DNA of 64,000 bases, taken from Escherichia coli. Its GTDB lineage: Bacteria > Pseudomonadota > Gammaproteobacteria > Enterobacterales > Enterobacteriaceae. A program made the position numbers and the translations under genes. This document shows, one piece after another, positions 1-64,000 of this stretch (within the stretch, counting starts at the first letter, position 1; the number at the start of each line of letters is the position of its first letter). The DNA lies in the NCBI RefSeq assembly GCF_048403405.1, contig NZ_CP183129.1, one strand, 5' to 3'. The notes below the pieces were generated by a model. It was given only the letters and a program-made list of their open reading frames with translations. It did not search any database and was not told the DNA's origin.

Positions 1-784
1 TTTTGCTTGAGTTGGCTAGTTTTCGGATGAAATCAATGTCATTACCTTTATAAAAAACAGCCTTTGTATCTGTAGATACTAGCCAGTTTCGCTCAACTGC
101 TTTCTGTTTATCAAGGCGATAAAGCATGCTGGTTTGTTCAAGGCCTAAATATACATCCCAACTAAGAAATACTTCGGTTTTCTTTTCTCGGCAAGCTATA
201 AAAAGAGTAGGAGTAACCGCTTCTCCAAATGGAGTTCTGATATAATCATCACTTTCTAACGATAAAATTACATTTTTCGAATCATCAATTGGCGATGTAG
301 TAATGGATGTGTGCCATTTTCCTACATCTGTGGCTTTCTCTAATTTTGATTCAGCTTGAGCGATTTTATCCTGTGGGAATAGTTTATCGTAGCAGTTTAG
401 TCTGGCTTCTTTATCATTTTCTGCACGACATTTAGATATCTCAGAAAGATTTGGTTGCTGAGCCTCTGTTGTTACTGGCTTTTCCGTTTTAGATTTTGAG
501 TTTACAGATGGAGTAAATGTTGGAGAAAAGAAACGATCATAACAAGATAAACGTCTATCATCATCTTTCTCATCAGGGCATTGATCTCTGCTTTCGAATT
601 TTTCAGCAACTTTCGTTCGAGTCGGTTGTATTGACTTATCGTAACAAGAAAGTCTGTCTTTATTATTTTCTATTGCTCGGCACTGGAGTACTGCATTGAA
701 GTTCTTATGTTCAGTTGCTGCTTGAACAGGCAGTACACTAATTGATATAAATGATGCACCTATAGAAAAAATTATATTTTTCAT
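1..784 (-). CDS. VasI/TagO-like secreted protein; N-terminus complete, C-terminus runs off the window
   Basis: Absent from the ORF track because there is no stop in the window. Read by hand on the minus strand from ATG 784-782, with no in-frame stop down to nt 2 (261 codons). MKNIIFSIGASFISISVLPVQAA is signal-peptide-like. There are three C..RL(S/N)CYD motifs, then GKWHTSITTSPIDDSKNVILSLES...TPTLFIACREKKTEVFLSWDVYLG, a pattern I recognise as the T6SS-associated VasI domain. The start lies 4 nt after the stop of the 789-1121 gene. Confidence 0.55.
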   Translation of the reverse strand, partial: MKNIIFSIGASFISISVLPVQAATEHKNFNAVLQCRAIENNKDRLSCYDKSIQPTRTKVAEKFESRDQCPDEKDDDRRLSCYDRFFSPTFTPSVNSKSKTEKPVTTEAQQPNLSEISKCRAENDKEARLNCYDKLFPQDKIAQAESKLEKATDVGKWHTSITTSPIDDSKNVILSLESDDYIRTPFGEAVTPTLFIACREKKTEVFLSWDVYLGLEQTSMLYRLDKQKAVERNWLVSTDTKAVFYKGNDIDFIRKLANSSK

Positions 785-788
785 TTTA

Positions 789-1121
789 TTATCCCTTTGG
801 TTTAGTAAGAAATACTAAAATTCCGATAATGATATCGCCAATAACCCATAAGCTTCCAATGGTAATTAAACCTAAGCCTGTACCAATAACTGCACCGGCT
901 TTTTCGGCATCGGATGTGGCATTATTTATTATTTCACTAGTGCCTCCTAGTCCAACTAAAAGCGTATAGATCATAAAAATATTAAATAATATAAAAACCC
1001 ACTTAATGATCCGTCCAAAAAATGAACGCTTAAGTTTTTGCAGTTGTTTACCACAAGCAGGGCAATACAATGCTGAATCGCTCACCTCTTTCTGGCATTC
1101 AGGACATTTGATTAATGCCAT
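789..1121 (-). CDS. zinc-ribbon membrane protein (CPEC...CPAC N-terminus plus hydrophobic helices)
   Basis: ORF track 110 aa. The N-terminus MALIKCPECQKEVSDSALYCPACGK is a 4-Cys zinc ribbon, followed by 2-3 hydrophobic segments. It is AT-rich and tightly coupled to the downstream VasI-like ORF. Confidence 0.7.
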   Translation of the reverse strand: MALIKCPECQKEVSDSALYCPACGKQLQKLKRSFFGRIIKWVFILFNIFMIYTLLVGLGGTSEIINNATSDAEKAGAVIGTGLGLITIGSLWVIGDIIIGILVFLTKPKG

Positions 1122-1383
1122 GTAATCCGCCTCCTTTGGATTAATACGAGTTGATATTTGTTACAAAACATTTTGATTTTATCAGATTTATTTTTATTGA
1201 TAAGTGTCAATTGATTAGCTGGTATAGAGTGAGGCATATAGAAGGGCTGGTCTGTATCAGTATGTGATGCAAAAATCCCACAGTTTCATGGAATTTTTGC
1301 ATTTAGAGCTGTGAGATAGGGTGCCTTATCGACCTTACCCTGGCAACCGATTGACGGGGGATTACTCCCCCGTCGCGGTTTCC

Positions 1384-1524
1384 TTACTGCTTACACTGTA
1401 AGAACGCCGCAAACTCCGCTCCCCAGAAGCTCATCCGTATTTCACACAGCGAACCGTGCAGCATCCAGATGATGAGGATTACCGTCACGCAGAACGTGAT
1501 GGCCGTAAGCGATTTTTGCGACAT
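1384..1524 (-). CDS. Hok/Gef-family type I toxin (46 aa)
   Basis: Below the ORF-track size cutoff. Hand translation gives MSQKSLTAITFCVTVILIIWMLHGSLCEIRMSFWGAEFAAFLQCKQ. It has a TM helix, then SLCEIR, then a G.EFAAF..C signature like Hok (SLCEIR...EVAAFMAYE). An AAGGAG lies 7 nt upstream of the ATG. A strong hairpin GACGGGGGA-GUAA-UCCCCCGUC at 1353-1374 follows the stop. Confidence 0.7.
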   Translation of the reverse strand: MSQKSLTAITFCVTVILIIWMLHGSLCEIRMSFWGAEFAAFLQCKQ

Positions 1525-1714
1525 AGCGCTTGCTCCTTTTTCGGGGAGGCGCTAACCTATCACTTGCTTAGGGTAGACGGTTAGGGCCTCGGTTAAACAA
1601 AAGTGTTTTCCGGGGCCTTTCCACATCCGGCCATCGGGTATTCCCTCCGACCATCAGCCGAAAGGCACCCGCGCGTAATCTATCGCTTTTTTGTTACTCC
1701 GGCAATTCTGCCTG

Positions 1715-1975
1715 TTAATTCTGAGGTAAAGGCAAACTCATCTGATTGTTTCCCCTGTGTGAAGCTGGCAGCTCATGCCACGGGATACCTTCTGAAGAGT
1801 GAACGCCGGAGGCGTGTTTTGATGTGAATTTATGGAAGGCTTCCAGTGTTGAGAAGCATACGCCGCATTCCAGATTGTTACACTGGTAATACTTTTGCCG
1901 CACGGTGTTTGAATCATTTTCCGGACGACTGGTGCGGATACGGGCAGATGCGCCACAAAGCGGACAACGGAACAT
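1715..1975 (-). CDS. ogr: Ogr/Delta-family zinc-finger late transcription activator
   Basis: MFRCPLCGASARIRTSR...YYQCNNLECGVCFST matches the P2 Ogr pattern (MFHCPLC...RTSR...YHQCQNVNCSATF). It sits next to gene D as in P2. Confidence 0.9.
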   Translation of the reverse strand: MFRCPLCGASARIRTSRPENDSNTVRQKYYQCNNLECGVCFSTLEAFHKFTSKHASGVHSSEGIPWHELPASHRGNNQMSLPLPQN

Positions 1976-2017
1976 AGCGACCTCCCTTAACGTGGTGCTG
2001 CCGCTATTCTAAGTTGC

Positions 2018-3127
2018 TCACTCTGTTTCCGCTATCCATTCCGGGATTTTTGCCTCAAGCTCAAGCTGCGTGGTAAAGCCGCTGTTATCAATAGTGTGCT
2101 CGGCTTTTGCAATGATCCAGTCCTGATTATCAATCTCGCTTTTAAATCCTGTTACCGTACCATGCATTTCGGGGTAGAGTTCTGCACGTCCACGCGCCAG
2201 CGTGATGGAGAATGATGCGGCTCCGCGTTGTAGTTGCTGCCACTTTGCCGCCGCTGCGCGTCTTGCTGCCTGTTCGTTCTGATAGGTCTTGCGTAACACA
2301 AACACATTGCCTTCCGCGCCTTCCATATAATCACCTTCACGGCTGCTGCTTTTCTCCTTTTGGGGTTTTGGTGGTTTGCGGCGTTTCACGCTGACTTTTT
2401 TCTTTTCCCCGTAATTAAGATCAAGCCAGTAGGCGCGTACCCCCGTATACGCCTCGCGGTCAGCAATACGGAACTGATGGCGATCGCCGCTGCTGCGTGT
2501 AATGGCGAACGAGGGCAACGGCTGGCCCTGTGCGTTCACGCCACCACCTGGCATGATGAATAACAGATTGCCGCTTTTTACCGTGGTGATTGCGCCCAGC
2601 ATTTCCGCCATGCGCGTAAGGAAGGACATGTCGCTTTCTTCGGTCTGGTCGGCGTGGTCGATTTCGATATCCATCAGCATTTCGCTGATTTGTGGTTTCA
2701 GACCATACCGATGAGCGATGGCGGATACCACACGCTCAACGGTCACATCATGCCAGGACACCTCACGTTTAACGTTAAATTCATCCCGAAAATCTGCGCT
2801 TCTGGCTGAAACAGTCAGCCTGTCCGGCGGTCCTTCGTGAGCGATTTCATCAACAATGTAAGTGCCTTTTTCTGTCAGCGGTTCTCCTTTCCAGCCAATG
2901 AGAACCGTCAGGCGCGCGCCCCGTGGCGGTAGCTGCAACTGACCATCCGCATCATCCAGCGTGATGGTGAGCTGGTCCGCCTCAAATCCCCGGTTGTCGG
3001 TCAGTGACAGGCTCATCAGGCGCTCTGCCACGCCTGACAGCGTTTTACCCTCCGCGAGAATATCAAAATCCGGCATTTTCACGGGGTCTGTGCCCTGACT
3101 GAGCAATTGCATGGTGGTGTCGGTCAT
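2018..3127 (-). CDS. D: tail protein gpD (late control D family)
   Basis: The ORF-track 413-aa frame was trimmed to ATG 3127, which is preceded by AGGGAGGGAACAG. The protein MTDTTMQLLSQGTDPVKMPDFDILAEGK... is the P2 D family. Confidence 0.88.
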   Translation of the reverse strand: MTDTTMQLLSQGTDPVKMPDFDILAEGKTLSGVAERLMSLSLTDNRGFEADQLTITLDDADGQLQLPPRGARLTVLIGWKGEPLTEKGTYIVDEIAHEGPPDRLTVSARSADFRDEFNVKREVSWHDVTVERVVSAIAHRYGLKPQISEMLMDIEIDHADQTEESDMSFLTRMAEMLGAITTVKSGNLLFIMPGGGVNAQGQPLPSFAITRSSGDRHQFRIADREAYTGVRAYWLDLNYGEKKKVSVKRRKPPKPQKEKSSSREGDYMEGAEGNVFVLRKTYQNEQAARRAAAAKWQQLQRGAASFSITLARGRAELYPEMHGTVTGFKSEIDNQDWIIAKAEHTIDNSGFTTQLELEAKIPEWIAETE

Positions 3128-3181
3128 CTGTTCCCTCCCTGTGCGGCATGGTCGCATGTGCGTGCGGAGGGGGTTACTGCT

Positions 3182-3207
3182 TTTTGTTGTCGCCGGGTCG
3201 GGAGAAC
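3182..3207 (+). promoter_or_regulatory. candidate late-promoter activator box TTTTGTTGT-N12-AGAAC upstream of FI
   Basis: The same 9-mer, N12 spacing and AGAAC recur upstream of terminase gene P (22101-22126). It resembles the TGT-N12-ACA Ogr site of P2 late promoters and is centred about 90 nt before the FI ATG. Confidence 0.3.
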
Positions 3208-3284
3208 GGCGCAGGGGTGAGATTACGCGCGTGGTGGGTGATGATTGTTGCCGAATCATTTAACGGATACAAGGGGCTGAAGCT

Positions 3285-4469
3285 ATGAGTGAAACTCGTT
3301 TTCATGGTGCCCGTGTTACGGAAAATACCGACCTGGTAACAGCGATTAACGATGTTGATTCCAGCGTTATCGGTATCGTGGCAACGGCGGATGATGCGGA
3401 CGCGAAGCTGTTCCCGCTGAATAAGCCCACACTGCTGACCCGCGTCAATGACGTGCTGGGAAAATGCGGGACAACGGGGACGCTTTATCGTGCGCTTAAG
3501 GCCATCGCAGACCAGGTGAGCACAAAGGTGATCGTCGTTCGCGTGGCTGAACACAAAGAAGAAGACGGAAAGACGCAGGATCAACTGGTTATCGGTGGTT
3601 CTGAGGATGACGGCAGCTATACGGGGATGTATGCGCTGCTTGTTGCAGAGCAGGATGAAAGCATCGGATACCGTCCGCGTATTCTGGCCGCGCCGGAGCT
3701 GGACACGGAGGCTGTAACAAAATCCCTGTGCGTGATTGCAGGTAAACTGCGCGCGTTTGTGTATGCCTCATGTCACGGCTGTAACACGATGGCTGAGGCG
3801 ATTACCTACCGCCAGAAATTCAACGAACGTGAGGTGATGCTCTTATGGCCGGACTTCATCGCCTACAACCCGAAAAGTGGCAAAAACGAAACGTTCCCCG
3901 CGCCTGCCTATGCGTGCGGCCTTCGTGCGTACATTGACCATGAGCAGGGCTGGCACAAATCGCTGTCCAACGTTCCGGTTAAAAATGTGCTGGGAATGTC
4001 CAGGCATGTGTTCTGGTCGTTGCAGGCCGAAGACAGCGATGCCAACAGCCTCAACAACAAAGAAATCACGACCATTATTCGTCGCAACGGGTTCCGCTTC
4101 TGGGGCAACCGCACACCGGAAACGAACGCCTACATCTTTGAGGTGTATACCCGAACCGCACAGGTGCTGGCTGATTCAATTGCGGAAGCGCAGTTTGAAA
4201 CCATCGACAGTCCACTGACACCTGCGAACGTGAAGGATGTTATCAGCGCCATCAGGGCAAAACTGGATTCGCTGGTTACTGCCGGGAAACTGATTGGTGT
4301 GGAGTGCTGGTATGACGTGGTGGATAACGGCACCACGAATTTACGTCAGGGACGTGTGCGTATTCGCTACAAATATACGCCTGTTCCCCCGCTGGAAGAC
4401 ATGGAGCTTTACCAGACGTTTACTGATGAATTCTTTGGTCCCGCATTTGCGGTGCTGGGAGGTGCCTGA
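3285..4469 (+). CDS. FI: contractile tail sheath protein
   Basis: ORF track 394 aa, P2 FI family. It is followed by the tube gene with a TGATG overlap. Confidence 0.95.
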   Translation: MSETRFHGARVTENTDLVTAINDVDSSVIGIVATADDADAKLFPLNKPTLLTRVNDVLGKCGTTGTLYRALKAIADQVSTKVIVVRVAEHKEEDGKTQDQLVIGGSEDDGSYTGMYALLVAEQDESIGYRPRILAAPELDTEAVTKSLCVIAGKLRAFVYASCHGCNTMAEAITYRQKFNEREVMLLWPDFIAYNPKSGKNETFPAPAYACGLRAYIDHEQGWHKSLSNVPVKNVLGMSRHVFWSLQAEDSDANSLNNKEITTIIRRNGFRFWGNRTPETNAYIFEVYTRTAQVLADSIAEAQFETIDSPLTPANVKDVISAIRAKLDSLVTAGKLIGVECWYDVVDNGTTNLRQGRVRIRYKYTPVPPLEDMELYQTFTDEFFGPAFAVLGGA

Positions 4470-4981
4470 TGGCTGTACCAAAACATCTTCGCTTTTTTAC
4501 GTTGTTTGTGGATGGTGAAAACGAAGTGGGTAAAGTGACATCCGTCACGCCGCCCAAACTGACGCGCAAAACCGACAGCTATCGTGGTGGTGGCATGATG
4601 GGGGCGGTAAGTATTGATCTCGGTCTGGACGACTCCGCGCTTGATGCGAGTTTTGTCATGGGGGGAGCTGTTCGTGCGCTGTTCCTTAAATATGGCGGCA
4701 CGATTGACGGCACGCTGCTGCGTTTTGCGGGTGAATACTACACCGATGCAGAAAGCGATCTGTATGAAATCGAGATGCGCGGGCGTGTGACGGAAATTGA
4801 TATGGGGGAAGCCAAACAGGGCGAAGCCACATCACACACTTACGCTGTCAAAAACACCTACTACAAGCTGAGCGTTAACGATCGCCCGCTGTGGGAAATC
4901 GACCTGTTGAACCACATCTACCGGAAGGACGGCAAGGACATTGTGCCTGACCGTATCCGTTCCGCGCTTGGGCTTGGCTGA
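4469..4981 (+). CDS. FII: tail tube protein
   Basis: ORF track 170 aa (MAVPKHLRFFTLFVDGENEVGKVTSVTPPKLTRKT...), P2 FII family. Confidence 0.95.
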   Translation: MAVPKHLRFFTLFVDGENEVGKVTSVTPPKLTRKTDSYRGGGMMGAVSIDLGLDDSALDASFVMGGAVRALFLKYGGTIDGTLLRFAGEYYTDAESDLYEIEMRGRVTEIDMGEAKQGEATSHTYAVKNTYYKLSVNDRPLWEIDLLNHIYRKDGKDIVPDRIRSALGLG

Positions 4982-5036
4982 TAAGTAATATGCAGGCGGC
5001 GCAGTGCGTCGCCTCTGACTGAAAAGGAGACAACTG

Positions 5037-5411
5037 ATGAAAGACATCGATACTGAAACCCGGAATAACACCGTGGCGGATGATGTGACGGCAGGTGAGG
5101 ATATGGCTGTCGAACGTGGCGTAAAACTGACCCGACCAATTGAGCGTGGTGGCGAAAAAATCACGTATGTGGAGATCACCGGGGCTATTGAGCAGGCTGG
5201 ATCCCTGCGTGGTCTGTCGCTGTCTGATGTGCTGAATCTGAAAGCGGATACCATGTTTACGCTGTTGCCTCGCGTGACCTCGCCACGACTGGATGAAGTG
5301 ATGATTAAAAAAATGTCGTCACGCGATTTTATTCAGTTGTGCGCTGTGGCTGTAAATTTTATGAGCGAGCCAGACTCTGGCGCGAAGAGCGTGCAGGAGA
5401 CGGCAGCGTAA
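5037..5411 (+). CDS. E: tail assembly chaperone gpE
   Basis: Position and size between the tube gene and the tape measure gene; ORF track 124 aa. Confidence 0.8.
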   Translation: MKDIDTETRNNTVADDVTAGEDMAVERGVKLTRPIERGGEKITYVEITGAIEQAGSLRGLSLSDVLNLKADTMFTLLPRVTSPRLDEVMIKKMSSRDFIQLCAVAVNFMSEPDSGAKSVQETAA

Positions 5412-5575
5412 TCACCCTGGTGTGCTTTGAGCACATCGAAGATCTGGTGGCGGATATTGCCGCCATTTTTAACTGGTCGCCCGCCGAAATCTTCATGATG
5501 ACGCCCGGCGAAGTGGTTAGCTGGCGCGAGCGGGCGGCACTTCGCAGCGGGAATGCAGATAATGAAGACTCTTGA
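5037..5575 (+). CDS. E+E': gpE+E' fusion made by programmed -1 frameshift on an A7 run (5307-5313)
   Basis: The -1 frame is open from 5309 to 5575 (ORF-track 5339..5575 is its tail). The slippery AAAAAAA lies in the E frame (AUU AAA AAA AUG). This is analogous to P2 E/E+E' and lambda G/GT. Confidence 0.6.
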
Positions 5576-8369
5576 TATCCGGGTCGCTTTCAGCGCCGTT
5601 GACAGGCTGACCCGGCCTGCCGAAAACGCCCGCCGCCTGATGGGGCAGTTTGGTGACTCCATCCAGCGAACGCAGGGGGCGATCAAAAATCTCGAGCGTC
5701 AGGCGCGTTCATTTGAGCGCGCCCGTGACGCTGTCAGTAAAGCGGATGCTGGCATCGTGAAAGCACGACGCCAGCTTAACGCCCTTAATCAGTTACAACG
5801 CACGGGTACAGTGCTCAGCGAAAAACAACAAAAGCTGATGCAGCAGTTAAGCACCCGGCTTGAACGCCTGAATGAATCGCGCACACGGGAAATTCAGAAA
5901 ATGCGGGAGCTTGGCGGAGAGCTGAAACGCCACGGCATTTCCCTGACAGGCAGCGATAACACCATCCAGCAGGCCATCAGACGCACCGAACAGTACAACA
6001 ACCAGCTTGAACGCGAACGGCAGGCGCTTGCGCGTGTAACGCGGGCGCGTGAGCGGTATTCGCGCGCGCAGGAAACAGCGGGAAAACTGAAAACAGGTGG
6101 TGCGCTGGCAATTGGTGCGGCAGCGGCGGGCGGCTATGCTGCCGGGCGTTTTTTGCAGCCTGCGATCGGGTTCGGCAAAGAGATGTCCCGCGTTCAGGCA
6201 CTGACGCGAATCGACCAGAACAGCCCGCAGTTTAAGGCGCTGCGTGAGCAGGCGTTAAAACTTGGCTCTGAAACGCAGTTCACCGCAGGCGATGCCGCCA
6301 GTGGACAGGCATTTCTTGCAATGGCTGGCTTCACTCCGCAGGCCATTCAGGCTGCGCTTCCCGGCGTGCTGAGCATGGCAACGGCTGGCGGTATGGATCT
6401 CGGCGAGACGGCAGATATTGGCTCAAATATCCTGACGCAGTTCGGCCTTTCTGCTGACCAGATGGACCGGGTCGGTGACACACTCACCGCAGCGTTTACC
6501 CGTACCAACACTGACCTTCGCGCACTGGGCGAAACCATGAAATATGCAGGTCCGGTGGCGGGTAAGCTGGGAATATCGCTGGAGCAGGCCGCAGCGATGG
6601 CTGGCGTGCTGGCGAATATGGGCATCAGAGGGAGTGATGCCGGGACGGCAATGCGTGCCAGCCTGGCTCGTCTGGCATCACCGCCAAAGGCGGCGGCAGA
6701 AGCTCTGAAAGAGCTGGGCGTGTCCGTCTCGGATGCCGGGGGCAAAATGCGCCCGATGGAGGATGTGCTGGCCGACCTTTATAAAGCCACCCGTAAATAC
6801 GGGGAAGTTGACCGGGTATCGTTCTTTAAGGACATTGCCGGAGAAGAGGCTTTCACATCGTTTATGGCGCTCGTTGATGCAGCGGGTGACGGTTCCTTAC
6901 CCAAACTGAGAAAAGAACTTGAAGGCGCGCGCGGTGAGGCTGAACGCACAGCAAAGGTTATGGCCAACAACCTTGACGGCGATCTGAAATCACTCGGCAG
7001 TGCATGGGAAGGGTTGCGCATCCGCATTGCAGATCTGATTGACGGTCCGCTGCGTTCTGTCACGCAGTGGCTCACGCGGGTGGTCTCAAAAGTGACGGCA
7101 CTGGCGCAGGCCCATCCGGCACTGACGCGCCAGTTACTGATAGCGGGAGGTGCACTGCTGGCGACAACAGCAACGGTTGGTTCGTTGTCTCTGGTTATTG
7201 GGGTGCTTCACGGGAAGCTGGCTACGTTACGTCTCGGTTTTTCTCTCCTGACCGGATCAATGAATGCTGTCAGGGGCCTGCCAGCACTATGGGGAATGGT
7301 GACGGGTTCCGTTTCTTTACTGGGAGGCGCTATCGGGGCGCTGATCAGTCCGGTTGGTCTTATCGTGGCTGCGCTTGCCGGAGCTGCCGTTCTTATCTGG
7401 AAATACTGGGATCCCATCAGGGCATTTTTTGCCGGGGTGTTCAGCGGGATTATGGAAAGGCTGACCCCGTTGCGCGAAACCTTTGAACGGTTTGGTCCTG
7501 TTTTTGACGCAATCGGAAGCGGGATCAGCCAGGTGTTTAACTGGTTTAAATCGCTGCTGTCACCGATGGAGTCCAGCAAGGAAACGCTGGATAAATGTAC
7601 CAGTGCTGGCGAGATATTCGGTAACGTTCTTGGCGGTGCGTTACAGCTTGTTCTGACACCTGCAAAAATGCTACTGGATACGCTGGCGTGGATACTTGAA
7701 AAACTTGGCGTCCTTCCGGATGAAGCGGAAAAGGCGCGCAAGAAAATCGAAGACGCACAGCGTGCGGCCATTCTTCAGGACAAGGTTGCCTTGCTTCAGG
7801 GGGACCTTGCGAAAATCAATCCGCCGAAGCCTGTGGAAAATGGCAATGGCACCGGAGGTGATAAACCCAAAGACAACAAACCGCTCACAGACAGCAATAC
7901 CGGGACGCTACGCAGACTCAGCAAAATTGCTGATAACACAGGTAAGCTGGTTGATGAGACGAAAAAACGCATTGGCCCTGGCGATATTGTCTTTAAGAAC
8001 CTGCCCCGCGCACTTGCTGTTCGTGGGGAGTGGCAGGAGCGGAAGATTGCGCAGGTCAGTAAGCCTGCCCCCGCAATTAATATCACACCCGTAGTCCCGG
8101 CTCCGCTGCCTCCGGCGCTGGTCCCTGTTGTTGCGGCCAGCTCCCGCCCGGTGGCGGAGGCCATACGATCGCCAGTGGCATCAGTTCCTGCAGCTTCCCG
8201 TAATCGGGAGCCTGCTGTCTCCAGATTTGGCGGTGAAATTCATGTTCATCTGCATAACGTTGTTACGCAGAATCCCCGCGAACTGGCGAAACTGGTCGGT
8301 GAAATGGTCAGGGCAGAGATGGAACGGCGCGCCCGTGCCGGACGTGGCAGTTTTTACGATAAAGATTGA
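5553..8369 (+). CDS. T: tail tape measure protein
   Basis: ORF track 938 aa with coiled-coil and Gly/Ala-rich hydrophobic segments, in the position after E/E'. The start could be ATG 5562. Confidence 0.9.
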   Translation: MQIMKTLDIRVAFSAVDRLTRPAENARRLMGQFGDSIQRTQGAIKNLERQARSFERARDAVSKADAGIVKARRQLNALNQLQRTGTVLSEKQQKLMQQLSTRLERLNESRTREIQKMRELGGELKRHGISLTGSDNTIQQAIRRTEQYNNQLERERQALARVTRARERYSRAQETAGKLKTGGALAIGAAAAGGYAAGRFLQPAIGFGKEMSRVQALTRIDQNSPQFKALREQALKLGSETQFTAGDAASGQAFLAMAGFTPQAIQAALPGVLSMATAGGMDLGETADIGSNILTQFGLSADQMDRVGDTLTAAFTRTNTDLRALGETMKYAGPVAGKLGISLEQAAAMAGVLANMGIRGSDAGTAMRASLARLASPPKAAAEALKELGVSVSDAGGKMRPMEDVLADLYKATRKYGEVDRVSFFKDIAGEEAFTSFMALVDAAGDGSLPKLRKELEGARGEAERTAKVMANNLDGDLKSLGSAWEGLRIRIADLIDGPLRSVTQWLTRVVSKVTALAQAHPALTRQLLIAGGALLATTATVGSLSLVIGVLHGKLATLRLGFSLLTGSMNAVRGLPALWGMVTGSVSLLGGAIGALISPVGLIVAALAGAAVLIWKYWDPIRAFFAGVFSGIMERLTPLRETFERFGPVFDAIGSGISQVFNWFKSLLSPMESSKETLDKCTSAGEIFGNVLGGALQLVLTPAKMLLDTLAWILEKLGVLPDEAEKARKKIEDAQRAAILQDKVALLQGDLAKINPPKPVENGNGTGGDKPKDNKPLTDSNTGTLRRLSKIADNTGKLVDETKKRIGPGDIVFKNLPRALAVRGEWQERKIAQVSKPAPAINITPVVPAPLPPALVPVVAASSRPVAEAIRSPVASVPAASRNREPAVSRFGGEIHVHLHNVVTQNPRELAKLVGEMVRAEMERRARAGRGSFYDKD

Positions 8370-8375
8370 GGAGTC

Positions 8376-8870
8376 ATGGTCATGATGATGATCTACGGCA
8401 TGTTTGTTTTTGAGCTGCGCACACTGCCGCATCAGCAGTTACAGCAAAACAAAAGCTGGCGGCATGTGAAAAATGAACGCGTTAACCGTTCAGCAAGCTG
8501 GCAGTATATAGGTGCAGGTGATGATCGCATTGTGCTTTCCGGCGTGCTTTATCCTGAAATTACAGGTGGCGAAGTGTCGCTTTCGTTGCTGACCACGCAG
8601 GCATATACAGGACGCCCCTGGCCTCTGATTGATGGTGTCGGGCAGATTTACGGCATGTATGTGCTGACTGAAACGAATACGACCCGTTCCGAGTTTGATC
8701 GCTACGGTAAGGCGAAAAAGATAGAATTTTCACTGACCCTTGAACGCTGTGATGAGGATTTGCGGGAGCGCCTGCAATCCTCATCATTCAGCGATATGCT
8801 GTCCGGCTTCAAAGATAAGGTGACATCATCTCTTAACAGCGCGGCCAGTTCAGTTAAAGGGCTGTTCTGA
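8376..8870 (+). CDS. U: tail protein gpU
   Basis: MVMMMIYGMFVFELRTLPHQQLQQNKSWRH... resembles P2 U. ORF track 164 aa. Confidence 0.9.
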   Translation: MVMMMIYGMFVFELRTLPHQQLQQNKSWRHVKNERVNRSASWQYIGAGDDRIVLSGVLYPEITGGEVSLSLLTTQAYTGRPWPLIDGVGQIYGMYVLTETNTTRSEFDRYGKAKKIEFSLTLERCDEDLRERLQSSSFSDMLSGFKDKVTSSLNSAASSVKGLF

Positions 8871-8875
8871 TTTAA

Positions 8876-8913
8876 CACAAAAACCGCTAATGGTCAGATT
8901 AGCGGTTATTTTG
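8876..8913. terminator. bidirectional intrinsic terminator between convergent U and invertase
   Basis: The stem AACCGCTAA/TTAGCGGTT (8882-8890 / 8899-8907) is flanked by an A-run on the left and TTATTTT on the right. Confidence 0.6.
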
Positions 8914-9493
8914 TTTCCTGACTCTTCTCTATTGTTCCGATTGATTCTCCTGCGGGGTGGTAACGATAAATCGTCGATATACCAATGCCGTAAATTATTG
9001 CCAGTTGTTTTCTGTCGTGCCCGTTTTTGATCAGCCTTGCTATTTGCTCATGCTGTTCTTTTGTCAGCTTCGGTCGACGTCCGCCTGTGCGCCCCCGTGC
9101 GCGTGCTGCCGCCAGTCCGGCCAGTGTACGTTCAACAATTAATTCACGTTCCATTTCAGCCAGGGCACCCATCACGTGGAAGAAAAAACGCCCCATTGGA
9201 GAAGATGTATCTATGCTGTCGGTCAGACTGCGAAAATTAATTCCTCGCTCCCGTAGTTCCCCGACGAGAGAAATCAGATGTTTCATGCTTCGCCCGAGGC
9301 GATCCAGTTTCCAGACAACCAGCGTGTCACCTTTTTGAAGGCGCTTTAAAGCGCGTTTTAATCCCGGTCGGTCTGTCTTTGTCCCGCTTAATTTATCTTC
9401 AAATATTTGTTCACATCCTGCACAAACAAGAGCGTTTCGTTGCAGGTCTGTATTCTGGTCATTTGTTGATACCCTTACATAGCCAATCAGCAC
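8906..9493 (-). CDS. serine DNA invertase (Gin/Pin/Cin/Hin family)
   Basis: Nearly colinear with Mu Gin as I remember it (LIGYVRVSTNDQNTDLQRNALVCAGCEQIFEDKLSGT.TDRPGLKRALKRLQKGDTLVVWKLDRLGRSMKHLISLVGELRERGINFRSLTDSIDTSSPMGRFFFHVMGALAEMERELI). The likely start is GTG 9493 rather than the ORF-track TTG 9511. Confidence 0.95.
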   Translation of the reverse strand: MLIGYVRVSTNDQNTDLQRNALVCAGCEQIFEDKLSGTKTDRPGLKRALKRLQKGDTLVVWKLDRLGRSMKHLISLVGELRERGINFRSLTDSIDTSSPMGRFFFHVMGALAEMERELIVERTLAGLAAARARGRTGGRRPKLTKEQHEQIARLIKNGHDRKQLAIIYGIGISTIYRYHPAGESIGTIEKSQETK

Positions 9494-9547
9494 GCTGAAT
9501 CTCCCGTCCAAAAGCGCAAATCATGCCATGCAGGCCGGAAACGGCCA

Positions 9548-9573
9548 TTATCTAAAACCTCGGTTTACAGGAA
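9548..9573. repeat. gix/cix-like crossover site (left)
   Basis: The reverse complement of TTATCTAAAACCTCGGTTTACAGGAA is TTCCTGTAAACCGAGGTTTTAGATAA, close to Mu gix. A 25-bp exact inverted repeat links 9557-9581 with 12612-12636. Confidence 0.85.
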
Positions 9574-10581
9574 ACGGTAAACAAGGCTGGTAACGCCGTC
9601 CAAAAGACAGGCGATATCTTGTCCGGTGGGCTTACTTTTGAAAACGACTCAATCCTTGCCTGGATTCGGAATACTGACTGGGCAAAGATTGGTTTTAAAA
9701 ATGATGCCGACAGCGATACTGATTCATACATGTGGTTTGAAACAGGCGACAACGGCAATGAATATTTCAAATGGAGAAGCAAACAAAGCACCACAACAAA
9801 AGACCTGATGAATCTTAAATGGGATGCTTTGTCTGTTCTTGTTAAAGCCCTTTTCAGCAGTGAAGTAAAAATATCGACAGTCAATGCACTGAGGATATTT
9901 AATTCATCTTTTGGTGCTATTTTTCGCCGTTCTGAAGAATGCCTGCATATCATCCCGACACGAGAGAATGAGGGAGAAAATGGTGATATAGGGCCACTAC
10001 GCCCCTTTACGCTTAATCTCAGAACTGGTCGGATAAGCATGGGGCATGGTCTTGATGTTACAGGGGATATATTTGCAAACCGTTTTGCAATTAACAGTAG
10101 TACCGGCATGTGGATTCATATGCGTGACCAGAATGTTATTTTGGGACGCAATGCGGTATCCACCGATGGTGCACAGGCATTACTTCGTCAGGACCATGCT
10201 GATCGCAAATTTATGATTGGTGGGCTGGGAAATAAGCAATTTGGCATCTACATGATTAATAACTCAAGGACAGCTAATGGCACCGATGGTCAGGCGTACA
10301 TGGATAATAACGGGAACTGGCTTTGCGGTTCGCAAGTTATTCCCGGCAACTATGGCAATTTTGATTCCAGATATGTGAAAGATGTTCGACTTGGTTCACA
10401 GCAATATTATGGAGTGAACAACTGGCAAACATGGAATTTCCAGTGCCCGTCAGGTCATGTATTGTCTGGTATTAATGTTCAGGATACAGGGTCCAACTCT
10501 GCCGATAATATAGCGGGCGTTTATTACAGACCCGTTCAAAAGTATATAAATGGCACCTGGTATAATATAGCGAGCGTTTAA
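9556..10581 (+). CDS. promoterless alternative tail-fibre C-terminal cassette (Sv'-like), expressed only after inversion
   Basis: The frame is open from the stop at 9553 and reads [15 protein letters not shown]... The LGLQETVN at the crossover is identical to H (..[14 protein letters not shown]..). Both cassettes end ...INGTWYN(A/I)(G/A)S(I/V). Confidence 0.8.
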
Positions 10582-10582
10582 T

Positions 10583-11110
10583 ATGATGCACTTAAAGAAC
10601 ATAAAAGCGGGTAATGCTAAAACACTGGAACAGTATGAGTTAACAAAGAAGCACGGAGTCATCTGGCTTTACTCTGAGGACGAAAAAAACTGGTATGAGG
10701 AAGTGAAAAACTTTCAGCCAGACACCATAAAGATTGTTTACGATGCAAATAATATTATTGTCGCCATCACTAAAGATGCCTCCACGCTTAACCCTGAAGG
10801 TTTTAGCGTCGTTGAGGTTCCAGATATTACAGCCAACCGCCGCGCTGATGATTCAGGAAAGTGGATGTTTAAGGATGGAGCTGTAGTTAAACGGATTTAT
10901 ACGGCAGACGAACAGCAACAACAGGCCGAATCACAAAAGGCCGCATTGCTTTCCGAAGCTGAATCAGTCATCCAGCCGCTGGAACGCGCTGTCAGGCTGA
11001 ATATGGCAACAGACGAGGAACGCACACGACTGGAAGCATGGGAACGCTACAGTGTTCTGGTCAGCCGTGTGGATACGGCAAATCCTGAATGGCCACAAAA
11101 GCCTGAATAA
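10583..11110 (+). CDS. alternative tail fibre assembly chaperone (G'/U'-like)
   Basis: [40 protein letters not shown]... is paralogous to the 11139-11672 product (Tfa family). Confidence 0.85.
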
Positions 11111-11115
11111 AAATT

Positions 11116-11135
11116 AAGGCCCGCTATCGGGCCTT
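11116..11135. terminator. hairpin between convergent G' and G
   Basis: AAGGCCCG-CTAT-CGGGCCTT perfect stem. Confidence 0.5.
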
Positions 11136-11138
11136 GTC

Positions 11139-11672
11139 TCATTCAGGTTGTTCGGGAAATGTTACTGGCAGGCTGGAGGTGTCTGTAGATTCGACTTTCT
11201 GCGCATAGAGCATCCACTCGGTTAATTTTGGTTTATTCTCGTCGGAAATGATGCCCAGCCGTAGCTGTGAGTCCCATAGCTGGGTTTTATCCCTGACAAG
11301 TTGCAACAGGCTTTGCTTTTCATTTTCCGCCTGCTGCCTCTGCTCTTCCTCGGTATAAGTTCGCTTTACCACTACGCCATCTTTGAACATCCATTTACCC
11401 GAAATGTCAGCACGGCGATTTGCTGTAATATCAGGTAATTCAACGACGCTTGCGCCTTCCGGATTAATTGCTGAAACATCCTTTTCAATACAAATAATAA
11501 CGCCGTTATGGTCATAGACCATTTTTAAAGTGTCTGGCTGGAAATTCTTTTGTTCCTCATACCAGTTTTTTCCATCCTCTGAATAAAGCCATTTGATGTT
11601 AAATTGTTTCGTTAGCTGGTATTGCTCTTTTGTTTTAGGGTTGCCAGCAGTAATGTTTTTTAAGTGCATCAT
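11139..11672 (-). CDS. G: tail fibre assembly chaperone
   Basis: ORF track 177 aa, [40 protein letters not shown], directly downstream of H. Confidence 0.9.
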
Positions 11673-11674
11673 CG

Positions 11675-13777
11675 TTAAATACTCCCCGCGTTATACCACG
11701 TCCCATTAATGCAATACTGAATTGGCCTTGCCTGAGTTGTATCAATTAATTCATCACGGTTTCCGTTAACTGAACCCGTAACGACATAACCTGACCTGTC
11801 AGACCAGCCGGGACCATTCCATGTCTGAACAGATGACAGACCGCCAAGGCGAATACCTGTAATAAACCTTGAGTTACATTCTGCCTGCGTGTATGCACCA
11901 ACATCTCCCGCTGAGGGTTTGCGGGTCGTGGTGTAAAACTCTGACCAGTCAGCTTCAAAGCCATAACCATCACGCGCTGAACGATAAAAAATGCCGCCGT
12001 TCCTGTAATTCACGCGGAACTGTACAGCAGGGCAACTCCCCGCATTCATATTGAAATGAAGAATTAACGTTGATGCGCCGGTGATTCTGGCGCAATAAAC
12101 TCCGCTGTTCCAGTTCCAGCCAACAGCTTTATCATTTCCGACAGTGCTTCCTGTTTGCCCTAAAGCAAATGCAGGTTGTTGATTTTTCGTGTTGTAGTCT
12201 CGTCGCCAGCCAGGAGCGTAAGCATCACCATGATTGATATAAGTGAATTGAGCGTTAGTAATTCCGCCACCGCTGGACGTGCTCGGCGTGGTAACGCGTA
12301 TGGTCATTGCGCCGCGAGTGCCAATAACTTCCACCACAGCACCTGCAAGACAAATATTTCCGCAACCTGTATCTGTAATGACCTTATTATTTGCATAAGC
12401 CCATGAGCCTTTGCACATCCAGTAAGGATGGTTAAATGCTCCCTGACTCTCCAGCCACGAAATAAATTGCGCGGTTGTCCAGACCTGACTATCGCCACCA
12501 ATATTCAGCCATGCGCTATATGCGCGGCAGGCACCAATATTTTTGGTGAAGGTATCTTTTCCTGGAATATCTGCGCCGTTCTGGTTTTTCTGTAATGCGC
12601 CAGAAGCCTGATTTACCGTTTCCTGTAAACCGAGGTATTCGATAACGGCAGCAACGGTCGATTTCGCAAGAATATCCCGCCCGACTTTTGTCAGGGTTGC
12701 CAGGCTGGCGACATCATTCCCCGTAAAATACGGAAACCTGTCTGCCGCAGTAGCAAGCCCGGCCAGCGCCGTCAGGGTGGCATCTTTCGGTTGCTTACCC
12801 GCAAGCGCTTTAGTCATGGTGGTCGCAAAATTCGGGTCGTTTCCCAGCGCCGCCGCTAACTCGTTCAACGTATTCAGTGCGTCAGGCGACGAGTCTACAA
12901 GTGCGGCAATCGCGGCCATCACATAAGCCGTGCTTGCGATCTGAGTATTATTAGTCCCTTTTGGCGCAGTTGGCGTTGTTGGCGTTCCGGTCAGTGCAGG
13001 ACTATTTAAGGGCGCTTTCTTGTTCGTTTCATCCATTACCGCCTTAACCGCTTTTGGCGTCGCAGCCAGCGTTTCAGATGTGCTGTTGGTGGCGCTACTG
13101 AGCTGAACTATCCCTTTTCGCGCAGTGGTAGCGTCCTGTGCGGTGTATTTGCCATTAGCCAGGTCATATGCCGCCTTAACAGCCTTTGGCGTTGCCGCAA
13201 GCGTTTCAGACGTGCTGTTAGTGGCGCTGCTAAGTTGAACAAAGCCTTTTGCGGTCAGCGAGGCGTCCGGGTGACGTCGTGAGTGTTCATGCTCTTTCAG
13301 TTTGTCATCCACGTAATCCACTGTGGCCATCACCATGGTGTTATCCACGGTAAGCGCCACGGTGGCAGTGCTGGATACGGTCAGAATGGTGCGAAATGTT
13401 TGTGCACGTCCTGACCCTTCGGCAACGGCTGGCTTGTAACTTTCGGCAGTATTGCCTACTGCGATTAAATCGCCGTGCTCATCAAACACACCAATTTCCC
13501 GGATCCAGAATCCGCCCGTTTCTGGAGGAATAACCAGCTCCGCAATAATGCGGTTCTGATGTGTTGCGTCCAGTATGACGCGATTAACAGTGTGTCGCCA
13601 CACCTCATGCACCAGACGGGTCTGCTTACTGTCTGGTGTGGGCAACGTGCCGCCACCGTCGCCCACGGCCATATGAGTCAGGCGGACAGGCTTACCATCT
13701 GGCGCGGCTGCCTGAGCTAATTTTTTTGCACCCGTATCGGTGATAACGGTTTTAAATTTTCGTGTTGTGGTACTCAT
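11675..13777 (-). CDS. H: tail fibre protein (constant N-part fused to the currently active variable C-part)
   Basis: ORF track 700 aa with P2 H-like N-terminus and phage fibre repeats. The crossover site lies inside the gene at 12620-12645. Confidence 0.9.
12620..12645. repeat. gix/cix-like crossover site (right, inside H)
   Basis: TTCCTGTAAACCGAGGTATTCGATAA, the inverted partner of 9548-9573. Confidence 0.85.
13041..13240 (-). repeat. tandem ~68-bp repeat pair inside H encoding (G)[24 protein letters not shown] twice
   Basis: 13041-13108 and 13173-13240 are near-identical by eye. This is the typical phage tail fibre repeat. Confidence 0.7.
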
Positions 13778-13779
13778 GC

Positions 13780-14310
13780 TTAATCGTCCGGATAAATGGT
13801 AATGACTTCACCGTCGTAAGTTGCTGCCGCCGCGAAAATATCTCCCGGGATCTCCTGAATGATATTCAGCCCTGTCATGTGGCGGCTGACCGGGCGGGCA
13901 TCAGCAATCAACCGCTCCATTTCCAGATACATTTCCTCCGTCACGCCACTGTCCAGCGTGCCGACTTCAACGGTAAATGTTCCCGGTTCTCCGCCGAACT
14001 CCCACCACTCAGACACGCGAATGAGGTATCCCAGCGGCTCAATGGCCCGGCGCAGTGCGCTGATGGTCCCTTTGTGTCGGTGTATCAGCCATGCATCACG
14101 AATCACCTGTCGCTTTGTCTCTTCCGGCCAGTTGCGATCCCAGCGGTCAACGGAAAATGCCCAGGCGAGATAAGGCAGCAAATGCACCGGGCAGGTGTCC
14201 GGTGACCACAGCGTGTTGAGGTCTACCGGGATGTCTGTAATGCGCGCTCCGACAGCTTCGGCGCAACGCATGAAACGGCTGGCTGATGGCGGTAACAGTG
14301 AATTACTCAT
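13780..14310 (-). CDS. I: baseplate protein gpI
   Basis: Trimmed to ATG 14310 (MSNSLLPPSASRFMRCAE...), giving 176 aa, the size I recall for P2 gpI (unverified). It overlaps the end of J by 8 nt. Confidence 0.88.
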   Translation of the reverse strand: MSNSLLPPSASRFMRCAEAVGARITDIPVDLNTLWSPDTCPVHLLPYLAWAFSVDRWDRNWPEETKRQVIRDAWLIHRHKGTISALRRAIEPLGYLIRVSEWWEFGGEPGTFTVEVGTLDSGVTEEMYLEMERLIADARPVSRHMTGLNIIQEIPGDIFAAAATYDGEVITIYPDD

Positions 14311-15199
14311 TGCGCCCACCTTCGCTGATGGTGAATGACTCACAGCGCGCCGCCTGTATGTCGCTGATGGCCAGATTCTGTGTGGGTTCGATTATCTCCA
14401 CGCGTTGCACACCGTGCACATGCAGTGCGGCAGCAATGGCGGACAACGCCACGTCCTGACCGATAAGCCCCTGCTCAGCCAGCCACTTCCTGAACGACGA
14501 TTCAGCCGCCGCCAGAATAGGTTCGGATTCCGGACCGGGGTAAAAGTACAGTTTTGCATTCAGCCGCCATGTCACGATTCTGGCGCTCTGTACGGTCAGG
14601 CGGTCGGCCACCGGGCGGGTATCCTCTGCATTCAGAACGGCGCGAACGGTATTAAGCAACGCCTCCGTTGCTGTGCCGTCGCCTTCAGTGGACAGGATGG
14701 AAACCGTCACATTTGCCGGAGACGGACTGATAGCCCGCGCATCACGCACCAGACCGCTGGCGCTGCGGGCAAAATACTCGTATGCACCTGACGGGCCAGC
14801 AACACTCAGGCCGTCGTACGCCCGCTGCGCCCGCAGTCTCAGCGAGGTGTCGCTCTCCATCACCGCGTCGGTGGTATCCGTTGCCGGAGTGATAACCAGG
14901 CGCTTTGTGTTCATATTGCCCGCGAGGTTGTCCAGGTCTGTCCCGGCGCTGTGGCTTAACATGCAGGCGCGTGCCCCCTCGTTAACCCGCTGGCGTAACA
15001 GCATTTCACGAAACGACATGGTTTGAGCGATAACGTTCAGGGGTTCCGATTCCAGCTCCAGCGCGGCGGAAACGGCTTCACGCTGTTCGGCGGGATAGGA
15101 CGCAATCATCATGGCTTTTGTGTCAGCCAGAATTGCTTCAAAGTCAGGCTCCGCGATGATGGCGGGTTCCGGTAACTGGGAAAGGTCAACGGCGGGCAT
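14303..15199 (-). CDS. J: baseplate protein gpJ
   Basis: ORF track 298 aa, in the position between W and I. Confidence 0.9.
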   Translation of the reverse strand: MPAVDLSQLPEPAIIAEPDFEAILADTKAMMIASYPAEQREAVSAALELESEPLNVIAQTMSFREMLLRQRVNEGARACMLSHSAGTDLDNLAGNMNTKRLVITPATDTTDAVMESDTSLRLRAQRAYDGLSVAGPSGAYEYFARSASGLVRDARAISPSPANVTVSILSTEGDGTATEALLNTVRAVLNAEDTRPVADRLTVQSARIVTWRLNAKLYFYPGPESEPILAAAESSFRKWLAEQGLIGQDVALSAIAAALHVHGVQRVEIIEPTQNLAISDIQAARCESFTISEGGRNE

Positions 15200-15202
15200 G
15201 AT

Positions 15203-15553
15203 TTACTCCCTCAGCGTGATGGTTAACTCAATATTCTGCATGGTCTGCATGACAGTGCCCGACAGCGTCACCCCGGCGCGGCCTCCCGCTTTCCAGACAA
15301 CGTCGATGGCATCCAGGGCAATGCGGGGTTCCCATCGTGTCAGCGCAATCACGGCAGCACTCATGCATTGCAGACGCGTGGTGTTATTCATGGGTTCGTC
15401 AATCAAATCAGGCACAAGGCTGCCATATTCCCGTCGCATAACCCGGCTGGCCAGCGGGGTGGTCAGGATGTCCCTGACTGACTGTTTCAGGTGCTCCATA
15501 TCGTTCAGGTTTCCCGTTCCGTCCGGGTTCATTCCTGTGTAGCGGGTTGTCAC
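15203..15553 (-). CDS. W: baseplate wedge protein gpW (gp25-like)
   Basis: ORF track 116 aa, GPW/gp25-like, following V. Confidence 0.9.
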   Translation of the reverse strand: MTTRYTGMNPDGTGNLNDMEHLKQSVRDILTTPLASRVMRREYGSLVPDLIDEPMNNTTRLQCMSAAVIALTRWEPRIALDAIDVVWKAGGRAGVTLSGTVMQTMQNIELTITLRE

Positions 15554-16131
15554 TGCGGGCCTCCTGTCGAATCGCTGCCACCTTTAACGCCACCGTGCTT
15601 ATGCGTATGCACTGTGATGCCGTTTGAGGTGAAGTTGCCGCCGCTGTGCGTGATATTGCCGCTCATCTTTCCCCCTTTTGTGACGTCAAGCGTCGCTGTT
15701 CTCAGAAGGTTTGTGCATTCCACGACGGGCGTATCCAGTGTCACGCTGACGGATGCCTGCAGGGTGGCTGTTTTCATGCCGCTGGCGCTCAGTGCGCCTG
15801 CGTCTGCGTCGTAGCGGAACACCGCGCCATCCGGCGCGCTGACCACGATTTCTTTCAGGCTTTTGCCGGGGGCCGGACTGGCATCACTCCACAGGCTGCC
15901 AATTATCATGGCGGTTTCCGGGTTGCCGCCAATGCAGGCAATTACCACCTGTTCGCCTGGTGATGGCGGCAGCCACACATTGAAGGCTCCCGCGCGCGTG
16001 GTGTTCCAGCGCAACCAGCCTGTTTCCAGTTCGCCGCTGCGAACGCGCACGCGCCAGGACTTCTCATCAACTTCAGAGATGATCCCGGTGCGGATGATAT
16101 TACTCAGCAGTCGCATGAGTTCTGCGCTCAC
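15550..16131 (-). CDS. V: baseplate spike/assembly protein gpV
   Basis: ORF track 193 aa, MSAELMRLLSNIIRTGIISEVDEKSWRVRVRSGELETGWLRW..., P2 V family. Confidence 0.9.
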   Translation of the reverse strand: MSAELMRLLSNIIRTGIISEVDEKSWRVRVRSGELETGWLRWNTTRAGAFNVWLPPSPGEQVVIACIGGNPETAMIIGSLWSDASPAPGKSLKEIVVSAPDGAVFRYDADAGALSASGMKTATLQASVSVTLDTPVVECTNLLRTATLDVTKGGKMSGNITHSGGNFTSNGITVHTHKHGGVKGGSDSTGGPQ

Positions 16132-16772
16132 CGTACAGCCTCCGCAATCCGGCCCAGCACCGTGTTATAAATCAGGCGCTCATCTGCCTGGCTGATACCC
16201 AGCAGCTCACGTACCGGGTAATCGGTGAAAATGCCCGGCGCAACCTGATCGCGCTCACCGAACTGATGAACGCGGGCAATACGTGCGGCCACGCCGCTGT
16301 AACCCACCGTCACACCGGAAGCATCTGCACGGGCTTTCAGGTAGCGGGCGGTGCGCAGTTTTACGAACATGGGGACGCGCTTTGTGCTGTCCTGGTTGAT
16401 GCGCCGGGTGCGTATTTCCAGAAAACGGTCGATGTCATCCCGGTAAAACGTGCGGATATTGTTTTTATCCTCATCCCACCCGGTAATGGTTCGCCCGTAT
16501 TTCCCCGTGTCGTGATGCCAGTTTTTCAGCGTGCGTGCTTCGTTATTCCAGATAAAGCGAATGCGTTCCTGTATCCGGGTTACGCGGCGTCTGCGTGGTG
16601 TCCACGCGGTCCCGTCCGGCGCTTTCTGTGACCGGATACGCGCCTGCTGGGCGCGGCGTAAATCCTGTGCCAGCTTTCTGGCGATGTTATTGATGGCCTG
16701 CTGATTCAGGCTGTCGCGGATGGCCTCAAAGGTTTCATCCACGCGTGTGAATGCCTTATCCATCGCTTTCAC
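16128..16772 (-). CDS. S: tail completion / virion morphogenesis protein gpS (longer than P2 S)
   Basis: Contains ..QQARIRSQKAPDGTAWTPRR.. and ..IARVHQFGERD.. like P2 S (QQQRIMAQKAPDGTPYAPRK, IASVHQFG), with an internal insertion. Confidence 0.85.
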   Translation of the reverse strand: MKAMDKAFTRVDETFEAIRDSLNQQAINNIARKLAQDLRRAQQARIRSQKAPDGTAWTPRRRRVTRIQERIRFIWNNEARTLKNWHHDTGKYGRTITGWDEDKNNIRTFYRDDIDRFLEIRTRRINQDSTKRVPMFVKLRTARYLKARADASGVTVGYSGVAARIARVHQFGERDQVAPGIFTDYPVRELLGISQADERLIYNTVLGRIAEAVR

Positions 16773-17223
16773 CCCACGTCACATCCTGGAATACATGCGA
16801 CCAGTCGCCTTCGGAAGATGGCAGGCGGGGTTTTGGCTCCGGCAGGTGTTCTGCCTGCGGTGTGCCCTGACTGCTGCGCGTGATGCGAACGCGTTCCCGC
16901 AGGGGGAGCGTAAACAGGAGATCGGCGCTGTCATCGTCATTGATAACGGCGGAGAATTTGATGTCCTGATTACGCTCCGGATTGAGCAACAACTGTGGCT
17001 GATTTTCGGATAACCACGCCAGCAGCGGCAGCGTGAGGTCGTCCAGCTCCCCGGCGTAATCCATGACAAACATCACCATCTGATAGCGGTAAACAAACGA
17101 GGGCGTTTCTCCGGTCGTTTCAATGTTGCCGCTCTCCACGAAAATGGTGAATTTTTCCGGGTTGGCCTGACACCATCGGCATGAACGGGTCATGGCTTCA
17201 CGCAGGGAATCAGTTTTCAGCAT
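16756..17223 (-). CDS. R: tail completion protein gpR
   Basis: ORF track 155 aa, position after the lysis genes. Confidence 0.85.
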   Translation of the reverse strand: MLKTDSLREAMTRSCRWCQANPEKFTIFVESGNIETTGETPSFVYRYQMVMFVMDYAGELDDLTLPLLAWLSENQPQLLLNPERNQDIKFSAVINDDDSADLLFTLPLRERVRITRSSQGTPQAEHLPEPKPRLPSSEGDWSHVFQDVTWGESDG

Positions 17224-17500
17224 GGTTGTTGTCCTCGTTGTTCAGTCGTTGCAGCCTGCGCTGTTCCAGTAATTCAATGGCCCGTTTATCCGCGTTACAG
17301 GTTTCCAGTGCATCCAGAAGGCGGTCGCCCCATATACCGAGATTTCCCCATGTGGGAGTATCAGGGAAGGGGGGAGGCGTTACCGGTATGGTCAGCGTCT
17401 GCGGTATAAGCCGGACTGACGGCGCTGGCAGTGGCGCGTTCTGCGTGCCTGCGCAGCCTGTCAGTAAAACGAGCGTCAGGCAAAGCGTGGGCGCATTCAT
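17210..17500 (-). CDS. lysC: o-spanin lipoprotein (LysC/Rz1-like)
   Basis: Trimmed to ATG 17500. MNAPTLCLTLVLLTGCAG is a lipobox signal. The gene overlaps the 3' end of lysB in another frame, as in P2 lysB/lysC. Confidence 0.75.
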   Translation of the reverse strand: MNAPTLCLTLVLLTGCAGTQNAPLPAPSVRLIPQTLTIPVTPPPFPDTPTWGNLGIWGDRLLDALETCNADKRAIELLEQRRLQRLNNEDNNHAEN

Positions 17501-17768
17501 CTTTTGCAATATCGTTGCGTAGCTGTTCACGTCTTGCCTCTCCGTCCTGATTGCGTTGCTGATTTTCCACGCGGAGTTGCGCCAGCACCTGCTGCATATC
17601 CTGTACCCCGGCGCTGATGATATTCAGGGTGTCGGCGGTACGTTTCAGGGTGCTGGCCTGCGCTTCGTTTCTGGCGTTCTCCCGGCCCAGCGACCATGAC
17701 AGACGCATGGATGTTCCCCATGCGGCAATCAGAAGGAAAGCGACACCCAGCGTGGGCCAGAGCTTCAT
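17361..17768 (-). CDS. lysB: i-spanin (LysB/Rz-like)
   Basis: Trimmed to ATG 17768, which overlaps the endolysin stop (ATGA). MKLWPTLGVAFLLIAAWG is an N-terminal TM, followed by a coiled-coil-like region. Confidence 0.75.
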   Translation of the reverse strand: MKLWPTLGVAFLLIAAWGTSMRLSWSLGRENARNEAQASTLKRTADTLNIISAGVQDMQQVLAQLRVENQQRNQDGEARREQLRNDIAKDECAHALPDARFTDRLRRHAERATASAVSPAYTADADHTGNASPLP

Positions 17769-18157
17769 GCGGGATAGGCTCCGTGTGGTAACTGAAAATG
17801 CGGTCCGTCTTTCAGGGTCTTCCAGTCGCCGCCCCATTCCACCGGAATATTCAGCTCCCGGCTGGCCTGTCTGAATGCTGCTGCGATTTTTTCGTACAGC
17901 GGCCATTCCCATGACACCTGGCTGCCGATATAAGCCACAACATCCACGGCATGTCCCGTAAGGTGGCGGCTGTTCATGGTCTGGCTCTTACCTGTGGCCA
18001 CAAGTTGCTTCTGGCGGTAACGGCTGCGCAACCCTTCGGTGATACCAAAATCCACTTCCGAAATTTCCAGTGCCCGTCGGGTCACTTTCACCAGATCAGG
18101 ATTTACACCCTGCAAATTCTTTTCGCTCCGGCTGCTGAATTTAAATGTGTTGCTCAT
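17765..18157 (-). CDS. endolysin, M15/VanY-type L-alanyl-D-glutamate peptidase
   Basis: ..SRHLTGHAVDVVAY...WGGDW...DGPHFQL is the zinc D,D/L,D-peptidase signature (T5-endolysin type), not the P2 K lysozyme. Confidence 0.8.
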   Translation of the reverse strand: MSNTFKFSSRSEKNLQGVNPDLVKVTRRALEISEVDFGITEGLRSRYRQKQLVATGKSQTMNSRHLTGHAVDVVAYIGSQVSWEWPLYEKIAAAFRQASRELNIPVEWGGDWKTLKDGPHFQLPHGAYPA

Positions 18158-18477
18158 TCGTCCTTCTCCTTCACCCTGCGATTAAAGGCCGCAATAACCT
18201 TGTCGCGTGCTTTCTCTGCGCCCATAAAACCGATTGATGCGCCGATAAACGTCACGGCATCTTCAGGAAACCCGAAGAAGCGCAACGACCCGGCCACGGC
18301 CATGGCAAGAACGCCGCACGCCAGCGATCCCGTTACGGTCTGAACCAGTGTTCGTCCGTCATAAAGACTCATCAGCGCGGAAATGCTGACCGCCGCGCCT
18401 ACTGCATACACCGTTGGCAGGTGGTCAAAGAGCCACGCAATAACCTGCTCTGTGATCCCTGTTTGAATGGTGCTCAC
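18154..18477 (-). CDS. holin (107 aa, multi-TM)
   Basis: The ORF-track frame was trimmed to GTG 18477, just after the X stop and preceded by GGGGGGAG. It has hydrophobic helices and a charged C-terminus (RRVKEKDE). Confidence 0.65.
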   Translation of the reverse strand: MSTIQTGITEQVIAWLFDHLPTVYAVGAAVSISALMSLYDGRTLVQTVTGSLACGVLAMAVAGSLRFFGFPEDAVTFIGASIGFMGAEKARDKVIAAFNRRVKEKDE

Positions 18478-18479
18478 TG

Positions 18480-18686
18480 CTACTCCCCCCACAACTGAAT
18501 CATTTCTCGTTTCTTCTTCTCCGGCTCCGGCATCTCCACGTCCTGCCCGGCGTCCAGAAATACCTGCTGACAGAGTCCGGGGTTGGCATCCAGCACCTTT
18601 TCGGTGGCGCCCTGCGTCGTGCCGTAGTACCGGAAACAGAGCGAATCCACGGTGTCGCCTTCCAGTGCCTTCACTTTCATCAGCAC
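18480..18686 (-). CDS. X: tail protein X (LysM-like)
   Basis: ORF track 68 aa, MLMKVKALEGDTVDSLCFRYYG..., P2 X family. Confidence 0.85.
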   Translation of the reverse strand: MLMKVKALEGDTVDSLCFRYYGTTQGATEKVLDANPGLCQQVFLDAGQDVEMPEPEKKKREMIQLWGE

Positions 18687-19183
18687 AGCTCCGCAAAAAT
18701 TCGCGGGCGGCGCAGAATGTCAGAGATGGCCCAGCTCACATCGCGCCACAAATCCGATGTCTGTATATCCAGTGCGTCCGCCCGGCGGTCGCCCTTATCC
18801 GTTGTGTCCGCATCGCGGTAACGCTCCAGAATCAGGGCGCGCGTGGCGGTATAAACCGCATTGCGCCAGTGCCAGAGATTGACGCTTTCTCCGTTAATTA
18901 CGGGTGCCGGAACATCGGCCAGCGTCTGATGGCCAGCCGCCTGCTGTTCCTGCTGCCATGCTTCCAGCTCGCGGGTAACGTGAGCCACCGCCCCGGTGGC
19001 GGTATGCAGCAGGCGGGAGGTGGTCACGCGCCCCGGCAGTCGTACCGCCAGACGCAGCTCACGCAGCACAATATCCGGCCAGAATGCACCCGCTGAAATA
19101 CGGGTATCACCATCATCGGTATCGGTGATGTCGTCCTCTGCGGGGCCGGGGTTGGTTCTGGCAACCATACTCATGGGGTTCAC
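18680..19183 (-). CDS. L: head completion/stabilisation protein gpL
   Basis: ORF track 167 aa, position between M and X. Confidence 0.85.
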   Translation of the reverse strand: MNPMSMVARTNPGPAEDDITDTDDGDTRISAGAFWPDIVLRELRLAVRLPGRVTTSRLLHTATGAVAHVTRELEAWQQEQQAAGHQTLADVPAPVINGESVNLWHWRNAVYTATRALILERYRDADTTDKGDRRADALDIQTSDLWRDVSWAISDILRRPRIFAELC

Positions 19184-19275
19184 TCCTGAAAAAATCGGGC
19201 GGTGGGTGCGCGGTGTAAACGGTCACGGAGTCAAACCGGAACACCGCGCACGCCGCCCGCTGACGGGGTCAGTCG

Positions 19276-20076
19276 TTAACCGCGCTTCGCCTTCTGCGTC
19301 GCGGTGGTTTTTCGTGTTGCAGGCTTCCGCGTTGTCTTTTTACTTTTGCTGCTTTCGTCCTGCGCCTGCGGTGCGCTGGCGTCTTCTGGTTCGGCTGCGG
19401 AATCGGCTTTTTTCAGGGCGCGGGAAAGGGTTGCAATCTCGCGTTTCACACCTGCGTTCGGGTTCAGGTGCATCGCTTCGCGCAGCAGCTTCAGTGATAA
19501 GGCCATGTTGTCTGCATCGGTCAGACCACGACGGGCAAAGGCGCACGCCTTGCATAATTTGGCGCGCACTTCGTCCGGCATATCCTGGTTGGCGACAATT
19601 TCCCAAAGTGTGTCCAGTGGTTCGATAAAGGCGGACAAATCCGCGTCGGCATCCGTCCCGGCCTGCGTCAGTACCGGGTTGCAGATTTCTTCGGTCAGTA
19701 CCGTGGCAGCAGTACGGCCAAAGTTATCCGGCATGATGAGGTTGTGACGGACCACATACGCACCAATACGCAGCGCAAGCGGAAGATCGCCGCAGTCAAT
19801 TGCCCACACCATCAGCGTGGCAATCACTTCATCCTGCTGCCCGCCGTCAGCCTCCAGCGTTCCCTCAATCCAGCCGGAAAAATCCGGCAACAACTCTTTT
19901 TTGATGGCGGCTTTCGCGCTTCTGGCCTGTACGCCCTTAAGCCGGGCCTGTGCCAGACGCAGACGATACAGCACCTCTTCATGCGCGGTACGCGCGGCGT
20001 GGTCCACGCCTTCATTCGCCCGGCCTGCGCGCTGTGCCATCACGTTCTGCCAGTGTTGCTGTGCAGGAGTAATCAT
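19276..20076 (-). CDS. M: terminase small (endonuclease) subunit gpM
   Basis: ORF track 266 aa with a basic C-terminal tail, position after N. Confidence 0.9.
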   Translation of the reverse strand: MITPAQQHWQNVMAQRAGRANEGVDHAARTAHEEVLYRLRLAQARLKGVQARSAKAAIKKELLPDFSGWIEGTLEADGGQQDEVIATLMVWAIDCGDLPLALRIGAYVVRHNLIMPDNFGRTAATVLTEEICNPVLTQAGTDADADLSAFIEPLDTLWEIVANQDMPDEVRAKLCKACAFARRGLTDADNMALSLKLLREAMHLNPNAGVKREIATLSRALKKADSAAEPEDASAPQAQDESSKSKKTTRKPATRKTTATQKAKRG

Positions 20077-20121
20077 TTGTTCTCTCCGTTACTGGCGGGC
20101 ATGATGCCCGCCGTGAGTTGA

Positions 20122-21174
20122 TTAGCTGTCGGCGAACTTCAGGCCAGTGACCATCGCGCACTTGCCATAGTCTTCAACGACATAAGCGTCATTGATGGAC
20201 TGGTAGGTGGCGATGCGGTTGTATTCCGGCTCGTCTTTCATCAGACGACGCATTGAACCTTTCTGCCAGTAAATCGACAGGTTGTTGAACGAGGTGATCA
20301 GCATCGTTGCATCCGGGAAGAACGGCGCAAGGAACACACCCAGCCCGCCAATGGTGCGCGATGACAGGATGAGCTGCCCGGCGAGTAATTCCGCATTGGG
20401 ATTCTGGCCGCTGATGCTGTTCAGCACGGGCAGACGCAGCGAGTTAAACAGGTTGCGCCCCATAATCACCACGAGGTCGTCAGCTTCCTTGTGCCATTCA
20501 TCCAGCAGGGATGAGCGTGCGTCCTGAACCAGTGCATCAGCATTCGCATACTTACCCGCGTGCGCCACGGTGTTGTCCATGTTGCGGGAGGTCAGCGTCA
20601 CGTCATTCATTACGCGCGCGCTGGCATTGGTTCTGATGTGCTTCAGCCACCCCACGTTAACGTCCTGAAGCAGCTTGTTGGTGCTGAAGTTGGACTCATC
20701 CGCGTGAGACGTGCCGTTGAAACCGATCATGATGCGGTCAAGCGCCACCTGCCGGGCAATCTGTGTGCTGACGCGTGACTGAAAATCAGGGTGTGCCGCC
20801 CAGGCATCAAGCTGCGGATACGAAATAAACGTGTCGTAGTTCACCTGTTCGCACTGATATTTGCGGTTTTTCAGATCAACCACGTTATTCGGGTTACGGC
20901 GTTTTGTGCCGTCATAACTGGTATTCGTGCGCGCAATCGGCCCGGTGGTGTCCAGGAGGATTTTTTCGCCTTTCTGGTCGGTCACACCGAACACGTTAAT
21001 TTTTTTTGTAAATTCAGTGCTCTCCTTTACTGCGTTTTCAAAACGCTGCTGCACCGAGGGTTCCACGGTAAATCGCGATACCAGTGCAGATACCGGGATG
21101 TTGTTAAGCGACGCCTGCTGCGCCATATAGCAACCCAGCTTGTTGCGGGTAATATCTGACATCACCAGATTCAT
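20122..21174 (-). CDS. N: major capsid protein gpN
   Basis: ..RFTVEPSVQQ.. and the overall pattern match P2 N (KKFTVEPSVTQ). An AAGGAG lies 10 nt before ATG 21174. An alternative start is at 21162. Confidence 0.95.
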   Translation of the reverse strand: MNLVMSDITRNKLGCYMAQQASLNNIPVSALVSRFTVEPSVQQRFENAVKESTEFTKKINVFGVTDQKGEKILLDTTGPIARTNTSYDGTKRRNPNNVVDLKNRKYQCEQVNYDTFISYPQLDAWAAHPDFQSRVSTQIARQVALDRIMIGFNGTSHADESNFSTNKLLQDVNVGWLKHIRTNASARVMNDVTLTSRNMDNTVAHAGKYANADALVQDARSSLLDEWHKEADDLVVIMGRNLFNSLRLPVLNSISGQNPNAELLAGQLILSSRTIGGLGVFLAPFFPDATMLITSFNNLSIYWQKGSMRRLMKDEPEYNRIATYQSINDAYVVEDYGKCAMVTGLKFADS

Positions 21175-21197
21175 AAAAAATTTGCTCCTTTGTCTTA

Positions 21198-22034
21198 TCA
21201 GAAGTCAGCCAGTTGATCGGAGGCTGCGCCTGTTGCGGTGAACCGGTTCTGCGGATCGCCGTCCTGCGTGCGCAGTTTTTCCTTCAGTGCTGTCAGCTCT
21301 GTGGTCAGTAAAGTGATTTTCTGGCTGTCCTGCTGATGGCGGGTTTCCAGCGCATTAAAACGGTCGATAATGTCGGCCTGTGACGTTGCGACACCTTCCA
21401 CCGCTTCCTGAATACGGGAGAAACTGGCGTCATCCGCTTTGCGGCCACGGCCAATAATCCCCATAACGCGGTTAAACCACTGGGTGCCTTCTTCCTGACG
21501 TTGTTCGGTGAGTTCGATAAGTTCTGACTCCATAGCGGCGGTAAACATCGCCACGTCTCCCTGCTGACAGTTGAATGTCATCAGTTGCATACGTTGTTGT
21601 GCCGCAAAGGCCAGACGTTCCGTGCCCAGGCTGGCGGGGGTGTCGGTCATTGCCAGCCCGCGCAGGTAAGGGCCTCCCGTGATGGTTGACTGTGGTTCCA
21701 GCTCAATACTGGAGTAAATTTTTTTACCATCGTTAAGCAGGGACATCATGCGAGCGGTCGGCTCAATTTCGGCATACAGTGCCGTGCGACCTGCCAGCGG
21801 GCCATCGGTTATGTCTTCGGTGCTCAACCCCACAACATCGCCCATAGCGGAAAACTCGCTACCGGGGAGTGGTGACAGGATGTGCTCAATATTCACACGT
21901 GCACCATAAACGGACGGGTTATAACTGGTGGCGGCAGCTTTCAGCATGTCGCCGTTGATTTCGCGCCCGTCTGCCGTTACACCGGAGACAGCCACGCGAA
22001 ACTTTTTGCGGGATGTCTTTTTTTCATTAGCCAT
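21198..22034 (-). CDS. O: capsid scaffold protein gpO
   Basis: Trimmed to ATG 22034 (MANEKKTSRKKFRVAVSGVTADGREI..), which parallels P2 O (MAKKVSKFFRIGVEGDTCDGRVI..). Confidence 0.9.
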   Translation of the reverse strand: MANEKKTSRKKFRVAVSGVTADGREINGDMLKAAATSYNPSVYGARVNIEHILSPLPGSEFSAMGDVVGLSTEDITDGPLAGRTALYAEIEPTARMMSLLNDGKKIYSSIELEPQSTITGGPYLRGLAMTDTPASLGTERLAFAAQQRMQLMTFNCQQGDVAMFTAAMESELIELTEQRQEEGTQWFNRVMGIIGRGRKADDASFSRIQEAVEGVATSQADIIDRFNALETRHQQDSQKITLLTTELTALKEKLRTQDGDPQNRFTATGAASDQLADF

Positions 22035-22100
22035 AGTTTTTGCCCCTCTGACTGGTTCTTCAGTCATGATGGCAAAGCGTAACAGGCTGATACAAAGGGC

Positions 22101-22126
22101 TTTTGTTGTAAGAAAACAGTCAGAAC
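22101..22126 (+). promoter_or_regulatory. candidate late-promoter activator box TTTTGTTGT-N12-AGAAC in the O/P divergent region
   Basis: Same motif as 3182-3207, centred about 73 nt before the P ATG. Confidence 0.3.
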
Positions 22127-22188
22127 AGGGGGTTAAGGAGAACGGTTTCGCGCGCGGGTAATCTTCCTGTAATTACTCAGGGGGAGCA

Positions 22189-23940
22189 ATGATTCAGGAC
22201 GCTTTTGTGCGCCAGCGTGCGCGACAACTTTACTGGCAGGGTTATCCGCCCGCAGAAATATCACGTCTGATGGGAATAAACCCGAACACGATTTATGCGT
22301 GGAAAAAACGCGACCAGTGGGATGAAACGCCACCCGTGCAGCGTGTCACGCAGTCCATCGATGCGCGCCTCATCCAGCTTACTGAAAAACAGAATAAAAC
22401 AGGCGGTGACTTTAAGGAAATAGACCTGCTGACCCGGCAACTTAAAAAGCTGCATGATGGCCAGCCGGATGTGATGGCCGCAGGAAAGAAAGGCCGGGCG
22501 AAAAAACTCAAAAATCATTTCACGCCGGAACAGATTGCCGCACTGCGGGAAAAAATCATCAGCAGGCTGGAGTGGCATCAGCGGGGCTGGTTTGACTCCC
22601 TGACCCTTTGCAGGGAAGCCGGGATACGTAACAGGATGATCCTGAAATCCCGACAGATTGGGGCGACCTGGTATTTTGCACAGGAAGCACTGCTGATGGC
22701 GCTGCGTGACGATGTGGTGCAACCTTATCAGCGTAACCAGATTTTTTTGTCTGCGTCGCGTCGTCAGGCGTTCCAGTTTAAAAGCATTATTCAGAAGGCC
22801 GCGGCTGAAGTTGATGTGGAGCTGAAAGGGGGCGATAAAATCATCCTCTCCAACGGCGCAGAGCTGCATTTTCTCGGCACTTCTGCTGCGTCGGCACAGT
22901 CCTATACGGGCAATTTTTATTTTGATGAATTCTTCTGGGTCAGTCGCTTTGCTGAACTGCGCAAGGTGGCTGGCGCTATGGCAACCCTCAGCGGACTGCG
23001 GCGCACCTACTTCTCCACGCCATCCACCGAAACGCACGAGGCATACGCCTACTGGAACGGCGACCGCTGGAACGAGAAAAAGGCCACGCATAAACGCCAG
23101 CGTTTTTCTGTGGACTGGAAAACGCTGCATAACGGGCTTATCTGCCCTGACCGGACGTGGCGGCAAATTGTCACGCTGGAAGATGTGGTTAATCACGGCT
23201 GGAAACACACCGATATTGATGAAATTCGTGATGAAAACACCGAAGACGAGTTCCTCAATCTCTATATGTGTGAGTTTGTCCGCGAAGGGGAATCGGCATT
23301 TAACCTGAATATCCTGATTGGCTGCGGTGTTGACGGATACGACGACTGGAAAGACTGGAAACCTTTTGCTCCCCGCCCGATGGGGAATCGCCCGGTATGG
23401 ATTGGGTATGACGCAAACGGCAGCAGTGGCAACGGCGACAGCGGCGCTGTGTCCGTGGTGGTTCCTCCGGCTGTTCCTGGTGGCCGTTTTCGAACGGTGG
23501 AGACGCGACGCGTTCAGGGGCTGGAGTTTGAAGAACAGGCCAGAGTCATTGAAGAGTTCACGTGTCGCTACAACGTGGAACACATCGGCATTGATGTGAC
23601 GGGCGGGAACGGGGAGGCTGTTTATCAGATAGTGAAACGGTTTTTCCCTGCCGCTATTCCGTACACCTTCACGCTGTCATCAAAACGGTCGCTGGTACTG
23701 AAAATGCTGCAAATAATGCGTGCCGGGCGGTGGGAATACGATCGCGCCGAACGCGAGCTGGTCGCGGCCTTTAACGCCGTGCGTAAGGTGAAAACACCGG
23801 GCGGCTTTATCACTTACGAAACGGACCGCGCGAGGGGGATCAGCCACGGCGACCTTGCGTGGGCAACCATGCTTGCTGTCATTAACGAACCAATTGGCGG
23901 CGAAGGAGAAAACGAGCGTTTCACGGTTATGGAGTTCTGA
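22189..23940 (+). CDS. P: terminase large (ATPase) subunit gpP
   Basis: ORF track 583 aa, P2 P family, divergent from O. Confidence 0.95.
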   Translation: MIQDAFVRQRARQLYWQGYPPAEISRLMGINPNTIYAWKKRDQWDETPPVQRVTQSIDARLIQLTEKQNKTGGDFKEIDLLTRQLKKLHDGQPDVMAAGKKGRAKKLKNHFTPEQIAALREKIISRLEWHQRGWFDSLTLCREAGIRNRMILKSRQIGATWYFAQEALLMALRDDVVQPYQRNQIFLSASRRQAFQFKSIIQKAAAEVDVELKGGDKIILSNGAELHFLGTSAASAQSYTGNFYFDEFFWVSRFAELRKVAGAMATLSGLRRTYFSTPSTETHEAYAYWNGDRWNEKKATHKRQRFSVDWKTLHNGLICPDRTWRQIVTLEDVVNHGWKHTDIDEIRDENTEDEFLNLYMCEFVREGESAFNLNILIGCGVDGYDDWKDWKPFAPRPMGNRPVWIGYDANGSSGNGDSGAVSVVVPPAVPGGRFRTVETRRVQGLEFEEQARVIEEFTCRYNVEHIGIDVTGGNGEAVYQIVKRFFPAAIPYTFTLSSKRSLVLKMLQIMRAGRWEYDRAERELVAAFNAVRKVKTPGGFITYETDRARGISHGDLAWATMLAVINEPIGGEGENERFTVMEF

Positions 23941-24986
23941 TGAGCAGAAAAAATAAAAAAGTGCGCATGAGTTCACGCATTGATCTCGCTGATGCGCTCA
24001 GGAAAGAATCATCGCTCAGTGCATTCACATTTGATGGTCCTTATCGCCTGACCGGGCATGACCTGCTGGACAATATGTACTGTGCTGATAACGGGCGGTG
24101 GTATGAAACCCCGGTGGACTGGTACGGTCTGGCAAGAGCCGCCCGGCAAACGTCCTGGCATCAGTCTGCGCTTTACTTTAAGCGCAATGTATTACTCGGT
24201 TGCTACATCCCGCACCCGCTGCTTTCCCGGCAGGATTTCTCGGCGCTGGCGCTGGACTGGTTTGTGTTCGGTAACGCATTCCTTGAGCTTCGGAGCAATA
24301 TGCTCGGCGAACCGCTTAAATTACGGCACGCCCTGGCGAAATACATGCGACGCGGAAGCGATCTTGAATCATGGTGGTATGTGCAGGATGGCAAGGACGC
24401 GTTCCAGTTTCGCCCTGGCAAAGTGTGCCACCTGATGAATCCGGATATTAACCAGGAAATCTACGGCATGCCGGAATATCTTGGCGCATTACTCTCGGCC
24501 AGCCTTTCTCATTCGGCGGACATGTTCAGAAAACTGTACTACGACAACGGATCCCACGCCGGGTGCATCATCTACATCGGTGCAGCGCAGGTAAACCGCG
24601 AAAGCATGGACTCCCTGAAAGAAACGTTACAGGGTGCGCGTGGTGGTGGTGCATTTAAAAACGTGCTCATTCATGCGCCCAACGGGGGCAAAGAAGGGGT
24701 GCAAATTTTGCCGTTCCAGCAGATCACCGCAAAAGATGAGTTCATGAATGTTAAGGCGGCATCCCGTGATGATGTGCTGGCTGCGCACCGCGTTCCGCCG
24801 CAACTGATGGGGGCGATGCCGGGCGAAAAAAGTGCGTTTGGTGATGTGGAGAAGGCCGCGCGGGTTTACGCAATTAACGAGCTGATGCCCGTCATGGAGG
24901 CCATGAAGCACATCAATGACTGGCTTGGCGAAGAGGTGATCCGCTTTAACCCTTACGCACTGTTAGACACCCAGCCCACATCCTGA
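23940..24986 (+). CDS. Q: portal protein gpQ
   Basis: ORF track 348 aa, P2 Q family, with an ATGA overlap with P. Confidence 0.95.
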   Translation: MSRKNKKVRMSSRIDLADALRKESSLSAFTFDGPYRLTGHDLLDNMYCADNGRWYETPVDWYGLARAARQTSWHQSALYFKRNVLLGCYIPHPLLSRQDFSALALDWFVFGNAFLELRSNMLGEPLKLRHALAKYMRRGSDLESWWYVQDGKDAFQFRPGKVCHLMNPDINQEIYGMPEYLGALLSASLSHSADMFRKLYYDNGSHAGCIIYIGAAQVNRESMDSLKETLQGARGGGAFKNVLIHAPNGGKEGVQILPFQQITAKDEFMNVKAASRDDVLAAHRVPPQLMGAMPGEKSAFGDVEKAARVYAINELMPVMEAMKHINDWLGEEVIRFNPYALLDTQPTS

Positions 24987-25012
24987 CGCGCTTCGCTTGT
25001 CTGCTGCTTCGC

Positions 25013-25037
25013 CGGGGCATAAAAAATTTATGCCCCG
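25013..25037 (+). terminator. hairpin after Q
   Basis: CGGGGCAT-AAAAAATTT-ATGCCCCG. Confidence 0.5.
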
Positions 25038-25199
25038 ACTCTCCAGCTCCTGTATCAGTCAGATAATTTCACGACGCTTTCCTGCTGATTGCCATCATCG
25101 ACAGTCAGACTCTTACGCAATCCCACCGCGTTGACTGCATGTTCTCGCCGTCTCAGTGCGATTTTGACGGCCTTACCTTTCACCCCATCAAATCAAAAG

Positions 25200-25450
25200 C
25201 CCTCACGTCTTTTTCACGCTCAGCGTGAGAAATACAGCCATTCTGTTGTGTCTCTGCGACATCGTTCAGGGGATGCTATTTACCCCCTGAAACGCGGGCT
25301 GTTCCCCCGTCACCTGCGCGCAGAAAAAGCGCGTTTTTTTGTGCACGCACGGATCCTTGACGGATCCAGCCGCCATGCGGGCCGGAAGGGTAAAAAGTCG
25401 TTCAAAAAAATTGTGCAAATTTGTGCACTTTTGTGCAGGTAAGCATGCCT
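25200..25450. other. probable cos / packaging region (exact cohesive ends not identified)
   Basis: This is the non-coding stretch next to the portal gene, as in P2. The segment CCGTCACCTGCGCGCAG (25306-25322) resembles my memory of the reverse complement of the sequence adjoining the P2 cos end. No G-rich 19-mer like P2/186 was found. Confidence 0.3.
25411..25440. repeat. three perfectly phased 10-bp direct repeats TTGTGCA(AAT/CTT/GGT); a fourth TTGTGCAC at 25339-25346
   Basis: Read directly from the sequence. They lie between the putative cos and the cargo promoter. Confidence 0.8.
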
Positions 25451-25456
25451 ATATAT

Positions 25457-25485
25457 TTGACCGTGGCTTGCCTTTGATGTAGTTT
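25457..25485 (+). promoter_or_regulatory. sigma70-like promoter candidate for the cargo operon (TTGACC-17-TAGTTT)
   Basis: Hexamers read by eye. Followed by the small inverted repeat AACCAC-N5-GTGGTT (25498-25514). Confidence 0.3.
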
Positions 25486-25537
25486 ATACGTCACAAAAAC
25501 CACAAAACGTGGTTATGATTTCTATGAGGGGGTTGAT

Positions 25538-25573
25538 ATGAAAAAAATGTATGATGAATTTGATGGTTTCTAA
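25538..25573 (+). CDS. 11-codon mini-ORF MKKMYDEFDGF (possible leader peptide)
   Basis: GAGGGGG lies 5 nt upstream of the ATG. The stop is 20 nt before the terminator hairpin. It is too short for statistics. Confidence 0.3.
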   Translation: MKKMYDEFDGF

Positions 25574-25593
25574 GCTACGTTGACCTCTAATGA

Positions 25594-25621
25594 GGCGGGG
25601 ATTTGCTCCCCGCCTTTTTTA
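25594..25621 (+). terminator. intrinsic terminator / attenuator 14 nt upstream of the first cargo gene
   Basis: GGCGGGGA-TTTGC-TCCCCGCC followed by TTTTTTAT. Confidence 0.7.
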
Positions 25622-25634
25622 TGGATGAAATAGG

Positions 25635-26132
25635 ATGAACCCAATAACACTACAAATCATCAGCAATGCTATTGTTCTGCTTGGCGTTTTGGTTGCCATT
25701 GGAACCATTATCTACAATGTGCGTACCGCAAAAAAAACTCAAACGGCCAACTTTCTTTTTGAGAGTCGGCAAGATATGCAATATATAGAGTCATTGCATA
25801 CCCTGAAACAAGTGCATCGTTCAGGCAAATCATTTCGTTCTTATGTTTTTCCTTGTGATGGTTGCATAATAACAGATGAAGAAATGGCCGAGCGTCGAAA
25901 ATTTCAATATATTTTAAATTTTTACGAGCGAGTTGCTGTAAGTATTCGTGAAGGTATTTATGATGAAAAAATGATAAAAAGAACATCTTACACAACAGTT
26001 GTAGAGACATATGATATTGCCGAGCCATTAATTAAAGCAATCAGAGAAAGCATTAATTCGGATACTACATATCAAGAATTCGAATGGTTAGTAAGAAGAT
26101 GGAAAGCTAATCCTTTACGGAAAAACAAATAA
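25635..26132 (+). CDS. cargo protein 1: single N-terminal TM helix plus ~130-aa helical soluble domain, function unknown (reminiscent of DUF4760-type proteins)
   Basis: ORF track 165 aa, AT-rich. There are no enzyme motifs I can recognise. Confidence 0.8.
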   Translation: MNPITLQIISNAIVLLGVLVAIGTIIYNVRTAKKTQTANFLFESRQDMQYIESLHTLKQVHRSGKSFRSYVFPCDGCIITDEEMAERRKFQYILNFYERVAVSIREGIYDEKMIKRTSYTTVVETYDIAEPLIKAIRESINSDTTYQEFEWLVRRWKANPLRKNK

Positions 26133-26171
26133 TGTTTTACCCTTTAATTTACAAGTAACACAGGGGGAAGT

Positions 26172-27014
26172 GTGACACAGAATCCGTTTTCATTTTATGA
26201 CTTTTTGGGCTATCTAATTCCAGGTGGGTTATTCCTGTTTATCCTTTTTTTGTTTTCTATTGAAATTAACCCTGTTTATATAGAAGGTATTCTTAACCAT
26301 ATCCTGAAATATAAAGAAATAATAAGTGTATTTATATATGTGGCATTAATCGTTCTATCATATATTTCAGGTCACTTCATATCTATTCTATCATCCTGTT
26401 TAATTGAAAAATACATGAACAGTAAACTTGGGTATCCTTCAATTTATCTGTTTTCTAAAAGAAGCTCCCTGAAAATAAAACGACATAATACTAAGTTCAG
26501 TATAGTTAATTTTATTCGTGGAGTTTTTTTATTTCCTGTATCAGCTTTTGATAAAGCAGAACATCATAAAACCACACTGCATTCTATACTTATTAAAGTC
26601 TTTTGGCCGCAAATACGAGATGGTTATATAAATGTTTTTTCTGTATCTACGCTATATCGACGTAAGGGCTTGAGGGGCAATCTTTTTCGCCTTGCTTATC
26701 ATTATGTGTATGAACATTCTAAAAATCATCAGGTGAAAATGCAAAACTATGTTGCTTTGTATGGTTTTTGTAGAAACATTACATTTGTTTTTCTCGCTTC
26801 AGTCTGGTTGCTTATGTTCCTGCTCCTTCTATCCTTTTTAATAGATATAAATATCAGACTGTTACCTTTTTGTTTTCTTCTCTTGTTTTGTATTGCTGTA
26901 TCCCGAGTATTTTATTATGGTTTTGTTAAGTATTATCGCCGCTATTCTCTTGAGGTTTTAATGGCATTTGCGGTACTTCAGCACGATAAAAAAACTTCGG
27001 CAATTTCATCATGA
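26172..27014 (+). CDS. cargo protein 2: polytopic membrane protein, function unknown
   Basis: ORF track 280 aa with a GTG start after GGGGGAA. Hydrophobic helices sit at the N-terminus (FYDFLGYLIPGGLFLFILFLF, IISVFIYVALIVLSYISGHFISIL) and the C-terminus (ITFVFLASVWLLMFLLLLSFLI, LLPFCFLLLFCIAV). Confidence 0.8.
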   Translation: MTQNPFSFYDFLGYLIPGGLFLFILFLFSIEINPVYIEGILNHILKYKEIISVFIYVALIVLSYISGHFISILSSCLIEKYMNSKLGYPSIYLFSKRSSLKIKRHNTKFSIVNFIRGVFLFPVSAFDKAEHHKTTLHSILIKVFWPQIRDGYINVFSVSTLYRRKGLRGNLFRLAYHYVYEHSKNHQVKMQNYVALYGFCRNITFVFLASVWLLMFLLLLSFLIDINIRLLPFCFLLLFCIAVSRVFYYGFVKYYRRYSLEVLMAFAVLQHDKKTSAISS

Positions 27015-27024
27015 TTTGAAACAT

Positions 27025-27049
27025 TGGCACCCTGTTAGCAAGGGTGCCA
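27025..27049. terminator. hairpin between convergent cargo gene 2 and parR
   Basis: TGGCACCCT-GTTAGCA-AGGGTGCCA; no clear U-tract. Confidence 0.4.
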
Positions 27050-27097
27050 GAATGATGTGTTGGTCTGTATTTTATTAGTTCACATACAATTATCAGA

Positions 27098-27412
27098 TTA
27101 TTCTGGGAATAAGGTCTGAATATTCTTTTTTATTCTATAAAAATTGCATTCAACTCCGCTAGGCTGATTATCCTGGTATGTTTCCTTGATGCTAACGGTA
27201 TTGAAGGGGAGGTTGTCCTCTGGCCATTCGGCCATCCAGTAGGCAAATGCTGGGTTGCGCTTTATGAGCGCTAGCCCAGCCAGAAAGGCCGCGCGTTGCG
27301 CGCGGCTGCGTTCGGAGGCTGGTAGGCTATCGAGGTAATTGCACGCCTCCTGTTCACTCTTGACGGCGGCGGGCTTCAGATAGAAACTTATCCGTCTGGT
27401 TGGTGTCGTCAT
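27098..27412 (-). CDS. parR: ParR-like centromere-binding adaptor
   Basis: Trimmed to ATG 27412. MTTPTRRISFYLKP...YLDSLPASERSRAQRAAFLAGLAL parallels R1 ParR (..TLDSIPQGERSRLNRAALTAGLAL). Confidence 0.8.
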   Translation of the reverse strand: MTTPTRRISFYLKPAAVKSEQEACNYLDSLPASERSRAQRAAFLAGLALIKRNPAFAYWMAEWPEDNLPFNTVSIKETYQDNQPSGVECNFYRIKKNIQTLFPE

Positions 27413-27416
27413 TGGT

Positions 27417-28376
27417 TTACTCCTTGTCCATTGCGTACAGCCCATTAACCAGAGCAAACTGTGGCACCCCGTCCGCGATGAAAGTCGCATTAACTCCGCA
27501 GACTTCGCGGATAGCGGGTGCCACAATCTCCGCCCCTCCACCGACAACCATCACCCGCCCGTAACCCGAAAAAACCGCCAGCGCGCGGATCACGCGTTGT
27601 TTCAGTGTTTCTTCCTTTTCACGAATAACCGCCATCAGGCTGGCGTAATGCGCGTCATTGTGGATGTGCTGGCGCAGCCAGGCTTCATCATGGCGATGTT
27701 CGATAATGGTATTGGCGATGTGGTGACTGGTGCGCATACCGTTAGTGGCCATCACCGACAGTACGGCATCGGCCATCAGGGAAACGCCTACGTGTGGATC
27801 GCAAAACACCTGGCTGATACCTGCCAGTTGCCCTTGAACCTTTGCCACATCCAGCGTGGTTCCGCCTAAATCCACAATCAGCAGGGATTCAAACGGACTC
27901 ATGTCAGCCAGTGCTTTAAAGCCAGCCGGAATGGATTCAGGCATAACCCGCACGTTACGGATAGTGAATGCTTCGCCGTTCTGGTACTCCACCGAGCGCA
28001 TAACGTTCGCTTTTTTGCGGTTGATGTTGGCCATGTCCGGCTGTGCGTTTGTCTCGAAATACTCGCTCAGTGGCAGGGTGACAACCACATCCACCTCTTG
28101 TGGCGTGATGCCTGATTTGACCAGCGCGTGATGAATGGCGATTACATTCACATCGCTGTACTGGTATTGCGTGTCGGTCGTCTGGACAAAGCGATCGCTG
28201 ACCGGATCAAAACCATAGCGCACGCCATCAAGCATGTAGTTCGCGGGCTGCATGCCACCGAACGGCGCAGACCATTCCGACTTGAAGCTGTTCGGGCTGA
28301 TGGCGTTGCGGCGTTCGCCATTCTCAGTCCATGCCAGCTTGATGTTGGTGGAGCCGTCGTCGATACAAATTTTCAT
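27417..28376 (-). CDS. parM: ParM/StbA actin-like segregation ATPase
   Basis: MKICIDDGSTNIKLAW...ISPNSFKSEW...YSDVNVIAIHHAL...VMPESIPAGF...LIVDLGGTTLD...GVSL...VMVVGGGAE is colinear with plasmid R1 ParM as I remember it. Confidence 0.95.
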   Translation of the reverse strand: MKICIDDGSTNIKLAWTENGERRNAISPNSFKSEWSAPFGGMQPANYMLDGVRYGFDPVSDRFVQTTDTQYQYSDVNVIAIHHALVKSGITPQEVDVVVTLPLSEYFETNAQPDMANINRKKANVMRSVEYQNGEAFTIRNVRVMPESIPAGFKALADMSPFESLLIVDLGGTTLDVAKVQGQLAGISQVFCDPHVGVSLMADAVLSVMATNGMRTSHHIANTIIEHRHDEAWLRQHIHNDAHYASLMAVIREKEETLKQRVIRALAVFSGYGRVMVVGGGAEIVAPAIREVCGVNATFIADGVPQFALVNGLYAMDKE

Positions 28377-28404
28377 GTCGATTTTCCTTATGTTGGTTAA
28401 TTAA

Positions 28405-28518
28405 CCGTTTACGGGATTTTTAAATCCCGCTTTCGCCTGTTTTGTGCGCGCTTCATATATCGCGGCGCGTTTTTTGCTCATTTACGGGATTTGTGAATCC
28501 CGTTTCTGTCTGTTTTTT
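28405..28518. repeat. two ~38-bp direct repeats, each with an 18-bp palindrome (CGGGATTTTTAAATCCCG 28412-28429; CGGGATTTGTGAATCCCG 28485-28502): parC-like candidate
   Basis: The repeats bracket the region immediately upstream of parM. The second copy lies inside the 3' end of gene A. Confidence 0.45.
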
Positions 28519-31293
28519 GTTTCCACTGGTCAGGCCAGTCCTCAGCAGGTTTGCTTTGCGGCGGGCGCGTTCAGTGGTTTCTCTGATTCTCTGTGCGTGC
28601 TCTGCGTCACGAATGGCGCGCAGCATGTCAGAAAGCACGGTAACGGGTGTTTTCATGGTGTTCTGGACCTGCTGAAGTGTGGATGCCAGGCGTGCGGCGG
28701 CTTCGGGGTCTGATGCCCCGAGCTGTGCCAGATAGCTGGAGACCGGGTTATGGCGGATCTCCGTGCTGCTTACGCCGTGATTACGGCTCAGGCGCTGCCA
28801 GAGCTGCGTGATTCGGCTGTCCGGGCGGGCATCCGGTTTGCGTACAATTTCAAATCCCTGCGGTGCAATGATGCTGCCGTCAACGTACAGACTGCCGCCC
28901 CGTAACAGGTGCTGCATCTGTTGTTCACCGATATGCAGGCCGAGAGATTCAGCAGACTCCCGCCATTCTTTAGCGAGTAATTCGTGGTTATCAGGCAAAG
29001 GCCGCTGCTGTTTGCGGCTCTGTGTCCAGCTCTGCATTTCATCGCTGCTGTTTTTTGCCTGTTTGTCACGAAGCGAACGCATCAGCGCCCGGCGTTCGTG
29101 TCGTTTCAGTGAGCGCATCCATTCGTTCACTTCAACGCCGTTAGGGAGCTGCGGCCACGGTGCTGGCCGTTCTTCCGGCTGTTCTGTCCCGTTGTTGTCC
29201 GTTTCCTGTACACGGGGACAGTTATTGCCACGAGTCCAAGGGGCGGCAGGGCCGCCCTGAAGGTCAAAACCATTTTCGCGGGCGCTGTCTTCCGCTTCCG
29301 GTTTGCGTCTTACCAGCTTCCAGTTATCCGGATGCGTGCACACACGGGAGGATTCCCCGATGAGTGGTGACCAGATCCCGTAAATCTGTACGCTCTGTTC
29401 GCCGTAATCGTTCATCTCATCGGCGAGGTCGTAGGCGGTGCGAATCAGGTAGTCTTTGCGTGGAACAAGTACGCCGCCCTGTTTCTCTATGTAGGTGGCA
29501 AAACATCCGGCATCAGCGGCGGCAAGAACCGCATCCATTGCGTCATCCTTCAGCCGTTGCGGGCCTTCCGGGTTGCGTGCCATCTGGCTGGCAAGGCGGC
29601 GCAGTTCACGCCATACCTGGCGGGAGGGGATGCCAAAGAACTGGAACTGGCGGACCCGGTGAAGGCGCGCCCAGCCGATGGCGCGTTCCACGCTCTCGGC
29701 CATTGATTTTCCGGTTTCGTGGTCAACGCGTGGCTTGCCCGTTTTCGGGTCGATGCCATCCACGGCACGGCTGTCCAGGTTTTTCCCGATGTAGGTGGCG
29801 ATGTAGCTGGTCGGTGTGCCTTTTGAGCCGTCGACGTACTCCGCCTTAAAGCGTGGGGTAATATCATCACCCAGCTCGTGACGATCTTCCTGAATGGCAA
29901 TATCGCGGGTGTGGGACACAATAGTGTCGATTTCTTCCGGATGAGCAAAGACCATCATATGCCAGTGCACGGTGCCGTCATGGTGAGGCTCCACCGTGCG
30001 GATGCCATACCAGCGCAGGCCGTCGCGGTTCAGTTTCTTGCGGACCGCCGCAAAAAACGTGTTAACCAGGTAATCGCTGGAGTCGCGCATGGTGGCCCCG
30101 TTCCATTTGGGATTCGGATGACCGTTCTCTGTTGTGGCGTGGTATTTTGACGGGCAGGTGACAGTCAGAAACACCGCTCTGTCGCCACGGGCTTCGGCCA
30201 GAAGTTCCAGCCCCTTCATGGTGGCCATCATTTCTGCCTTACGGTGAACCGGGTTACTTACTCCCGCGTAATACACTGTCTCGAGATCAATCGTGAACCC
30301 ATCTTCGTTTTCCAGCATGAAACTTTTCAGGAAATCGCGTGTTTTCTCGCGCTGTGCGCGAAACTCGCTTAATGCGTCCTGGCTCAGATAGGGCGATGTT
30401 TTTCTGGAAACCAGACAGGCGGCGCGGAGTTGTTCTTCTCTCCACTCGCAACGTAACAGCCACAGTTTGCGTTTCCACCATTCCGCACAGGTCAGGCGAA
30501 GGATTGCGCCCGGCAGCAGCTCCGTGTCCGGTTCGTTCCTCCGGTCTTTATCTGTTGTCAGTGCGTCATAATGTGGAGGCATGATGTGCAGGTGTAACGC
30601 CATGCGGGCCAGCATCTGATACGCCTTCAGCGTTACATCCATGGTCAGTTCGCCATCGGTCGCGCCAAAGCCATCGCAGAGTTTTTCGAAGGTGCTGCTG
30701 AACATCGCCGCCGTCATGGTGGCCAGCGTCTGTATCTGGTGTTTGTTGAGCTGCGGCAGGTAAAGCAAATCGTCCAGGCGTTCGCGTCCGGCAAGGGAGC
30801 GATAACCAGGTGTCAGCCAGCGCCCGTCAGTGCGATCCAGACGTTCGAATATTTTGCGCAGGGTTCCGCGTGCATAGCGTTCCGCCTGCCAGGTCTTTTT
30901 GCCTTTCTGACGATCGGCTTCCTGCTTCTTGCGCAGGAAAGAGAGGTGGCGGCTCAGAGGTTCTCGCAGATAACCGGGAAGCGCCTTCAGTGTGGCAAAG
31001 GCACGGGCTACCGGGTCTTGTTCTGTTGCCCGGCGCTTACTGATGATGCTCTGTGCCAGCTTTTCACGCTGTCCGGCTTCCTCAAGGGATGCCATGAGTT
31101 TTTTACCCATGGCGGATTGTGCGAAAAAGGCTTCTTCCTTCGCTTCCTGTTCTTCCTGTGCCCTTTTGTCCGCCTCAAGGTAGTAACGGATGGCGCGTTG
31201 CAGGTCGGTTTCAGTTTCCTGCCTGCGCTCCGTAAATCTGGCCGGATCAATAGCTGGTCGTGGTTCATTCCAGCTCCATGCAAACGCACTCAT
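28453..31293 (-). CDS. A: replication initiation endonuclease gpA (rolling-circle Rep), 946 aa
   Basis: Contains ..VEPHHDGTVHWHMMVF.. (HUH-like) and ..GTPTSYIATYIGKN.. (catalytic Tyr pair). ATG 31293 overlaps the upstream stop (ATGA). It is about 185 aa longer than my recollection of P2 A (761 aa). Confidence 0.9.
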   Translation of the reverse strand: MSAFAWSWNEPRPAIDPARFTERRQETETDLQRAIRYYLEADKRAQEEQEAKEEAFFAQSAMGKKLMASLEEAGQREKLAQSIISKRRATEQDPVARAFATLKALPGYLREPLSRHLSFLRKKQEADRQKGKKTWQAERYARGTLRKIFERLDRTDGRWLTPGYRSLAGRERLDDLLYLPQLNKHQIQTLATMTAAMFSSTFEKLCDGFGATDGELTMDVTLKAYQMLARMALHLHIMPPHYDALTTDKDRRNEPDTELLPGAILRLTCAEWWKRKLWLLRCEWREEQLRAACLVSRKTSPYLSQDALSEFRAQREKTRDFLKSFMLENEDGFTIDLETVYYAGVSNPVHRKAEMMATMKGLELLAEARGDRAVFLTVTCPSKYHATTENGHPNPKWNGATMRDSSDYLVNTFFAAVRKKLNRDGLRWYGIRTVEPHHDGTVHWHMMVFAHPEEIDTIVSHTRDIAIQEDRHELGDDITPRFKAEYVDGSKGTPTSYIATYIGKNLDSRAVDGIDPKTGKPRVDHETGKSMAESVERAIGWARLHRVRQFQFFGIPSRQVWRELRRLASQMARNPEGPQRLKDDAMDAVLAAADAGCFATYIEKQGGVLVPRKDYLIRTAYDLADEMNDYGEQSVQIYGIWSPLIGESSRVCTHPDNWKLVRRKPEAEDSARENGFDLQGGPAAPWTRGNNCPRVQETDNNGTEQPEERPAPWPQLPNGVEVNEWMRSLKRHERRALMRSLRDKQAKNSSDEMQSWTQSRKQQRPLPDNHELLAKEWRESAESLGLHIGEQQMQHLLRGGSLYVDGSIIAPQGFEIVRKPDARPDSRITQLWQRLSRNHGVSSTEIRHNPVSSYLAQLGASDPEAAARLASTLQQVQNTMKTPVTVLSDMLRAIRDAEHAQRIRETTERARRKANLLRTGLTSGNKKQTETGFTNPVNEQKTRRDI

Positions 31294-31679
31294 GGCTGGT
31301 ATCCCGTCACGCGCTGCCACTCCTGCGAGAAGAGGGCGGAAAGGCGGTTAAATTCAGCGGTGTATTCACTCAGCGAGGCACACCCGCCAGCAGTGCGATG
31401 CGCCAGCATTGCTGCAAATACGGAGGCCGGAGAGTCGTAATACGCCAGCAGTGATTCGCCGTGCGGTGTCAGGCAGTGCAACGCCAGTCCGTGTGGTGTG
31501 AAGTCCACGCGGTAGCAGTCGTCTACTGTGAAATAAAGGGTGTCTGCATTCTCCGGTTTTGTGGTGCGTGCTCTGTTGTCACGACCACGGATGTAGAGAT
31601 CAAATAACCCCTGAAGAACGGGAGCCAGACGGGTGTCCTGTGTGCGCACCCATCTTGTGAAGTCATGAGCGTCAATCAT
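31290..31679 (-). CDS. hypothetical early protein (129 aa)
   Basis: ORF track; translationally coupled to A. Confidence 0.6.
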   Translation of the reverse strand: MIDAHDFTRWVRTQDTRLAPVLQGLFDLYIRGRDNRARTTKPENADTLYFTVDDCYRVDFTPHGLALHCLTPHGESLLAYYDSPASVFAAMLAHRTAGGCASLSEYTAEFNRLSALFSQEWQRVTGYQP

Positions 31680-31751
31680 GCTGCAATTCTCTTTACTACA
31701 GATGTGCGAAGGCCTCCCGCCGCAAGGTGCAGAAAAGGCCCGGAACAGGAA

Positions 31752-31982
31752 TTAATGGAGTTTGTTTTGCTGCTGGATGAGCTGTTGAAGCTCGTGCAGA
31801 TCATCCGCCAGATAGCTGAAAACAGAGGCGGAATAAATGTTTGATAGTGCGTGGCTGCGCTCATGCAGCATATTGATGTGCATGATTTGCGCGACGCGTG
31901 ATGCGCGGGAAAGTCTGCGGTTGATTTCAGTCTGGATGTGACGACGCTCCGCGATAGCGCGGTGCTGTTTGCGGTCTGCCAT
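31752..31982 (-). CDS. hypothetical basic/helical 76-aa protein; predicted target of the C4-like RNA
   Basis: ORF track. The SD AAGAGG lies 7 nt upstream of ATG 31982 and sits inside the GAGCAAAGAGG box. Confidence 0.6.
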   Translation of the reverse strand: MADRKQHRAIAERRHIQTEINRRLSRASRVAQIMHINMLHERSHALSNIYSASVFSYLADDLHELQQLIQQQNKLH

Positions 31983-32040
31983 GGTGTGGCCTCTTTGCTC
32001 GGTGATAGAAATAACTCACCATCCAGAGTTGAGAATCTCG
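31983..32040 (-). promoter_or_regulatory. downstream target copy (a2/b2-like): UUCUCAAC (32035->32028) ... GAGCAAAGAGG (32000->31990, contains SD)
   Basis: Exact complementarity to the two exposed boxes of the 32120->32041 RNA. Confidence 0.6.
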
Positions 32041-32120
32041 GGGTGGCGAGACGTACAGGGTTCTCAACACCGGAGAGCAAAGAATCCGGCCCGACCGAAG
32101 TCGGCCCCGTACGCCCCGCC
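32041..32120 (-). ncRNA. C4-type antisense RNA (P1/P7 c4-like), ~79 nt
   Basis: Hand-folded. A 16-bp closing stem GGCGGGGCGUACGGGG/CCCUGUACGUCUCGCC (13 WC + 3 GU) is followed by a 3' ACCC. Inside are the hairpins CCGAC-UUCG-GUCGG and CCGGA-UUCUUUGCUC-UCCGG, then single-stranded UGUUGAGAA. TTGCCA-17-AATTAT lies immediately upstream (32149->32121). Confidence 0.6.
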
Positions 32121-32161
32121 ATAATTCTGACGCGAAAAAGACGTGGCAATACAGTACGCAC

Positions 32162-32182
32162 AAAAAAACCGCTTGCGCGGTT
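32162..32182 (-). terminator. intrinsic terminator-like hairpin inside the early operon
   Basis: The minus strand reads AACCGCGCAAGCGGUUUUUUU. Confidence 0.5.
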
Positions 32183-32184
32183 AT

Positions 32185-32216
32185 GCGCTTTGCTCTGTAT
32201 CGGGTTGAGAATCCCG
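32185..32216 (-). promoter_or_regulatory. upstream target copy (a1/b1-like): CGGGAUUCUCAACCCG hairpin ... AGAGCAAAG
   Basis: Same two boxes as the downstream copy, with an 8-nt spacer instead of 27 nt. Confidence 0.55.
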
Positions 32217-32304
32217 GCACCCGTTTTATGAGGTGCAGCGGAAATGTAACCTGACCGATTGAGGCATGGCAAGCGGTTTTTTTGTGTGTGCATGTTCTGG
32301 TTTC

Positions 32305-32604
32305 TTACTGGTTCAGAAAAAAATCAAAAACGTTATCGATGCGTTGCAGCAGCTCTTGCTGCATTGCTTCCGGCGTTTCCGGTTCGCCAGGTGCCCCCAG
32401 CGTTGCGCAGAAATCAGCGATTTCATGATGGAGCGTGAGGCGAATGGCAGGAGCCGTGGTTCTGGCGTGCTCCAGCTGATCCAGCAGTGCCAGCACAGCA
32501 GACGGCGAGAGCATTGCGCGAAATGCCAGTAATTTTTGAGGCGTTGCCATTCGTTGCAGGGCAAATGCCAGTTCGCGTAGCTTCTGGTGGTTGATGGTGC
32601 TCAT
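32305..32604 (-). CDS. hypothetical early protein (99 aa)
   Basis: ORF track; overlaps the upstream gene by 4 nt. Confidence 0.6.
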   Translation of the reverse strand: MSTINHQKLRELAFALQRMATPQKLLAFRAMLSPSAVLALLDQLEHARTTAPAIRLTLHHEIADFCATLGAPGEPETPEAMQQELLQRIDNVFDFFLNQ

Positions 32605-32846
32605 GCTCTGGCTTCCTTCAGTAGCTGGTTAAACATGTTGGTAAGTGGATTGCCGCACCCGAACGGCATCGGGTTTATCTGGTAAGAAAAGCGACCGCCT
32701 GTTTTGCGCTCTTTTCTTATGACTGAACCGCTGCGCCAGAGTCGGCGTAACTCCGCATTAATGGCTGTGGTTGGGGTATTCAGTGCTGCGGCGATTTCTC
32801 CACCGCTACACCCCGGATTGGCAGCGATATAATCCAGAATGGTCAT
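32601..32846 (-). CDS. small winged-helix-like DNA-binding protein (81 aa)
   Basis: MTILDYIAANPGCSGGEIAAALNTPTTAINAELRRLWRSGSVIRKE looks like a wHTH; ORF track. Confidence 0.6.
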   Translation of the reverse strand: MTILDYIAANPGCSGGEIAAALNTPTTAINAELRRLWRSGSVIRKERKTGGRFSYQINPMPFGCGNPLTNMFNQLLKEARA

Positions 32847-33046
32847 CTGCGTGACTCCTGTACCTGTCGGATAAGGTTCACCTGCACCACATTCGTGGCG
32901 CAGAAGTAAGTGCCGTCAGTGAGATAGATGTGATGTGCATCCTTTTCTGAACGGTGTTTGTCGATTGTGGTAATCAGGCGTTCGTCGACTTCGTATTCAC
33001 GTCCTCTGGAGGTAAAACGAACGACAGGAAAATGCTTAATTGCCAT
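32843..33046 (-). CDS. hypothetical early protein (67 aa)
   Basis: ORF track; coupled by a 4-nt overlap. Confidence 0.55.
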   Translation of the reverse strand: MAIKHFPVVRFTSRGREYEVDERLITTIDKHRSEKDAHHIYLTDGTYFCATNVVQVNLIRQVQESRR

Positions 33047-33132
33047 TACGCCTCCTTGGCGTATGCGAATACCTCCGCGAATGCGGATTGTTTTTACATT
33101 TTCTTATTTAACCTGTGGTTTTATTTGCTCTG

Positions 33133-33246
33133 TTATTCGCCAGTGAAAAAGCGTTCAATCTTTTTTACTGAATGAATAATTCGCATAATCCCAATGGCGC
33201 AGGCCACAGAAATAATCAGAACAAGCCATGAGATAAATATACTCAT
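33133..33246 (-). CDS. 37-aa hydrophobic peptide MSIFISWLVLIISVACAIGIMRIIHSVKKIERFFTGE
   Basis: Hand-translated. The ATG overlaps the upstream stop (ATGA). It has one TM helix. Confidence 0.4.
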   Translation of the reverse strand: MSIFISWLVLIISVACAIGIMRIIHSVKKIERFFTGE

Positions 33247-33485
33247 GCGATATTCCCCAGCTTATACGGTTCAATATGTTCCCCGCATTCTGCGGCACAG
33301 ATTAGCTCGGAAAGTTCGTTAAGTGCATCCAGATCATCAGCGTAAAAAGCCACGTCATACAGACTCCGGATTGCCCTGGTCAATGAGTCACGGGCTGCAC
33401 GTTCAGCATGAGAGCCTGATGCACTTAAGCGAAAATAAAAACGCTCAAGTGCTTTGTTGATGAGTGTTTTATATTCTTTGCCCAT
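33243..33485 (-). CDS. hypothetical early protein (80 aa)
   Basis: ORF track. Confidence 0.55.
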   Translation of the reverse strand: MGKEYKTLINKALERFYFRLSASGSHAERAARDSLTRAIRSLYDVAFYADDLDALNELSELICAAECGEHIEPYKLGNIA

Positions 33486-33496
33486 TGCAACACCCT

Positions 33497-33784
33497 TTAA
33501 TCTGCTTTCTGAATTTCAGCTTCTGAATCCATGCAAATAATTTCGATATAGGGTTCATTGCCATTAGCCTGGCGCGCTTTTTCAGCTTTGCTAATGATTT
33601 CTCGTACGGTCTGGTACGGAAGTTCCACAAGCAGTCGCGTGCCGTTCAGATAAACGTAAGTGGCTTCGTCGGCTCCGTTTTTACCCGCCGGAGCCACTCC
33701 ATCAATAGCGGATGCGCGTAATAACAGTTCACCGCGAAAATCAATAAAACGGATAAATACACCTTGTGCATGGTCTTTGGTCAT
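33497..33784 (-). CDS. hypothetical early protein (95 aa)
   Basis: The ORF-track frame was trimmed to ATG 33784 (MTKDHAQGVF..) so it does not overlap the upstream gene. Confidence 0.55.
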   Translation of the reverse strand: MTKDHAQGVFIRFIDFRGELLLRASAIDGVAPAGKNGADEATYVYLNGTRLLVELPYQTVREIISKAEKARQANGNEPYIEIICMDSEAEIQKAD

Positions 33785-33794
33785 AAAGCACCTG

Positions 33795-34136
33795 TTATAA
33801 ATCAGCCTGTTTAATAAAACTTTGTCCGCGAAGCAGACGATCAACCGTGCGTAGTGCTTCGTATAATGTGAAATCCTGCCCGAACTGATTTTCGCCGCTG
33901 CTTAGAGCAAAAATGCGGTTTCCAGTAAACGGGTTGCGTGGGCATTTGTGGACCACGATTCCAGCTTTCTCAATCAGCCAGGCATGCTCGCCGATTTGTT
34001 TTACTGGGTAGCCATCCGGCGTTGCGTGTGTATCACTCAGGCTGTAGCGGATGTTGCTGCGTGATGCACTGGTAGCGAAACGATTAGCGTGACGTTCAGC
34101 ACCATTACGAAAGCGTGAATTACGTTGCTGTTTCAT
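33795..34136 (-). CDS. hypothetical early protein (113 aa)
   Basis: ORF track. Confidence 0.55.
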   Translation of the reverse strand: MKQQRNSRFRNGAERHANRFATSASRSNIRYSLSDTHATPDGYPVKQIGEHAWLIEKAGIVVHKCPRNPFTGNRIFALSSGENQFGQDFTLYEALRTVDRLLRGQSFIKQADL

Positions 34137-34137
34137 G

Positions 34138-34245
34138 TTAAAGACTCTGTACAGATTTAATTATTCCGGCATAGCGGCCGAACTCAAAATATTTGCGATT
34201 AAATCGCATCGCATTGTTTTCACGTTGTGCGGACTGCTGGTTCAT
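34138..34245 (-). CDS. 35-aa basic peptide MNQQSAQRENNAMRFNRKYFEFGRYAGIIKSVQSL
   Basis: Hand-translated. A GGAGG lies 9 nt upstream. The stop is 1 nt before the next ATG. Confidence 0.45.
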   Translation of the reverse strand: MNQQSAQRENNAMRFNRKYFEFGRYAGIIKSVQSL

Positions 34246-34349
34246 TTTCGTTTGCCTCCGCACATGAGAATTACGCCGCTTAAGAGGTAACCGAAGTTAA
34301 TTGATAGTATTACAATTAACATAAGGTCCAATTTGTCCATGCCACACAT
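34242..34349 (-). CDS. 35-aa membrane peptide MCGMDKLDLMLIVILSINFGYLLSGVILMCGGKRK
   Basis: Hand-translated. A GAGGG lies 5 nt upstream. There is an ATGA overlap with the next ORF. Confidence 0.4.
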   Translation of the reverse strand: MCGMDKLDLMLIVILSINFGYLLSGVILMCGGKRK

Positions 34350-34388
34350 AATTACCCTCATTGCAGTAGTTGTGGTTTATCAGGTTTC

Positions 34389-34595
34389 TCACCCGATAAA
34401 CCAGATAACAAACGCTATAAACATCGCCCCAATAGCTGCCGGGAAAAGCCCTTTGGTATAAGCGGCGATATATTCAATGCTGAGTTCAATAAAGCGTTCT
34501 TCATGTCCCGTTAACTTACGAAACAAATAGATCGCTATTACGCCTATCTCAATAAAAACAAGGGTCAGAATGGCGCTGATGATATGGCTGGTCAT
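34389..34595 (-). CDS. 68-aa two-TM membrane protein
   Basis: ORF track; the second gene of the early operon. Confidence 0.6.
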   Translation of the reverse strand: MTSHIISAILTLVFIEIGVIAIYLFRKLTGHEERFIELSIEYIAAYTKGLFPAAIGAMFIAFVIWFIG

Positions 34596-34601
34596 TTATG
34601 A

Positions 34602-34889
34602 CTAAAGCCCCAGCCACAACAACCATGCATCGCGGCGTTCTTTCGGTTGCTCAAAAAACGCTTTGCGCATGCCTTCGTTAAATGCTGGCAGATATACCCA
34701 GTTTTCTGATGCACGCGTCTTTACTGAACCTGGTTTCACAAAGTCAATTGTCGGTAGCTTTGCTGCGTCAATCATGGTTCTGACTGTGGATTCCTTGCGG
34801 CCGATCATCTTGGCGAATAGTTGATATGGCACCGCTTCAAGTGGATATGGTGCTACCTGAATGAAGCCCCCAAGCTCTGATTCGCTCAT
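34602..34889 (-). CDS. cox: Cox (excisionase / Pc repressor)
   Basis: ..VPYQLFAKMIGRKESTVRTMIDAAKLPTIDF...ENWVYLPAFNEGMRKAF...RRDAWLLWLGL parallels P2 Cox (IPYQEFAKLIGKSTGAVRRMIDKGKLPVIDM...EYWVYLPAWNNGL...IRDGWLMWLGL). Confidence 0.9.
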   Translation of the reverse strand: MSESELGGFIQVAPYPLEAVPYQLFAKMIGRKESTVRTMIDAAKLPTIDFVKPGSVKTRASENWVYLPAFNEGMRKAFFEQPKERRDAWLLWLGL

Positions 34890-34914
34890 TGTGGTAATCT
34901 CCCTAATTCGTTCG

Positions 34915-35009
34915 AATGGCTCAAAATGGCTTATATCGGCTTATTTGAGTGTTTTTATGTTTGTGCCCGATGTGGCATGTTGCGATGGAGGATATGCCCG
35001 ATATGGCAT
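34915..35009. promoter_or_regulatory. lysis-lysogeny switch region with phased direct repeats
   Basis: Three 10-bp phased units AATGGCTCAA / AATGGCTTAT / ATCGGCTTAT lie at 34915-34944. Two copies of TGCCCGAT(G/A)TGGCAT lie at 34964-34978 and 34995-35009. All sit between the divergent cox and C genes. Confidence 0.4.
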
Positions 35010-35323
35010 CTTTGTCAAGCATGGGTGAAAAATTTCGCCTGATTCGTGAAGCAGAAGGTATGACCCGCCAGGAGTTTGCGGATTGTGTTGGGCTGCCTTA
35101 TGGGACGGTAACTAACTATGAGGTGAGGGGGAAGCAAGTAACAGAGGGTGCCTTACTTAAGGTTACGAAACACCCTAAATTTAAGAAATATGCTTATTGG
35201 TTATCAACAGATGAAACGATGCCGGAGGTTGGGCAAATTTCTCCGGCTCTCTCTCTTGATGGTTCCTGCAATTCGGAGGGAGATCGTGTTTCAACCGAAA
35301 CAATCCAAAAATTATCCCGCTGA
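35003..35323 (+). CDS. C: immunity repressor C (HTH)
   Basis: Trimmed to ATG 35003, which follows GGAGGA. MASLSSMGEKFRLIREAEGMTRQEFADCVGLPYGTVTNYE parallels P2 C (..ISEKIVLMRKSEYLSRQQLADLTGVPYGTLSYYE). Confidence 0.85.
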   Translation: MASLSSMGEKFRLIREAEGMTRQEFADCVGLPYGTVTNYEVRGKQVTEGALLKVTKHPKFKKYAYWLSTDETMPEVGQISPALSLDGSCNSEGDRVSTETIQKLSR

Positions 35324-35419
35324 GGCCAGAAAACTGGTTAGACCTGCTTTTTGTCTGGTCTGATTATTGCTGGAAAGAGGCTGGAGAAATTGTAGAGCGG
35401 TTCATTGGAGGGCTTCGCA

Positions 35420-36424
35420 ATGTCGATTAAGAAGCTCGAAGATGGTCGTTATTTGCTGGACATCAGGCCGAACGGACGCAAGGGAAAGCGCGTGCGTAAG
35501 GTATTTGACAAAAAATCGGTAGCGGTGGCCACTGAACGCTACATCATGGCGAACGCTGAAAAGCGGGAATATATACAGGGCTACCGTGATCGTCGAACGC
35601 TAAATGATTTGCTTGAGTTGTGGTGGATGTATCACGGCCAGCACAGGCGTAAGGCAGAAGAAGACCGAAAACAACTGCGCAACATAATCAATGAGCTTGG
35701 CGCTGATATGCAGGCTGTGGATCTTGATAAGCTAAAAATTATCGCGTGGCGTTCTCAAAAGATAGCTGATGGATTGAAACCGTCATCTGCTAACAGATAC
35801 ATGAATCGGTTATCCGGAATGTTTACCGTACTGAAGAAAATAGGCCTCTGGGATGCAGAACATCCGGTAAGGGGAATTTCTATTCTTTATGTATCTCCAC
35901 GAGAAATGGCTTTCCTGTCCCAGAAGGAAGTGGCGTTATTGCTCGATACACTGGAGGGCGATTACTGGCGTGTTGCGCTTTTGTGTTTAAGCACGGGGGC
36001 GCGCTGGAGTGAAGCCTGTAAGCTTCGTGGTGAACAGATAGTTCATAACCGTGTAACGTTTCTTGAAACCAAAAATGGCCGAAAGAGAACAGTGCCAATT
36101 TCGCAGGCAGTTTGTGAGGCGATCAAAACCAGAGAAACAGGCGGCTTGTTTGAGGTGAAGTACCGGGAATTCTGCTTGGCGCTGAAAAGAGTTAAGCCCG
36201 ATTTGCCAAAAGGCCAGGCTGCACATGTGCTGCGGCATACGTTCGCCAGCCATTTTGTGATGAACGGAGGAAACATTATTGCGCTTCAGAAGATTCTTGG
36301 CCACGCAACCATTCAGCAAACAATGGCATATGCACATTTTGCACCGGATTACCTGCAGGATGCGGTGGCCCTTAATCCGCTGAAAGGTGGCGTGAGTGTC
36401 CACGCAGTGTCCACGGGGGATTAA
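35420..36424 (+). CDS. int: tyrosine integrase
   Basis: MSIKKLEDGRYLLDIRPNGRKGKRVRKVFDKKS... and ...HVLRHTFASHFVMNGGNIIALQKILGHATIQQTMAYAHFAPDYLQDA are colinear with P2 Int. Confidence 0.95.
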   Translation: MSIKKLEDGRYLLDIRPNGRKGKRVRKVFDKKSVAVATERYIMANAEKREYIQGYRDRRTLNDLLELWWMYHGQHRRKAEEDRKQLRNIINELGADMQAVDLDKLKIIAWRSQKIADGLKPSSANRYMNRLSGMFTVLKKIGLWDAEHPVRGISILYVSPREMAFLSQKEVALLLDTLEGDYWRVALLCLSTGARWSEACKLRGEQIVHNRVTFLETKNGRKRTVPISQAVCEAIKTRETGGLFEVKYREFCLALKRVKPDLPKGQAAHVLRHTFASHFVMNGGNIIALQKILGHATIQQTMAYAHFAPDYLQDAVALNPLKGGVSVHAVSTGD

Positions 36425-36582
36425 TTTTATATAGCCTGAAACGGCTTAAAGGGCGATACTGAATAACAATTTTTCAGTATTGCCCGTCTAAATGGTTATG
36501 TTGTTATCTGTATGATTATGAATGTTTTTTCAGATTAAACAGCAGTTTGCAAATGGGCGTTTGTTAATAAAGGAGCCTTAGA

Positions 36583-37740
36583 TTGTCAGAGACTGAAAAA
36601 TGGTTAAAAATCCTTGTTGATGAAAATATGCCTTATGCCCGCGACTTATTTAGCCGTTTGGGTGAGGTGACCGCGGTTCCCGGGCGTCCAATTCCCGTGG
36701 CTCAACTGGCAGACGCGGATGCGATGATGGTGCGTTCGGTCACGAAAGTGAATGAATCTTTGCTGGCAGGAAAACCCATTAAATTTGTTGGCACTGCCAC
36801 CGCGGGGACCGACCATGTCGATGAAGCGTGGTTAAAGCAGGCGGGAATTGGTTTTTCCGCGGCACCTGGCTGTAATGCGATTGCGGTGGTGGAATATGTT
36901 TTCTCCTCACTGCTGATGCTTGCCGAACGCGATGGATTTTCACTGCACGAGCGTACCGTGGGGATCGTGGGCGTTGGTAACGTTGGTCGCCGTTTACAGG
37001 CGCGACTGGAAGCGTTAGGGATTACAACCTTGCTTTGCGATCCGCCCCGCGCCGACCGTGGGGATGAGGGGGATTTCCGCTCGCTGGATGAATTAGTTCA
37101 GCATGCGGATATTCTGACTTTCCATACGCCACTCTTTAAAGATGGTCCGTACAAAACGCTGCATCTGGCGGATGAAAAACTGATCCGCAGCCTGAAGCCG
37201 GGAGCGATTCTGATTAACGCCTGCCGTGGCGCAGTTGTCGATAATACCGCCCTGCTGACCTGCCTGAACGAAGGCCAGAAGTTAAGCGTAGTGCTGGATG
37301 TCTGGGAAGGCGAACCGGAACTTAACGTGGAATTGCTGAAAAAAGTGGATATCGGCACGCCGCATATCGCAGGCTATACCCTGGAAGGTAAAGCACGCGG
37401 TACTACGCAAGTGTTTGAAGCTTATAGCAAGTTTATTGGGCATGAACAGCACGTTGCGCTGGATACATTACTGCCCGCGCCAGAGTTTGGTCGCATTACG
37501 CTGCATGGCCCGCTCGATCAGCCAACGCTGAAAAGGCTGGTGCATTTGGTGTATGATGTGCGCCGCGATGACGCACCGCTGCGTAAAGTCGCCGGGATAC
37601 CGGGTGAGTTCGATAAACTGCGCAAAAACTATCTTGAGCGCCGTGAATGGTCATCTCTGTATGTGATTTGTGATGACGCCAGCGCGGCATCATTGCTGTG
37701 TAAACTGGGTTTTAACGCCGTTCATCATCCGGCACGTTAA
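36583..37740 (+). CDS. pdxB: erythronate-4-phosphate dehydrogenase
   Basis: The protein matches K-12 PdxB from [15 protein letters not shown] onward. The start here is probably TTG 36583, 8 nt after AGGAG. The codon at the position I remember as Met1 of K-12 PdxB reads TTA. Confidence 0.93.
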
Positions 37741-37805
37741 TCTCTTCTTCATGCTCTCTGCTGTAATATTGGCAGGGAGCTTTGCTATTTCTGGAGTAAA
37801 CCACC

Positions 37806-38819
37806 ATGTCTGAAGGCTGGAACATTGCCGTCCTGGGCGCAACTGGCGCTGTGGGCGAAGCCCTGCTTGAAACGCTGGCTGAACGTCAGTTCCCGGTTGG
37901 GGAAATTTATGCACTGGCACGTAACGAAAGCGCAGGCGAACAACTGCGCTTTGGTGGTAAGACAATCACCGTGCAGGATGCTGCTGAATTCGACTGGACG
38001 CAGGCGCAGCTGGCGTTTTTTGTCGCAGGCAAAGAAGCTACCGCTGCCTGGGTTGAAGAAGCGACCAACTCAGGTTGTCTGGTGATCGACAGCAGCGGAT
38101 TGTTTGCTCTCGAACCTGACGTACCGCTGGTGGTGCCGGAAGTAAACCCGTTTGTACTGACCGATTACCGCAACCGGAATGTCATCGCCGTACCGGACAG
38201 TCTGACCAGCCAACTGCTGGCGGCACTGAAACCGTTAATCGATCAGGGCGGTTTGTCGCGTATCAGCGTTACCAGCCTGATTTCAGCCTCCGCCCAGGGC
38301 AAAAAAGCGGTCGATGCGTTAGCGGGGCAGAGTGCGAAATTACTCAATGGCATTCCGATTGACGAAGAAGATTTCTTCGGGCGTCAGCTGGCGTTCAACA
38401 TGCTGCCGTTACTGCCGGATAGCGAAGGTAGCGTGCGTGAAGAACGTCGTATCGTTGACGAAGTACGCAAAATCCTGCAGGACGAAGGGCTGATGATTTC
38501 GGCAAGCGTCGTCCAGGCACCGGTATTCTACGGTCATGCCCAGATGGTCAACTTTGAAGCACTGCGTCCGCTGGCAGCAGAAGAAGCGCGTGATGCGTTT
38601 GCTCAGGGCGAAGATATTGTGCTCTCTGAAGAGAACGAATTCCCGACTCAGGTGGGGGATGCTTCTGGTACGCCGCATCTTTCCGTTGGCTGCGTACGTA
38701 ATGACTACGGTATGCCGGAGCAAGTTCAGTTCTGGTCGGTGGCCGATAACGTTCGCTTTGGCGGCGCGCTGATGGCAGTAAAAATCGCCGAGAAACTGGT
38801 GCAGGAGTATCTGTACTAA
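37806..38819 (+). CDS. usg: USG-1 protein (aspartate-semialdehyde dehydrogenase paralogue)
   Basis: [39 protein letters not shown]...; K-12 synteny. Confidence 0.95.
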
Positions 38820-39631
38820 TGTCCGACCAGCAACAACCGCCAGTTTATAAAATTGCGCTGGGCATTGAGTACGACGGCAGTAAGTATTACGGCTGGCAAC
38901 GGCAGAACGAAGTCCGCAGTGTGCAGGAGAAGCTGGAAAAGGCGCTCTCCCAGGTGGCGAACGAACCGATCACCGTCTTCTGCGCCGGGCGTACTGACGC
39001 AGGTGTACACGGCACCGGGCAGGTTGTGCATTTCGAAACGACCGCGCAGCGCAAAGACGCTGCGTGGACGTTGGGCGTAAATGCGAATTTACCTGGTGAC
39101 ATCGCCGTGCGTTGGGTTAAAGCTGTACCTGATGATTTTCATGCCCGATTTAGCGCCACGGCTCGCCGTTATCGCTACATCATCTACAATCATCGGCTGC
39201 GCCCGGCGGTATTGAGTAAAGGGGTAACCCATTTTTACGAACCGCTGGACGCTGAACGGATGCATCGGGCCGCGCAATGCTTGCTGGGCGAGAATGATTT
39301 CACCTCGTTCCGTGCGGTGCAGTGCCAGTCCCGAACCCCGTGGCGCAACGTTATGCATATTAATGTCACGCGTCACGGTCCTTATGTGGTGGTAGATATC
39401 AAAGCGAATGCCTTTGTACATCATATGGTCAGGAATATTGTCGGCAGCCTGATGGAAGTCGGTGCCCACAACCAGCCGGAGAGCTGGATAGCAGAGTTGC
39501 TGGCGGCAAAGGACAGAACGCTGGCGGCAGCAACGGCAAAAGCGGAAGGGCTGTATCTGGTCGCGGTGGATTACCCTGACCGGTATGATCTTCCAAAACC
39601 GCCAATGGGCCCGCTATTTCTGGCGGACTAA
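38819..39631 (+). CDS. truA: tRNA pseudouridine(38-40) synthase
   Basis: [29 protein letters not shown]...; synteny. Confidence 0.97.
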
Positions 39632-39713
39632 CAAGAATAATGCTCGGAACATTTCAGGCTGTAGCCAACGTAGTTACAGCCTGAAAGATGACGAGTACAA
39701 GGCATAGGCTAAT

Positions 39714-40373
39714 ATGGACCTGATTTATTTCCTCATCGATTTTATCCTGCACATTGACGTGCATCTGGCAGAACTGGTCGCGGAGTATGGCGTCTGGGTT
39801 TATGCCATTTTGTTCTTAATTTTGTTCTGTGAAACCGGTCTGGTGGTAACGCCGTTTTTACCGGGTGATTCATTGCTGTTTGTTGCCGGTGCGTTGGCAT
39901 CACTGGAAACCAACGATCTCAACGTCCATATGATGGTGGTGCTGATGCTGATCGCCGCGATTGTGGGTGACGCGGTGAACTACACCATTGGACGGTTATT
40001 TGGTGACAAACTGTTCAGTAATCCGGATTCGAAAATCTTTCGTCGCAGTTATCTTGATAAGACTCATCAGTTTTACGAGAAACATGGCGGCAAAACGATT
40101 ATTCTCGCCCGTTTTGTGCCGATCGTCAGAACGTTCGCGCCGTTCGTTGCGGGAATGGGCCACATGTCGTATCGTCATTTCGCCGCTTTTAACGTCATCG
40201 GCGCGTTGCTATGGGTACTGATTTTTACCTACGCGGGTTATTTCTTCGGAACGCTCCCCTTCATTCAGAGCAACCTTAAACTGATGATTGTTGGCATTAT
40301 TTTTGTTTCAATATTGCCAGGTGTTTTCGAATTTATTCGCCACAAACGCGCTGCGGCACGCGCCGCAAAATAA
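39714..40373 (+). CDS. dedA: DedA-family inner membrane protein
   Basis: ORF track 219 aa; synteny. Confidence 0.95.
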
Positions 40374-40528
40374 AAAGTAACTCCGCGGTTCGACCACTTT
40401 TTTATCCAAAGTTTCGGGCTGTTATGTTTTAATGTGCAACATTCATGGTCTGTTGGGGGCAAAAATGGCATTATGCGTCCCCAAAGATAAAACTGGCATC
40501 GAACCAGGTTCAGACAGAAAGGTCCCTA

Positions 40529-41443
40529 ATGAGCTGGATTGAACGAATTAAAAGCAACATTACTCCCACCCGCAAGGCGAGCATTCCTGAAGGGGTGTGG
40601 ACTAAGTGTGATAGCTGCGGTCAGGTTTTATACCGCGCTGAGCTGGAACGTAATCTTGAGGTCTGTCCGAAGTGTGACCATCACATGCGTATGACAGCGC
40701 GTAATCGCCTGCATAGCCTGTTAGATGAAGGAAGCCTTGTGGAGCTGGGTAGCGAGCTTGAGCCGAAAGATGTGCTGAAGTTTCGTGACTCCAAGAAGTA
40801 TAAAGACCGTCTGGCATCTGCGCAGAAAGAAACCGGCGAAAAAGATGCGCTGGTGGTGATGAAAGGCACCCTGTATGGAATGCCGGTTGTCGCTGCGGCA
40901 TTCGAGTTTGCCTTTATGGGCGGTTCCATGGGGTCTGTGGTAGGTGCACGTTTCGTGCGTGCCGTTGAGCAGGCGCTGGAAGATAACTGCCCACTGATCT
41001 GCTTCTCCGCCTCTGGTGGCGCACGTATGCAGGAAGCACTGATGTCGCTGATGCAGATGGCGAAAACCTCTGCGGCGCTGGCAAAAATGCAGGAGCGCGG
41101 CTTGCCGTACATCTCCGTGCTGACCGACCCGACCATGGGTGGTGTTTCTGCAAGTTTCGCCATGCTGGGCGATCTCAACATCGCTGAACCGAAAGCGTTA
41201 ATCGGCTTTGCCGGTCCGCGTGTTATCGAACAGACCGTTCGCGAAAAACTGCCGCCAGGATTCCAGCGCAGTGAATTCCTGATCGAGAAAGGCGCGATCG
41301 ACATGATCGTCCGTCGTCCGGAAATGCGCCTGAAACTGGCGAGCATTCTGGCGAAGTTGATGAATCTGCCAGCGCCGAATCCTGAAGCGCCGCGTGAAGG
41401 CGTAGTGGTGCCACCGGTACCAGATCAGGAACCTGAGGCCTGA
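40529..41443 (+). CDS. accD: acetyl-CoA carboxylase carboxyltransferase beta subunit
   Basis: Trimmed to ATG 40529 ([35 protein letters not shown]..., 304 aa). Confidence 0.97.
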
Positions 41444-41453
41444 TAACTGATAA

Positions 41454-41480
41454 GGGCAGGGCCACTGGCTCTGCCCTTTT
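41454..41480 (+). terminator. accD terminator
   Basis: GGGCAGGGCC-ACT-GGCTCTGCCC followed by TTTT. Confidence 0.75.
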
Positions 41481-41512
41481 GCTATTCTCACCGTAACGAA
41501 TCAGCGGATACC

Positions 41513-42781
41513 ATGATTATCAAACGCACTCCTCAAGCCGCGTCGCCTCTGGCTTCGTGGCTTTCTTATCTGGAAAACCTGCACAGTAAAACTATCGATC
41601 TCGGCCTTGAGCGCGTGAGCCAGGTCGCGGCGCGTCTTGGCGTCCTGAAACCTGCGCCATTTGTGTTTACCGTTGCGGGTACGAATGGCAAAGGCACCAC
41701 TTGCCGTACGCTGGAGTCGATTCTGATGGCGGCAGGGTACAAAGTGGGCGTCTACAGTTCGCCGCATCTGGTGCGTTATACCGAGCGCGTACGTGTGCAG
41801 GGCCAGGAATTGCCGGAATCGGCCCACACCGCCTCTTTTGCGGAGATTGAATCGGCACGCGGTGATATTTCCCTGACCTATTTCGAGTACGGTACGCTGT
41901 CGGCGTTGTGGCTGTTCAAGCAGGCACAACTTGACGTGGTGATTCTGGAAGTAGGGCTGGGCGGTCGTCTGGACGCAACCAATATTGTCGATGCCGATGT
42001 CGCGGTAGTAACCAGTATTGCGCTGGATCATACCGACTGGCTGGGGCCAGATCGCGAAAGTATTGGTCGCGAGAAAGCAGGTATCTTTCGCAGCGAAAAA
42101 CCGGCAATTGTCGGTGAGCCGGAAATGCCTTCTACCATTGCTGATGTGGCGCAGGAAAAAAGTGCACTGTTACAACGTCGGGGCGTTGAGTGGAACTATT
42201 CCGTCACCGATCATGACTGGGCGTTTAGCGATGCTCACGGCACGCTGGAAAATCTGCCGTTGCCGCTTGTCCCGCAACCGAATGCCGCAACGGCGCTGGC
42301 GGCACTGCGTGCCAGCGGGCTGGAGGTCAGTGAAAATGCCATTCGCGACGGGATTGCCAGCGCAATTTTGCCGGGACGTTTCCAGATTGTGAGCGAGTCG
42401 CCACGTGTTATTTTTGATGTCGCGCATAATCCACATGCGGCGGAATATCTCACCGGGCGTATGAAAGCGCTACCGAAAAACGGGCGCGTGCTGGCGGTTA
42501 TCGGTATGCTACATGATAAAGATATTGCCGGAACTCTGGCCTGGTTGAAAAGCGTGGTTGATGACTGGTATTGTGCGCCACTGGAAGGGCCGCGCGGTGC
42601 CACGGCAGAACAACTGCTTGAGCATTTGGGTAACGGCAAATCATTTGATAGCGTGGCGCAGGCATGGGATGCCGCAATGGCGGACGCTAAAGCGGAAGAT
42701 ACCGTGCTGGTGTGTGGTTCGTTCCACACGGTCGCACATGTCATGGAAGTGATTGACGCGAGGAGAAGCGGTGGCAAGTAA
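41513..42781 (+). CDS. folC: dihydrofolate synthase / folylpolyglutamate synthase
   Basis: ORF track 422 aa, MIIKRTPQAASPLASWLSYLENLH... Confidence 0.97.
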   Translation: MIIKRTPQAASPLASWLSYLENLHSKTIDLGLERVSQVAARLGVLKPAPFVFTVAGTNGKGTTCRTLESILMAAGYKVGVYSSPHLVRYTERVRVQGQELPESAHTASFAEIESARGDISLTYFEYGTLSALWLFKQAQLDVVILEVGLGGRLDATNIVDADVAVVTSIALDHTDWLGPDRESIGREKAGIFRSEKPAIVGEPEMPSTIADVAQEKSALLQRRGVEWNYSVTDHDWAFSDAHGTLENLPLPLVPQPNAATALAALRASGLEVSENAIRDGIASAILPGRFQIVSESPRVIFDVAHNPHAAEYLTGRMKALPKNGRVLAVIGMLHDKDIAGTLAWLKSVVDDWYCAPLEGPRGATAEQLLEHLGNGKSFDSVAQAWDAAMADAKAEDTVLVCGSFHTVAHVMEVIDARRSGGK

Positions 42782-43421
42782 GTTTCAGAATCGGTTAGTG
42801 GGCACGATCGTGCTGGTGGCGCTGGGGGTGATTGTACTTCCAGGGCTGCTGGACGGGCAGAAAAAACATTATCAGGATGAGTTCGCGGCTATCCCGCTGG
42901 TGCCGAAAGCGGGCGATCGCGATGAGCCTGATATGATGCCAGCCGCCACCCAGGCGTTGCCGACGCAGCCGCCGGAAGGCGCAGCGGAAGAGGTGCGGGC
43001 AGGTGATGCCGCAGCACCGTCGCTCGATCCGGCCACTATTGCAGCCAATAACACCGAGTTTGAACCGGAACCTGCACCGGTCGTCCCACCGAAGCCGAAA
43101 CCGGTGGAGCCGCCTAAGCCGAAGGTTGAAGCACCACCTGCGCCGAAGCCGGTCGTGGAAGAAAAAGCAGCGCCAACGGGTAAAGCCTATGTTGTACAAC
43201 TGGGCGCACTGAAAAATGCCGATAAAGTGAATGAGATTGTCGGTAAGCTGCGCGGTGCCGGTTATCGGGTTTATACGTCGCCATCCACGCCAGTGCAGGG
43301 TAAAATTACCCGTATTCTGGTTGGGCCAGATGCCTCGAAAGATAAGCTGAAAGGTTCGCTGGGTGAGTTGAAGCAACTTTCTGGCTTAAGTGGCGTGGTA
43401 ATGGGCTATACGCCGAATTAA
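42771..43421 (+). CDS. dedD: cell division protein DedD (SPOR domain)
   Basis: GTG 42771 follows AGGAGA. (M)ASKFQNRLVGTIVLVALGVIVLPGLLDGQKK... Confidence 0.93.
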   Translation: MASKFQNRLVGTIVLVALGVIVLPGLLDGQKKHYQDEFAAIPLVPKAGDRDEPDMMPAATQALPTQPPEGAAEEVRAGDAAAPSLDPATIAANNTEFEPEPAPVVPPKPKPVEPPKPKVEAPPAPKPVVEEKAAPTGKAYVVQLGALKNADKVNEIVGKLRGAGYRVYTSPSTPVQGKITRILVGPDASKDKLKGSLGELKQLSGLSGVVMGYTPN

Positions 43422-43428
43422 TACGGTC

Positions 43429-43612
43429 TTGCCTGATGCGACGCTGGCGCGTCTTATCAGTCCTACGCAGGAGTAGAACCGTAGGTCGAATAAGGCGTTC
43501 ACGCCGCATCCGACAGCCGTTGCCTGATGCGACGCTGGCGCGTCTTATCAGGCCTGCGCAGGGGTAGAACCGTAGGTCGAATAAGGCGTTCACGCCGCAT
43601 CCGACACGCATT
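43429..43612. repeat. BIME: two tandem ~91-bp units, each with an inverted pair of REP elements
   Basis: TTGCCTGATGCGACGCTGGCGCGTCTTATCAG..GTAGGTCGAATAAGGCGTTCACGCCGCATCCGACA occurs twice (starting at 43429 and 43520). This is the canonical E. coli REP sequence. Confidence 0.9.
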
Positions 43613-43770
43613 GCCCGATGCCGCAAAGGCATAAAAAGTCGATGGCGTTGAATATTTTTTCAGCGCCATTTTTATTGATGCGTGGGAAGGAAATCCCTAC
43701 GCAAACGTTTTCTTTTTCTGTTAGAATGCGCCCCGAACAGGATGACAGGGCGTAAAATCGTGGAACACAT

Positions 43771-44259
43771 ATGGTCTGGATTGATTACGCCATAATCGCG
43801 GTGATTGCTTTTTCCTCTCTGGTTAGCCTGATCCGCGGCTTTGTTCGTGAAGCGTTATCGCTGGTGACATGGGGTTGTGCTTTCTTTGTTGCCAGTCATT
43901 ACTACACTTACCTGTCAGTCTGGTTTACGGGCTTTGAAGACGAACTGGTTCGAAATGGGATTGCCATCGCGGTACTGTTTATCGCTACCCTGATTGTTGG
44001 TGCTATCGTGAACTTCGTGATAGGCCAGTTGGTGGAGAAAACGGGGTTGTCAGGCACCGATCGGGTGCTGGGCGTCTGTTTCGGTGCGTTGCGCGGTGTG
44101 TTGATTGTTGCCGCCATTCTCTTCTTTCTCGACTCCTTTACCGGGGTGTCGAAAAGCGAAGACTGGAGCAAATCACAGCTGATCCCGCAGTTCAGTTTTA
44201 TCATCAGATGGTTTTTTGATTATCTGCAAAGCTCGTCAAGTTTCTTGCCCAGAGCGTAA
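43771..44259 (+). CDS. cvpA: colicin V production membrane protein
   Basis: ORF track 162 aa; synteny. Confidence 0.95.
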   Translation: MVWIDYAIIAVIAFSSLVSLIRGFVREALSLVTWGCAFFVASHYYTYLSVWFTGFEDELVRNGIAIAVLFIATLIVGAIVNFVIGQLVEKTGLSGTDRVLGVCFGALRGVLIVAAILFFLDSFTGVSKSEDWSKSQLIPQFSFIIRWFFDYLQSSSSFLPRA

Positions 44260-44295
44260 GTGCTCTGAGATGTGGCTTAACGAGGAAAAAGACGT

Positions 44296-45813
44296 ATGTG
44301 CGGTATTGTCGGTATCGCCGGTGTTATGCCGGTTAACCAGTCGATTTATGATGCCTTAACGGTGCTTCAGCATCGCGGTCAGGATGCCGCCGGCATCATC
44401 ACCATAGATGCCAATAACTGCTTCCGTTTGCGTAAAGCGAACGGGCTGGTGAGCGATGTATTTGAAGCTCGCCATATGCAGCGTTTGCAGGGCAATATGG
44501 GCATTGGTCATGTGCGTTACCCTACGGCTGGCAGCTCCAGCGCCTCTGAAGCGCAGCCGTTTTACGTTAACTCTCCGTATGGCATTACGCTTGCCCACAA
44601 CGGCAATCTGACCAACGCTCACGAGTTGCGTAAAAAACTGTTTGAAGAAAAACGCCGCCACATCAACACCACTTCCGACTCGGAAATTCTGCTTAATATC
44701 TTCGCCAGCGAGCTGGACAACTTCCGCCACTACCCGCTGGAAGCCGACAATATTTTCGCTGCCATTGCTGCCACAAACCGCTTAATCCGCGGCGCGTATG
44801 CCTGCGTGGCGATGATTATCGGCCATGGTATGGTTGCTTTCCGCGATCCTAACGGGATTCGTCCGCTCGTACTGGGAAAACGTGATATTGACGAGAACCG
44901 CACAGAATATATGGTCGCTTCCGAAAGCGTTGCGCTCGATACACTAGGCTTTGATTTCCTGCGTGACGTCGCGCCGGGCGAAGCGATTTACATCACTGAA
45001 GAAGGGCAGTTGTTTACCCGTCAATGTGCTGACAATCCGGTCAGCAATCCGTGCCTGTTTGAGTATGTATACTTTGCTCGCCCGGACTCGTTCATCGACA
45101 AAATTTCCGTTTACAGCGCGCGTGTGAATATGGGCACGAAGCTGGGCGAGAAAATTGCCCGCGAATGGGAAGATCTGGATATCGACGTGGTGATCCCGAT
45201 CCCGGAAACCTCGTGTGATATCGCGCTGGAAATTGCTCGTATTCTGGGCAAACCGTACCGTCAGGGCTTCGTTAAAAACCGCTATGTAGGCCGTACCTTC
45301 ATCATGCCGGGTCAGCAACTGCGTCGTAAGTCCGTGCGCCGTAAACTGAACGCCAACCGCGCCGAGTTCCGCGATAAAAACGTCCTGCTGGTCGACGACT
45401 CCATCGTCCGTGGCACCACTTCTGAGCAGATTATCGAGATGGCACGCGAAGCCGGAGCGAAGAAAGTGTACCTCGCTTCTGCGGCACCGGAGATTCGCTT
45501 CCCGAACGTTTATGGTATTGATATGCCGAGCGCCACGGAACTGATTGCTCACGGTCGCGAAGTAGATGAAATTCGCCAGATCATCGGTGCTGACGGGTTG
45601 ATTTTCCAGGATCTGAACGATCTGATCGAAGCCGTTCGCGCTGAAAACCCGGATATTCAGCAGTTTGAGTGTTCGGTGTTCAACGGCGTCTACGTCACCA
45701 AGGATGTTGATCAGGGCTACCTCGATTTCCTCGATACGTTACGTAATGACGACGCCAAAGCAGTGCAACGTCAGAACGAAGTGGAAAATCTCGAAATGCA
45801 TAACGAAGGATGA
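44296..45813 (+). CDS. purF: amidophosphoribosyltransferase
   Basis: [34 protein letters not shown]..., 505 aa. Confidence 0.98.
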
Positions 45814-45907
45814 TGCCTTCGCTCAGGGTGCCGGTCTGGCACCCTGACTTGCAACTCCCGCCGAAATCCTGCAAAGTCTGCCTGCAAGTCTGACAGGGCA
45901 ACTATTT

Positions 45908-46477
45908 ATGAAACGACTTATTGTGGGCATCAGCGGTGCCAGCGGCGCGATTTATGGCGTGCGCTTATTACAGGTTCTGCGCGATGTCGCAGATGTTGAA
46001 ACGCATCTGGTAATGAGCCAGGCCGCGCGCCAGACCTTATCTCTTGAAACGGATTTTTCCCTGCGCGAAGTGCAGGCATTAGCCGATGTGACGCACGATG
46101 CGCGCGATATTGCTGCCAGCATTTCTTCCGGTTCTTTCCAGACACTGGGGATGGTGATTTTACCCTGTTCAATCAAAACCCTGTCCGGCATTGTCCATAG
46201 CTATACTGATGGCTTACTGACCCGTGCGGCAGATGTGGTGCTGAAAGAGCGTCGCCCGTTGGTGCTCTGCGTACGTGAAACACCATTGCACTTAGGCCAT
46301 CTGCGTTTAATGACTCAGGCAGCAGAAATCGGTGCGGTGATTATGCCTCCCGTTCCGGCGTTTTATCATCGCCCGCAATCCCTTGATGATGTGATAAATC
46401 AGACGGTTAACCGTGTACTCGATCAATTCGCCATAACGCTTCCTGAAGATCTCTTTGCCCGCTGGCAGGGCGCATAA
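45908..46477 (+). CDS. ubiX: flavin prenyltransferase
   Basis: MKRLIVGISGASGAIYGVRLLQVLRD..., 189 aa. Confidence 0.97.
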   Translation: MKRLIVGISGASGAIYGVRLLQVLRDVADVETHLVMSQAARQTLSLETDFSLREVQALADVTHDARDIAASISSGSFQTLGMVILPCSIKTLSGIVHSYTDGLLTRAADVVLKERRPLVLCVRETPLHLGHLRLMTQAAEIGAVIMPPVPAFYHRPQSLDDVINQTVNRVLDQFAITLPEDLFARWQGA

Positions 46478-46742
46478 CTCCGCTGTTGCCCTGTTTCAGG
46501 GCAATTTTGCAACCGCGATCAAATCCTCGACATTTTGTTCCTTTCGATGAATCGAAACGCTGCGATTCAACCGCCATACCTGCTATCTTCAACTTCAGGA
46601 CAATAATGCAACGTCTTATTAACATATTTAACGTTGAATGTTACTGCTGTCGTAAAGATGGCATAAGACCTGCATGAAAGAGCCTGCAAACACACAACAC
46701 AATACACAACATAAAAAAGCCATTTTCACTTGAGGGTTATGT

Positions 46743-47525
46743 ATGAAGAAGTCGATTCTCGCTCTGTCTTTGTTAGTCGGTCTCTCCGCAGCGGCTTCCA
46801 GCTATGCGGCGCTACCGGAGACGGTACGTATCGGAACTGATACCACCTATGCGCCGTTCTCATCGAAAGATGCCAAAGGTGACTTTGTTGGCTTTGATAT
46901 CGATCTCGGTAACGAGATGTGCAAACGGATGCAGGTGAAATGTACCTGGGTTGCCAGTGACTTTGACGCGCTGATCCCCTCACTGAAAGCGAAAAAAATC
47001 GACGCCATTATTTCGTCGCTTTCCATTACCGATAAACGTCAGCAGGAGATTGCTTTCTCCGACAAGCTGTACGCCGCAGATTCTCGTTTGATTGCCGCCA
47101 AAGGTTCGCCGATTCAGCCAACGCTGGATTCACTGAAAGGTAAACATGTGGGTGTGCTGCAGGGATCAACCCAGGAAGCTTACGCTAACGAGACCTGGCG
47201 TAGCAAAGGCGTGGATGTGGTGGCCTATGCCAACCAGGATTTGGTCTATTCCGATCTGGCTGCAGGACGTCTGGATGCCGCACTGCAGGATGAAGTGGCG
47301 GCCAGCGAAGGTTTCCTCAAGCAACCAGCCGGTAAAGAGTTCGCTTTTGCTGGCTCATCAGTGAAAGACAAAAAATACTTCGGTGACGGTACCGGTGTAG
47401 GGCTACGTAAAGATGATGCCGAACTGACGGCTGCCTTCAATAAGGCGCTTGGCGAGCTGCGTCAGGACGGCACCTACGACAAGATGGCGAAAAAGTATTT
47501 TGACTTTAATGTCTACGGTGACTGA
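46743..47525 (+). CDS. argT: lysine/arginine/ornithine-binding periplasmic protein
   Basis: 260 aa with a signal peptide; paralogue of HisJ; synteny. Confidence 0.96.
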
Positions 47526-47745
47526 TACGTCGCAGGGAAGCTGTACCTGATGGAATGATCATCATGGTGCACGCCAGGTTTGTTGCACTATCGTGGTGCA
47601 TTGAAATGCATACTTAAGCATTTTTAATGAAAAATAATACGTCTAACGGGGCGGGATATTTTGCCTTGATGGTCAATTTTATGGCACGATAAGTGTAACA
47701 AACCTGTAAATATTCCCTATAAAAAGACTGTCAGTTGAGGACATT

Positions 47746-48528
47746 ATGAAAAAACTGGTGCTATCGCTCTCTCTGGTTCTGGCCTTCTCCAGCGCAACTG
47801 CGGCATTTGCTGCGATTCCGCAAAACATCCGCATCGGTACCGACCCGACCTATGCGCCATTTGAATCAAAAAATTCACAAGGCGAACTGGTTGGCTTCGA
47901 TATCGATCTGGCGAAGGAGTTGTGCAAGCGCATCAATACGCAATGTACGTTTGTCGAAAACCCACTGGATGCGTTAATCCCGTCCTTAAAAGCGAAGAAG
48001 ATTGACGCCATCATGTCATCGCTTTCCATTACGGAAAAACGTCAGCAAGAAATAGCCTTCACCGACAAACTGTACGCTGCCGATTCTCGTCTGGTGGTGG
48101 CGAAAAATTCCGACATTCAGCCGACAGTCGAGTCGCTGAAAGGCAAACGGGTAGGCGTATTGCAGGGCACCACCCAGGAGACGTTCGGTAACGAACACTG
48201 GGCACCAAAAGGCATTGAAATCGTCTCTTATCAGGGGCAGGACAACATTTATTCTGACCTGACTGCCGGACGTATTGATGCCGCGTTCCAGGATGAGGTC
48301 GCTGCCAGCGAAGGTTTCCTCAAACAACCCGTCGGTAAAGATTACAAATTCGGTGGCCCGTCTGTTAAAGATGAAAAACTGTTTGGCGTAGGGACCGGCA
48401 TGGGCCTGCGTAAAGAAGATAACGAACTGCGCGAGGCTCTGAACAAAGCCTTTGCCGAAATGCGCGCTGACGGTACTTACGAGAAATTAGCGAAAAAGTA
48501 CTTCGATTTTGATGTTTATGGTGGTTAA
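47746..48528 (+). CDS. hisJ: histidine-binding periplasmic protein
   Basis: 260 aa; synteny with hisQMP. Confidence 0.96.
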
Positions 48529-48617
48529 TCGCCATCGGTGAAAGAAAGTCCGCTCCCTTCGGGTAACCGGAGGGAGACAAGAGGCGGTAATTCACCACAC
48601 ACGACAGGACAGGCAGC

Positions 48618-49304
48618 ATGTTGTATGGGTTTTCAGGTGTTATTTTACAGGGGGCGCTCGTCACGCTGGAGCTGGCTATCAGCTCTGTAGTGCTCGCTGT
48701 AATCATCGGTTTAATTGGCGCTGGCGGTAAGCTCTCGCAAAATCGGCTTTCGGGGCTGATTTTCGAAGGGTACACCACGCTGATTCGAGGCGTGCCGGAC
48801 TTGGTGTTGATGCTGCTAATTTTCTACGGTTTGCAGATTGCACTAAACACGGTGACGGAGGCGATGGGCGTCGGGCAGATTGATATTGATCCGATGGTCG
48901 CAGGTATTATCACTCTCGGTTTTATCTACGGTGCTTACTTTACCGAAACGTTCCGTGGCGCGTTTATGGCTGTGCCGAAAGGGCATATAGAGGCGGCGAC
49001 GGCGTTCGGTTTTACTCGTGGGCAAGTGTTTCGGCGGATCATGTTTCCGGCGATGATGCGTTACGCCCTGCCAGGCATTGGCAACAACTGGCAGGTGATC
49101 CTCAAATCTACCGCTCTGGTTTCGTTACTTGGCCTGGAAGATGTGGTCAAAGCCACGCAGCTGGCAGGCAAAAGTACCTGGGAACCGTTCTATTTCGCCA
49201 TCGTCTGTGGCGTGATTTACCTGGTTTTCACCACTGTTTCCAATGGTGTGCTGCTGTTCCTTGAGCGCCGCTACTCCGTGGGTGTGAAGAGGGCTGACCT
49301 GTGA
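48618..49304 (+). CDS. hisQ: histidine ABC transporter permease
   Basis: 228 aa. Confidence 0.96.
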   Translation: MLYGFSGVILQGALVTLELAISSVVLAVIIGLIGAGGKLSQNRLSGLIFEGYTTLIRGVPDLVLMLLIFYGLQIALNTVTEAMGVGQIDIDPMVAGIITLGFIYGAYFTETFRGAFMAVPKGHIEAATAFGFTRGQVFRRIMFPAMMRYALPGIGNNWQVILKSTALVSLLGLEDVVKATQLAGKSTWEPFYFAIVCGVIYLVFTTVSNGVLLFLERRYSVGVKRADL

Positions 49305-50017
49305 TCGAAATCTTACATGAATACTGGAAACCGTTGTTGTGGACCGACGGTTATCGCTTTACTGGCGTGGCGATCACTCTGTGGCTGCTTATTTTGTCGG
49401 TAGTGATAGGCGGAGTTCTGGCGCTGTTTCTGGCGATTGGTCGCGTCTCAAGTAATAAATACATCCAGTTTCCAATCTGGTTATTTACCTATATTTTTCG
49501 CGGTACGCCGCTGTATGTTCAGTTGCTGGTGTTCTATTCTGGCATGTATACGCTGGAGATTGTTAAGGGGACCGAGTTCCTTAACGCCTTTTTTCGCAGT
49601 GGCCTGAACTGTACCGTGCTGGCGCTGACGCTTAACACCTGTGCTTACACCACCGAGATTTTTGCCGGAGCGATCCGTTCAGTGCCGCATGGGGAAATCG
49701 AAGCCGCCAGAGCCTATGGCTTCTCGACCTTTAAAATGTATCGCTGCATTATTTTGCCTTCTGCGCTGCGTATTGCGTTACCGGCATACAGCAACGAAGT
49801 GATCCTGATGCTGCACTCTACTGCGTTGGCATTTACTGCCACGGTGCCGGATCTGCTGAAAATAGCCCGCGATATTAACGCCGCCACGTATCAACCTTTT
49901 ACCGCCTTCGGCATTGCCGCGGTGCTCTATTTAATCATCTCTTATGTCCTGATCAGCCTCTTTCGCAGAGCGGAAAAACGCTGGTTGCAGCATGTGAAAC
50001 CTTCTTCAACGCACTGA
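49301..50017 (+). CDS. hisM: histidine ABC transporter permease
   Basis: 238 aa; 4-nt overlap with hisQ. Confidence 0.96.
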
Positions 50018-50024
50018 GAATACG

Positions 50025-50798
50025 ATGTCCGAGAATAAATTAAACGTTATCGATTTGCACAAACGCTACGGCGAACACGAAGTGCTGAAAGGGGTTTCAC
50101 TGCAAGCGAATGCCGGAGATGTAATTAGCATCATCGGATCGTCGGGATCGGGGAAAAGTACCTTTCTGCGCTGCATTAACTTCCTCGAAAAACCGAGCGA
50201 AGGATCGATCGTGGTCAATGGCCAGACGATCAATCTGGTGCGCGACAAAGATGGTCAACTCAAAGTCGCCGATAAAAATCAGCTGCGCTTACTGCGCACA
50301 CGCCTGACGATGGTATTCCAGCACTTCAATCTCTGGAGCCATATGACGGTGCTGGAAAACGTCATGGAAGCGCCGATTCAGGTGTTGGGCCTGAGCAAGC
50401 AGGAAGCGCGCGAGCGGGCGGTGAAGTATCTGGCAAAAGTCGGGATAGACGAGCGTGCGCAGGGGAAATATCCGGTGCATCTTTCCGGCGGTCAGCAACA
50501 GCGTGTTTCCATCGCAAGGGCGCTGGCAATGGAACCGGAAGTTTTACTATTTGATGAACCTACCTCGGCGCTCGATCCTGAACTGGTAGGCGAAGTGTTA
50601 CGTATTATGCAGCAACTGGCAGAAGAGGGGAAAACCATGGTGGTAGTGACTCACGAAATGGGCTTTGCTCGCCATGTTTCTACTCACGTCATTTTCCTCC
50701 ATCAGGGGAAAATAGAAGAAGAGGGCGCGCCAGAACAGTTATTCGGTAACCCGCAAAGTCCTCGTCTGCAACAGTTCCTTAAAGGTTCGCTGAAATAA
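50025..50798 (+). CDS. hisP: histidine ABC transporter ATPase
   Basis: Walker [10 protein letters not shown] and signature LSGGQQQR; 257 aa. Confidence 0.97.
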
Positions 50799-50993
50799 TT
50801 TCCTCTCCGGTGGCTAACGCTGCCGGAGTATTTCATGGGGAATTTGCGAGTCCGCTTCCGCTGAAATGTAAAAGTTGCAGTCCGCTAAAAATAGTTCTGA
50901 ATTCGCTGTCCAAAGATAAAAACTGCCTGCTGCATTGGGTGTAAATCGTGGTTATTGTCGCGTCATCTTAAATTTGAGGGGTGACGGAACGCC

Positions 50994-51884
50994 ATGACAA
51001 TATCGACAACTTCCACGCCGCATGATGCGGTATTTAAATCTTTTTTACGCCATCCAGACACCGCGCGGGATTTTATTGATATTCATCTTCCCGCGCCGCT
51101 GCGCAAACTGTGTGATTTAACAACACTTAAACTGGAACCAAACAGTTTTATTGATGAAGACCTGCGGCAATATTATTCCGACCTCTTGTGGTCTGTGAAA
51201 ACGCAGGAGGGAGCGGGTTATATTTATGTGGTGATAGAGCACCAAAGTAAGCCAGAGGAATTAATGGCTTTTCGCATGATGCGCTATTCCATTGCGGCGA
51301 TGCAAAACCATCTTGATGCGGGCTATAAAGAGCTTCCATTAGTGATCCCGATGCTGTTTTATCATGGTTGCAGAAGCCCTTATCCATATTCACTCTGCTG
51401 GCTTGATGAATTTGCCGAGCCTGCGATTGCCCGCCAAATTTATTCATCGGCTTTTCCGCTGGTGGATATTACCGTGGTGCCGGATGACGAGATTATGCAA
51501 CATCGCAAAATGGCGCTGTTGGAGTTAATTCAGAAACATATTCGTCAGCGCGATCTGTTGGGATTAGTCGACCAAATTGTTTCGCTGCTAGTTACAGGGA
51601 ACACTAATGACAGACAGCTAAAAGCCCTGTTTAATTACGTATTACAAACGGGGGATGCCCAGCGTTTCCGTGCATTTATTGGTGAGATAGCGGAACGCGC
51701 ACCACAAGAAAAGGAGAAACTGATGACTATTGCTGACAGATTACGTGAAGAAGGCGCAATGCAGGGCAAACACGAAGAAGCCCTGCGTATTGCTCAGGAG
51801 ATGCTGGAAAAAGGATTTGACTACGAAGTCATCCTGACGCTGACCCGACTTTCGCCAGACGATCTTATCGCGCAAAACCACTAA
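50994..51884 (+). CDS. rpnB: Rpn-family recombination-promoting nuclease (PD-(D/E)xK, transposase_31-like)
   Basis: 296 aa, [33 protein letters not shown]... (YfcI of K-12). Confidence 0.9.
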
Positions 51885-51931
51885 TCCTGTAACACCGGGA
51901 ATTAACTGGCGGATGTTTGCAGTAGACCACA

Positions 51932-52825
51932 TCAGCGAACAACATCCGCCAGCGCCTCTTCTAAATCGTACCAGCGAAACGCAAAACCCGCTTCTTCCAA
52001 CCGTTTAGGCAAGGCGCGTTGACCGCCTAATACCAGTACTGAAGATTCGCCCATTAACAGTCGAATAGCGGTCGCGGGGACGCGCAAAATGGCCGGGCGA
52101 TGCAGCGCATGACCGAGCGCATGGGCAAATTGTTCATTGCGTACCGGGTAGGGCGAAACCATATTAAATGGCCCGCGCAGCTCGTTATCGAGCAGCCAGA
52201 GAATGCCGTTGACCATATCATCAATATGAATCCAGGCCAGATACTGCCGACCGGAACCAATCGGCCCGCCCAGGCCAAGACGAAACGGCGGCAGCATTTT
52301 ACCGAGAATACCGCCATCCGGTGCCAGCACTACGCCGGTACGCAGCAGGCACACTCGCGTTTTGTCACTTTGTGCCCGACAGGCAATTTCTTCCCAGCGG
52401 GCGCAGAGTTTATGAGTAAATTCGTTATGCGGCGGTTCCTCTTCGGTAACCACCACTTCACCTAAGTCGCCATAATAGCCCGTTGCCGAGCCGGAAATGA
52501 GTACCGACGGCGGCGTGTCGCTGGCATTAATCAAATCGACCAGTTTTTGCGTGATATTCCAGCGGCTTTGGCAGAGACGCTCTTTTTGCTCGTGAGTCCA
52601 GCGTTTATCAGCAATCGGTTCTCCGGCCAGGTTGATTACCGCATCAACGCCGTTGAGGTTACTTTGATCGGCAAGCCCTTGCCATAGTGTCACCCGAGGG
52701 CCGAGAACGGAACTGGCTTTCTGCGGGTTACGCGTCACTACCGTGATTTGATGGCCCAGATCCAGCAAACGCGGAATCAAATGGCGACCAATTAATCCCG
52801 TCCCTCCGGTGATCACTATCTTCAT
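51932..52825 (-). CDS. yfcH: epimerase-family protein (SDR, DUF1731 C-terminus)
   Basis: [21 protein letters not shown]..., 297 aa. Confidence 0.93.
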
Positions 52826-52845
52826 GCAGCCTCCCGATATGGCGG

Positions 52846-53208
52846 TTAACGCTGCCAGCTTAAGGTCATGGATACCGAATCGGCGTAGCGCAGCGCGTGC
52901 AGTTTATCGATCTCCACTTCAGCATACGTCACCCAGTGATGTTCACGTGCGATATCGAGCACATTCTGAGTTAATTTTTCCAGCAAAGAGAAACGGTTAT
53001 TCTCTACATGCTGAATAATGTTTTTCGTTACGGTGCGATAATTCAGCGCATCGTTGATATCTTCGCTAGTGCGCGCTTTATCGGCGGGGTAGTGGATCGT
53101 CACATTGATAACAATATCCTGACGGTTGTTAATTTCTTCTTCCTTAATTCCGATAAACGTACGTAAACGAAGGTTCTTTATACGAATAATAGCGGCAGGT
53201 TGTGCCAT
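52846..53208 (-). CDS. folX: dihydroneopterin triphosphate 2'-epimerase
   Basis: 120 aa, [25 protein letters not shown]... Confidence 0.95.
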
Positions 53209-53264
53209 TGCAGGTTCTCCGTTGTTTTACTTAGAATGAAATAATACACGAGAACCTGTTTCTG

Positions 53265-54741
<1,477 letters not shown>

Positions 54742-54744
54742 TGA

Positions 54745-55299
54745 GTGATGAAACTGATGTTTGCATCGGACATTCATGGGTCGTTACCGGCGACGGAACG
54801 TGTTCTGGAGTTGTTTGCCCAAAGCGGTGCCCAGTGGCTGGTGATCCTTGGCGACGTGTTGAATCACGGCCCGCGTAATGCTTTACCGGAGGGTTACGCG
54901 CCAGCCAAAGTCGCTGAACGGCTTAATGAAGTGGCACATAAGGTTATCGCTGTGCGCGGCAACTGCGACAGCGAAGTGGATCAAATGCTGCTGCATTTCC
55001 CGATAACCGCGCCGTGGCAACAGGTATTACTGGAAAAACAACGTCTGTTTTTGACGCATGGTCATCTTTTTGGCCCGGAAAACCTACCTGCTTTAAACCA
55101 GAACGATGTGCTGGTGTACGGTCATACCCATCTGCCAGTGGCAGAACAGCGGGGGGAGATTTTCCACTTCAACCCCGGCTCGGTGAGTATTCCGAAAGGC
55201 GGTAATCCGGCGAGTTATGGCATGCTGGATAATGACGTACTTAGTGTAATCGCACTCAATGATCAAAGTATCATTGCGCAGGTCGCGATTAATCCGTAA
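54745..55299 (+). CDS. yfcE: Mn-dependent phosphodiesterase
   Basis: 184 aa with metallophosphoesterase motifs (DIHG, GDVLNHG, GNCD, GHTH). Confidence 0.95.
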   Translation: MMKLMFASDIHGSLPATERVLELFAQSGAQWLVILGDVLNHGPRNALPEGYAPAKVAERLNEVAHKVIAVRGNCDSEVDQMLLHFPITAPWQQVLLEKQRLFLTHGHLFGPENLPALNQNDVLVYGHTHLPVAEQRGEIFHFNPGSVSIPKGGNPASYGMLDNDVLSVIALNDQSIIAQVAINP

Positions 55300-55356
55300 T
55301 TTACCCACAACTCAAAATGCGCCGTAAGAGCGCCAGAAAAAGAAGGTTTCCTGATA

Positions 55357-55899
55357 ATGGAACAGCGTCGTTTGGCAAGTACTGAATGGGTGGATATTGT
55401 CAATGAAGAGAACGAAGTCATTGCACAAGCCAGCCGGGAACAAATGCGGGCACAGTGTCTGCGTCATCGTGCAACTTACATCGTCGTGCATGATGGCATG
55501 GGCAAAATTCTGGTCCAGCGTCGTACCGAGACAAAAGACTTTTTACCCGGCATGTTAGATGCGACCGCAGGCGGTGTGGTCCAGGCCGATGAGCAACTGC
55601 TGGAATCCGCGCGTCGCGAAGCGGAAGAAGAGTTGGGCATTGCCGGTGTCCCCTTTGCCGAGCACGGGCAGTTCTATTTCGAAGATAAAAATTGCCGTGT
55701 CTGGGGCGCGTTGTTCAGTTGCGTCTCTCACGGTCCCTTCGCCCTACAGGAAGATGAAGTCAGTGAAGTTTGCTGGTTGACGCCGGAAGAAATCACCGCA
55801 CGCTGCGATGAGTTCACTCCAGACTCGCTGAAAGCGCTGGCGTTGTGGATGAAGCGCAATGCCAAAAATGAAGCCGTAGAGACTGAAACGGCAGAATGA
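55357..55899 (+). CDS. yfcD: Nudix hydrolase
   Basis: 180 aa with a Nudix box ([24 protein letters not shown]). Confidence 0.95.
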
Positions 55900-55931
55900 A
55901 AAAAGAGCCGCAATTGCGGCTCTTAACATTT

Positions 55932-57452
55932 TTAGTGGTAGCCCATCAACTGAGCGCCGATCACTACGACGCTGGACATAATAAACAGCAGTCCAAGCAG
56001 GGTCGCGCCCACCTTCAGCCAGTTACGGAAGTCCACCCGGCACACACCGAGCGTCGCCATTAACGAAGCTGAGGTTGGGTAAATGATGTGGCTGAAGCCA
56101 TCACCAAACTGGAACGCCAGCACGGTAACCTGACGGTTAACACCGACCAGATCGCCAAGCGGTGCCAGTAACGGCATGGTTAACGCCGCCTGACCAGAAC
56201 CGGACGTCACGAAGAAATTAAATACTGCCTGGAAGAGCAACATAAACCAGGCCGCGACCGCATTGTCCAGACCGCTAATGGCATTGGCAATGCTGTTGAG
56301 GATGGTATTTAACACGCTGGCATCACCCGCTTCACCATTACCGACCAGCAGCAAAATCCCTTTGGCGAAACCCACCAGCAGGGCAGGGGCGATCATCATT
56401 CGCGCCCCTTCGGTAAAGGATGAAGCCATGGTATTAACCGTCATGCCGTTAAGGCGGAAAACAACGCCGATGATGCCAATCACCAGACCCATGGTGAAGA
56501 ACTGGCTGGCAATTTCTGGAATAAACCAGGCATTAACGATCACGCCCCAAATCACCCAGACCATTACGGCGGTCAGGACAATCAATACCAGCCAGTCACC
56601 AAAGGTAAACGGACGTTGTTCAACATCCGCCTGCTTTTCACGAAAGAAGCGGTCGGACTCATGCACGCGTGACAGAAGAGGATTCTTTTTCACTCGTGAG
56701 GCGTACACCATGGTAAAGATCAGGCCAATCAGAGTGGCGATAACCCACACCACGATGCGCAACCCGGAGCCAGAAAGCACCGGAACGCCGGCAATCCCCT
56801 GAGCAACAACCACACAAAACGGGTTCATCCACGAACTGGCAAAACCGATTTGCGTGGCGATATAGGTCACCAGGACGGTGGTAATACTGTCATAGCCTAG
56901 CCGGACCATTAGCGGTGCGATGATAATGGCAAAGGCGACGGCCTCTTCTCCCATACCAAATACCGCGCCGCCAAGTGAAAACAGAATAAAGAGCGCAGGA
57001 ATAAAGAGAATTTCATTTCCGCGGGTATGGCGAATAAGCGCCAGGATACCGTTATCAATGGTTCCTGTACGCATCACAATGCCAAACGCGCCGCCAATCA
57101 CCAGCATAAACATGATGATGCCAACGGCTGTCCCGTATTTCGATCCTGAGGTTAACCCTTCAAACGGGAAGTTCATCAGACCCGGGCGTTCATCGCCCGT
57201 CGTGAACAGCTGTACGCGGTGATACTCAGGTTCGCCTGCTTCGTTAGTCAGAATGCGAAAAGAGTGTGGATCTACGACTTTGCGAGTTTTTGTTTGACCA
57301 TCAACCTGATACTGCACTTCCTGACTGTCAAACATCCCCACCGGAACTACCCAGGTGGCAAGGCTGGTTAAAATAGCAACAAAAAAGATAATCACCAACG
57401 TATCGGGCATTGCCCATCTTCTTGTTGGTTTAGATTCAGTGATTGCGGACAT
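55932..57452 (-). CDS. yfcC: C4-dicarboxylate-anaerobic-carrier-family inner membrane protein
   Basis: Trimmed to ATG 57452 (MSAITESKPTRRWAMPDTLVIIFF...). Confidence 0.93.
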   Translation of the reverse strand: MSAITESKPTRRWAMPDTLVIIFFVAILTSLATWVVPVGMFDSQEVQYQVDGQTKTRKVVDPHSFRILTNEAGEPEYHRVQLFTTGDERPGLMNFPFEGLTSGSKYGTAVGIIMFMLVIGGAFGIVMRTGTIDNGILALIRHTRGNEILFIPALFILFSLGGAVFGMGEEAVAFAIIIAPLMVRLGYDSITTVLVTYIATQIGFASSWMNPFCVVVAQGIAGVPVLSGSGLRIVVWVIATLIGLIFTMVYASRVKKNPLLSRVHESDRFFREKQADVEQRPFTFGDWLVLIVLTAVMVWVIWGVIVNAWFIPEIASQFFTMGLVIGIIGVVFRLNGMTVNTMASSFTEGARMMIAPALLVGFAKGILLLVGNGEAGDASVLNTILNSIANAISGLDNAVAAWFMLLFQAVFNFFVTSGSGQAALTMPLLAPLGDLVGVNRQVTVLAFQFGDGFSHIIYPTSASLMATLGVCRVDFRNWLKVGATLLGLLFIMSSVVVIGAQLMGYH

Positions 57453-57570
57453 AGCGCAAATATTCCCTTGCACAAAACAAAGTGGTAAGTATGCAAAGTG
57501 AGATGGCGCAATTCATTGATGCAGCGCAGCTAAGCAAGATAATCAGAAAGGATTAATGCAAATTAAGAGA

Positions 57571-57603
57571 ATAAAAAACCGGAAATAGTGACTATTTCCG
57601 GTT
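57571..57603 (-). terminator. pta terminator
   Basis: The minus strand reads AACCGGAAATAG-TCA-CTATTTCCGGTT followed by TTTTTTAT. Confidence 0.7.
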
Positions 57604-57641
57604 CAGATATCCGCAGCGCAAAGCTGCGGATGATGACGAGA

Positions 57642-59786
57642 TTACTGCTGCTGTGCAGACTGAATCGCAGTCAGCGCGATGGTGTAGACGATATCGTCAA
57701 CCAGTGCGCCACGGGACAGGTCGTTAACCGGTTTGCGCATACCTTGCAGCATCGGCCCGATGGAGATCAGGTCGGCAGAACGCTGTACCGCTTTGTAGGT
57801 GGTGTTACCGGTGTTCAGATCCGGGAAGATGAACACGGTAGCGCGACCTGCAACCGGAGAGTTCGGCGCTTTGGATTTCGCAACGTCAGCCATTACCGCA
57901 GCGTCGTACTGCAGCGGACCGTCGATCATCAGGTCAGGACGTTTTTCCTGCGCCAGACGAGTTGCTTCGCGAACTTTTTCTACGTCGCTACCAGCACCAG
58001 AAGTCCCGGTGGAGTAGGAGAGCATAGCAACGCGCGGTTCGATACCGAAGGCCGCAGCGGAATCAGCGGACTGAATCGCGATTTCTGCCAGCTGTTCTGC
58101 GGTCGGATCCGGGTTGATCGCACAGTCACCGTAAACGTAAACCTGTTCCGGCAGCAGCATGAAGAACACGGAAGATACCAGGGAGCTGCCCGGTGCAGTT
58201 TTGATCAGCTGCAGCGGCGGACGGATGGTGTTTGCGGTGGTGTGAACAGCACCGGAAACCAGACCATCAACTTCATCCTGTTCCAGCATCAGCGTACCGA
58301 GAACCACGTTGTCTTCCAGCTGTTCGCGGGCAACGGTTTCGGTCATGCCTTTGTTCTTACGCAGTTCGACCAGACGACCAACATAGCTTTCGCGAACCAC
58401 TTCTGGATCAACGATTTCAATGCCTGCACCCAGTTCTACACCCTGAGACGCTGCAACACGGTTGATCTCTGCCGGATTACCCAGCAGTACGCAAGTTGCG
58501 ATACCACGTTCAGCACAGATAGCGGCTGCTTTAACGGTACGCGGTTCGTCACCTTCCGGCAGAACGATACGTTTGCCCGCTTTGCGCGCAAGTTCAGTCA
58601 GCTGATAACGGAACGCTGGCGGAGACAGACGACGGCTGCGCTCAGAAGTGGCAGTCAGAGAATCGATCCAGTCAGCGTTGATGTAGTTAGCAACGTATTC
58701 CTGAACTTTCTCGATACGCTCGTGATCGTCAACCGGAACTTCCAGGTTGAAGCTCTGCAGGCTCAGAGAAGTCTGCCAGGTGTTGGTGTTCACCATAAAT
58801 ACCGGCAGGCCGGTAGCGAAAGCACGTTCGCACAGTTTAGAAATGCGCGCGTCCATTTCGTAGCCGCCAGTCAGCAGCAGGGCACCGATTTCTACGCCGT
58901 TCATGGCAGCCAGGCAAGCGGCAACCAGCACGTCAGGACGGTCTGCGGAAGTCACCAGCAGAGAACCGGCACGGAAGTGCTCCAGCATGTGCGGAATGCT
59001 GCGTGCGCAGAAAGTGACGGATTTAACGCGGCGAGTATTGATGTCGCCTTCGTTGATGATGGTCGCATTCAGGTGGCGAGCCATATCGATCGCACGAGTC
59101 GCGATCAGGTCAAAGCTCCACGGAACCGCGCCGAGAACCGGCAGCGGGCTGGATTCTTGCAGCTTCGCCGGATCAACATTGTTTACTTTAGCTTTGGAAG
59201 AGTCGTCGAAAATCTCGGACAGATCCGGGCGAGTACGACCCTGTTCATCAACCGGTGCGTTCAGTTTGTTAACGATAACGCCGGTGATGTTGGTGTTTTT
59301 GGCACCGCCGAAGCTGTTGCGGGTCAGTTCGATACGCTCTTTCAGCTGTTCCGGGGTGTCAGTGCCCTGAGACATAACGAAGACGATTTCCGCATTCAGC
59401 GTTTTAGCGATTTCGTAGTTCAGAGACTGGGCAAACTGGTGCTTACGTGTCGGGACCAGACCTTCAACCAGAACGACTTCAGCGTCTTTGGTGTTAGCGT
59501 GGTAGTTTGCGACGATCTCTTCCATCAGCACATCTTTCTGATTGCTGGAAAGCAGACCTTCAACGTAGCTCATTTTCAGCGGTTCAGCGGCCGTCGTGGT
59601 GGAAGAGTTCGCACGCACGATAGTGGTAGTCTGATCGGGCGCATCGCCACCGGTACGCGGCTGAGCGATAGGTTTGAAAACGCTCAGACGAACGCCTTTG
59701 CGTTCCATTGCACGGATCACGCCAAGGCTGACGCTGGTCAGACCGACGCTGGTTCCGGTAGGGATCAGCATAATAATACGGGACAC
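57642..59786 (-). CDS. pta: phosphate acetyltransferase
   Basis: 714 aa, [43 protein letters not shown]... Confidence 0.98.
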
Positions 59787-59860
59787 GGTTTATCCTCTTT
59801 CGTTACCGCCGATTTGGCGGGTTACAAAACAGCACCGCCAGCTGAGCTGGCGGTGTGAAA

Positions 59861-61063
59861 TCAGGCAGTCAGGCGGCTCGCGTCTTGCGCGATAACCAGT
59901 TCTTCGTTGGTTGGGATAACCACCGCAGGACGGGTACCTTCTTTGTTGATGAAACCAGATTTGCCGAAACGTGCAGCCAGGTTGCGTTCATGATCAACTT
60001 CAAAGCCCAGCACGCCCAGTTTGCCCAGAGACAGCTCACGAACCATCGCGGCATTTTCACCGATACCACCGGTGAATACAACAGCGTCCAGACGACCATC
60101 CATCAGCGCAGTGTAGGCACCGATGTATTTCGCCAGGCGGTGGCAGTAAACGTCCATTGCGCGCTTCGCGTCTTCTTTCGTCGCGTAGTTGTCTTCAACA
60201 TAGCGGCAGTCGCTGGTCACTTCGGTCAGACCCAGCAGGCCAGACTCTTTGGTCAGCAGTTTGTTGATTGCGTCAACGCTCATGCCCAGGGTGTCGTGCA
60301 GGTGGAAGATGATCGCCGGATCGATATCACCAGAACGGGTACCCATGACCAGACCTTCCAGCGGGGTCAGGCCCATAGAGGTGTCAACGCATTTACCGTT
60401 GCGGATAGCAGAAACGGAACCACCGTTGCCCAGGTGGCAGGTGATGATGTTCAGTTCTTCTACCGGTTTGTTCAGCATTTTTGCCGCTTCCTGGGTTACA
60501 TAGAAGTGGCTGGTGCCGTGCGCGCCGTAACGACGGATGCCGTGCTCTTTGTACAGGTTGTACGGCAGGGCGTAGAGGTAAGACTCTTCCGGCATAGTCT
60601 GGTGGAACGCGGTGTCAAATACAGCAACGTTTTTGTCTTTCAGCTGTGGGAAAGATTTCAGAGCTTCTTCGATACCGATCAGGTGAGCCGGGTTGTGCAG
60701 CGGTGCAAAAGAAGCTGCATCTTTGATACCCTGAATAACAGACTCATCGATCACTACGGAGCTGGTATACTTTTCGCCGCCGTGTACGATACGGTGACCG
60801 ATAGCAGTCAGCTGCGCAGACAGTTCTGGTTTTTGTGCCAGAATAGTATTAACGATAAAGTTGAGCGCTTCGCTGTGAGCGGCGCCTGCACCTAAAGCCG
60901 CTTCCTGTTTATTGCCGTCCATTTTCCATTTGATACGTGCTTCGGGCAGGTGGAAACATTCGGCTAAACCAGAAAGGTACTCTTCACCATTTACTGCATC
61001 GATGATGGCAAATTTCAGTGAAGAACTACCGCAGTTCAGAACCAGTACTAACTTACTCGACAT
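59861..61063 (-). CDS. ackA: acetate kinase
   Basis: 400 aa, [32 protein letters not shown]... Confidence 0.98.
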
Positions 61064-61400
61064 GGAAGTACCTATAATTGATACGTGGCTAAAAAAACGT
61101 CAGGGAGCCATAGAGCGTAGCGCATGATGACACCGACATTTATGATTAACATCATGCACTGCAAATTTTTTTTGCATGATGGAAGAAATATCTTGAGTCT
61201 ATGCCATTTTGCGTAATTTTCAGCCAATGGCATAATGTATATGAATTTGACGACTCAATGAATATGTACTACTTAGGCCTTCAGGCTGCTAAAGGATACC
61301 TGATAGTGGGTATGGAAGACAAAATGTTTTGAACGTTGTCCCGCTGAGTTGTGAATTTGCACAAATTTTTGAATCTTTATATGTGAAGTTGAGGTGAAGC

Positions 61401-61856
61401 ATGTCAACGCCGGATAATCGTTCTGTTAATTTTTTTAGCTTGTTTCGCCGGGGACAGCATTACTCAAAGACGTGGCCGATGGAAAAACGCCTTGCCCCGG
61501 TCTTTGTCGAAAATCGCGTTATCAAGATGACGCGTTATGCGATCCGTTTTATGCCGCCGATCGCCGTATTTACTCTCTGCTGGCAGATTGCCCTGGGCGG
61601 TCAGCTTGGGCCGGCAGTTGCCACTGCGCTGTTCGCTTTAAGTTTACCCATGCAGGGATTGTGGTGGCTGGGCAAACGTTCTGTAACGCCATTACCCCCT
61701 GCAATCCTTAACTGGTTTTATGAAGTTCGCGGTAAATTGCAGGAGTCTGGACAGGTGTTGGCACCCGTTGAAGGCAAGCCTGATTACCAGGCATTAGCTG
61801 ACACGCTTAAGCGCGCATTCAAACAACTGGATAAAACTTTCCTTGATGATTTGTAA
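61401..61856 (+). CDS. yfbV: UPF0208 inner membrane protein
   Basis: 151 aa; synteny. Confidence 0.93.
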
Positions 61857-61860
61857 TTGA

Positions 61861-62433
<573 letters not shown>

Positions 62434-62443
62434 GGAGGCCCGC

Positions 62444-63094
62444 GTGCGGTGCAAAGGTTTTCTGTTTGATCTTGATGGAACGCTGGTGGATTCCCTGCCT
62501 GCAGTAGAACGGGCGTGGAGCAACTGGGCCAGACGTCATGGGTTAGCGCCGGAAGAGGTGCTGGCTTTTATTCACGGTAAACAGGCGATCACCTCTCTGC
62601 GCCATTTTATGGCGGGCAAATCCGAGGCTGATATTGCCGCCGAGTTTACGCGTCTGGAGCAAATCGAGGCCACGGAAACCGAGGGTATTACCGCGCTTCC
62701 GGGGGCAATCGCCTTACTCAATCATTTGAATAAAGCAGGTATTCCGTGGGCCATTGTGACTTCTGGCTCCATGCCGGTAGCGCGAGCGCGCCATAAAGTA
62801 GCTGGGCTTCCCGCACCAGAGGTGTTTGTAACCGCTGAGCGAGTGAAGCGCGGAAAACCAGAACCTGATGCGTATCTGTTAGGCGCGCAGCTGCTTGGGC
62901 TTGCGCCGCAGGAGTGTGTGGTGGTGGAAGATGCTCCCGCTGGCGTGCTTTCTGGCCTGGCGGCGGGTTGTCATGTCATTGCGGTTAACGCTCCGGCAGA
63001 TACCCCGCGCCTGAATGAGGTCGATTTGGTCCTCCACAGTCTGGAGCAAATTACTGTGACCAAACAGCCAAATGGCGATGTTATTATTCAGTGA
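62444..63094 (+). CDS. hxpA: HAD-family hexitol/sugar phosphatase
   Basis: 216 aa, (M)RCKGFLFDLDGTLVDS... with the HAD motif I (YfbT of K-12). Confidence 0.93.
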   Translation: MRCKGFLFDLDGTLVDSLPAVERAWSNWARRHGLAPEEVLAFIHGKQAITSLRHFMAGKSEADIAAEFTRLEQIEATETEGITALPGAIALLNHLNKAGIPWAIVTSGSMPVARARHKVAGLPAPEVFVTAERVKRGKPEPDAYLLGAQLLGLAPQECVVVEDAPAGVLSGLAAGCHVIAVNAPADTPRLNEVDLVLHSLEQITVTKQPNGDVIIQ

Positions 63095-63112
63095 AACACC
63101 TGATCATGATTT

Positions 63113-63138
63113 AGCCCCGTCTCGTCGGGGCTTTTTTA
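63113..63138 (+). terminator. yfbT terminator
   Basis: AGCCCCG-TCTCGT-CGGGGCT followed by TTTTTAT. Confidence 0.8.
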
Positions 63139-63180
63139 TGGCAGAATCAAGTCATCCCCCTCAATTAACAAGGATAAGTT

Positions 63181-64000
63181 GTGAACGGTGAATTGATTTG
63201 GGTTCTTTCATTACTGGCCGTTGCCATCGTCTTGTTTGCGACGGGCAGAGTGCGTATGGATGCGGTCGCTTTGTTTGTTATTGTCGCGTTTGCATTAAGC
63301 GGAACGCTGACGGTCCCCGAAGTATTTTCCGGCTTTTCCGATCCTAACGTTGTCCTGATTGCCGCCTTGTTCATTATTGGCGATGGTTTGGTCCGTACCG
63401 GTGTTGCCACTGTAATGGGGACATGGCTGGTCAAAGTGGCGGGCAACAGTGAAATCAAAATGTTGGTTTTGTTGATGCTGACCGTCGCGGGGCTTGGCGC
63501 GTTTATGAGTTCAACCGGCGTTGTCGCTATCTTTATTCCTGTGGTGTTAAGCGTTGCCATGCGTATGCAAACGTCGCCGTCGCGCCTGATGATGCCGTTA
63601 AGTTTTGCCGGGCTGATAAGCGGCATGATGACGCTGGTGGCGACGCCGCCGAACCTGGTAGTCAACAGTGAATTGCTGCGTGAAGGCTATCATGGTTTTA
63701 GTTTCTTTAGCGTAACACCTATTGGCCTGGTCGTGCTGGTGCTGGGTATTTTGTATATGTTAGTGATGCGTTTCATGCTGAAAGGGGATACCCAGACCCC
63801 GCAGCGCGAAGGCTGGACGCGTCGAACCTTTCGCGATCTTATCCGTGAATATCGACTGACCGGGCGTGCGCGTCGTCTGGCTATTCGCCCCGGTTCGCCA
63901 ATGATTGGTCAACGGCTGGACGATCTCAAACTACGTGAGCGTTATGGCGCTAACGTCATCGGTGTTGAACGCTGGCGGCGTTTTCGTCGCGTTATCGTGA
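63181..64000 (+). CDS. yfbS: SLC13/DASS-family permease with TrkA-C domains; 3' end beyond the window
   Basis: Absent from the ORF track because there is no stop in the window. GTG 63181 follows AAGGA. Hand translation gives [43 protein letters not shown]... and is open to nt 64000. Confidence 0.9.

Follow-up and report, generated by a model that had tools for sequence, protein, structure and literature searches.

The window, by which we mean the whole 64,000-nucleotide stretch of Escherichia coli DNA that was analysed (contig NZ_CP183129.1, assembly GCF_048403405.1), carries beyond ogr a minus-strand open reading frame of 46 codons, hereafter called hok, which codes for a member of the Hok/Gef family. 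The predicted peptide is exactly that read in the first-pass annotation, which had assigned it to this family and proposed an HMM comparison. It matches Pfam HOK_GEF (PF01848) over residues 7-44 of 46 with 30.1 bits (E 3.7e-7; gathering score 22 bits) and phrog_251 over its full length (E 2.5e-23), and every homologue found is named Hok/Gef. The residues described as conserved in a recent survey of Hok proteins, M1, C, T, L-C-E and E (bioRxiv 10.1101/2025.08.07.668861), are all present, as M1, C12, T14, L26-C27-E28 and E37, and so is the N-terminal hydrophobic helix expected of the family. The strong AAGGAG ribosome-binding site noted earlier is found at 1538->1533, 8 nt ahead of the ATG. The peptide scores below the cut-offs of the NCBIfam Hok models, with 23.6 bits against a cut-off of 73 for the general Hok subfamily model NF007279. 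With NF007290 it reaches 35.8 bits, so far below the equivalog cut-off of 89 that it is not a HokA orthologue.

The gene had been taken to be unannotated, which is not the case. An identical CDS is present in RefSeq as WP_000078920.1, labelled 'Hok/Gef family protein' by PGAP, and according to RefSeq annotation it adjoins ogr in roughly one in five of the 5,426 complete E. coli genomes. In phage RefSeq records and PHROGs the name 'MokW-like host killing' is used; this is a family name only, and identity with hokW was rejected, HokW being a different paralogue of 51 aa. The exact peptide is also catalogued, as entry 1628 of cluster 72, in the Hok survey of 2025-26, in which the near-identical 72_1621 (45 of 46 residues, V15A) and the Stx-phage variant 72_1589 were cloned under pBAD and assayed for toxicity on arabinose induction (bioRxiv 10.1101/2025.08.07.668861). 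Only three of the 45 constructs were reported as non-toxic, neither of these two among them, and the survey text thus implies that a one-residue variant of the window peptide is toxic when expressed. The same survey reported enrichment of hok in prophages and covered coding sequences only, deferring Mok, Sok and the mRNA elements; the anatomy of the cassette and the absence of mok throughout cluster 72, described below, are additions to it. No PADLOC model matched Hok or the neighbouring cargo genes.

The host prophage is P2-like (P88/Xuanwuvirus-type) and is inserted in the 5′ end of pdxB. From the att repeats and gene order the arrangement is attL - VasI-like - zinc-ribbon - hok - ogr ... 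int - attR in pdxB. The earlier placement of hok at the ogr-att end of a P2-like prophage was correct, but hok is not the last gene before att, as two AT-rich cargo genes intervene between it and attL. It is thus accessory cargo between ogr and attL, inside the prophage. The order gpD-ogr-hok is also present in Salmonella, and literature searches gave nothing specific on hok in P2-like phages.

The minus-strand segment 1705->1319 (approximately 387 nt) is very probably an entire, mobile type I toxin-antitoxin cassette of the hok/sok type, belonging to the 46-aa cluster 72 subgroup and carried as cargo by the P2-like prophage. A module of approximately 380 nt has been conserved as one block in many genomic surroundings: diverged copies (74-90 % identity) span exactly ~1310-1691 and are found, among other settings, in lambdoid/Stx prophages, P2-like prophages, chromosomal sites and IncI1/IncF plasmids. 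Conservation among them starts at the predicted -35 of the hok promoter and homology ends directly after the fbi-like box (Table 1). Among 5,426 complete E. coli genomes, 1,752 (about a third) contain the cassette, with up to nine copies in one genome, and many Stx2a phage records contain a cluster-72 cassette next to lom with 82 % nucleotide identity to the window. An alignment-based search of the genome collection yielded only six loci, three of them in probably contaminated assemblies.

Table 1 Features of the hok cassette in the window
Feature	Position	Strand	Remarks
hok ORF	1524->1384	minus	46 codons, 46 aa: MSQKSLTAITFCVTVILIIWMLHGSLCEIRMSFWGAEFAAFLQCKQ
Predicted hok promoter, -35 TTGCCG	1700..1705	minus	Read from the sequence; 10 nt downstream of ogr stop
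Predicted hok promoter, -10 TAGATT	1677..1682	minus	Inferred from alignments; 17-nt spacer
Predicted full-length hok mRNA, GGGUGCC to GGCACCC	1319..1670	minus	~352 nt; folding and comparison
tac-like 5′ element GGGUGCCUU	1662..1670	minus	Predicted to pair with 1327->1319 in closed form
ucb-like box GGAAAGGCCC, on to C1611	1612..1621	minus	Predicted partner of GAGGCC in closed form, of tac in open form
GAGG, relic of mok ribosome-binding site	1587..1590	minus	Homologous to GAGG-N8-AUG of 933W mokW and R1-type loci
hok ribosome-binding-site hairpin GCGCCUCC...GGAG(CAA)GCGC	1520..1547	minus	RNAalifold; predicted to mask AAGGAG
dcb-like box GCGGAGUUUGCGGCGU in hok CDS	1404..1419	minus	Predicted partner: hok start region AUGUCGCAAAAAUCGC (1524->1509)
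3′ stem-loop, 9-bp GC hairpin GACGGGGGA/TCCCCCGTC	1353..1374	minus	9 nt past hok stop
fbi-like 3′ element AAGGCACCC	1319..1327	minus	3′ edge of conserved cassette
Predicted Sok promoter TTGCTC-17-TAACCT	1530..1558	plus	-35 overlaps hok ribosome-binding site
Predicted Sok-like RNA: 5′ tail, hairpin GGGCCUCGG...CCGGGGCCU, UUU	1565..1622	plus	~55-58 nt

A GC-rich, structured leader had been described at 1525-1715. Its character was borne out, whereas its start is most likely at 1670 rather than 1715, since 1671-1705 corresponds to the predicted hok promoter. The -10 of this promoter reads TAAATT, TACATT or TAGAAT in homologues. A consensus promoter scan of the window did not call it, as only eight of 12 positions match, and did not call the Sok promoter (6/12) either; the claims for both promoters therefore rest on conservation and on homology with sokW. 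The full-length mRNA has a predicted minimum free energy of -156.8 kcal/mol (z -5.67) and a 15-bp helix joining its 5′ and 3′ ends. When 20 homologues were compared (RNAalifold and pair counts), 97.5 % of cells were paired, vs 94.6 % in shuffled alignments, a value reached by 0 of 500 shuffles, and 12 pairs of the consensus structure showed compensatory changes. The conservation of a tac/ucb/fbi-like leader fold that had been suggested as a check is supported by this comparison. The leader aligns end to end with Rfam RF01794 (43 bits, E 1.5e-7), below the gathering score of 59, and the ucb-like box falls on the same element of the RF01794 consensus. It may be mentioned that RF01794 actually models the hok leader.

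Two conformations of this mRNA are supported by comparison and would be mutually exclusive. In the closed form tac is predicted to pair with fbi, the fbi-like box being a perfect 9-nt complement of the mRNA 5′ end. Among the 20 homologues 98.6 % of cells in columns 1-7 and 364-370 are paired, giving the terminal closure expected from R1. Five of the seven scored pairs are standard throughout, the sole changes being G-C to G-U and U-A to U-G, and one pair is broken in two of the 20 sequences. In the open form tac is predicted to pair instead with GGAAAGGCCCC (1621->1612) in a 10-bp stem, likewise as in R1, which has compensatory changes in two of its ten pairs and 98.5 % of cells paired, and which appears in the centroid fold of the 3′-trimmed RNA. 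The helices predicted to mask the hok ribosome-binding site (columns 124-131 with 140-151) have 96-100 % of cells paired, and a long-range helix between the start region and the dcb-like box (columns 153-168 with 261-276; 97.5 %) is predicted to mask the start codon. The dcb-like part of the CDS has 88 % nucleotide identity, vs 69 % for the 5′ half of the CDS. The GC hairpin seen after the stop codon at first pass is supported by covariation, with compensatory changes in five of nine pairs and 99.4 % of cells paired. It corresponds to the last stem-loop of the truncated R1 hok mRNA, which is stabilising (PMC9841398), and by this analogy it is predicted to be the protective 3′ end of the processed, active mRNA.

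A Sok-like antisense gene is predicted from the sequence on the plus strand, opposite the hok leader. The promoter-like TTGCTC-17-TAACCT reported earlier is present, one base higher than the 1529-1557 given for it, and the hairpin GGCCTCGG...CCGGGGCC followed by TTT was found as described (1585-1620). The -10 is TAACCT in 18 of the 20 homologues and TATCCT in the other two. In 933W, sokW has the identical hexamer in the same relative position, and replacing it by GAGCCG eliminated the antitoxin effect (PMC8621323). From the annotated sokW we infer, by analogy, that the RNA starts near position 1565; its predicted fold has -22.6 kcal/mol. In all 20 homologues the predicted hairpin folds more stably as plus-strand RNA (mean -21.8 vs -13.1 kcal/mol for the mRNA strand), a difference of approximately 8.6 kcal/mol which is explained by wobbles that are G-U on the plus strand and C-A on the mRNA. 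A terminator scan of the window did not call the Sok terminator, whose tail has only three U. Variation within the cassette is greatest in the segment opposite the predicted Sok 5′ tail (63 % identity).

No mok-like frame had been found at first pass, and this proved true both of the window and of cluster 72 as a whole. There was no start codon after the GAGG, and in 12 of 20 cassettes no upstream ORF at all reached the hok ribosome-binding site; in the other eight, ORFs reached it only from non-homologous GTG, TTG or ATG starts. The same script detected mok in both positive controls, the 933W and R1-type loci. The GAGG itself is conserved in 19 of the 20 cassettes. An apparently conserved stop triplet (UAA/UGA/UAG) after GAGGCC was considered and rejected as a coding signal, because its A/G changes preserve pairing with U in the helix 91-96:119-123. 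Calls of N-terminally extended Hok proteins (59-81 aa), considered as in-frame mok, were all C-terminal read-throughs or frameshifts. Literature searches gave nothing specific on a mok-less hok.

Cluster 72 may represent a natural mok-less hok/sok lineage, a reading that we put forward tentatively. The GAGG would be retained as an RNA element (anti-anti-SD or ribosome standby site), Sok would act directly, by refolding and cleavage rather than by translational coupling, and the Sok-recognition segment would have diversified to insulate the up to nine co-resident copies. If R1 and hokW are taken as models, the full-length mRNA would be stable but translationally inert until slow 3′ trimming strips fbi and the 5′ end flips onto ucb. 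The unstable Sok-like RNA would then pair with +49..+106 of the trimmed mRNA and hold Hok synthesis off. Once Sok synthesis stops, through prophage loss, phage-caused shut-off of host transcription or prophage induction, Hok would be made and would depolarise the inner membrane. For the prophage, the cassette may act in addiction, stabilisation or abortive infection, as proposed at first pass, or may affect lysis timing. In place of mok we propose, speculatively, an RNA switch: in the open form GAGGC(C)CUAAC would pair with GGUUAG(C)GCCUC and titrate the anti-SD away from the hok ribosome-binding site, while Sok bound to GAGGCC... would free the anti-SD to re-close that site and would probably provoke cleavage by RNase III as well. 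On average, the ribosome-binding site has a predicted accessibility of 0.34 in the closed form, 0.40 after trimming and 0.34 with the Sok target masked, the direction being as modelled in 20 of 20 cassettes. The shift is small, so that this thermodynamic test is not decisive for the switch model, and the switch helix is nearly invariant, so that covariation neither supports nor refutes it.

It could alternatively be argued that the loss of mok ended Hok translation, leaving a translationally silent relic which hitch-hikes on phages or whose RNAs serve some other role. R1 requires mok to be translated as far as the hok ribosome-binding site (PMC9841398), and in 12 of the 20 cassettes no upstream ORF extends to that site. 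A ribosome-binding site predicted to be mostly paired in every modelled state would agree with silence, as would the truncated, frameshifted and read-through Hok variants that occur at low frequency and the single IncF copy that is a pseudogene. Nevertheless, Escherichia, Salmonella and Klebsiella all retain the intact 46-codon ORF, with peptides 61-98 % identical, and the strong AAGGAG at 8-nt spacing. The abundance of the cassette in E. coli genomes and the toxicity implied by the survey text for expressed cluster-72 peptides also argue against a relic, and the compensatory changes that maintain the switch architecture and the Sok hairpin would be pointless if no toxin could be made. We consider this explanation unlikely.

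Slightly less likely again is that a short upstream ORF substitutes for mok. In the window an in-frame ORF of 24 codons (1626->1552) ends at a UAG within AGGUUAG, which leaves 12 nt to the hok ribosome-binding site; termination at this point would open the anti-SD arm and thereby couple translation, with Sok blocking initiation. All E. coli-type cassettes have the AUG of this ORF in the same place, at +45, 4 nt past the end of the Sok-complementary region; in a few copies, that of the window among them, the ORF stops exactly at the base of the masking hairpin. However, the ORFs opened by this AUG are 1, 8, 15, 19, 24, 25 or 79 codons long in differing frames, two cassettes read AUG-UAG or AUG-UGA, and the AUG is missing in all Salmonella and Klebsiella members. 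The weak GAAGG ahead of it is lost in the window copy, and the position of the AUG in the 3′ arm of the 5′ hairpin explains its conservation by itself. The +45 ORF was accordingly rejected as a mok substitute.

The least likely of the alternatives is that there is no antisense RNA and that mRNA folding and 3′ processing alone control hok, the plus-strand signals being by-products of constraint on an mRNA whose ribosome-binding site underlies the -35 and of which a paired segment underlies the -10; the match of the Sok promoter to the consensus at half of its 12 positions and the three-U terminator would fit this, but the greater plus-strand stability of the hairpin in 20/20 cassettes, the identity of the -10 with that of sokW, where mutation removed antitoxin activity, and the retention of the critical T, A and T positions in two Salmonella TATCCT variants speak against it.

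The toxin gene in the window was thus already known, from RefSeq, PHROGs and the recent catalogue, with a one-residue variant assayed for toxicity. The present analysis adds that a hok cassette beyond ogr is a regular component of P88-type P2-like prophages in both E. coli and Salmonella, and that its mRNA leader and predicted Sok go unannotated because the Rfam model scores below threshold. The absence of mok in an abundant Hok subgroup raises a question of modest reach that workers on type I toxin-antitoxin systems could test, namely how translation of a masked hok, and its repression by Sok, would proceed in the absence of the leader ORF on which R1 depends. If the cassettes do form a mok-less lineage as proposed, they would represent a second regulatory solution in the paradigm type I family, found in roughly one E. 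coli genome in three.

Among known systems, tisB/istR-1 offers a mechanistic analogy only, its toxin and RNA families being unrelated to those of the window: the antisense RNA reportedly binds well upstream of the structured toxin start rather than over it, and 5′/3′ processing is said to activate the toxin mRNA. With the chromosomal HokA of E. coli K-12, its best NCBIfam match, the window peptide shares a C-terminal SLCE...ELAAFLAC-like motif. The hokW-mokW-sokW locus of the Stx2 phages 933W and Sp5 is likewise a prophage-borne hok/sok system, with the same GGGUGC... 5′ end and ...GCACCC 3′ box; its sokW promoter matches the predicted Sok promoter of the window in TAACCT, in the 17-nt spacer and in a -35 that overlaps the ribosome-binding site of hok. 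It differs from the window in its toxin, the 51-aa paralogue HokW (MKQQKAM...), and in having mokW, which extends hokW in frame by 19 codons, and the genes are at another locus in another phage type.

With hok/mok/sok of R1 the window shares a Hok-family membrane peptide, the predicted tac/fbi closure of the mRNA 5′ and 3′ ends, the alternative tac/ucb stem with GAGG paired to ucb, and an upstream anti-SD masking the hok ribosome-binding site. In both, a GC-rich 3′ stem-loop precedes a stretch of ~30-40 nt that ends in fbi, and the predicted Sok gene of the window resembles that of R1 in its -35, which overlaps the ribosome-binding site of hok, and in a hairpin holding the complement of GAGG. 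The window Hok has 46 aa vs 52 aa in R1, its leader is ~25 nt shorter, with the hok AUG at +147, and the RF01794 score is 43 bits, compared with 87.2 for the R1-type locus and 113.5 for 933W. Finally, in R1-type loci GAGG-N8-AUG at about +112 to +116 opens a frame of ~70 codons, whereas the window has no mok.

The locus is shown in silico to be a Hok-family toxin gene lying within a predicted two-state mRNA, with a predicted antisense RNA gene opposite the mRNA leader. The minus-strand ORF (1524->1384) encodes the 46 amino acid peptide quoted in the first-pass annotation, and the flanking signals were also as described there: the ribosome-binding site AAGGAG at 1538->1533, 8 nt 5' of the ATG, and a 9-bp GC hairpin at 1353-1374, 9 nt past the stop codon. 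Membership of the Hok/Gef family, proposed from a sequence signature, was borne out by the Pfam model HOK_GEF (30.1 bits, gathering score 22, E 3.7e-7). Since the PHROGs family phrog_251 ('MokW-like host killing') also matched the peptide over its full length (E 2.5e-23), the ORF is not a chance one. The NCBIfam HokA and general Hok models matched the peptide as well, both far under their cut-offs, and by its sequence the peptide is a Hok-family member, not an orthologue of any named K-12 Hok.

The locus had been presented as unannotated, which it is not: an identical 141-nt CDS is already in the NCBI annotation as 'Hok/Gef family protein' WP_000078920.1. The chromosome of E. coli CRE1540 has 100 % identity to window 1300-1720, and its WP_000078920.1 CDS directly adjoins ogr. 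RefSeq records of P88-like peduoviruses (P88, Xuanwuvirus P884B11, 500465-2, Chuche, 520873) carry the label 'MokW-like host killing'. The exact peptide is entry 1628 in the 60 %-identity cluster 72 of a Hok diversity survey, in which prophages were four-fold enriched for hok genes (bioRxiv 10.1101/2025.08.07.668861). Two cluster representatives were cloned under an arabinose promoter in that survey, 72_1589 and 72_1621, the latter with V15A as its sole difference from the window peptide; neither was among the only three of 45 constructs that were non-toxic (bioRxiv 10.1101/2025.08.07.668861). Among 5,426 complete E. coli genomes, 1,752 carry cassettes of the cluster-72 type, up to 9 in a single genome. 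When the ranked matching records were sampled at even intervals, about two in three had ogr under the match, which places hok beside ogr in about one fifth of complete E. coli genomes. Novelty is confined to the cluster-wide absence of mok and the anatomy of the cassette, and from these a small question arises that specialists in type I toxin-antitoxin systems could test.

The P2-like prophage is located between flk and pdxB, and the att core AAAATCCTTGTTGATGAAAA is a 20-bp direct repeat duplicating the 5' end (first codons) of pdxB. Judged by this repeat, the prophage is integrated into the pdxB 5' end and regenerates the pdxB start. The gene order is attL - VasI-like - zinc-ribbon protein - hok - ogr - D ... 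int - attR. The placement of hok at the ogr-att end therefore holds: the gene belongs to the prophage and is close to its ogr end, although two more genes follow. These two are AT-rich cargo (34-37 % GC) between hok and attL, without a PADLOC match. The gpD-ogr-hok order is also found in Salmonella, at a prophage end adjoining ihfA/pheT, with a Hok only 61 % identical, so the linkage is an old one.

Coordinates of features of the cassette, the prophage and its flanks (window positions unless another locus is named)
Feature	Position	Strand	Remarks
Predicted hok promoter TTGCCG-17-TAGATT	1705->1677	-	plausible; conservation begins here; 10 nt past ogr stop
Predicted mRNA 5' end GGGUGCCUU	1670->1662	-	perfect complement of AAGGCACCC
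Cassette 3' edge AAGGCACCC	1327->1319	-	conservation ends here; perfect complement of predicted mRNA 5' end
VasI/TagO-like gene	1-785, cut by window start	-	PF11319 89 bits (full-length twin); phrog_1848
110-aa zinc-ribbon membrane protein gene	789-1121	-	phrog_6586 E 1.7e-41; weak DrpB-like match
Left att copy AAAATCCTTGTTGATGAAAA	L019 (twin genome) 2025-2044		about 280 nt left of window start; between flk and VasI/TagO-like gene
Att copy AAAATCCTTGTTGATGAAAA	36607-36626		pdxB = 36583-37740
ParR-like gene	27098-27412	-	annotation in identical twin genome
ParM gene	27417-28376	-	annotation in identical twin genome
C4 antisense RNA	32039-32126	-	Rfam 78.5 bits, above gathering score
isrK	32162-32236	-	Rfam 63.1 bits, above gathering score
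naRNA4 (REP-derived nucleoid-associated RNA)	43484-43554	+	Rfam 75.1 bits; host flank beyond pdxB

Elsewhere in the prophage, the C4 antisense RNA and isrK matches are next to each other between gene A and cox, in the early region, and the ParR-like/ParM plasmid-segregation pair adjoins the replication gene A. The pair may point to an episomal phase, or may be mere cargo.

Alignments of the window with diverged copies (74-90 % nucleotide identity) cover about 1310-1691 and stop there. In Stx and lambdoid prophages the copies adjoin lom; others lie between J and a tail-fibre gene, near ykgM, or on plasmids of the IncI1 and IncF types. They also form a tandem pair near serS and tandem triplets in Salmonella, and Klebsiella oxytoca has a standalone one. 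As the copies share their bounds in such varied settings, the unit is a mobile cassette of about 387 nt, extending beyond the ORF alone.

The tandem triplets were seen in two Salmonella enterica loci (L025, 1501/2140/2847; L026, 1501/2005/2503) and the E. coli pair next to serS at L010 89-229 and 563-703; copies within one array diverge most in the segment facing the 5' tail of the Sok-like RNA. Many records of Stx2a-converting phages (L003, L011, L012 and L015 being Stx and lambdoid prophages) have a cluster-72 cassette next to lom with 82 % nucleotide identity to the window, and most such GenBank records leave the match unannotated; hokW-sokW is a separate locus of 933W/Sp5-type Stx2 phages. 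Contigs labelled Planococcaceae MAG and Vagococcus sp. encode a Hok 100 % identical to the E. coli type, and one of Xanthomonas pisi a 74 %-identical Hok in cassette DNA matching the E. coli Stx-phage copy (L004, L005 and L008 set). Contamination of the assemblies with enterobacterial DNA is the most likely explanation.

The first-pass annotation found no overlapping mok-like frame at hok, which is correct and general to cluster 72 across the 20 cassettes compared. The mok start codon of plasmid R1 lies at nt 116-118, preceded by a GAGG at 104-107, and Hok is produced only if ribosomes translating mok get as far as the hok ribosome-binding site (PMC9841398). As positive controls, GAGG-N8-AUG was detected by the same script in 933W and in an R1-type plasmid locus, with frames of 70-71 codons; mokW of 933W is an in-frame 19-codon extension of hokW. 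No ORF initiated by ATG, GTG or TTG reached the hok ribosome-binding site in 12 of the 20 cassettes, and the other eight had only scattered, non-homologous upstream starts. An AUG at +45 was rejected as a candidate: its position is conserved in E. coli-type copies, but its ORF varies in frame and from 1 to 79 codons in length, it is missing from Salmonella and Klebsiella members, and it sits within a conserved stem. The literature search found no publication describing the mok-less cluster-72 hok, and Mok, Sok and the mRNA elements were explicitly set aside by the Hok survey (bioRxiv 10.1101/2025.08.07.668861).

The predicted 352-nt hok RNA folds at -156.8 kcal/mol (z -5.67) with a 15-bp helix closing its 5' and 3' ends. 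Conservation of a leader fold with tac-, ucb- and fbi-like elements, suggested as a check, was assessed by RNAalifold and explicit pair counts in an alignment of 20 cassettes from Escherichia, Salmonella and Klebsiella, and five elements were supported together with a tac/ucb stem. The five are the terminal 5'-3' helix, a hairpin masking the hok ribosome-binding site, a long-range helix of the hok start region with GCGGAGUUUGCGGCGU within the CDS, an AACCG/CGGUU helix, and a 3' hairpin with five compensatory pairs; the GCGGAGUUUGCGGCGU part of the gene is 88 % identical in nucleotides because of the long-range helix. Paired cells amounted to 97.5 % overall, compared with 94.6 % in shuffles (reached by 0/500) and 37-45 % in slid controls, and 12 pairs had double changes where 6.5 were expected (reached by 0/500 shuffles). 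The tac/ucb 5' stem, GGG-GCCUUUC with GGAAAGGC-CCC, is mutually exclusive with the terminal helix and shows compensatory changes at two pairs (UA->CG in five sequences, CG->GC in two); without its 3' 34 nt, the RNA has the tac/ucb structure as its centroid fold.

Rfam RF01794 aligned end to end with 1670->1511 (E 1.5e-7) at 43 bits, below its gathering score of 59, so standard Rfam annotation misses the RNA half of the cassette. In control searches the model, named 'sok antitoxin', matched the sense strand of the hok-mRNA leader from transcription start to hok start; on 933W (L027) it matched 603-777 on the hokW strand (113.5 bits), the annotated sokW being on the opposite strand. Its strand calls are to be read as hok leader. 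The model also matched L028 at 232-403.

The proposed plus-strand promoter TTGCTC-17-TAACCT is present at 1530-1558, one base higher than first given, and the hairpin GGCCTCGG...CCGGGGCC followed by TTT was confirmed at 1585-1620. Eighteen of the 20 cassettes have TAACCT as the -10 hexamer, and two have TATCCT. Six of 12 promoter consensus positions are matched, just three U follow the hairpin, and neither promoter nor terminator was called by a generic scan. Either strand of the palindrome could form a hairpin, and in all 20 cassettes the plus (Sok) strand gives the more stable one (mean -21.8 kcal/mol, mRNA strand -13.1), since its wobble positions are G-U there and C-A on the mRNA strand. 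Variability within the cassette peaks opposite the Sok 5' tail, where mean identity is 63 % compared with 88 % in the adjacent segment, as would fit a specificity determinant preventing cross-talk of co-resident copies. The Sok-like gene is thus a predicted one, with good comparative evidence.

By inference from R1 and hokW, the full-length mRNA would be inert until trimming of its 3' end lets the 5' end flip onto ucb; Sok would pair with +49..+106 of the trimmed mRNA and block Hok synthesis, and when Sok transcription stops, Hok would be made and the membrane depolarised. How translation might open without mok is more speculative. In the trimmed-RNA centroid fold, released GAGGC-CCUAAC pairs with GGUUAG-GCCUC, which would remove the anti-SD masking AAGGAG in the closed form, and Sok on GAGGCC... 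might return the anti-SD to the ribosome-binding site. Partition-function accessibility of this site averaged 0.34 closed, 0.40 trimmed and 0.34 Sok-masked, a small effect in the predicted direction in 20 of 20 cassettes; the helix itself is nearly invariant, so covariation is uninformative on it. This anti-SD switch is a speculative, tentative model, and ribosome standby, or decay driven simply by RNase III, is an equally open alternative.

PADLOC had no model matching the hok cassette. The cassette may serve in prophage addiction. By analogy with R1 hok/sok, which reportedly acts against T4, it may instead exclude other phages, or it may bring forward lysis upon induction, an effect shown for hokW-sokW. 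In both the Sok-like gene and sokW of 933W/Sp5, the -10 hexamer TAACCT follows a 17-nt spacer and the -35 overlaps the hok ribosome-binding site. A 'promoter-less' sokW construct lost antitoxin activity (PMC8621323), and comparison of the published mutagenic primers (PMC8621323) with the 933W sequence identifies the mutated hexamer as this TAACCT, changed to GAGCCG. The architecture described for R1 hok mRNA (PMC9841398) is that found for the cluster-72 mRNA. The GAGG of R1 and 933W is kept in cluster 72 as GAGGCC without a start codon after it.

Follow-up and report, generated by a model that had tools for sequence, protein, structure and literature searches.

Ancient inversion of the FI-U tail block in a P88-like Escherichia coli prophage and a probable late promoter for the divergent gene D

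The late tail genes of phage P2 are read in one direction, in the order FI, FII, E, E', T, U, D, and ogr, with D as the last gene of an F operon comprising FI, FII, E, E', T, U, and D; the P2 record agrees in this with the initial annotation of the DNA studied here. In the P2-like prophage that we analyzed, which lies in a 64-kb stretch of Escherichia coli DNA (the window, to which all coordinates refer), FI-U is inverted and D diverges from FI. Is this order a lesion, an assembly error, or an established trait, and from which promoter would D be transcribed?

Organization of the tail block

Open reading frames (ORFs) and Pfam matches bear out the gene order first described, with ogr, D, the invertase, G, and H on the minus strand and FI-FII-E/E'-T-U (3285-8870) on the plus strand. 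The genes are as follows.

1715-1975, minus strand: ogr, Ogr/Delta zinc-finger late activator (Pfam PF04606 Ogr_Delta, E = 5e-14; translation MFRCPLCG...)
2018-3127, minus strand: D, baseplate hub / late control D, 369 aa, intact (Pfam Phage_GPD)
3285-4469, plus strand: FI, tail sheath (Pfam Phage_sheath_1, Gp18_domIII_N, Phage_sheath_1C)
4469-4981, plus strand: FII, tail tube (Pfam Phage_tube, E = 2e-45)
5037-5411, plus strand: E, tail assembly chaperone (Pfam Phage_TAC_7, E = 4.7e-4, below the curated cut-off)
E/E' 5037-5575, plus strand: E', tail assembly chaperone, in the -1 frame with its end at 5575, homologous to P2 E'
5553-8369, plus strand: T, tape measure protein (Pfam PhageMin_Tail, E = 4e-58)
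8376-8870, plus strand: U, tail protein (Pfam Phage_P2_GpU, E = 6e-39)
11139-11672, minus strand: G
11675-13777, minus strand: H

The P2-type tail module is complete, with sheath, tube, E/E' with a -1 frameshift, tape measure, U, D, and Ogr identified by Pfam (the match for E being sub-threshold), and every tail ORF in the window is full length. The -1 frame of E/E' encodes ...ADIAAIFNWSPAEIF...WRERAALRSGN, homologous to P2 E', and A_AAT_TTT at 5354-5360 is a candidate slippery heptamer. The start codon of D is the ATG at 3127, downstream of a GGGAGGG ribosome-binding site, and residues 1-369 of the protein are 99% identical to the D protein of the Xuanwuvirus P884B11; given this start, the D|FI spacer spans 3128-3284 (157 bp), as initially delimited. 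An extension of D to 3259 in the mechanical ORF list was rejected, being unconserved among relatives whose spacer lengths differ by non-multiples of three. The FI-U block is limited by this spacer at one end and by a two-way terminator (8882-8907) at the other.

P2 (Peduovirus; an F operon and four Ogr-dependent late promoters) has the same genes at 42 to 54% protein identity. Both phages have an Ogr homologue, a TGT-N12-ACA-type dyad upstream of FI, the E/E' frameshift, and D followed by ogr with a -10 element for ogr after D. They differ in that FI...U-D-ogr are co-directional in P2, whereas in the window FI-U is inverted and D diverges from FI; unlike P2, the window prophage also has no separate PV site, because S overlaps V. 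Identity to P2 is 45% for FI, 42% for FII, 46% for U, 50% for D, and 54% for J. FI-U is thus about as diverged from P2 as D and J are, which fits inversion in place rather than replacement by a foreign module.

The inverted order is a lineage trait

Of 5426 complete E. coli genomes, 1357 contain the D|FI junction, which also occurs in several phage genomes that were sequenced independently, while a synthetic query for the canonical U-D junction matched none of the 1413 E. coli genomes carrying these genes. When loci are compared with the window by their D protein, all 66 at 61% identity or more have the inverted order, and all 20 classifiable ones at 53% or less, P2 among them, have the canonical one (both counts leave out the window itself and two loci fetched later). 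The co-directional single-operon order FI-FII-E-T-U-D occurs neither here nor in any relative with D at least 61% identical. The inverted loci come from numerous genera of Enterobacterales and represent four or more genera of Peduoviridae, including Xuanwuvirus, Senquatrovirus, Reginaelenavirus, and Reipivirus phages; SEN5, Kp4871-3, and Kp4847-1 are inverted, and the outgroups phiCTX and PHL101 are canonical. We conclude that a single old inversion turned the FI-U block around from the ancestral P2 order and that the result is now fixed in a large Enterobacterales P2-like clade. The inverted order is an ordinary trait of this lineage, accompanied by a probable regulatory variant of modest novelty.

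The closest relatives show that phages with this order are viable. The tail region of the window is colinear, at 95 to 98% identity, with those of P88, P884B11, phiSM, 520873, 503458, 500465-2, PhiR44_2, and Chuche. Compared with P88, the type phage of Xuanwuvirus, positions 1500-9588 are 95.8% identical, and positions 12001-37000 are 95.7% identical over 76% of that segment; the remainder of the prophage is colinear at 95 to 97% with PhiR44_2, phiSM, and P88. By identity and colinearity with P88, the window apparently carries an intact P88-like (Xuanwuvirus, Peduoviridae) prophage. P88, phiSM, and P884B11 (95 to 98% identical) are colinear with it across ogr-D | FI-U | invertase and have an essentially identical 157-bp D|FI spacer; they differ in the variable parts of the tail fibres and in some cargo genes, and the window copy, unlike these phage records, is a prophage integrated beside flk in the E. 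coli chromosome. P88 forms plaques, and its head and tail have been seen by electron microscopy (PMC5285337); phiSM is a fully functional temperate phage that forms plaques and lysogenises E. coli K-12 (PMC6456863). Their tail order is that of the window (96% identity for P88, 98% for phiSM). It had been stated beforehand that close relatives with the same arrangement, yielding infectious phage from a mapped D promoter, would make the order a lineage trait; P88 and phiSM are such relatives, and the D promoter is in them a predicted one.

The inverted block is also present in more distant phages. SEN4 and SEN5 (Senquatrovirus) and the Klebsiella Reginaelenavirus and Reipivirus phages have it together with a D|FI spacer of 147 to 157 bp, and the dyad and mirrored hexamers described below are conserved in them as well, with protein identity to the window of just 53 to 72%. 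Their dyads have the exact TGT-N12-ACA form or other right halves, and SEN5, unlike the window, lacks an invertase between G and U. A search of the literature available to us found no earlier description of the FI-U inversion or of a D promoter, and the SEN4/SEN5 paper mentions neither the inversion nor the gene order. Transcriptomic data for BTP5 concern another, 186-like prophage and are uninformative for the D promoter.

In a very common prophage family, carried by about one in four complete E. coli genomes, D normally sits next to the sheath gene and diverges from it; annotation and prophage triage should not score this order as a rearrangement, defect, or misassembly. Gene order is moreover a clade-level marker that splits Enterobacterales P2-like phages cleanly at about 55 to 60% D-protein identity.

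Terminator and invertible tail-fibre segment

The bidirectional terminator reported between U and the invertase is real, with its core stem at 8882-8907. Beyond it lie the invertase gene and a segment bounded by inverted gix-like sites.

8882-8907, both strands: bidirectional intrinsic terminator (pattern scan of both strands; 10-bp stem, 6-nt loop, T-rich tails)
8906-9511, minus strand: Gin/Cin/Pin-type serine DNA invertase (Pfam Resolvase and HTH_7; probable start GTG at 9493)
9554-12639: invertible tail-fibre segment, with inverted gix/cix-like sites at 9554-9573 and 12620-12639

The terminator folds at -16.1 and -15.7 kcal/mol on the two strands (z-scores -3.4 and -3.3), and its right arm overlaps the invertase stop codon. 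The same gene is annotated as a DNA invertase in P88 and phiSM. Only two gix-like sites were matched in the window (0.00 expected), and both bound the tail-fibre segment. The Gin/Cin-type Mu G, P1 C, and P7 C segments are 90 to 94% identical to 9554-12639 and likewise have inverted gix-like sites beside an invertase; systems of this type flip tail-fibre C termini and are unrelated to the fixed FI-U inversion. FI-U has neither of the features of an invertible segment, namely, crossover sites at its ends and both orientations among relatives. No inverted repeats were found linking the ends of the block (3128-3284 with 8871-8915). Judged by its sites, the substrate of the invertase is the tail-fibre segment and not FI-U; since gix-like sites occur only around the former, flipping of FI-U by the invertase is rejected. 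One 15-nt pair, 3119-3133 with 11827-11841, is short and has no relation to the breakpoints.

An activator dyad with mirrored -10-like elements in the D|FI spacer

Late transcription of the P2 type requires Ogr and the alpha subunit of RNA polymerase. The elements of the window that bear on late transcription of D, FI, and ogr are as follows.

3185-3207: Ogr-type activator dyad TGTTGT-N12-AGAAC (core TGT-N12-AGA at 3188-3205, centre 3196.5)
3240-3245, plus strand: predicted -10 of the FI promoter (PF), GATGAT; predicted start ~3252, 33-nt leader
3148-3153, minus strand: predicted -10 of a D-directed late promoter, GACCAT (plus-strand ATGGTC); predicted start ~3141, 14-nt leader
2006-2011, minus strand: -10-like hexamer TAGAAT, immediately past the D stop codon
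22104-22126: activator dyad, second copy, between the divergent genes O and P of this prophage (internal comparison)

The late-promoter-like box toward FI that had been noticed earlier could be placed at 3185-3207. The 64-kb window contains exactly two copies of the motif TGTTGT-N12-AGAAC, where 0.05 would be expected, one between D and FI and the other between O and P; TGT-N12-A[CG]A lies 75 to 88 nt upstream of FI in 62 of 67 inverted loci. The consensus of Ogr-type late promoter sites is TGT-N12-ACA (PMC3931495), which is matched exactly in SEN5, Kp4871-3, and many other inverted loci. The right half of the window dyad, AGA, is one base off ACA; the sites of P2 itself likewise deviate (TGT-N12-CCA and TGT-N12-CAA), and strict matching to TGT-N12-ACA was dropped because it misses them. 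As references we used the sites annotated in the P2 record, which the window dyad resembles, and the O|P site of the same prophage. Two features of an Ogr-dependent P2-type late promoter, a dyad upstream of the gene and a cognate Ogr/Delta activator encoded by the phage, are present.

Thirty-three non-redundant spacers of the inverted clade were aligned on the dyad. The peaks of information are mirror-symmetric around it, with an nA..AT hexamer 43.5 to 48.5 nt from the centre on both sides, a distance that corresponds to positions -12 to -7 of a start site at 55.5 nt. On the FI side the best such hexamer is exactly in place in 27 of the 33 spacers (column information 1.7 to 1.8 bits); on the D side it is exactly in place in 22 (1.2 to 1.6 bits) and displaced by 1 to 3 nt in the remaining 11. 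Canonical-order relatives conserve the FI-side hexamer but not the mirrored D-side element. The initial annotation had found no convincing promoter for D; comparison instead reveals the conserved D-directed -10-like element GACCAT at 3148-3153. At the sequence level, one dyad is equidistant from two -10 elements, as in a bidirectional promoter with a shared site. The D-side hexamers (GACCAT, AACCAT) are weak -10 matches, and a short leader of 14 nt is predicted for D. When 1400-9700 was scanned for sigma-70 consensus promoters, none turned up in the D|FI spacer, which is expected for activator-dependent promoters yet also lends them no independent support. Between the -10 element and the dyad, the D side has a conserved GC-rich block, CACGCGCGCG.

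A comparable node is annotated in P2, where a single activator site (3057-3087 of the P2 record) serves the divergent PP and PO promoters, whose starts (3016 and 3127) are on opposite sides of the dyad that we place within the annotated site, each at a distance of 55.5 nt from it. In phage Smp131, PP' and PO' are also described on the same 18-bp site (PMC3931495). The D|FI spacer of the window is like P2 PP/PO in having one dyad midway in a divergent spacer of 150 to 175 bp, starts about 55.5 nt to each side (annotated in P2, predicted here), and -10-like hexamers without a good -35. Unlike PP/PO, the D|FI node would control the tail genes D and FI, and it arose via inversion. The O|P dyad of the prophage is itself flanked at mirrored distances by -10-like TAATCT (toward P) and CATCAT (toward O). 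The listed O start, with the dyad just 48.5 nt away, conflicted with this geometry, and we re-assigned O to 22034, where a GAGGGG ribosome-binding site is present and the N terminus aligns with P2 gpO.

ogr sits 42 bp downstream of D, and the hexamer TAGAAT (2006-2011) is likely an ogr-specific promoter element, to judge from its sequence and position. An equivalent hexamer (CATAAT, TATAAT, TATACT, or TACAAT) occupies the same place after D in most of the inverted-clade loci listed, and the P2 record has annotated -35 and -10 elements for ogr in the interval that follows D. Folding of 1650-1720 (minus strand) revealed no significant terminator structure after ogr (z = +1.0).

Proposed transcription of D and alternative explanations

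D is on the minus strand with only the antisense FI-U block upstream of it, so that in viable phages its promoter must sit in or near the spacer. The order shared by all 66 relatives and the conserved D-directed promoter-like element in the spacer support the earlier suggestion that a separate D/ogr transcription unit evolved in this lineage. D probably has a late promoter of its own and would therefore not be orphaned. Since a dyad is the form of an Ogr-type site and one such site is annotated for both PP and PO of P2, we propose that the dyad at 3185-3207 serves both D and FI. From the sequence and the analogy with P2 we infer the promoter role of the -10-like elements, their Ogr dependence, and the start positions. 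The reading that we consider likely is that of a fixed ancient inversion with a single dyad activating divergent PF and D promoters. The inversion would have placed the FI late promoter region beside the 5' end of D, in divergent orientation, and the one dyad (centre 3196.5) would activate two late promoters, PF, with its -10 GATGAT at 3240-3245 and a start near 3252, and "PD," with its -10 GACCAT on the minus strand at 3153-3148 and a start near 3141. D would then be transcribed late as a short separate unit running on into ogr, which would additionally keep its own -10 just past the D stop codon, and FI-U transcription would stop at the two-way terminator at 8882-8907.

An alternative that accepts the lineage trait is that the D promoter is independent of the Ogr dyad and lies within the spacer or among the initial bases of FI, being constitutive, middle, or controlled by CACGCGCGCG. 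The strong conservation of this GC-rich block between the putative D-side -10 and the dyad, which the shared-dyad model leaves unexplained, speaks for it, as do the weak -10 matches of the D-side hexamers; in addition, ogr lies downstream of D and is needed before the late genes, and an Ogr-independent D-ogr transcript is therefore conceivable. However, the sigma-70 scan detected no consensus promoter in the spacer, ogr owns a conserved -10 right after the D stop codon, and P2 has one annotated activator site between divergent PP and PO. Moreover, the D-side -10-like element keeps its exact mirror distance across diverged genera, which an unrelated promoter would not need. We consider such an independent promoter unlikely, and the shared dyad remains our preferred explanation.

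Far less probable is that the inversion is a lesion that separated the essential D from the rest of the F operon and left the prophage tail-less, as the initial annotation had considered. The F operon indeed no longer lies upstream of D, and an identical D sequence in strain CRE1540 is annotated in RefSeq as a shortened CDS plus a pseudogene fragment, which could pass for decay; but the CRE1540 sequence is identical to the ORF that is intact here, and its short annotation is thus no sign of decay. D and all FI-U ORFs are full length and 97 to 100% identical to their phiSM counterparts, the order is fixed over 66 diverged loci, and plaque-forming, tailed P88 and functional phiSM share it; a tail defect as a consequence of the order is refuted. 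Slighter still, and close to nil, is the chance of an assembly artefact, also raised initially, or of a 5.7-kb tail block that the invertase turns back and forth reversibly. A serine invertase gene does abut one breakpoint, and inversions are a known type of misassembly; against this, the junction recurs in the 1357 complete genomes and several phages while its alternative is absent from all 1413, the block ends share no linking inverted repeat, gix-like sites occur only at 9554 and 12620, and most members of the inverted clade, such as SEN5, have no invertase at all. The junction counts refute an assembly inversion.

Implications of the proposed shared dyad

Although the proposed arrangement opens no new class of mechanism, it suggests how a dyad-symmetric activator site could let a large inversion be tolerated, since a displaced promoter region that works both ways can serve a stranded essential gene. 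The model also predicts a fifth Ogr-dependent promoter. More speculatively, and with rather less confidence than in the shared dyad itself, the whole P2 late programme may have been reduced in this clade to a pair of bidirectional Ogr nodes (O|P and D|FI) with one dyad each, driving four units (P-Q; O through G; FI-U; D-ogr), the inversion having been tolerated or selected for tighter Ogr feedback and for uncoupling D from sheath and tube. If so, a short Ogr-activated D-ogr unit would form a tighter positive-feedback loop on the activator, and the hub protein D would be made in amounts and at times independent of those of the very abundant sheath and tube proteins.

Organization of the tail genes

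The layout of the tail region was examined by ORF mapping, direct reading of the sequence, and Pfam scans, which bear out the genes and strands of the initial annotation.

Tail genes of the prophage (window coordinates)
1715-1975, minus strand: ogr, Ogr_Delta zinc finger
2018-3127, minus strand: D, Phage_GPD
3285-4469, plus strand: FI, sheath domains
4469-4981, plus strand: FII, tube
5037-5411, plus strand: E, chaperone match below the Pfam threshold
-1 frame, ending at 5575, plus strand: E', homologous to P2 E'
5553-8369, plus strand: T, tape measure
8376-8870, plus strand: U, GpU
8906-9511, minus strand: serine invertase
11139-11672, minus strand: G, tail fibre assembly
11675-13777, minus strand: H, tail fibre

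A GGGAGGG ribosome-binding site precedes the D start codon (ATG at 3127); therefore, the D/FI spacer spans 3128-3284, the 157 bp originally reported. The P2 reference record gives the F operon as FI, FII, E, E', T, U, and D, with ogr next, confirming the order that had been taken as canonical. In E/E', A_AAT_TTT at 5354-5360 is a candidate slippery heptamer. The hairpin between U and the invertase (stem 8882-8907) has T-rich tails on both strands in a pattern scan and fold z-scores of -3.4 and -3.3; it is a good two-way intrinsic terminator, as had been proposed. Another terminator-like hairpin is located on the plus strand at 5445-5465, within the E' frame between E and T, with a 9-bp stem followed by TTTTTAACTG.

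The inverted order in viable phages and E. coli genomes

The initial annotation had read the inversion as a separate D/ogr transcription unit, a lesion leaving the phage tail defective, or an assembly inversion. Window 1500-9568 forms one colinear alignment, at 95.8 to 97.8% identity, with Escherichia phage P88, Xuanwuvirus P884B11, and Citrobacter phage phiSM; phages 520873 and 503458 give longer matches than these three, and the annotated strands of the matched phages agree with the window. The remaining prophage (window 12001-37000) is colinear with PhiR44_2, phiSM, and P88 at 95 to 97%. The prophage belongs to Xuanwuvirus and, judged from its sequence, looks intact. P88, obtained by induction of E. 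coli K88, makes plaques, and its head and tail look normal in electron micrographs (PMC5285337); spontaneous release, plaque formation, and lysogeny of E. coli K-12 are documented for phiSM (PMC6456863). The viability of these same-order phages refutes a lesion as a consequence of the arrangement. Of 5,426 complete E. coli genomes, 1,357 contain the full-length D/FI junction (window 2800-3600), almost always at an identity of 95% or higher. A synthetic canonical junction was built by joining the final 400 nt of U to the initial 400 nt of D; of the 1,413 genomes having these genes, 0 span it. These counts, together with the sequenced phages, refute an assembly artefact, and the inverted order is fixed in the E. 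coli population. The separate D/ogr unit is supported, and the sequence comparisons below refine it into a testable promoter model.

The same intact D is split in the RefSeq/PGAP annotation of E. coli CRE1540 (locus L087, NZ_CP019051; 3719-4572, corresponding to window 2018-2871) into a 266-amino-acid "VgrG/Pvc8 family" CDS and a pseudogene fragment, as in many other E. coli genomes, which could mislead automated scoring of prophage intactness.

The adjacent invertase appears to have another substrate. Only two gix/cix-like crossover sites, TTCCTGTAAACCGAGGTTTT, occur in the window, as an inverted pair at 9554-9573 (minus) and 12620-12639 (plus) with 0 and 1 mismatch. They bound a segment of ~3.1 kb holding the H C terminus, two tail-fibre assembly genes, and an alternative fibre C terminus (9619-10581, plus), which is 90 to 94% identical to the Mu G, P1 C, and P7 C segments; from its sequence, this segment is taken as the real substrate. 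A reversible switch of FI-U was rejected because a search found no inverted repeat joining both ends of the block and the gix/cix-like sites bound only the neighbouring tail-fibre segment.

Age and spread of the inversion

The D sequences of the window, P2, SEN5, and two Klebsiella phages were aligned, and the alignment served to retrieve 80 loci from bacterial assemblies sampled at one genome per species; gene order in all fetched loci was read by tblastn with the window's proteins. All 66 loci with D at least 61% identical to the window's have the order H G, then U T FII FI on the opposite strand, then D ogr, whereas all 20 classifiable loci with D at most 53% identical, P2 among them, are canonical; the split is clean. 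Hosts of the inverted order include Salmonella, Edwardsiella, Serratia, Erwinia, Pantoea, Enterobacter, Klebsiella, Kosakonia, Pectobacterium, Brenneria, Xenorhabdus, Photorhabdus, Providencia, Morganella, Hafnia, and Yersinia, and the named phage genera are Xuanwuvirus, Senquatrovirus (SEN5), Reginaelenavirus (Kp4871-3), and Reipivirus (Kp4847-1). Because the canonical order is also that of the outgroups phiCTX and Mannheimia phage PHL101, it is ancestral. Only some inverted loci carry the invertase gene, which is thus unnecessary for the inverted order. FI, FII, and U are 42 to 46% identical to their P2 counterparts, about as diverged as D and J (50 to 54%), and diverge in step with D inside the inverted clade; the sequences thus point to inversion of FI-U in place, with no foreign module swapped in.

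A predicted bidirectional promoter node between D and FI

Since nothing but antisense FI-U precedes D, a minus-strand gene, its promoter must lie in or near the spacer in viable phages of this order. In the P2 record, the divergent promoters PP and PO share one annotated activator-binding site (3057-3087), and they start at 3016 and 3127, on opposite sides of the dyad placed here within that site and each 55.5 nt from its centre. The P2 sites read GTTGT-N12-CCAAC (PF), GTTGT-N12-CCATC (PP/PO), and GTTGT-N12-CAAAT (PV); TGT-N12-ACA has been published as the consensus (PMC3931495). The 64-kb window holds exactly two copies of TGTTGT-N12-AGAAC (0.05 expected), and no third copy is found there even with one mismatch permitted.

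Copies of the activator dyad
3185-3207: D/FI spacer
22104-22126: divergent O/P spacer

The D/FI spacer is little conserved overall across the four genera, but the alignment retains the dyad and one hexamer on each side. The dyads of SEN5 and Kp4871-3 are exact TGT-N12-ACA, and 62 of 67 inverted loci have a dyad 75 to 88 nt upstream of the FI ATG. With positions measured from the dyad centre and start sites set at ±55.5 nt, both hexamers fall at -12 to -7.

Hexamers flanking the dyad
Window: FI side GATGAT, D side GACCAT
SEN5: FI side AATGAT, D side GACGAT
Kp4871-3: FI side GATGAT, D side AACCAT
Kp4847-1: FI side GAATAT, D side AATCAT

When 33 non-redundant spacers are aligned on the dyad centre, their information profile is mirror symmetric: on the FI side, the A and T of nA..AT peak at 1.7 to 1.8 bits, and the mirrored D-side positions peak at 1.2 to 1.6 bits, over a background of 0.1 to 0.4 bits. 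The best -10-like hexamer is exactly at -12 in 27 of these spacers on the FI side and in 22 on the D side. In canonical-order relatives, the negative control, the FI-side hexamer is conserved but the mirrored one is not. The D-side hexamers are weak, and D could be driven by another, Ogr-independent promoter within the spacer; we consider this main alternative unlikely. In the preferred model, PF would have its -10 at 3240-3245, a start at ~3252, and a 33-nt leader, and the D promoter, here named PD, its -10 at 3153-3148 (minus), a start at ~3141, and a 14-nt leader including the ribosome-binding site. D/FI would then be a second PP/PO-style bidirectional Ogr node, arisen through the inversion.

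A GC-rich block at 3155-3167, between the putative D-side -10 and the dyad, reads GCATGTGCGTGCG (consensus CACGCGCGCG); it is strongly conserved on the D side in relatives, has no FI-side counterpart, and may be a discriminator-like or regulatory element.

The inverted order itself is not new, being visible in published annotated genomes of viable phages; a search of the literature available for this analysis found no remarks on it or on a D promoter. The regulatory reading as a second node may be new and, if true, represents a modest, clade-wide variant of the P2 late transcription plan.

The O/P spacer and the late operon

The scaffold gene O is listed by mechanical ORF calling from 22067, where it lacks a ribosome-binding site; the ATG at 22034 is preceded by GAGGGG, and the N terminus from there (MANEKK) aligns with P2 gpO (MAKK), identifying 22034 as the real start. 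The O/P spacer is then 154 bp with the dyad geometry of D/FI and, as an internal control, has TAATCT toward P and CATCAT toward O. Given the overlap of S (16756-17223) with V (16128-16772) and the presence of just two activator motifs in the prophage, a separate PV promoter seems absent, and O through G may form a single very long late operon.

ogr and the prophage end

The 42-bp D-ogr gap opens with TAGAAT (2011 to 2006, minus) directly after the D stop codon, where most inverted-clade loci have a -10-like hexamer (CATAAT, TATAAT, TATACT, or TACAAT). This mirrors P2, whose record gives ogr its own -35 and -10 after D. TAGAAT is probably an ogr promoter element, so that ogr would keep an independent promoter, probably with additional read-through from the D transcript.

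In two inverted-clade loci (L008 and L051), the gap is enlarged to ~1.4 to 1.5 kb by AT-rich inserted DNA, which suggests a cargo-insertion hotspot; one is a Vagococcus-labelled contig 98% identical to the E. coli phage, and the other is from Providencia vermicola. Cargo past ogr (window 1-1523; L087 1592-3225) includes genes for a TagO-like "type VI secretion-associated" protein, a zinc-ribbon protein (789-1121, minus), and a Hok/Gef toxin (about 1384-1524, minus), and the prophage adjoins the chromosomal gene flk.

Follow-up and report, generated by a model that had tools for sequence, protein, structure and literature searches.

A Mu G/P1 C-type invertible tail-fibre segment with a Gin-like invertase in a P88-like prophage of Escherichia coli

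Described relatives of the switch

Invertible segments that exchange tail-fibre tips are known from Mu, P1 and e14, as the original prediction for the locus described here had held, and the segments and invertases found there are homologous to those reported below. The same arrangement is annotated in phage P88 and its relatives (Xuanwuvirus, Peduoviridae phages 503458 and 520873; Citrobacter phage phiSM) and hundreds of E. coli genomes contain it. We analysed a further copy in a 64,000-nucleotide stretch of E. coli contig NZ_CP183129.1, here called the window (Table 1). This switch is real but ordinary: an intact copy of the already known Mu/P1-type system.

The element carrying the switch is a P88-like (Xuanwuvirus, Peduoviridae) prophage, situated between flk and pdxB, with a full P2-family gene set comprising integrase, Cox, replication endonuclease, portal, terminase, capsid and lysis genes, the full tail and ogr; the prophage looks complete and of an inducible type. 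It also bears other cargo of benefit to a lysogen. Gene order in the P88 group is the same as in the window (V-W-J-I-H-chaperone, silent chaperone, silent fibre end, invertase, inverted U-T-E-FII-FI), both gix crossover sites of P88 are identical to those of the window, and nucleotide identity to P88 is 92-97% in the flanks and 91% within the segment. In the deposited P88 genome the segment faces the other way, the S-type tip is the expressed one and H has 764 aa; the length of H (700 aa in the window, 764 in P88, 661 in phage 503458) tracks differences in the number of fibre repeats in its constant part.

The G segment of Mu aligns with the window in two blocks, 9548-9852 (95.4% identity over 305 nt) and 10039-12648 (88.6% over 2,613 nt); relative to the flanks, the segment is aligned on the opposite strand. 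In the invertase's catalytic domain and in the enhancer region the two systems are all but identical. They differ in the constant part of the fibre, which is of the P2 H type in the window and of the Mu S type in Mu, and in the host genome, that of a P2-family phage in one case and of a transposable phage in the other. The C segment of P1 and P7, with Cin, and e14, with Pin, have mechanism and layout in common with the window, and U, U' and the variable parts of S are homologous: the silent cassette shares 80% identity with Sv' of P7, and Cin is 73.5% identical to the window invertase. However, the cix sites are unlike the gix sites of the window, with a central TT and the inner arm GGTTTAAGAGAA, and the P1 segment measures 4.2 kb, compared with 3,070 bp here.

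Homology to P2 extends across the tail module (V, W, J, I, H, G, FI, FII, T, U and D, 34-62% amino acid identity). H of P2 (Peduovirus) has the same LGLQETVN junction as the window and a gix-like site that differs by 1 nt from the H-internal site of the window, and in 186 (Eganvirus) a "Mu-like inversion crossover site" is annotated in gene K, but both phages are without an invertase, a second site or an alternative cassette. The statement that canonical P2 and 186 lack the switch is correct as far as the switch itself goes: in P2, G is followed by fun(Z) (and the F operon is colinear with the V operon), and 186 has a terminator followed by the sheath promoter. It needs amending in that each retains, at the LGLQETVN junction of its fibre gene, one relic gix-like site. 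The switch had also been proposed to replace the Z/fun cargo locus of P2, which is situated between G and the FI promoter in a colinear array of tail genes running from V to D. It does follow directly on a G-type chaperone, the place that fun(Z) takes in P2. On its other side, however, the FI-FII-E-T-U block runs in the reverse direction compared with P2, so that the invertase is next to the 3' end of U and not to FI, and the positional analogy is one-sided. "Replacement" is moreover a loose term, because the host phage belongs to a separate genus, Xuanwuvirus, and is not a P2 with swapped cargo.

Table 1. Coordinates of the features of the invertible locus in the window
Feature	Position	Strand	Evidence or description
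Bidirectional hairpin terminator between the convergent gpU and invertase genes	8882-8907	both	10-bp stem followed by a T-run on both strands
Gin-type serine DNA invertase, 195 aa, GTG start at 9493	8906-9493	-	Pfam; identity to Mu Gin
Presumed Fis-dependent recombinational enhancer, nt 19-90 of the invertase gene	9404-9475	-	Position equivalent to the annotated enhancer of P1 cin
Invertase-proximal gix site	9548-9573	+	TTATCTAAAACC-TC-GGTTTACAGGAA; crossover dinucleotide 9560-9561; 1 mismatch to Mu gix
Silent alternative C-terminal fibre cassette, S-type	9556-10581	+	Translation; Pfam Gp34_trimer
Invertible segment, 3,070 bp between crossover dinucleotides	9562-12631		Bracketed by the gix sites
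Silent tail-fibre assembly chaperone, U-type, P2 G-like, 175 aa	10583-11110	+	Pfam Caudo_TAP 8.5e-38
Currently expressed tail-fibre assembly chaperone, U'-type	11139-11672	-	Pfam Caudo_TAP 1.9e-36; 97.2% identical to Mu U'
Tail-fibre gene H, present configuration, 700 aa	11675-13777	-	Pfam Phage_tail_fib N-terminal collar and Phage_fiber_2 repeats
H-internal gix site	12620-12645	-	TTATCGAATACC-TC-GGTTTACAGGAA; crossover dinucleotide 12632-12633; 2 mismatches to Mu gix

Invertase, crossover sites and fibre cassettes

The invertase gene lies just outside the segment and has the same GTG start as Mu gin; the program's open reading frame, called from a TTG at 9511, is probably overlong. The protein matches the solved Gin structures 4m6f and 3uj3 (E about 1e-100) and consists of Resolvase (residues 2-134, 1.3e-50) and HTH_7 (residues 137-180, 1.5e-13) domains, with the catalytic serine in an N-terminal YVRVST motif and a stretch, VLIGYVRVSTNDQ, that is identical to Gin. 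Its identity is 98.5% to the P88 invertase and, overall, 85.6% to Mu Gin, and the expectation of a Gin-like enzyme of about 190 aa with a near-identical N-terminal half proved accurate: 117 of the first 119 residues, forming the catalytic part, are those of Gin. The DNA-binding domain is about 54% identical to that of Gin and has, at the aligned position, a Q-x-x-R-L motif in the form EQIARL. In Hin, these residues (Q151, R154 and L155, in the first helix of that domain) contact Fis, and their conservation is described as limited to Fis-dependent invertases (PMC3798978).

A Fis-binding enhancer was to be sought at the 5' end of the invertase gene, and the stretch occupying the equivalent position is identical to Mu gin at all 72 nucleotides (118 of the first 120 nt of the gene) and lies 85-156 bp from the gix centre; this likeness suggests that it acts as an enhancer and binds Fis. 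Upstream of the gene, no sigma-70 consensus promoter was found; Mu gin is likewise weakly expressed. The hairpin at the other end of the gene was also recovered in an inverted-repeat search.

Both of the predicted 26-bp gix-like sites are present in inverted orientation with an identical central TC, and the right-hand one falls, as anticipated, within the reading frame of H. They are the only matches to Mu gix (TTATCCAAAACCTCGGTTTACAGGAA) with up to three mismatches in the 64 kb of the window (expected from shuffles, 0.00), and both mismatches of the H-internal site fall in its outer half-site; the outer half-sites read TTATCT/TTATCG...AT in the window and TTATCC in Mu. The invertase-proximal site is also found in P88 and in the E. 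coli genomes GF8, GF161 and EC476. A 25-bp exact core, ACCTCGGTTTACAGGAAACGGTAAA, is indeed shared by the two repeats, but it is offset from the 26-bp sites (9557-9581 and 12612-12636), with repeat identity extending inward into the segment; longer inverted arms (9544-9605 and 12588-12649, 62 nt each) show weaker similarity, being 79% complementary. The junction peptide LGLQETVN, which had been noted for both reading frames, is seen across the crossover site in both translations, and because one gix site lies inside H at this very junction, each flip would swap the tip of H.

The constant N-terminus of the fibre (12632-13777, the N-terminal 382 residues of H) lies outside the segment, and the S'/U' set on the minus strand and the S/U set on the plus strand lie inside it, oppositely oriented, so that the reading frames and the homology to Mu both agree with the predicted placement of an active C-terminus and chaperone on one strand and an alternative set on the other. 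Comparison of the cassettes with Mu, also called for, identifies the expressed set as S'/U' (98% and 97%) and the silent one as S/U-type (71% and 91%). More precisely, the variable part of H (11675-12631) is 98.1% identical to Mu S', and the silent cassette is 94.7% identical to the SfMu fibre, 69-71% to Mu S and 83.5% (tblastn) or 86.7% (local alignment) to the expressed C-terminus of P88 H; the silent chaperone is 90.9% identical to Mu U and 88.6% to P2 G. The silent cassette is without a start codon of its own before 9619, and all 341 codons are open, there being no stop or frameshift in the translation of 9556-10581, which removes the suspicion of hidden frame disruptions.

Orientation of the segment in E. 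coli genomes

Inverting the segment in silico produces an in-frame H of 721 aa, and a protein annotated in E. coli EC476 matches it at 721 of 721 positions. EC476 and UID2404240038 both have the invertase allele of the window (195/195 residues) and carry the segment in opposite orientations. Among complete E. coli genomes, searches with 801-nt junction queries (at least 80% query coverage) placed the window junction in 125 genomes and the inverted junction in 353, and both junction types have matches of 100% identity over the full 801 nt. Over 12,796 bp, the sister isolates GF8 and GF161 differ only in this inversion: once the GF8 segment is flipped exactly in silico, 0 mismatches to GF161 are left. 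Likewise, P88 and the window align on one strand in the flanks and on the other in the segment, with the switch points within the inverted repeats. In P2-like prophages of EPEC, inversion has been demonstrated by sequencing and PCR, and experiments yielded reproducible inversion equilibria at such loci (PMC4272514). Comparison among other genomes with the same locus thus indicates that the segment inverts, and the core of the original prediction, that a Gin/Pin-type invertase flips a segment of about 3.1 kb and thereby swaps the H C-terminus and its chaperone, is backed by homology, by intact anatomy and by this comparative evidence.

We consider it very probable that the locus is a working host-range switch of the Mu G/P1 C type in a P88-like (Xuanwuvirus, P2-family) prophage. 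A frozen switch, in which the parts are intact but an unexpressed or inactive mosaic enzyme leaves the source strain without inversion and the S/U cassette as a silent relic, is improbable. The window has a single orientation, the search upstream of its invertase found no consensus promoter, and P2 and 186 exemplify lineages reduced to a single relic site; however, neither the 341 codons of the silent cassette nor the 175 codons of its chaperone show decay, the identical invertase allele sits beside both orientations in other genomes, and near-identical sister isolates differ by the flip alone. It is barely credible that the orientations arose from RecA-dependent homologous recombination between the repeats, or from assembly artefacts, with the invertase uninvolved. 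Assembly choices or RecA exchange could in principle give such differences between assemblies, and the repeats share, besides their exact core, about 45 bp of high similarity, so that the crossover is not mappable within the core from sequence comparison. Yet RecA would have only 25 bp of exact repeat to work with, a very short length for it, and the repeats are genuine gix sites, accompanied by a neighbouring Gin homologue and by an enhancer stretch identical to that of Mu; both orientations are frequent, flipping exactly at the central dinucleotide leaves no mismatch, and the inversion equilibria published for such loci are reproducible (PMC4272514).

There is also hardly any chance that the main role of the switch lies in the lysogen, where inversion in the prophage state would yield a fibre or chaperone product that changes the surface of the cell and keeps superinfecting phages out. 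The model for such a role is PinQ/PinR, whose inversion in cryptic prophages is reported to block T2 adsorption (PMC12529663). The further lysogen-benefit cargo of the prophage would fit such a role, but its complete, inducible-type appearance would not, and the sequence gives no pointer to expression in the lysogen. Moreover, H belongs to a late operon, and in P2 such an operon requires Ogr and is silent in lysogens.

Proposed mechanism and consequences for host range

In a working Mu G/P1 C-type switch, invertase dimers would bind the two gix sites, and host Fis, bound to the enhancer in the 5' end of the invertase gene, would bring them into an invertasome on supercoiled DNA. The enzyme would then cleave both sites at the central TC, one pair of subunits would turn by 180 degrees, and religation would leave the 3,070-bp segment flipped. 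The flip would join the constant part of H either to the S' tip, with the U' chaperone (the 700-aa H of the window), or to the S tip, with the U chaperone (the 721-aa H), and a population of lysogens would release two kinds of virions that differ in receptor specificity. The anatomy, homology and conserved reading frames of the locus are directly visible, as is the occurrence in nature of both orientations beside an identical invertase allele; we infer dependence on Fis and the enhancer, expression of the invertase in the source strain and the actual receptors. The two orientations would be expected to confer different host ranges, judging from the 98% identity of one tip to Mu S' and the 69-95% identity of the other to S-type tips of Mu, P88 and SfMu.

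Because the DNA-binding domain is diverged from that of Gin and the outer half-sites differ, the kinetics and specificity of the enzyme could differ from those of Mu Gin. A more speculative and rather unlikely reading is that the invertase is a natural mosaic, combining the Gin catalytic domain and enhancer with a clade-specific, more Hin-like DNA-binding domain, and that enzyme and gix sites have co-evolved toward an altered specificity that partly insulates them from co-resident Gin, Pin and Cin. Such invertases often coexist in one E. coli cell, and a mosaic of this kind would limit cross-talk among invertible prophage loci there.

Beyond correct annotation, the importance of the locus is small, the biology being that of textbooks. 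Annotations usually present the silent cassette as a truncated fibre ORF or as a "hypothetical protein" (the latter in GF8, for example), and predictions of host range for P88-like prophages have two receptor-binding tips to count, not one; the P88 host-range study mapped specificity residues in the S-type tip and left inversion unmentioned (PMC5285337). For phage-therapy engineering or prophage typing, a useful figure is that about 9% of complete E. coli genomes contain a prophage of this type, with the segment in either orientation.

The fibre cassettes and their gix sites

The original prediction placed two gix-like sites in inverted orientation at the fibre locus, and both are present (see table). 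With up to three mismatches allowed they are the only two in all 64 kb, with none in shuffled sequence; a third site, which could make a multi-state shufflon of the kind carried by an EPEC P2-like prophage (PMC4272514), is absent from the window at this threshold. The sites differ from Mu gix (TTATCCAAAACCTCGGTTTACAGGAA, taken from the Mu record) by one and two bases, all within the outer half-site, and both retain the central TC. Serine invertases cut at the central dinucleotide of the site, and the two crossover dinucleotides enclose a segment of 3,070 bp (9562-12631). The 25-bp exact core that had been reported for the two sites is real, but it is shifted inward relative to the 26-bp sites (9557-9581 and 12612-12636), and weaker similarity around it reaches 62-nt arms.

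Features of the invertase and fibre region and of the ogr-side cargo
Feature	Position	Strand	Description
Bidirectional terminator	8882-8907		between invertase and gpU
Serine invertase	8906-9493	-	195 aa; GTG start as in Mu gin; Resolvase and HTH_7 domains
gix site, invertase-proximal	9548-9573	+	TTATCTAAAACC-TC-GGTTTACAGGAA
Silent S-type fibre tip	9556-10581	+	open frame, 341 codons
U-type chaperone after silent tip	10583-11110	+	90.9% identity to Mu U, 88.6% to P2 G
U'-type chaperone after H	11139-11672	-	97.2% identity to Mu U'
Tail-fibre gene H	11675-13777	-	700 aa; P2-type N-terminal collar and fibre repeats
gix site, H-internal	12620-12645	-	TTATCGAATACC-TC-GGTTTACAGGAA
ogr-side cargo region	2-784, 789-1121, 1384-1524	all -	

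From the site onward, the variable end of H (its last 318 residues) is 98.1% identical to Mu S'. The alternative C-terminus and chaperone proposed for the plus strand are likewise there, the tip being open throughout and followed by a U-type chaperone. This silent tip is 94.7% identical to that of SfMu and 69-71% identical to Mu S, and its identity to the expressed tip of phage P88 is 83.5% by tblastn and 86.7% by local alignment. Searches of the fibre and chaperone proteins against NCBIfam found no families. A direct repeat of 80 nt in the constant part of H (13039-13118 and 13171-13250, 84% identical, 132-nt spacing) corresponds to Phage_fiber_2 repeats, and the varying length of H among relatives (700, 661 and 764 aa) probably reflects how many repeats each one carries.

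Inversion of the segment across genomes

When 9562-12631 was flipped in silico, H remained in frame and became a 721-aa protein identical at 721/721 residues to a tail protein annotated in E. coli EC476, whose invertase is identical to that of the window (195/195); UID2404240038, which has the same invertase allele, carries the segment oriented as in the window. Among 5,426 complete E. coli genomes, the observed H junction (801-nt probe, at least 80% coverage) occurs in 125 and the flipped junction, absent from the window, in 353 (probe coverage at least 80%), with 100% matches to both probes. GF8 and GF161, chicken-meat isolates from the same Swiss series, carry the prophage at a nearly equal coordinate, and inverting the GF8 segment (3,070 bp) at its central dinucleotides yields 0 mismatches to GF161 over 12,796 bp. 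Against P88, the flanks of the window align on one strand and the segment on the other, with the switch points inside the repeats. This comparison, across genomes and not of the source strain, argues as strongly as comparative evidence can that the element inverts in nature.

Inversion would proceed as is well established for Gin and Hin (see also PMC3798978): invertase dimers bound at both gix sites would join with Fis, bound at an enhancer, to form an invertasome where supercoiled DNA branches. Each of the four strands would be cut at the central dinucleotides, one subunit pair would turn by 180 degrees and the ends would be religated, so that the 700-aa H with its U'-type chaperone would alternate with the 721-aa H and the U-type chaperone. 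In Mu, one tip differs from the other in the LPS core structure that it recognises.

The analysis confirms the switch as an observation and supports its interpretation, with a caveat on its position, but the switch is already known, and we claim nothing of substance as new. P88, 503458, 520873 and phiSM have deposited genomes in which this arrangement is annotated, and Goldberg et al. demonstrated phase-variable invertible fibre loci in EPEC P2-like prophages by sequencing and PCR (PMC4272514). The only mildly interesting points are that the invertase is a mosaic and that a host-range study of P88 mentions neither inversion nor a second cassette (PMC5285337). That study mapped specificity residues to HR1 (576-695) and HR2 (716-746) (PMC5285337), both of which fall within the invertible S-type cassette.

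A mosaic invertase and its predicted enhancer

Among solved structures, the invertase matches those of Gin (4m6f and 3uj3) at E values of about 1e-100. A Gin-like protein of about 190 aa, near-identical to Mu Gin in its N-terminal half, had been anticipated, and 117 of the first 119 residues are indeed shared with Mu Gin, identity being 85.6% over the 181 residues that align; in its DNA-binding domain the protein is far less Gin-like than in its N-terminal part. Because nucleotides 1-360 of the gene closely match Mu gin (341/360 identical) and the following stretch does so poorly (97/180 at 361-540), the gene is a mosaic. Its C-terminal domain reaches 93-98% identity only among P88-like phages, compared with about 54% to the Gin proteins of Mu, D108 and SfMu. 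The C-terminal HTH, specific to P88-like phages, shares slightly more with Hin (26/46) than with Gin (24/46). The best NCBIfam match of the invertase, XisF, scores 98 bits against a cut-off of 375 and is uninformative, no family lying above its cut-off.

For an enhancer, the original prediction had pointed to the 5' end of the invertase gene, and a candidate region lies there. Since the stretch that the P1 cin record annotates as enhancer has its counterpart in nucleotides 19-90 of the gene, which are identical to Mu gin at 72/72 nt, an enhancer is predicted by identity. It would lie 85-156 bp from the proximal gix site, as in Mu, and over 484 nt, from the upstream region into the 5' part of the gene, the alignment with Mu is gapless at 91% identity. 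The Q-x-x-R-L motif, according to McLean et al. (PMC3798978) a feature conserved in Fis-dependent invertases alone, is retained as EQIARL. A promoter scan of 8800-9700 detected no sigma-70 consensus ahead of either the invertase or the silent cassette, which we do not read as evidence against invertase expression. The allele of GF8 and GF161 (9540-10127 in both records, L005 and L006) differs from that of the window by R47L, M108I and G109S. Residue 47 is one of the basic residues of helix B whose conservation in Fis-dependent invertases has been reported, and residues 108 and 109 lie in the region of the oligomerisation helix, the site of known activating mutations.

Placement of the switch in a P88-like prophage

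The prophage is a complete-looking member of the P2 family, with genes for an integrase, Cox, a replication endonuclease, portal, terminase, capsid, lysis, a full tail, D and ogr, and it belongs with P88 and its relatives in the genus Xuanwuvirus. In the closest genome, which is 99.6% identical over 25 kb, the prophage is flanked by flk and pdxB. The 5,426 complete E. coli genomes include no exact match; 475 of them contain 80% or more of the first 25 kb of the prophage. P88 and its relatives share the order of the window: V-W-J-I-H-chaperone, then the silent chaperone and fibre end, the invertase, and U-T-E-FII-FI in the opposite direction.

The switch had been described as occupying the Z/fun position of P2. 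It does lie directly downstream of a G-type chaperone, and only in this sense is the description right, because P2 has fun(Z) after G and an F operon that, unlike that of the window, is colinear, whereas 186 has a terminator and the sheath promoter at the equivalent place. Nor is the prophage a P2 with swapped cargo, its tail proteins being 34-62% identical to those of P2. P2 H carries a single gix-like site, TTATCGAATATCTCGGTTTACAGGAA (4858-4883 of the P2 record, L009), at the LGLQETVN junction shared with the window, one base off the site there, and in the 186 record (L010) gene K bears the annotation "Mu-like inversion crossover site" at 3963-3988. Neither phage has an invertase or a second site, and, to judge from these sites in H and K, both appear to be single-cassette forms of the invertible fibre design.

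The FI-FII-E-T-U block (3285-8870, plus strand) is inverted relative to P2, whereas D (2018-3259, minus strand) and ogr (1715-1975, minus strand) keep the V-to-G direction; the P2-type F operon is therefore split, and D is divergent from FI. The idea that the invertase had inverted this block by acting on secondary sites was dropped, as the block ends carry no inverted repeats or gix-like sequences. Alignment with P2 D makes a later start of the 413-aa D ORF, near 3127, probable.

Cargo at the ogr-side end of the prophage comprises a VasI/TagO-like protein cut by the window edge, a zinc-ribbon protein and a hok/gef toxin gene. PADLOC recognised no defence system among the prophage cargo genes, returning just a weak Csx27 match to a 280-aa protein. 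Cargo adjoining the portal gene (25635-27014, plus strand; 27098-28376, minus strand) consists of a DUF4760 protein and this 280-aa protein, at the position where P2 has old/tin-type cargo; ParM-type segregation genes come next.

Follow-up and report, generated by a model that had tools for sequence, protein, structure and literature searches.

Is the DNA ahead of the cargo genes in this P2-like prophage one control region, or do several elements merely lie side by side? The window referred to below is the whole 64-kb stretch of DNA that was analyzed. A sequence-only reading of it had described 25339–25621 as a single control region and offered three explanations: a leader-peptide or attenuator switch, a separate small transcript, and binding sites of the cosB-like terminase or repressor type. 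All the listed features were found again (Table 1), including the three 10-bp-phased TTGTGCA repeats with their fourth copy, the AACCAC-N5-GTGGTT inverted repeat and the well-initiated 11-codon open reading frame (ORF) with its GAGGGGG SD, but they form two separate modules. Judged from the comparison of related loci, the region is a pair of unrelated neighbors, split at 25437/25438. In the joint view favored here, to which a probability of roughly 0.55 is given, an extended cos site abuts an independent cargo unit, and this unit contains a translated micro-gene whose peptide would act in trans.

Table 1. Elements of the cos region and of the adjoining cargo unit, with the genes named in the text (positions in the window)
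Feature	Position	Strand	Basis or remark
Gene for gpM-type small terminase subunit, presumed reader of the boxes	19276–20076	-	PF05944, E 1.1e-36
Large terminase gene	22189–23940
Portal gene Q	23940–24986
Putative 19-nt cohesive-end segment of cos, GGGCTGTTCCCCCGTCACC	25296–25314	.	Alignment with P2 cosR
GC hairpin GCGCGC-AGAAAAA-GCGCG, then T7 run, directly after cos	25316–25340	+	Terminator-like in scan
Proximal box TTGTGCAC(GCAC)	25339–25350	+	TTGTGCAC itself at 25339–25346
Variable spacer of ~60 bp with ACGGATCC twice (direct repeat), a GC-rich segment and an A7 tract (25404–25410)	25351–25410	.
Three distal TTGTGCA boxes	25411–25417, 25421–25427, 25431–25437	+	Exact 10-bp phasing; last conserved backbone element
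Candidate cargo promoter TTGACC (25457–25462)-17-TAGTTT (25480–25485)	25457–25485	+	Recurrence in diverged relatives
Stem-loop AACCAC-AAAAC-GTGGTT near the predicted 5′ end of the transcript	25498–25514	+	MFE and centroid folds
SD GAGGGGG (25526–25532, 5 nt before the ATG) and 11-codon micro-ORF MKKMYDEFDGF* (25538–25573)	25526–25573	+
Intrinsic terminator GAGGCGGGGA/TCCCCGCCTT, 10-bp stem and 5-nt loop (25592–25616), T6 (25615–25620)	25592–25621	+
Cargo gene 1, DUF4760, 165 aa, N-terminal transmembrane helix and helical domain	25635–26132	+	PF15956, E 1.8e-34
Cargo gene 2, 280 aa, outside the conserved unit	26172–27014	+	No Pfam match above threshold

The boundary between the two modules

The anatomy of both modules, their conservation, their linkage to neighboring genes and their boundaries are direct observations. 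Homology to P88-like phages with other cargo breaks off at 25437, the last base of the third distal box (box 3). Among the other 150 loci with enough flanking sequence, the 140 nt on the 5′ side of the triple box have a median identity of 96%, and the 80 nt on the 3′ side fall into 44 unrelated junction types. The best explanation of this edge is that box 3 forms the outer limit of the essential packaging signal, which would also make it the inner edge of the cargo hotspot. These results fix where the well-known P2 hotspot for cargo and defense genes begins on its inner side: at the base following box 3.

A probable extended cos site

The backbone module starts, as expected for cos of the P2 family, with a putative cohesive-end sequence related to GGCGAGGCGGGGAAAGCAC beside portal gene Q. 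Once the annotated P2 cosR is reverse-complemented (GTGCTTTCCCCGCCTCGCC), the 19-nt segment aligns to it, and its cleavage positions are presumed ones; homology to the distant Enterobacter phage phiT5282H begins at 25293. The hairpin and T-run that follow have equivalents with other stem sequences at the same place in P2, P4, 186 and Xenorhabdus. They also match the 55-bp core of P2-family cos sites, as it is given in two published sources (PMC5694545 and PMC9594776, citing Ziermann and Calendar 1990). Taken alone, the 55-bp core of this accessible literature would leave the distal boxes outside cos, and no minimal cos map was found in the cosmid-engineering papers. At the position of the proximal box, P2, P4 and 186 have TTTTAATGCA. 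An alignment of nine sequences from the P2 family and from satellites, P4 and the satellite-like element L228 among them, has invariant T-run and TGCA columns; a conserved core of this kind, shared with satellites that use the same terminase, is expected next to the ends of a P2-family cos site. The spacer behind the proximal box keeps its length, and its sequence differs among lineages and in L228.

The heptamer TTGTGCA as such is not enriched in the 64-kb window (15 copies, 15.0 expected), and four of these copies cluster in a stretch of 100 bp. The triple with its 10-bp phasing occurs only once in the window: a search allowing three mismatches gives one match, and none of 100 shuffles reaches it. 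Such phased box sets were found in at least 120 viral contigs, with gpQ or gpA near 142 of the 153 box-bearing loci. Probes for Psu, Sid, Delta and alpha of P4 detected no P4-like satellite with the exact GTGCA triple among these 153 loci, and L228 was found instead. In P2, 186 and P4, three (C/A)ATGCA boxes stand at the equivalent position, spaced by 10 bp and then by 10–12 bp. The order of cos, hairpin, T-run with TGCA, spacer of 55–60 bp and three phased TGCA boxes is common to these two phages and to P4, an otherwise unrelated satellite. The same layout occurs in P88-like phages, in Enterobacter and Xenorhabdus relatives and in the satellite-like L228, which matches the window only in cos and boxes and has different spacers. 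Behind the boxes of P88 and phiT5282H lie the terminators of genes on the opposite strand. An alignment with related prophages had been suggested as a check on the repeats, and it bears them out: the layout is kept in relatives, in phages with reversed neighbors and in satellites.

Since this layout is preserved across phages and satellites and homology ends after box 3, the boxes are most plausibly interpreted as belonging to an extended cos site at 25296–25437. Such a site would consist of the cohesive-end sequence, the hairpin with its T-run, the proximal TGCA-type box and the three distal boxes, which would face the same side of the helix. Acting in cis, this site would be the packaging signal for the phage terminase (gpM/gpP), which probably binds the boxes. 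Satellites carry copies of exactly these blocks. As in cosB, the repeats lie less than about 150 bp from the presumed nick site, and their conservation follows the packaging genes, not the neighboring cargo. Of the three explanations first offered, the cosB-like terminase site is the best supported, as the repeats belong to the backbone. The sequence-level limits proposed here for a P88-type, P2-like packaging signal (about 25296–25437) could be useful for the design of cosmids and transducing particles and for the recognition of satellites.

A putative micro-gene in the cargo unit

The cargo unit is favored here as a translated micro-gene followed by a strong terminator, which would let only read-through transcripts reach the DUF4760 gene. 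The promoter candidate TTGACC-17-TAGTTT that had been proposed for it is present, and it draws support from diverged DUF4760 cargo variants, a plasmid copy and the Xenorhabdus copies, all of which have, at the equivalent position, a TTGAC −35 separated by 17 nt from a TAnnTT −10. It is nevertheless unlisted in the consensus promoter scan because its −10 matches the consensus at only 3 of 6 positions; the scan lists GTCACA-18-TATGAT at 25490–25519 instead. The transcript predicted from the first promoter measures ~130 nt (about 25492–25620), longer than the ~100 nt assumed before. The stem-loop near its 5′ end, a putative 5′ stabilizer, is kept in the plasmid copy (AGCCAC..GTGGTT) and, with another loop, in locus L090, and other variants have other hairpins.

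The conservation of the 11-codon ORF goes beyond what the sequence-only reading could have known. A set of 52 DUF4760 loci was collected by similarity of the protein alone (32–100% identity) and is thus unbiased toward the peptide. In 51 of them, an upstream ORF of 10–20 codons ends in [DE]-x-[FYWN]-[DE]-G-[FY]-stop, and the 52nd is split by an IS element. Across the 47 unique loci, the peptide is conserved with synonymous codon changes. The DUF4760 loci contain 18 distinct 21-nt endings, which differ mainly at third codon positions, and the Gly at −2 and the aromatic residue at −1 are invariant. Every copy has a strong SD at optimal spacing. The micro-gene is more strictly conserved than the DUF4760 protein that follows it.

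The linkage between the two is asymmetric, as in antidote–effector pairs: DUF4760 was never seen without the ORF, and the ORF can stand alone. Copies without DUF4760 are L008, L015–L017, L021, L042 and L184. Such copies from four Xenorhabdus species and from a family of ~47 kb plasmids keep promoter, SD, ORF and terminator. The search pattern for copies without DUF4760 demanded an intact peptide and so misses decayed ones. Two decayed peptide copies were nonetheless seen (L046/L051 and L233). Longer homologues contain no fused motif that would join peptide and DUF4760. A literature search found no paper on the DEFDGF peptide, and the 11-codon gene is apparently undescribed.

The terminator, which the scan lists as well, ends 14 nt before the ATG at 25635, as had been noticed, and its stem starts 18 nt past the stop codon of the ORF. 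Its stem-loop has a folding energy of −16 to −19 kcal/mol, a value that varies with the length of U-tract taken into the calculation, and the interval 24900–27200 holds six terminator-like sites against 2.3 ± 1.7 expected. A hairpin with a T-run is present in 42 of the 47 unique loci, with 34 distinct stem sequences. The stem is GC-rich and followed by a U-tract, and its structure is kept by compensatory changes (e.g., GGCGGGGA/TCCCCGCC versus GGCGGAGA/TCTCCGCC), all of which is characteristic of an intrinsic terminator. The distance from the stop codon to the stem is 16–29 nt, and 16–19 nt in most loci.

Taken together, these elements suggest the following course of events. A promoter of the sigma-70 type would produce the ~130-nt transcript with its 5′ stem-loop, strong SD and 11-codon ORF, and the product would end in the conserved acidic-aromatic tail DEFDGF-COOH. 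Most transcripts would stop at the terminator, and the weakly initiated DUF4760 gene would be reached only by read-through, so that much peptide and little DUF4760 are made. The peptide may then act in trans, most probably on DUF4760, as its partner or antidote. The broader proposal is made tentatively: peptides of 10–20 residues ending in [DE]-E-[FY]-[DE]-G-[FY]-COOH could be trans-acting partners or antidotes of DUF4760, and the pair an unrecognized two-component prophage module for exclusion or defense. If this is true, the internal terminator would fix a high ratio of peptide to effector, and where other phages or plasmids carry the peptide gene but no DUF4760, it would serve as an orphan antidote or counter-measure. 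Cloning or annotation of DUF4760 alone would miss half of the unit, and a peptide that regulates or neutralizes DUF4760 would represent a new kind of very small partner protein.

The AlphaFold2 model of the DUF4760 protein has a pLDDT of 92.7, and a Foldseek search of this structure against the PDB gave no significant match (best E 0.18). The soluble domain covers residues ~45–165, and R45, R68, K115 and R137 are invariant. A text search on DUF4760 returned no relevant paper. DUF4760 is catalogued 197 times among the contents of the P2 hotspot (Rousset et al. 2022, supplementary file 6). Cargo gene 2 has a weak PADLOC match to Csx27 (E 1.6e-5) and is absent in several relatives, including Shae_phiSM and L009.

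Alternative explanations

A live rival for the cargo unit, although a doubtful one, is that the peptide acts in cis. In this scenario, the C-terminal [DE]E[FY][DE]G[FY] would stall the ribosome in the exit tunnel at or near the stop codon, and the stalled or absent ribosome would alter the terminator 16–19 nt downstream, inducing DUF4760. Candidates for the trigger would be a metabolite, an inhibitor of translation and takeover by a phage, and an arrest peptide of this kind would be a new sensor sequence. The order of a short leader ORF, a terminator and a gene, typical of attenuators, is conserved in 51 of the 52 loci, where the ORF is presumably translated. Only the last six residues are conserved, with a variable N-terminus and a length of 10–20 codons, as would be seen in an arrest peptide. 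The constrained distance from stop to stem could reflect a coupling of ribosome and terminator, and the constant presence of the ORF ahead of DUF4760 agrees with a leader as well.

The classical form of the switch is nevertheless not supported. Among 33 diverse loci, the complementarity of the leader to either terminator arm, which an antiterminator would need, is no better than in shuffled sequences (median z 0.43 and −0.13), and MKKMYDEFDGF has no run of regulatory codons for a sensed amino acid. Judged by general ribosome footprints, a stem beginning 16–19 nt away should be out of reach for a ribosome at the stop codon. All three stop codons are used among the copies, and therefore a release-factor-specific mechanism is unlikely. 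There are also intact copies that have no gene downstream, or that sit in another operon and lack a terminator. Two further RNA structures were considered and rejected. The MFE fold had suggested long-range pairing between the sequence that precedes the mini-ORF and the beginning of the DUF4760 gene, but this pairing is not conserved (median z 0.27; 2 of 29 loci below −2). A CCTC/GAGG mini-hairpin 5′ of the terminator is too weak for a switch, with 3–4 bp, and occurs in the enteric copies but is absent in distant clades. The mini-ORF and terminator of the proposed attenuator are real and conserved; a conserved antiterminator could not be detected.

It is improbable that the boxes control the cargo promoter, either as a curved upstream element or as sites for a transcription factor (C, Cox, Ogr or one from the host). 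The boxes end 20 bp upstream of the cargo −35, and A/T tracts are in phase with them. The third box of P2 shares bases with the −35 of the mapped old promoter, which makes some transcriptional role conceivable. However, the boxes are equally kept where genes converge on them and no promoter follows, a situation found in P88, in phiT5282H and in many of the 44 types of junction, and they are present in P4 and L228. Binding of C or Cox, one of the variants proposed earlier, is not supported: the cox/C switch region (34890–35010) lacks a similar set and carries TGCCCGATRTGGCAT repeats. No second phased set exists in the 64 kb with three mismatches allowed.

Still less credible is that hotspot cargo is exchanged by a recombination mechanism for which the boxes serve as target or as boundary. 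The abrupt loss of homology, only a few bases past box 3, in 44 junction types unrelated to one another would fit this, but such a sharp edge is equally expected if box 3 contains the last essential base of cos; moreover, no recombinase is associated with the junction, and P4 keeps the boxes with different hotspot flanks.

The idea of a separate small transcript fits better than the classical switch, but as a translated micro-gene: that the ~130-nt RNA is a non-coding regulator with an incidental ORF is highly improbable in spite of the compact unit of promoter, 5′ hairpin and terminator and a modest folding z-score of −2.4, since conservation is at the amino-acid level (third positions vary, and the unrelated contexts L042 and L184 encode the identical peptide with different codons), each copy has its well-spaced SD, and a scan of 24500–27500 against Rfam 15 (E ≤ 10) gave only matches far below threshold (SorX, 19.3 bits with a cutoff of 46.6; isrP, 16.7 with a cutoff of 45).

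Comparison with known systems

The closest relatives of the backbone module are the cos sites of P2, P4 and 186. They occupy the same place, between portal gene Q and the old/tin-type hotspot, have a related 19-nt end and carry, as here, the hairpin, T-run and TGCA box directly beside it. The differences concern the box, which is GTGCA here and ATGCA there, and the cohesive end. In addition, the three distal boxes described here lie 95–140 bp from the ends, outside the 55-bp core cited in the accessible literature.

Lambda offers a further parallel: the R sites of its cosB, to which the small terminase gpNu1 binds, are likewise short repeats within ~150 bp of the nick, with the small terminase gene nearby. 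There is no sequence similarity, and the exact one-turn triple found here differs from lambda R3, R2 and R1, which are separated by an IHF bend. By analogy with cosB and cosQ of lambda, the box-bearing end could enter the capsid either first (cosB-like) or last (cosQ-like).

The old region of P2 also has a cargo promoter just outside cos that reads away from it; this promoter is constitutive, with mapped starts at 33424 and 33426. Its −35 coincides in part with box 3, and neither a micro-ORF nor a terminator lies upstream of old. In the unit described here, the promoter is located 20 bp past box 3 and belongs to the cargo.

The TnaC, ErmCL/MsrDL-type and MgtL leaders have a very short ORF with a conserved peptide, followed by a terminator and the regulated gene, which is the order observed here. 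In contrast to these leaders, the present unit has no detectable alternative RNA structure, its ORF stops 16–19 nt before the stem, and copies exist without a downstream gene.

In antidote-first modules, such as type II toxin–antitoxin systems, the small first gene is well expressed and the second poorly. The unit resembles them in that its first gene can stand on its own, and its second was never seen without the first. It differs in the size of the first product, a putative antidote of only 10–20 residues, and an internal intrinsic terminator is not typical of such modules.

Finally, the tip of SSB (DFDDDIPF) and the tail of T7 gp2.5 combine acidic residues with a C-terminal Phe or Tyr and dock into basic or hydrophobic pockets of their partners. 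The acidic-aromatic end of the peptide bears a resemblance to these tails and is distinguished from them by its spacing and by the invariant Gly at −2.

Boundary between the backbone and the cargo

The prophage in the window is of the P2 family and of the P88 (Xuanwuvirus) type. Several P88-like phages are 95–97% identical to positions 24990–25640, and 25330–25640 shows 100% identity with many E. coli ST131 genomes, e.g., EC958 and JJ1886. The region therefore lies between Q and gpA, where Rousset et al. 2022 (PMC9122126) place the cargo hotspot of P2-like phages next to cos.

Features of the window and their coordinates
Feature	Position	Strand
Small terminase gpM	19276–20076	minus
Large terminase	22189–23940	
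Portal Q	23940–24986	
Match to right cohesive end of P2 (19 nt)	25296–25314	
Proposed extended cos site	25296–25437	
Hairpin and T-run after cos	25316–25340	
Proximal box	25339–25350	
ACGGATCC, two copies 11 bp apart	25349–25367	
Three distal boxes	25411–25437	
Micro-ORF, MKKMYDEFDGF	25538–25573	
Terminator	25592–25621	
ATGG directly 3′ of the U-tract, with its 5-codon ORF	25621–25638	
DUF4760 gene	25635–26132	
DUF4760 motif T-Y-Q-E-F-E-W-L (residues 145–152)	~26067–26090	
Second cargo gene, 280-aa product of unassigned family	26172–27014	
StbB and ParM	between second cargo gene and gpA	
Replication protein gpA	28453–31320	minus
Cox, HTH repressor, integrase	34602–36424	
Direct repeats TGCCCGATRTGGCAT, divergent cox/repressor region	34964–34979; 34995–35010	

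All elements listed by the sequence-only reading, from the phased TTGTGCA repeats to the terminator, were found in place, and the observation is confirmed. TTGTGCA itself occurs in the window as often as expected (15 copies vs 15.0), but the 10-bp-phased triple box is unique there, and none of 100 shuffles matched it even with 3 mismatches allowed. The terminator was also detected by the scan, which missed the promoter because its −10 element is weak.

The interpretation of these elements is only partly supported, since they do not form a single control region. In phages with the same backbone and other cargo, similarity to the window extends from Q to 25437 and ends there. At least 120 loci with the exact triple box were taken from viral contigs, giving 151 loci with enough flank after the addition of earlier loci. 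Among the triple-box loci listed, the 140 nt upstream of the boxes have a median identity of 96% to the window, and 44 unrelated sequence types can be told apart in the 80 nt downstream. Therefore, the boxes belong to the backbone and everything from 25438 on is cargo. As part of the packaging site, the repeats are unremarkable, if neatly delimited.

An extra minus-strand gene of ~525 bp lies between Q and cos in EC958 (L232:13544–14466), phage 569R5 and the locus L009. It is absent from the window (24987–25295), so that cos has a variable insertion point on its Q side as well. The sole family assignment of the second cargo gene, which accompanies DUF4760 only in ST131-type cargo, is a weak PADLOC match (E 1.6e-5) to Csx27, a membrane protein found alongside type VI-B CRISPR systems.

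A probable extended cos site

Leading away from cos, the window, P2, 186 and the satellite P4 have their elements in the same order. A GC hairpin comes first and is followed by a T-run with (A/G)TGCA at its end, 55–60 bp of spacer, and three TGCA-type boxes spaced by 10 bp and then 10–12 bp. The distal boxes are TTAATGCAAT CTCATGCACC CTTGAATGCA in P2, GCATGCAAAG CCATGCACCT TATCGATGCA in P4 and GCATGCAAAA CAATGCACCT GTTGCATGCA in 186. P4 provides the strongest argument for placing the boxes in cos, because the packaging signal is the only thing it has in common with P2 (PMC9122126). The satellite-like element on IMG/VR contig L228 is a second case of the same logic. Its site (3901–4068) shares with the window the cos core, the proximal box, the three distal boxes and nothing else; the spacers between these blocks differ. 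The element encodes a capsid homologue of the P2 family (35% identity), a MazF-like toxin, a Toprim primase and two integrases, one P2-like and one P4-like, and no portal, terminase or gpA was found within 12.7 kb. Across phages and satellites, the boxes are thus conserved along with the packaging function, in keeping with the proposal of cosB-like sites next to cos, and gpM/gpP presumably bind them. A P2-family cos core of 55 bp is mentioned in PMC5694545 and PMC9594776 and, going by these mentions, would span the ends, the hairpin and the proximal box.

Alignment with related phages showed that the boxes are kept in P88-like phages and in the Enterobacter phage phiT5282H (74% identity), where the alignment is confined to 25293–25437. 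In P88 and phiT5282H, the terminator of genes converging on the boxes sits directly after them, so the boxes cannot be a dedicated control element of a downstream cargo gene. A secondary influence on cargo transcription is possible, since the third box of P2 overlaps the −35 of the mapped old promoter. The suggestion that the boxes are C or Cox operators was rejected: the window holds no second phased set, and the cox/C switch has a different repeat pair. This TGCCCGATRTGGCAT pair represents candidate immunity-switch operators unrelated to the TTGTGCA boxes.

The hairpin and T-run after cos resemble an intrinsic terminator for transcripts leaving the late Q operon. They are kept in P2, P4, 186 and Xenorhabdus with differing stem sequences, and could both shield the cargo from late transcription and serve packaging. 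The ACGGATCC repeat in the cos spacer, which creates two BamHI sites, is kept in P88-like phages and not in L228 or more distant relatives.

Conservation of the micro-ORF and terminator

The micro-ORF is kept in near and distant relatives despite altered surroundings. In the Citrobacter phage Shae_phiSM it reads MKKVFDEFDGF, with a compensated terminator stem (GGCGGAGA/TCTCCGCC) and a 5′ leader longer by 57 nt; in another P2-like lineage of E. coli it is MNKAFDEFDGF, with a TGA stop and the synonymous codons GAC and GGA. Searching with a degenerate DNA pattern of the peptide gave 11 loci in a one-genome-per-species collection (Klebsiella, Yersinia, Atlantibacter, Enterobacter, Xenorhabdus), 41 viral contigs and 14 metagenome contigs. 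Nearly all share one layout: a Shine-Dalgarno, an ORF of 10–11 codons, a spacer of ~18 nt, an intrinsic terminator, 10–25 nt and the DUF4760 gene.

As this pattern demands the peptide, the search was repeated from the protein side with DUF4760 similarity alone, yielding 55 loci (32–100% identity), 52 of them with enough upstream sequence. An upstream ORF ending in [DE]-x-[FYWN]-[DE]-G-[FY]-stop is present in 51 of the 52, and in the remaining one an IS element is inserted between the two genes. Distant clades have a longer or different N-terminus and the same ending (MKKFDEFEGF, MNLYEEFDGF, MIVKSIRDEYEGF, MNVLPVQANEEYEGF, MSSYVENAREEYEGF, MKPMHQEGWDGY). The 18 distinct 21-nt endings vary mainly at third codon positions; position −2 is always Gly and position −1 always aromatic. 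Selection here acts on the peptide and not on an RNA. All three stop codons are used.

What is conserved in the terminator is its structure: of 47 unique loci, 42 have a hairpin with a T-run, and their stems come in 34 different sequences. The other five are IS-disrupted copies or lie in other contexts. A TTGAC −35 and a TAnnTT −10 recur at matching positions in relatives, and a stem-loop near the predicted 5′ end recurs with differing sequences. Micro-ORF and terminator form a conserved, apparently undescribed unit. The literature search found no mention of the peptide motif. In the papers searched, DUF4760 occurs only as a catalogue entry, with 197 listings in Rousset et al. 2022 (PMC9122126, supplementary file 6), and in one unrelated paper.

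In some E. coli strains (L010:3001–3173, L049, L069), an IS element (annotated IS421 in L010) inside the 3′ arm of the terminator splits the micro-ORF from DUF4760, and in MSI001 the downstream genes are frameshifted pseudogenes. Distant DUF4760 clades also keep the ATGG after the U-tract. Its ATG opens, in the window, a 5-codon ORF, ATGGATGAAATAGGATGA, whose stop overlaps the DUF4760 ATG; in some relatives this first ATG is in frame with DUF4760.

Possible function of the micro-peptide

In the loci examined, DUF4760 never occurs without the micro-ORF; the micro-ORF can stand alone. Four Xenorhabdus species have an intact unit without DUF4760 right behind the cos boxes, with convergent genes after it, and a family of ~47-kb plasmids has one too. 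Two further copies have neither terminator nor DUF4760: a motif ORF with different codons in an unrelated phage contig (L042), and MKKKRMNDEFDGF*, which shares the C-terminal motif, from the early operon of a different P88-like phage (IMG/VR contig L184), where it lies between a ClpX-zinc-finger-like gene (PF06689) and the gene of a 174-aa product of unassigned family.

Together with this linkage and the results against a classical switch given below, a micro-ORF with a strong Shine-Dalgarno, a strong terminator and a weakly initiated DUF4760 gene fit a unit that would yield much peptide and little DUF4760. The peptide would act in trans. This reading is held with moderate confidence, because the DUF4760-free copies were found with a pattern requiring the intact peptide, decayed copies exist (loci L046/L051 and L233), and a ribosome-arrest peptide would likewise be conserved only in the residues beside its stop codon. 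The leader-peptide or attenuator proposal holds for the conserved micro-ORF and terminator, and not for antiterminator pairing. Leader complementarity to either terminator arm is no higher than in shuffled sequence, and the long-range pairing from the single-sequence fold is not conserved across loci. Against such a classical switch, the three stop codons and the DUF4760-free copies point the same way, as does the stop-to-stem distance of 16–19 nt in most lineages, from which a terminating ribosome should leave the hairpin free.

The AlphaFold2 model of DUF4760 (pLDDT 92.7) is all-helical with an N-terminal membrane helix, and the top Foldseek matches in the PDB were not significant. Its invariant motif T-Y-Q-E-F-E-W-L resembles the micro-peptide ending F-D-E-F-D-G-F; the likeness may be fortuitous or may hint at mimicry of part of DUF4760 by the peptide.

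Comparison with known systems

The backbone half belongs to the P2-family cos sites, and its distal boxes would work like the cosB/cosQ repeats of lambda, with which they have no sequence in common. The cargo half is similar in layout to the peptide-dependent leaders (TnaC, Erm, Msr). It fails the alternative-structure test. In the asymmetry of its linkage, it resembles the antidote-first two-gene modules.
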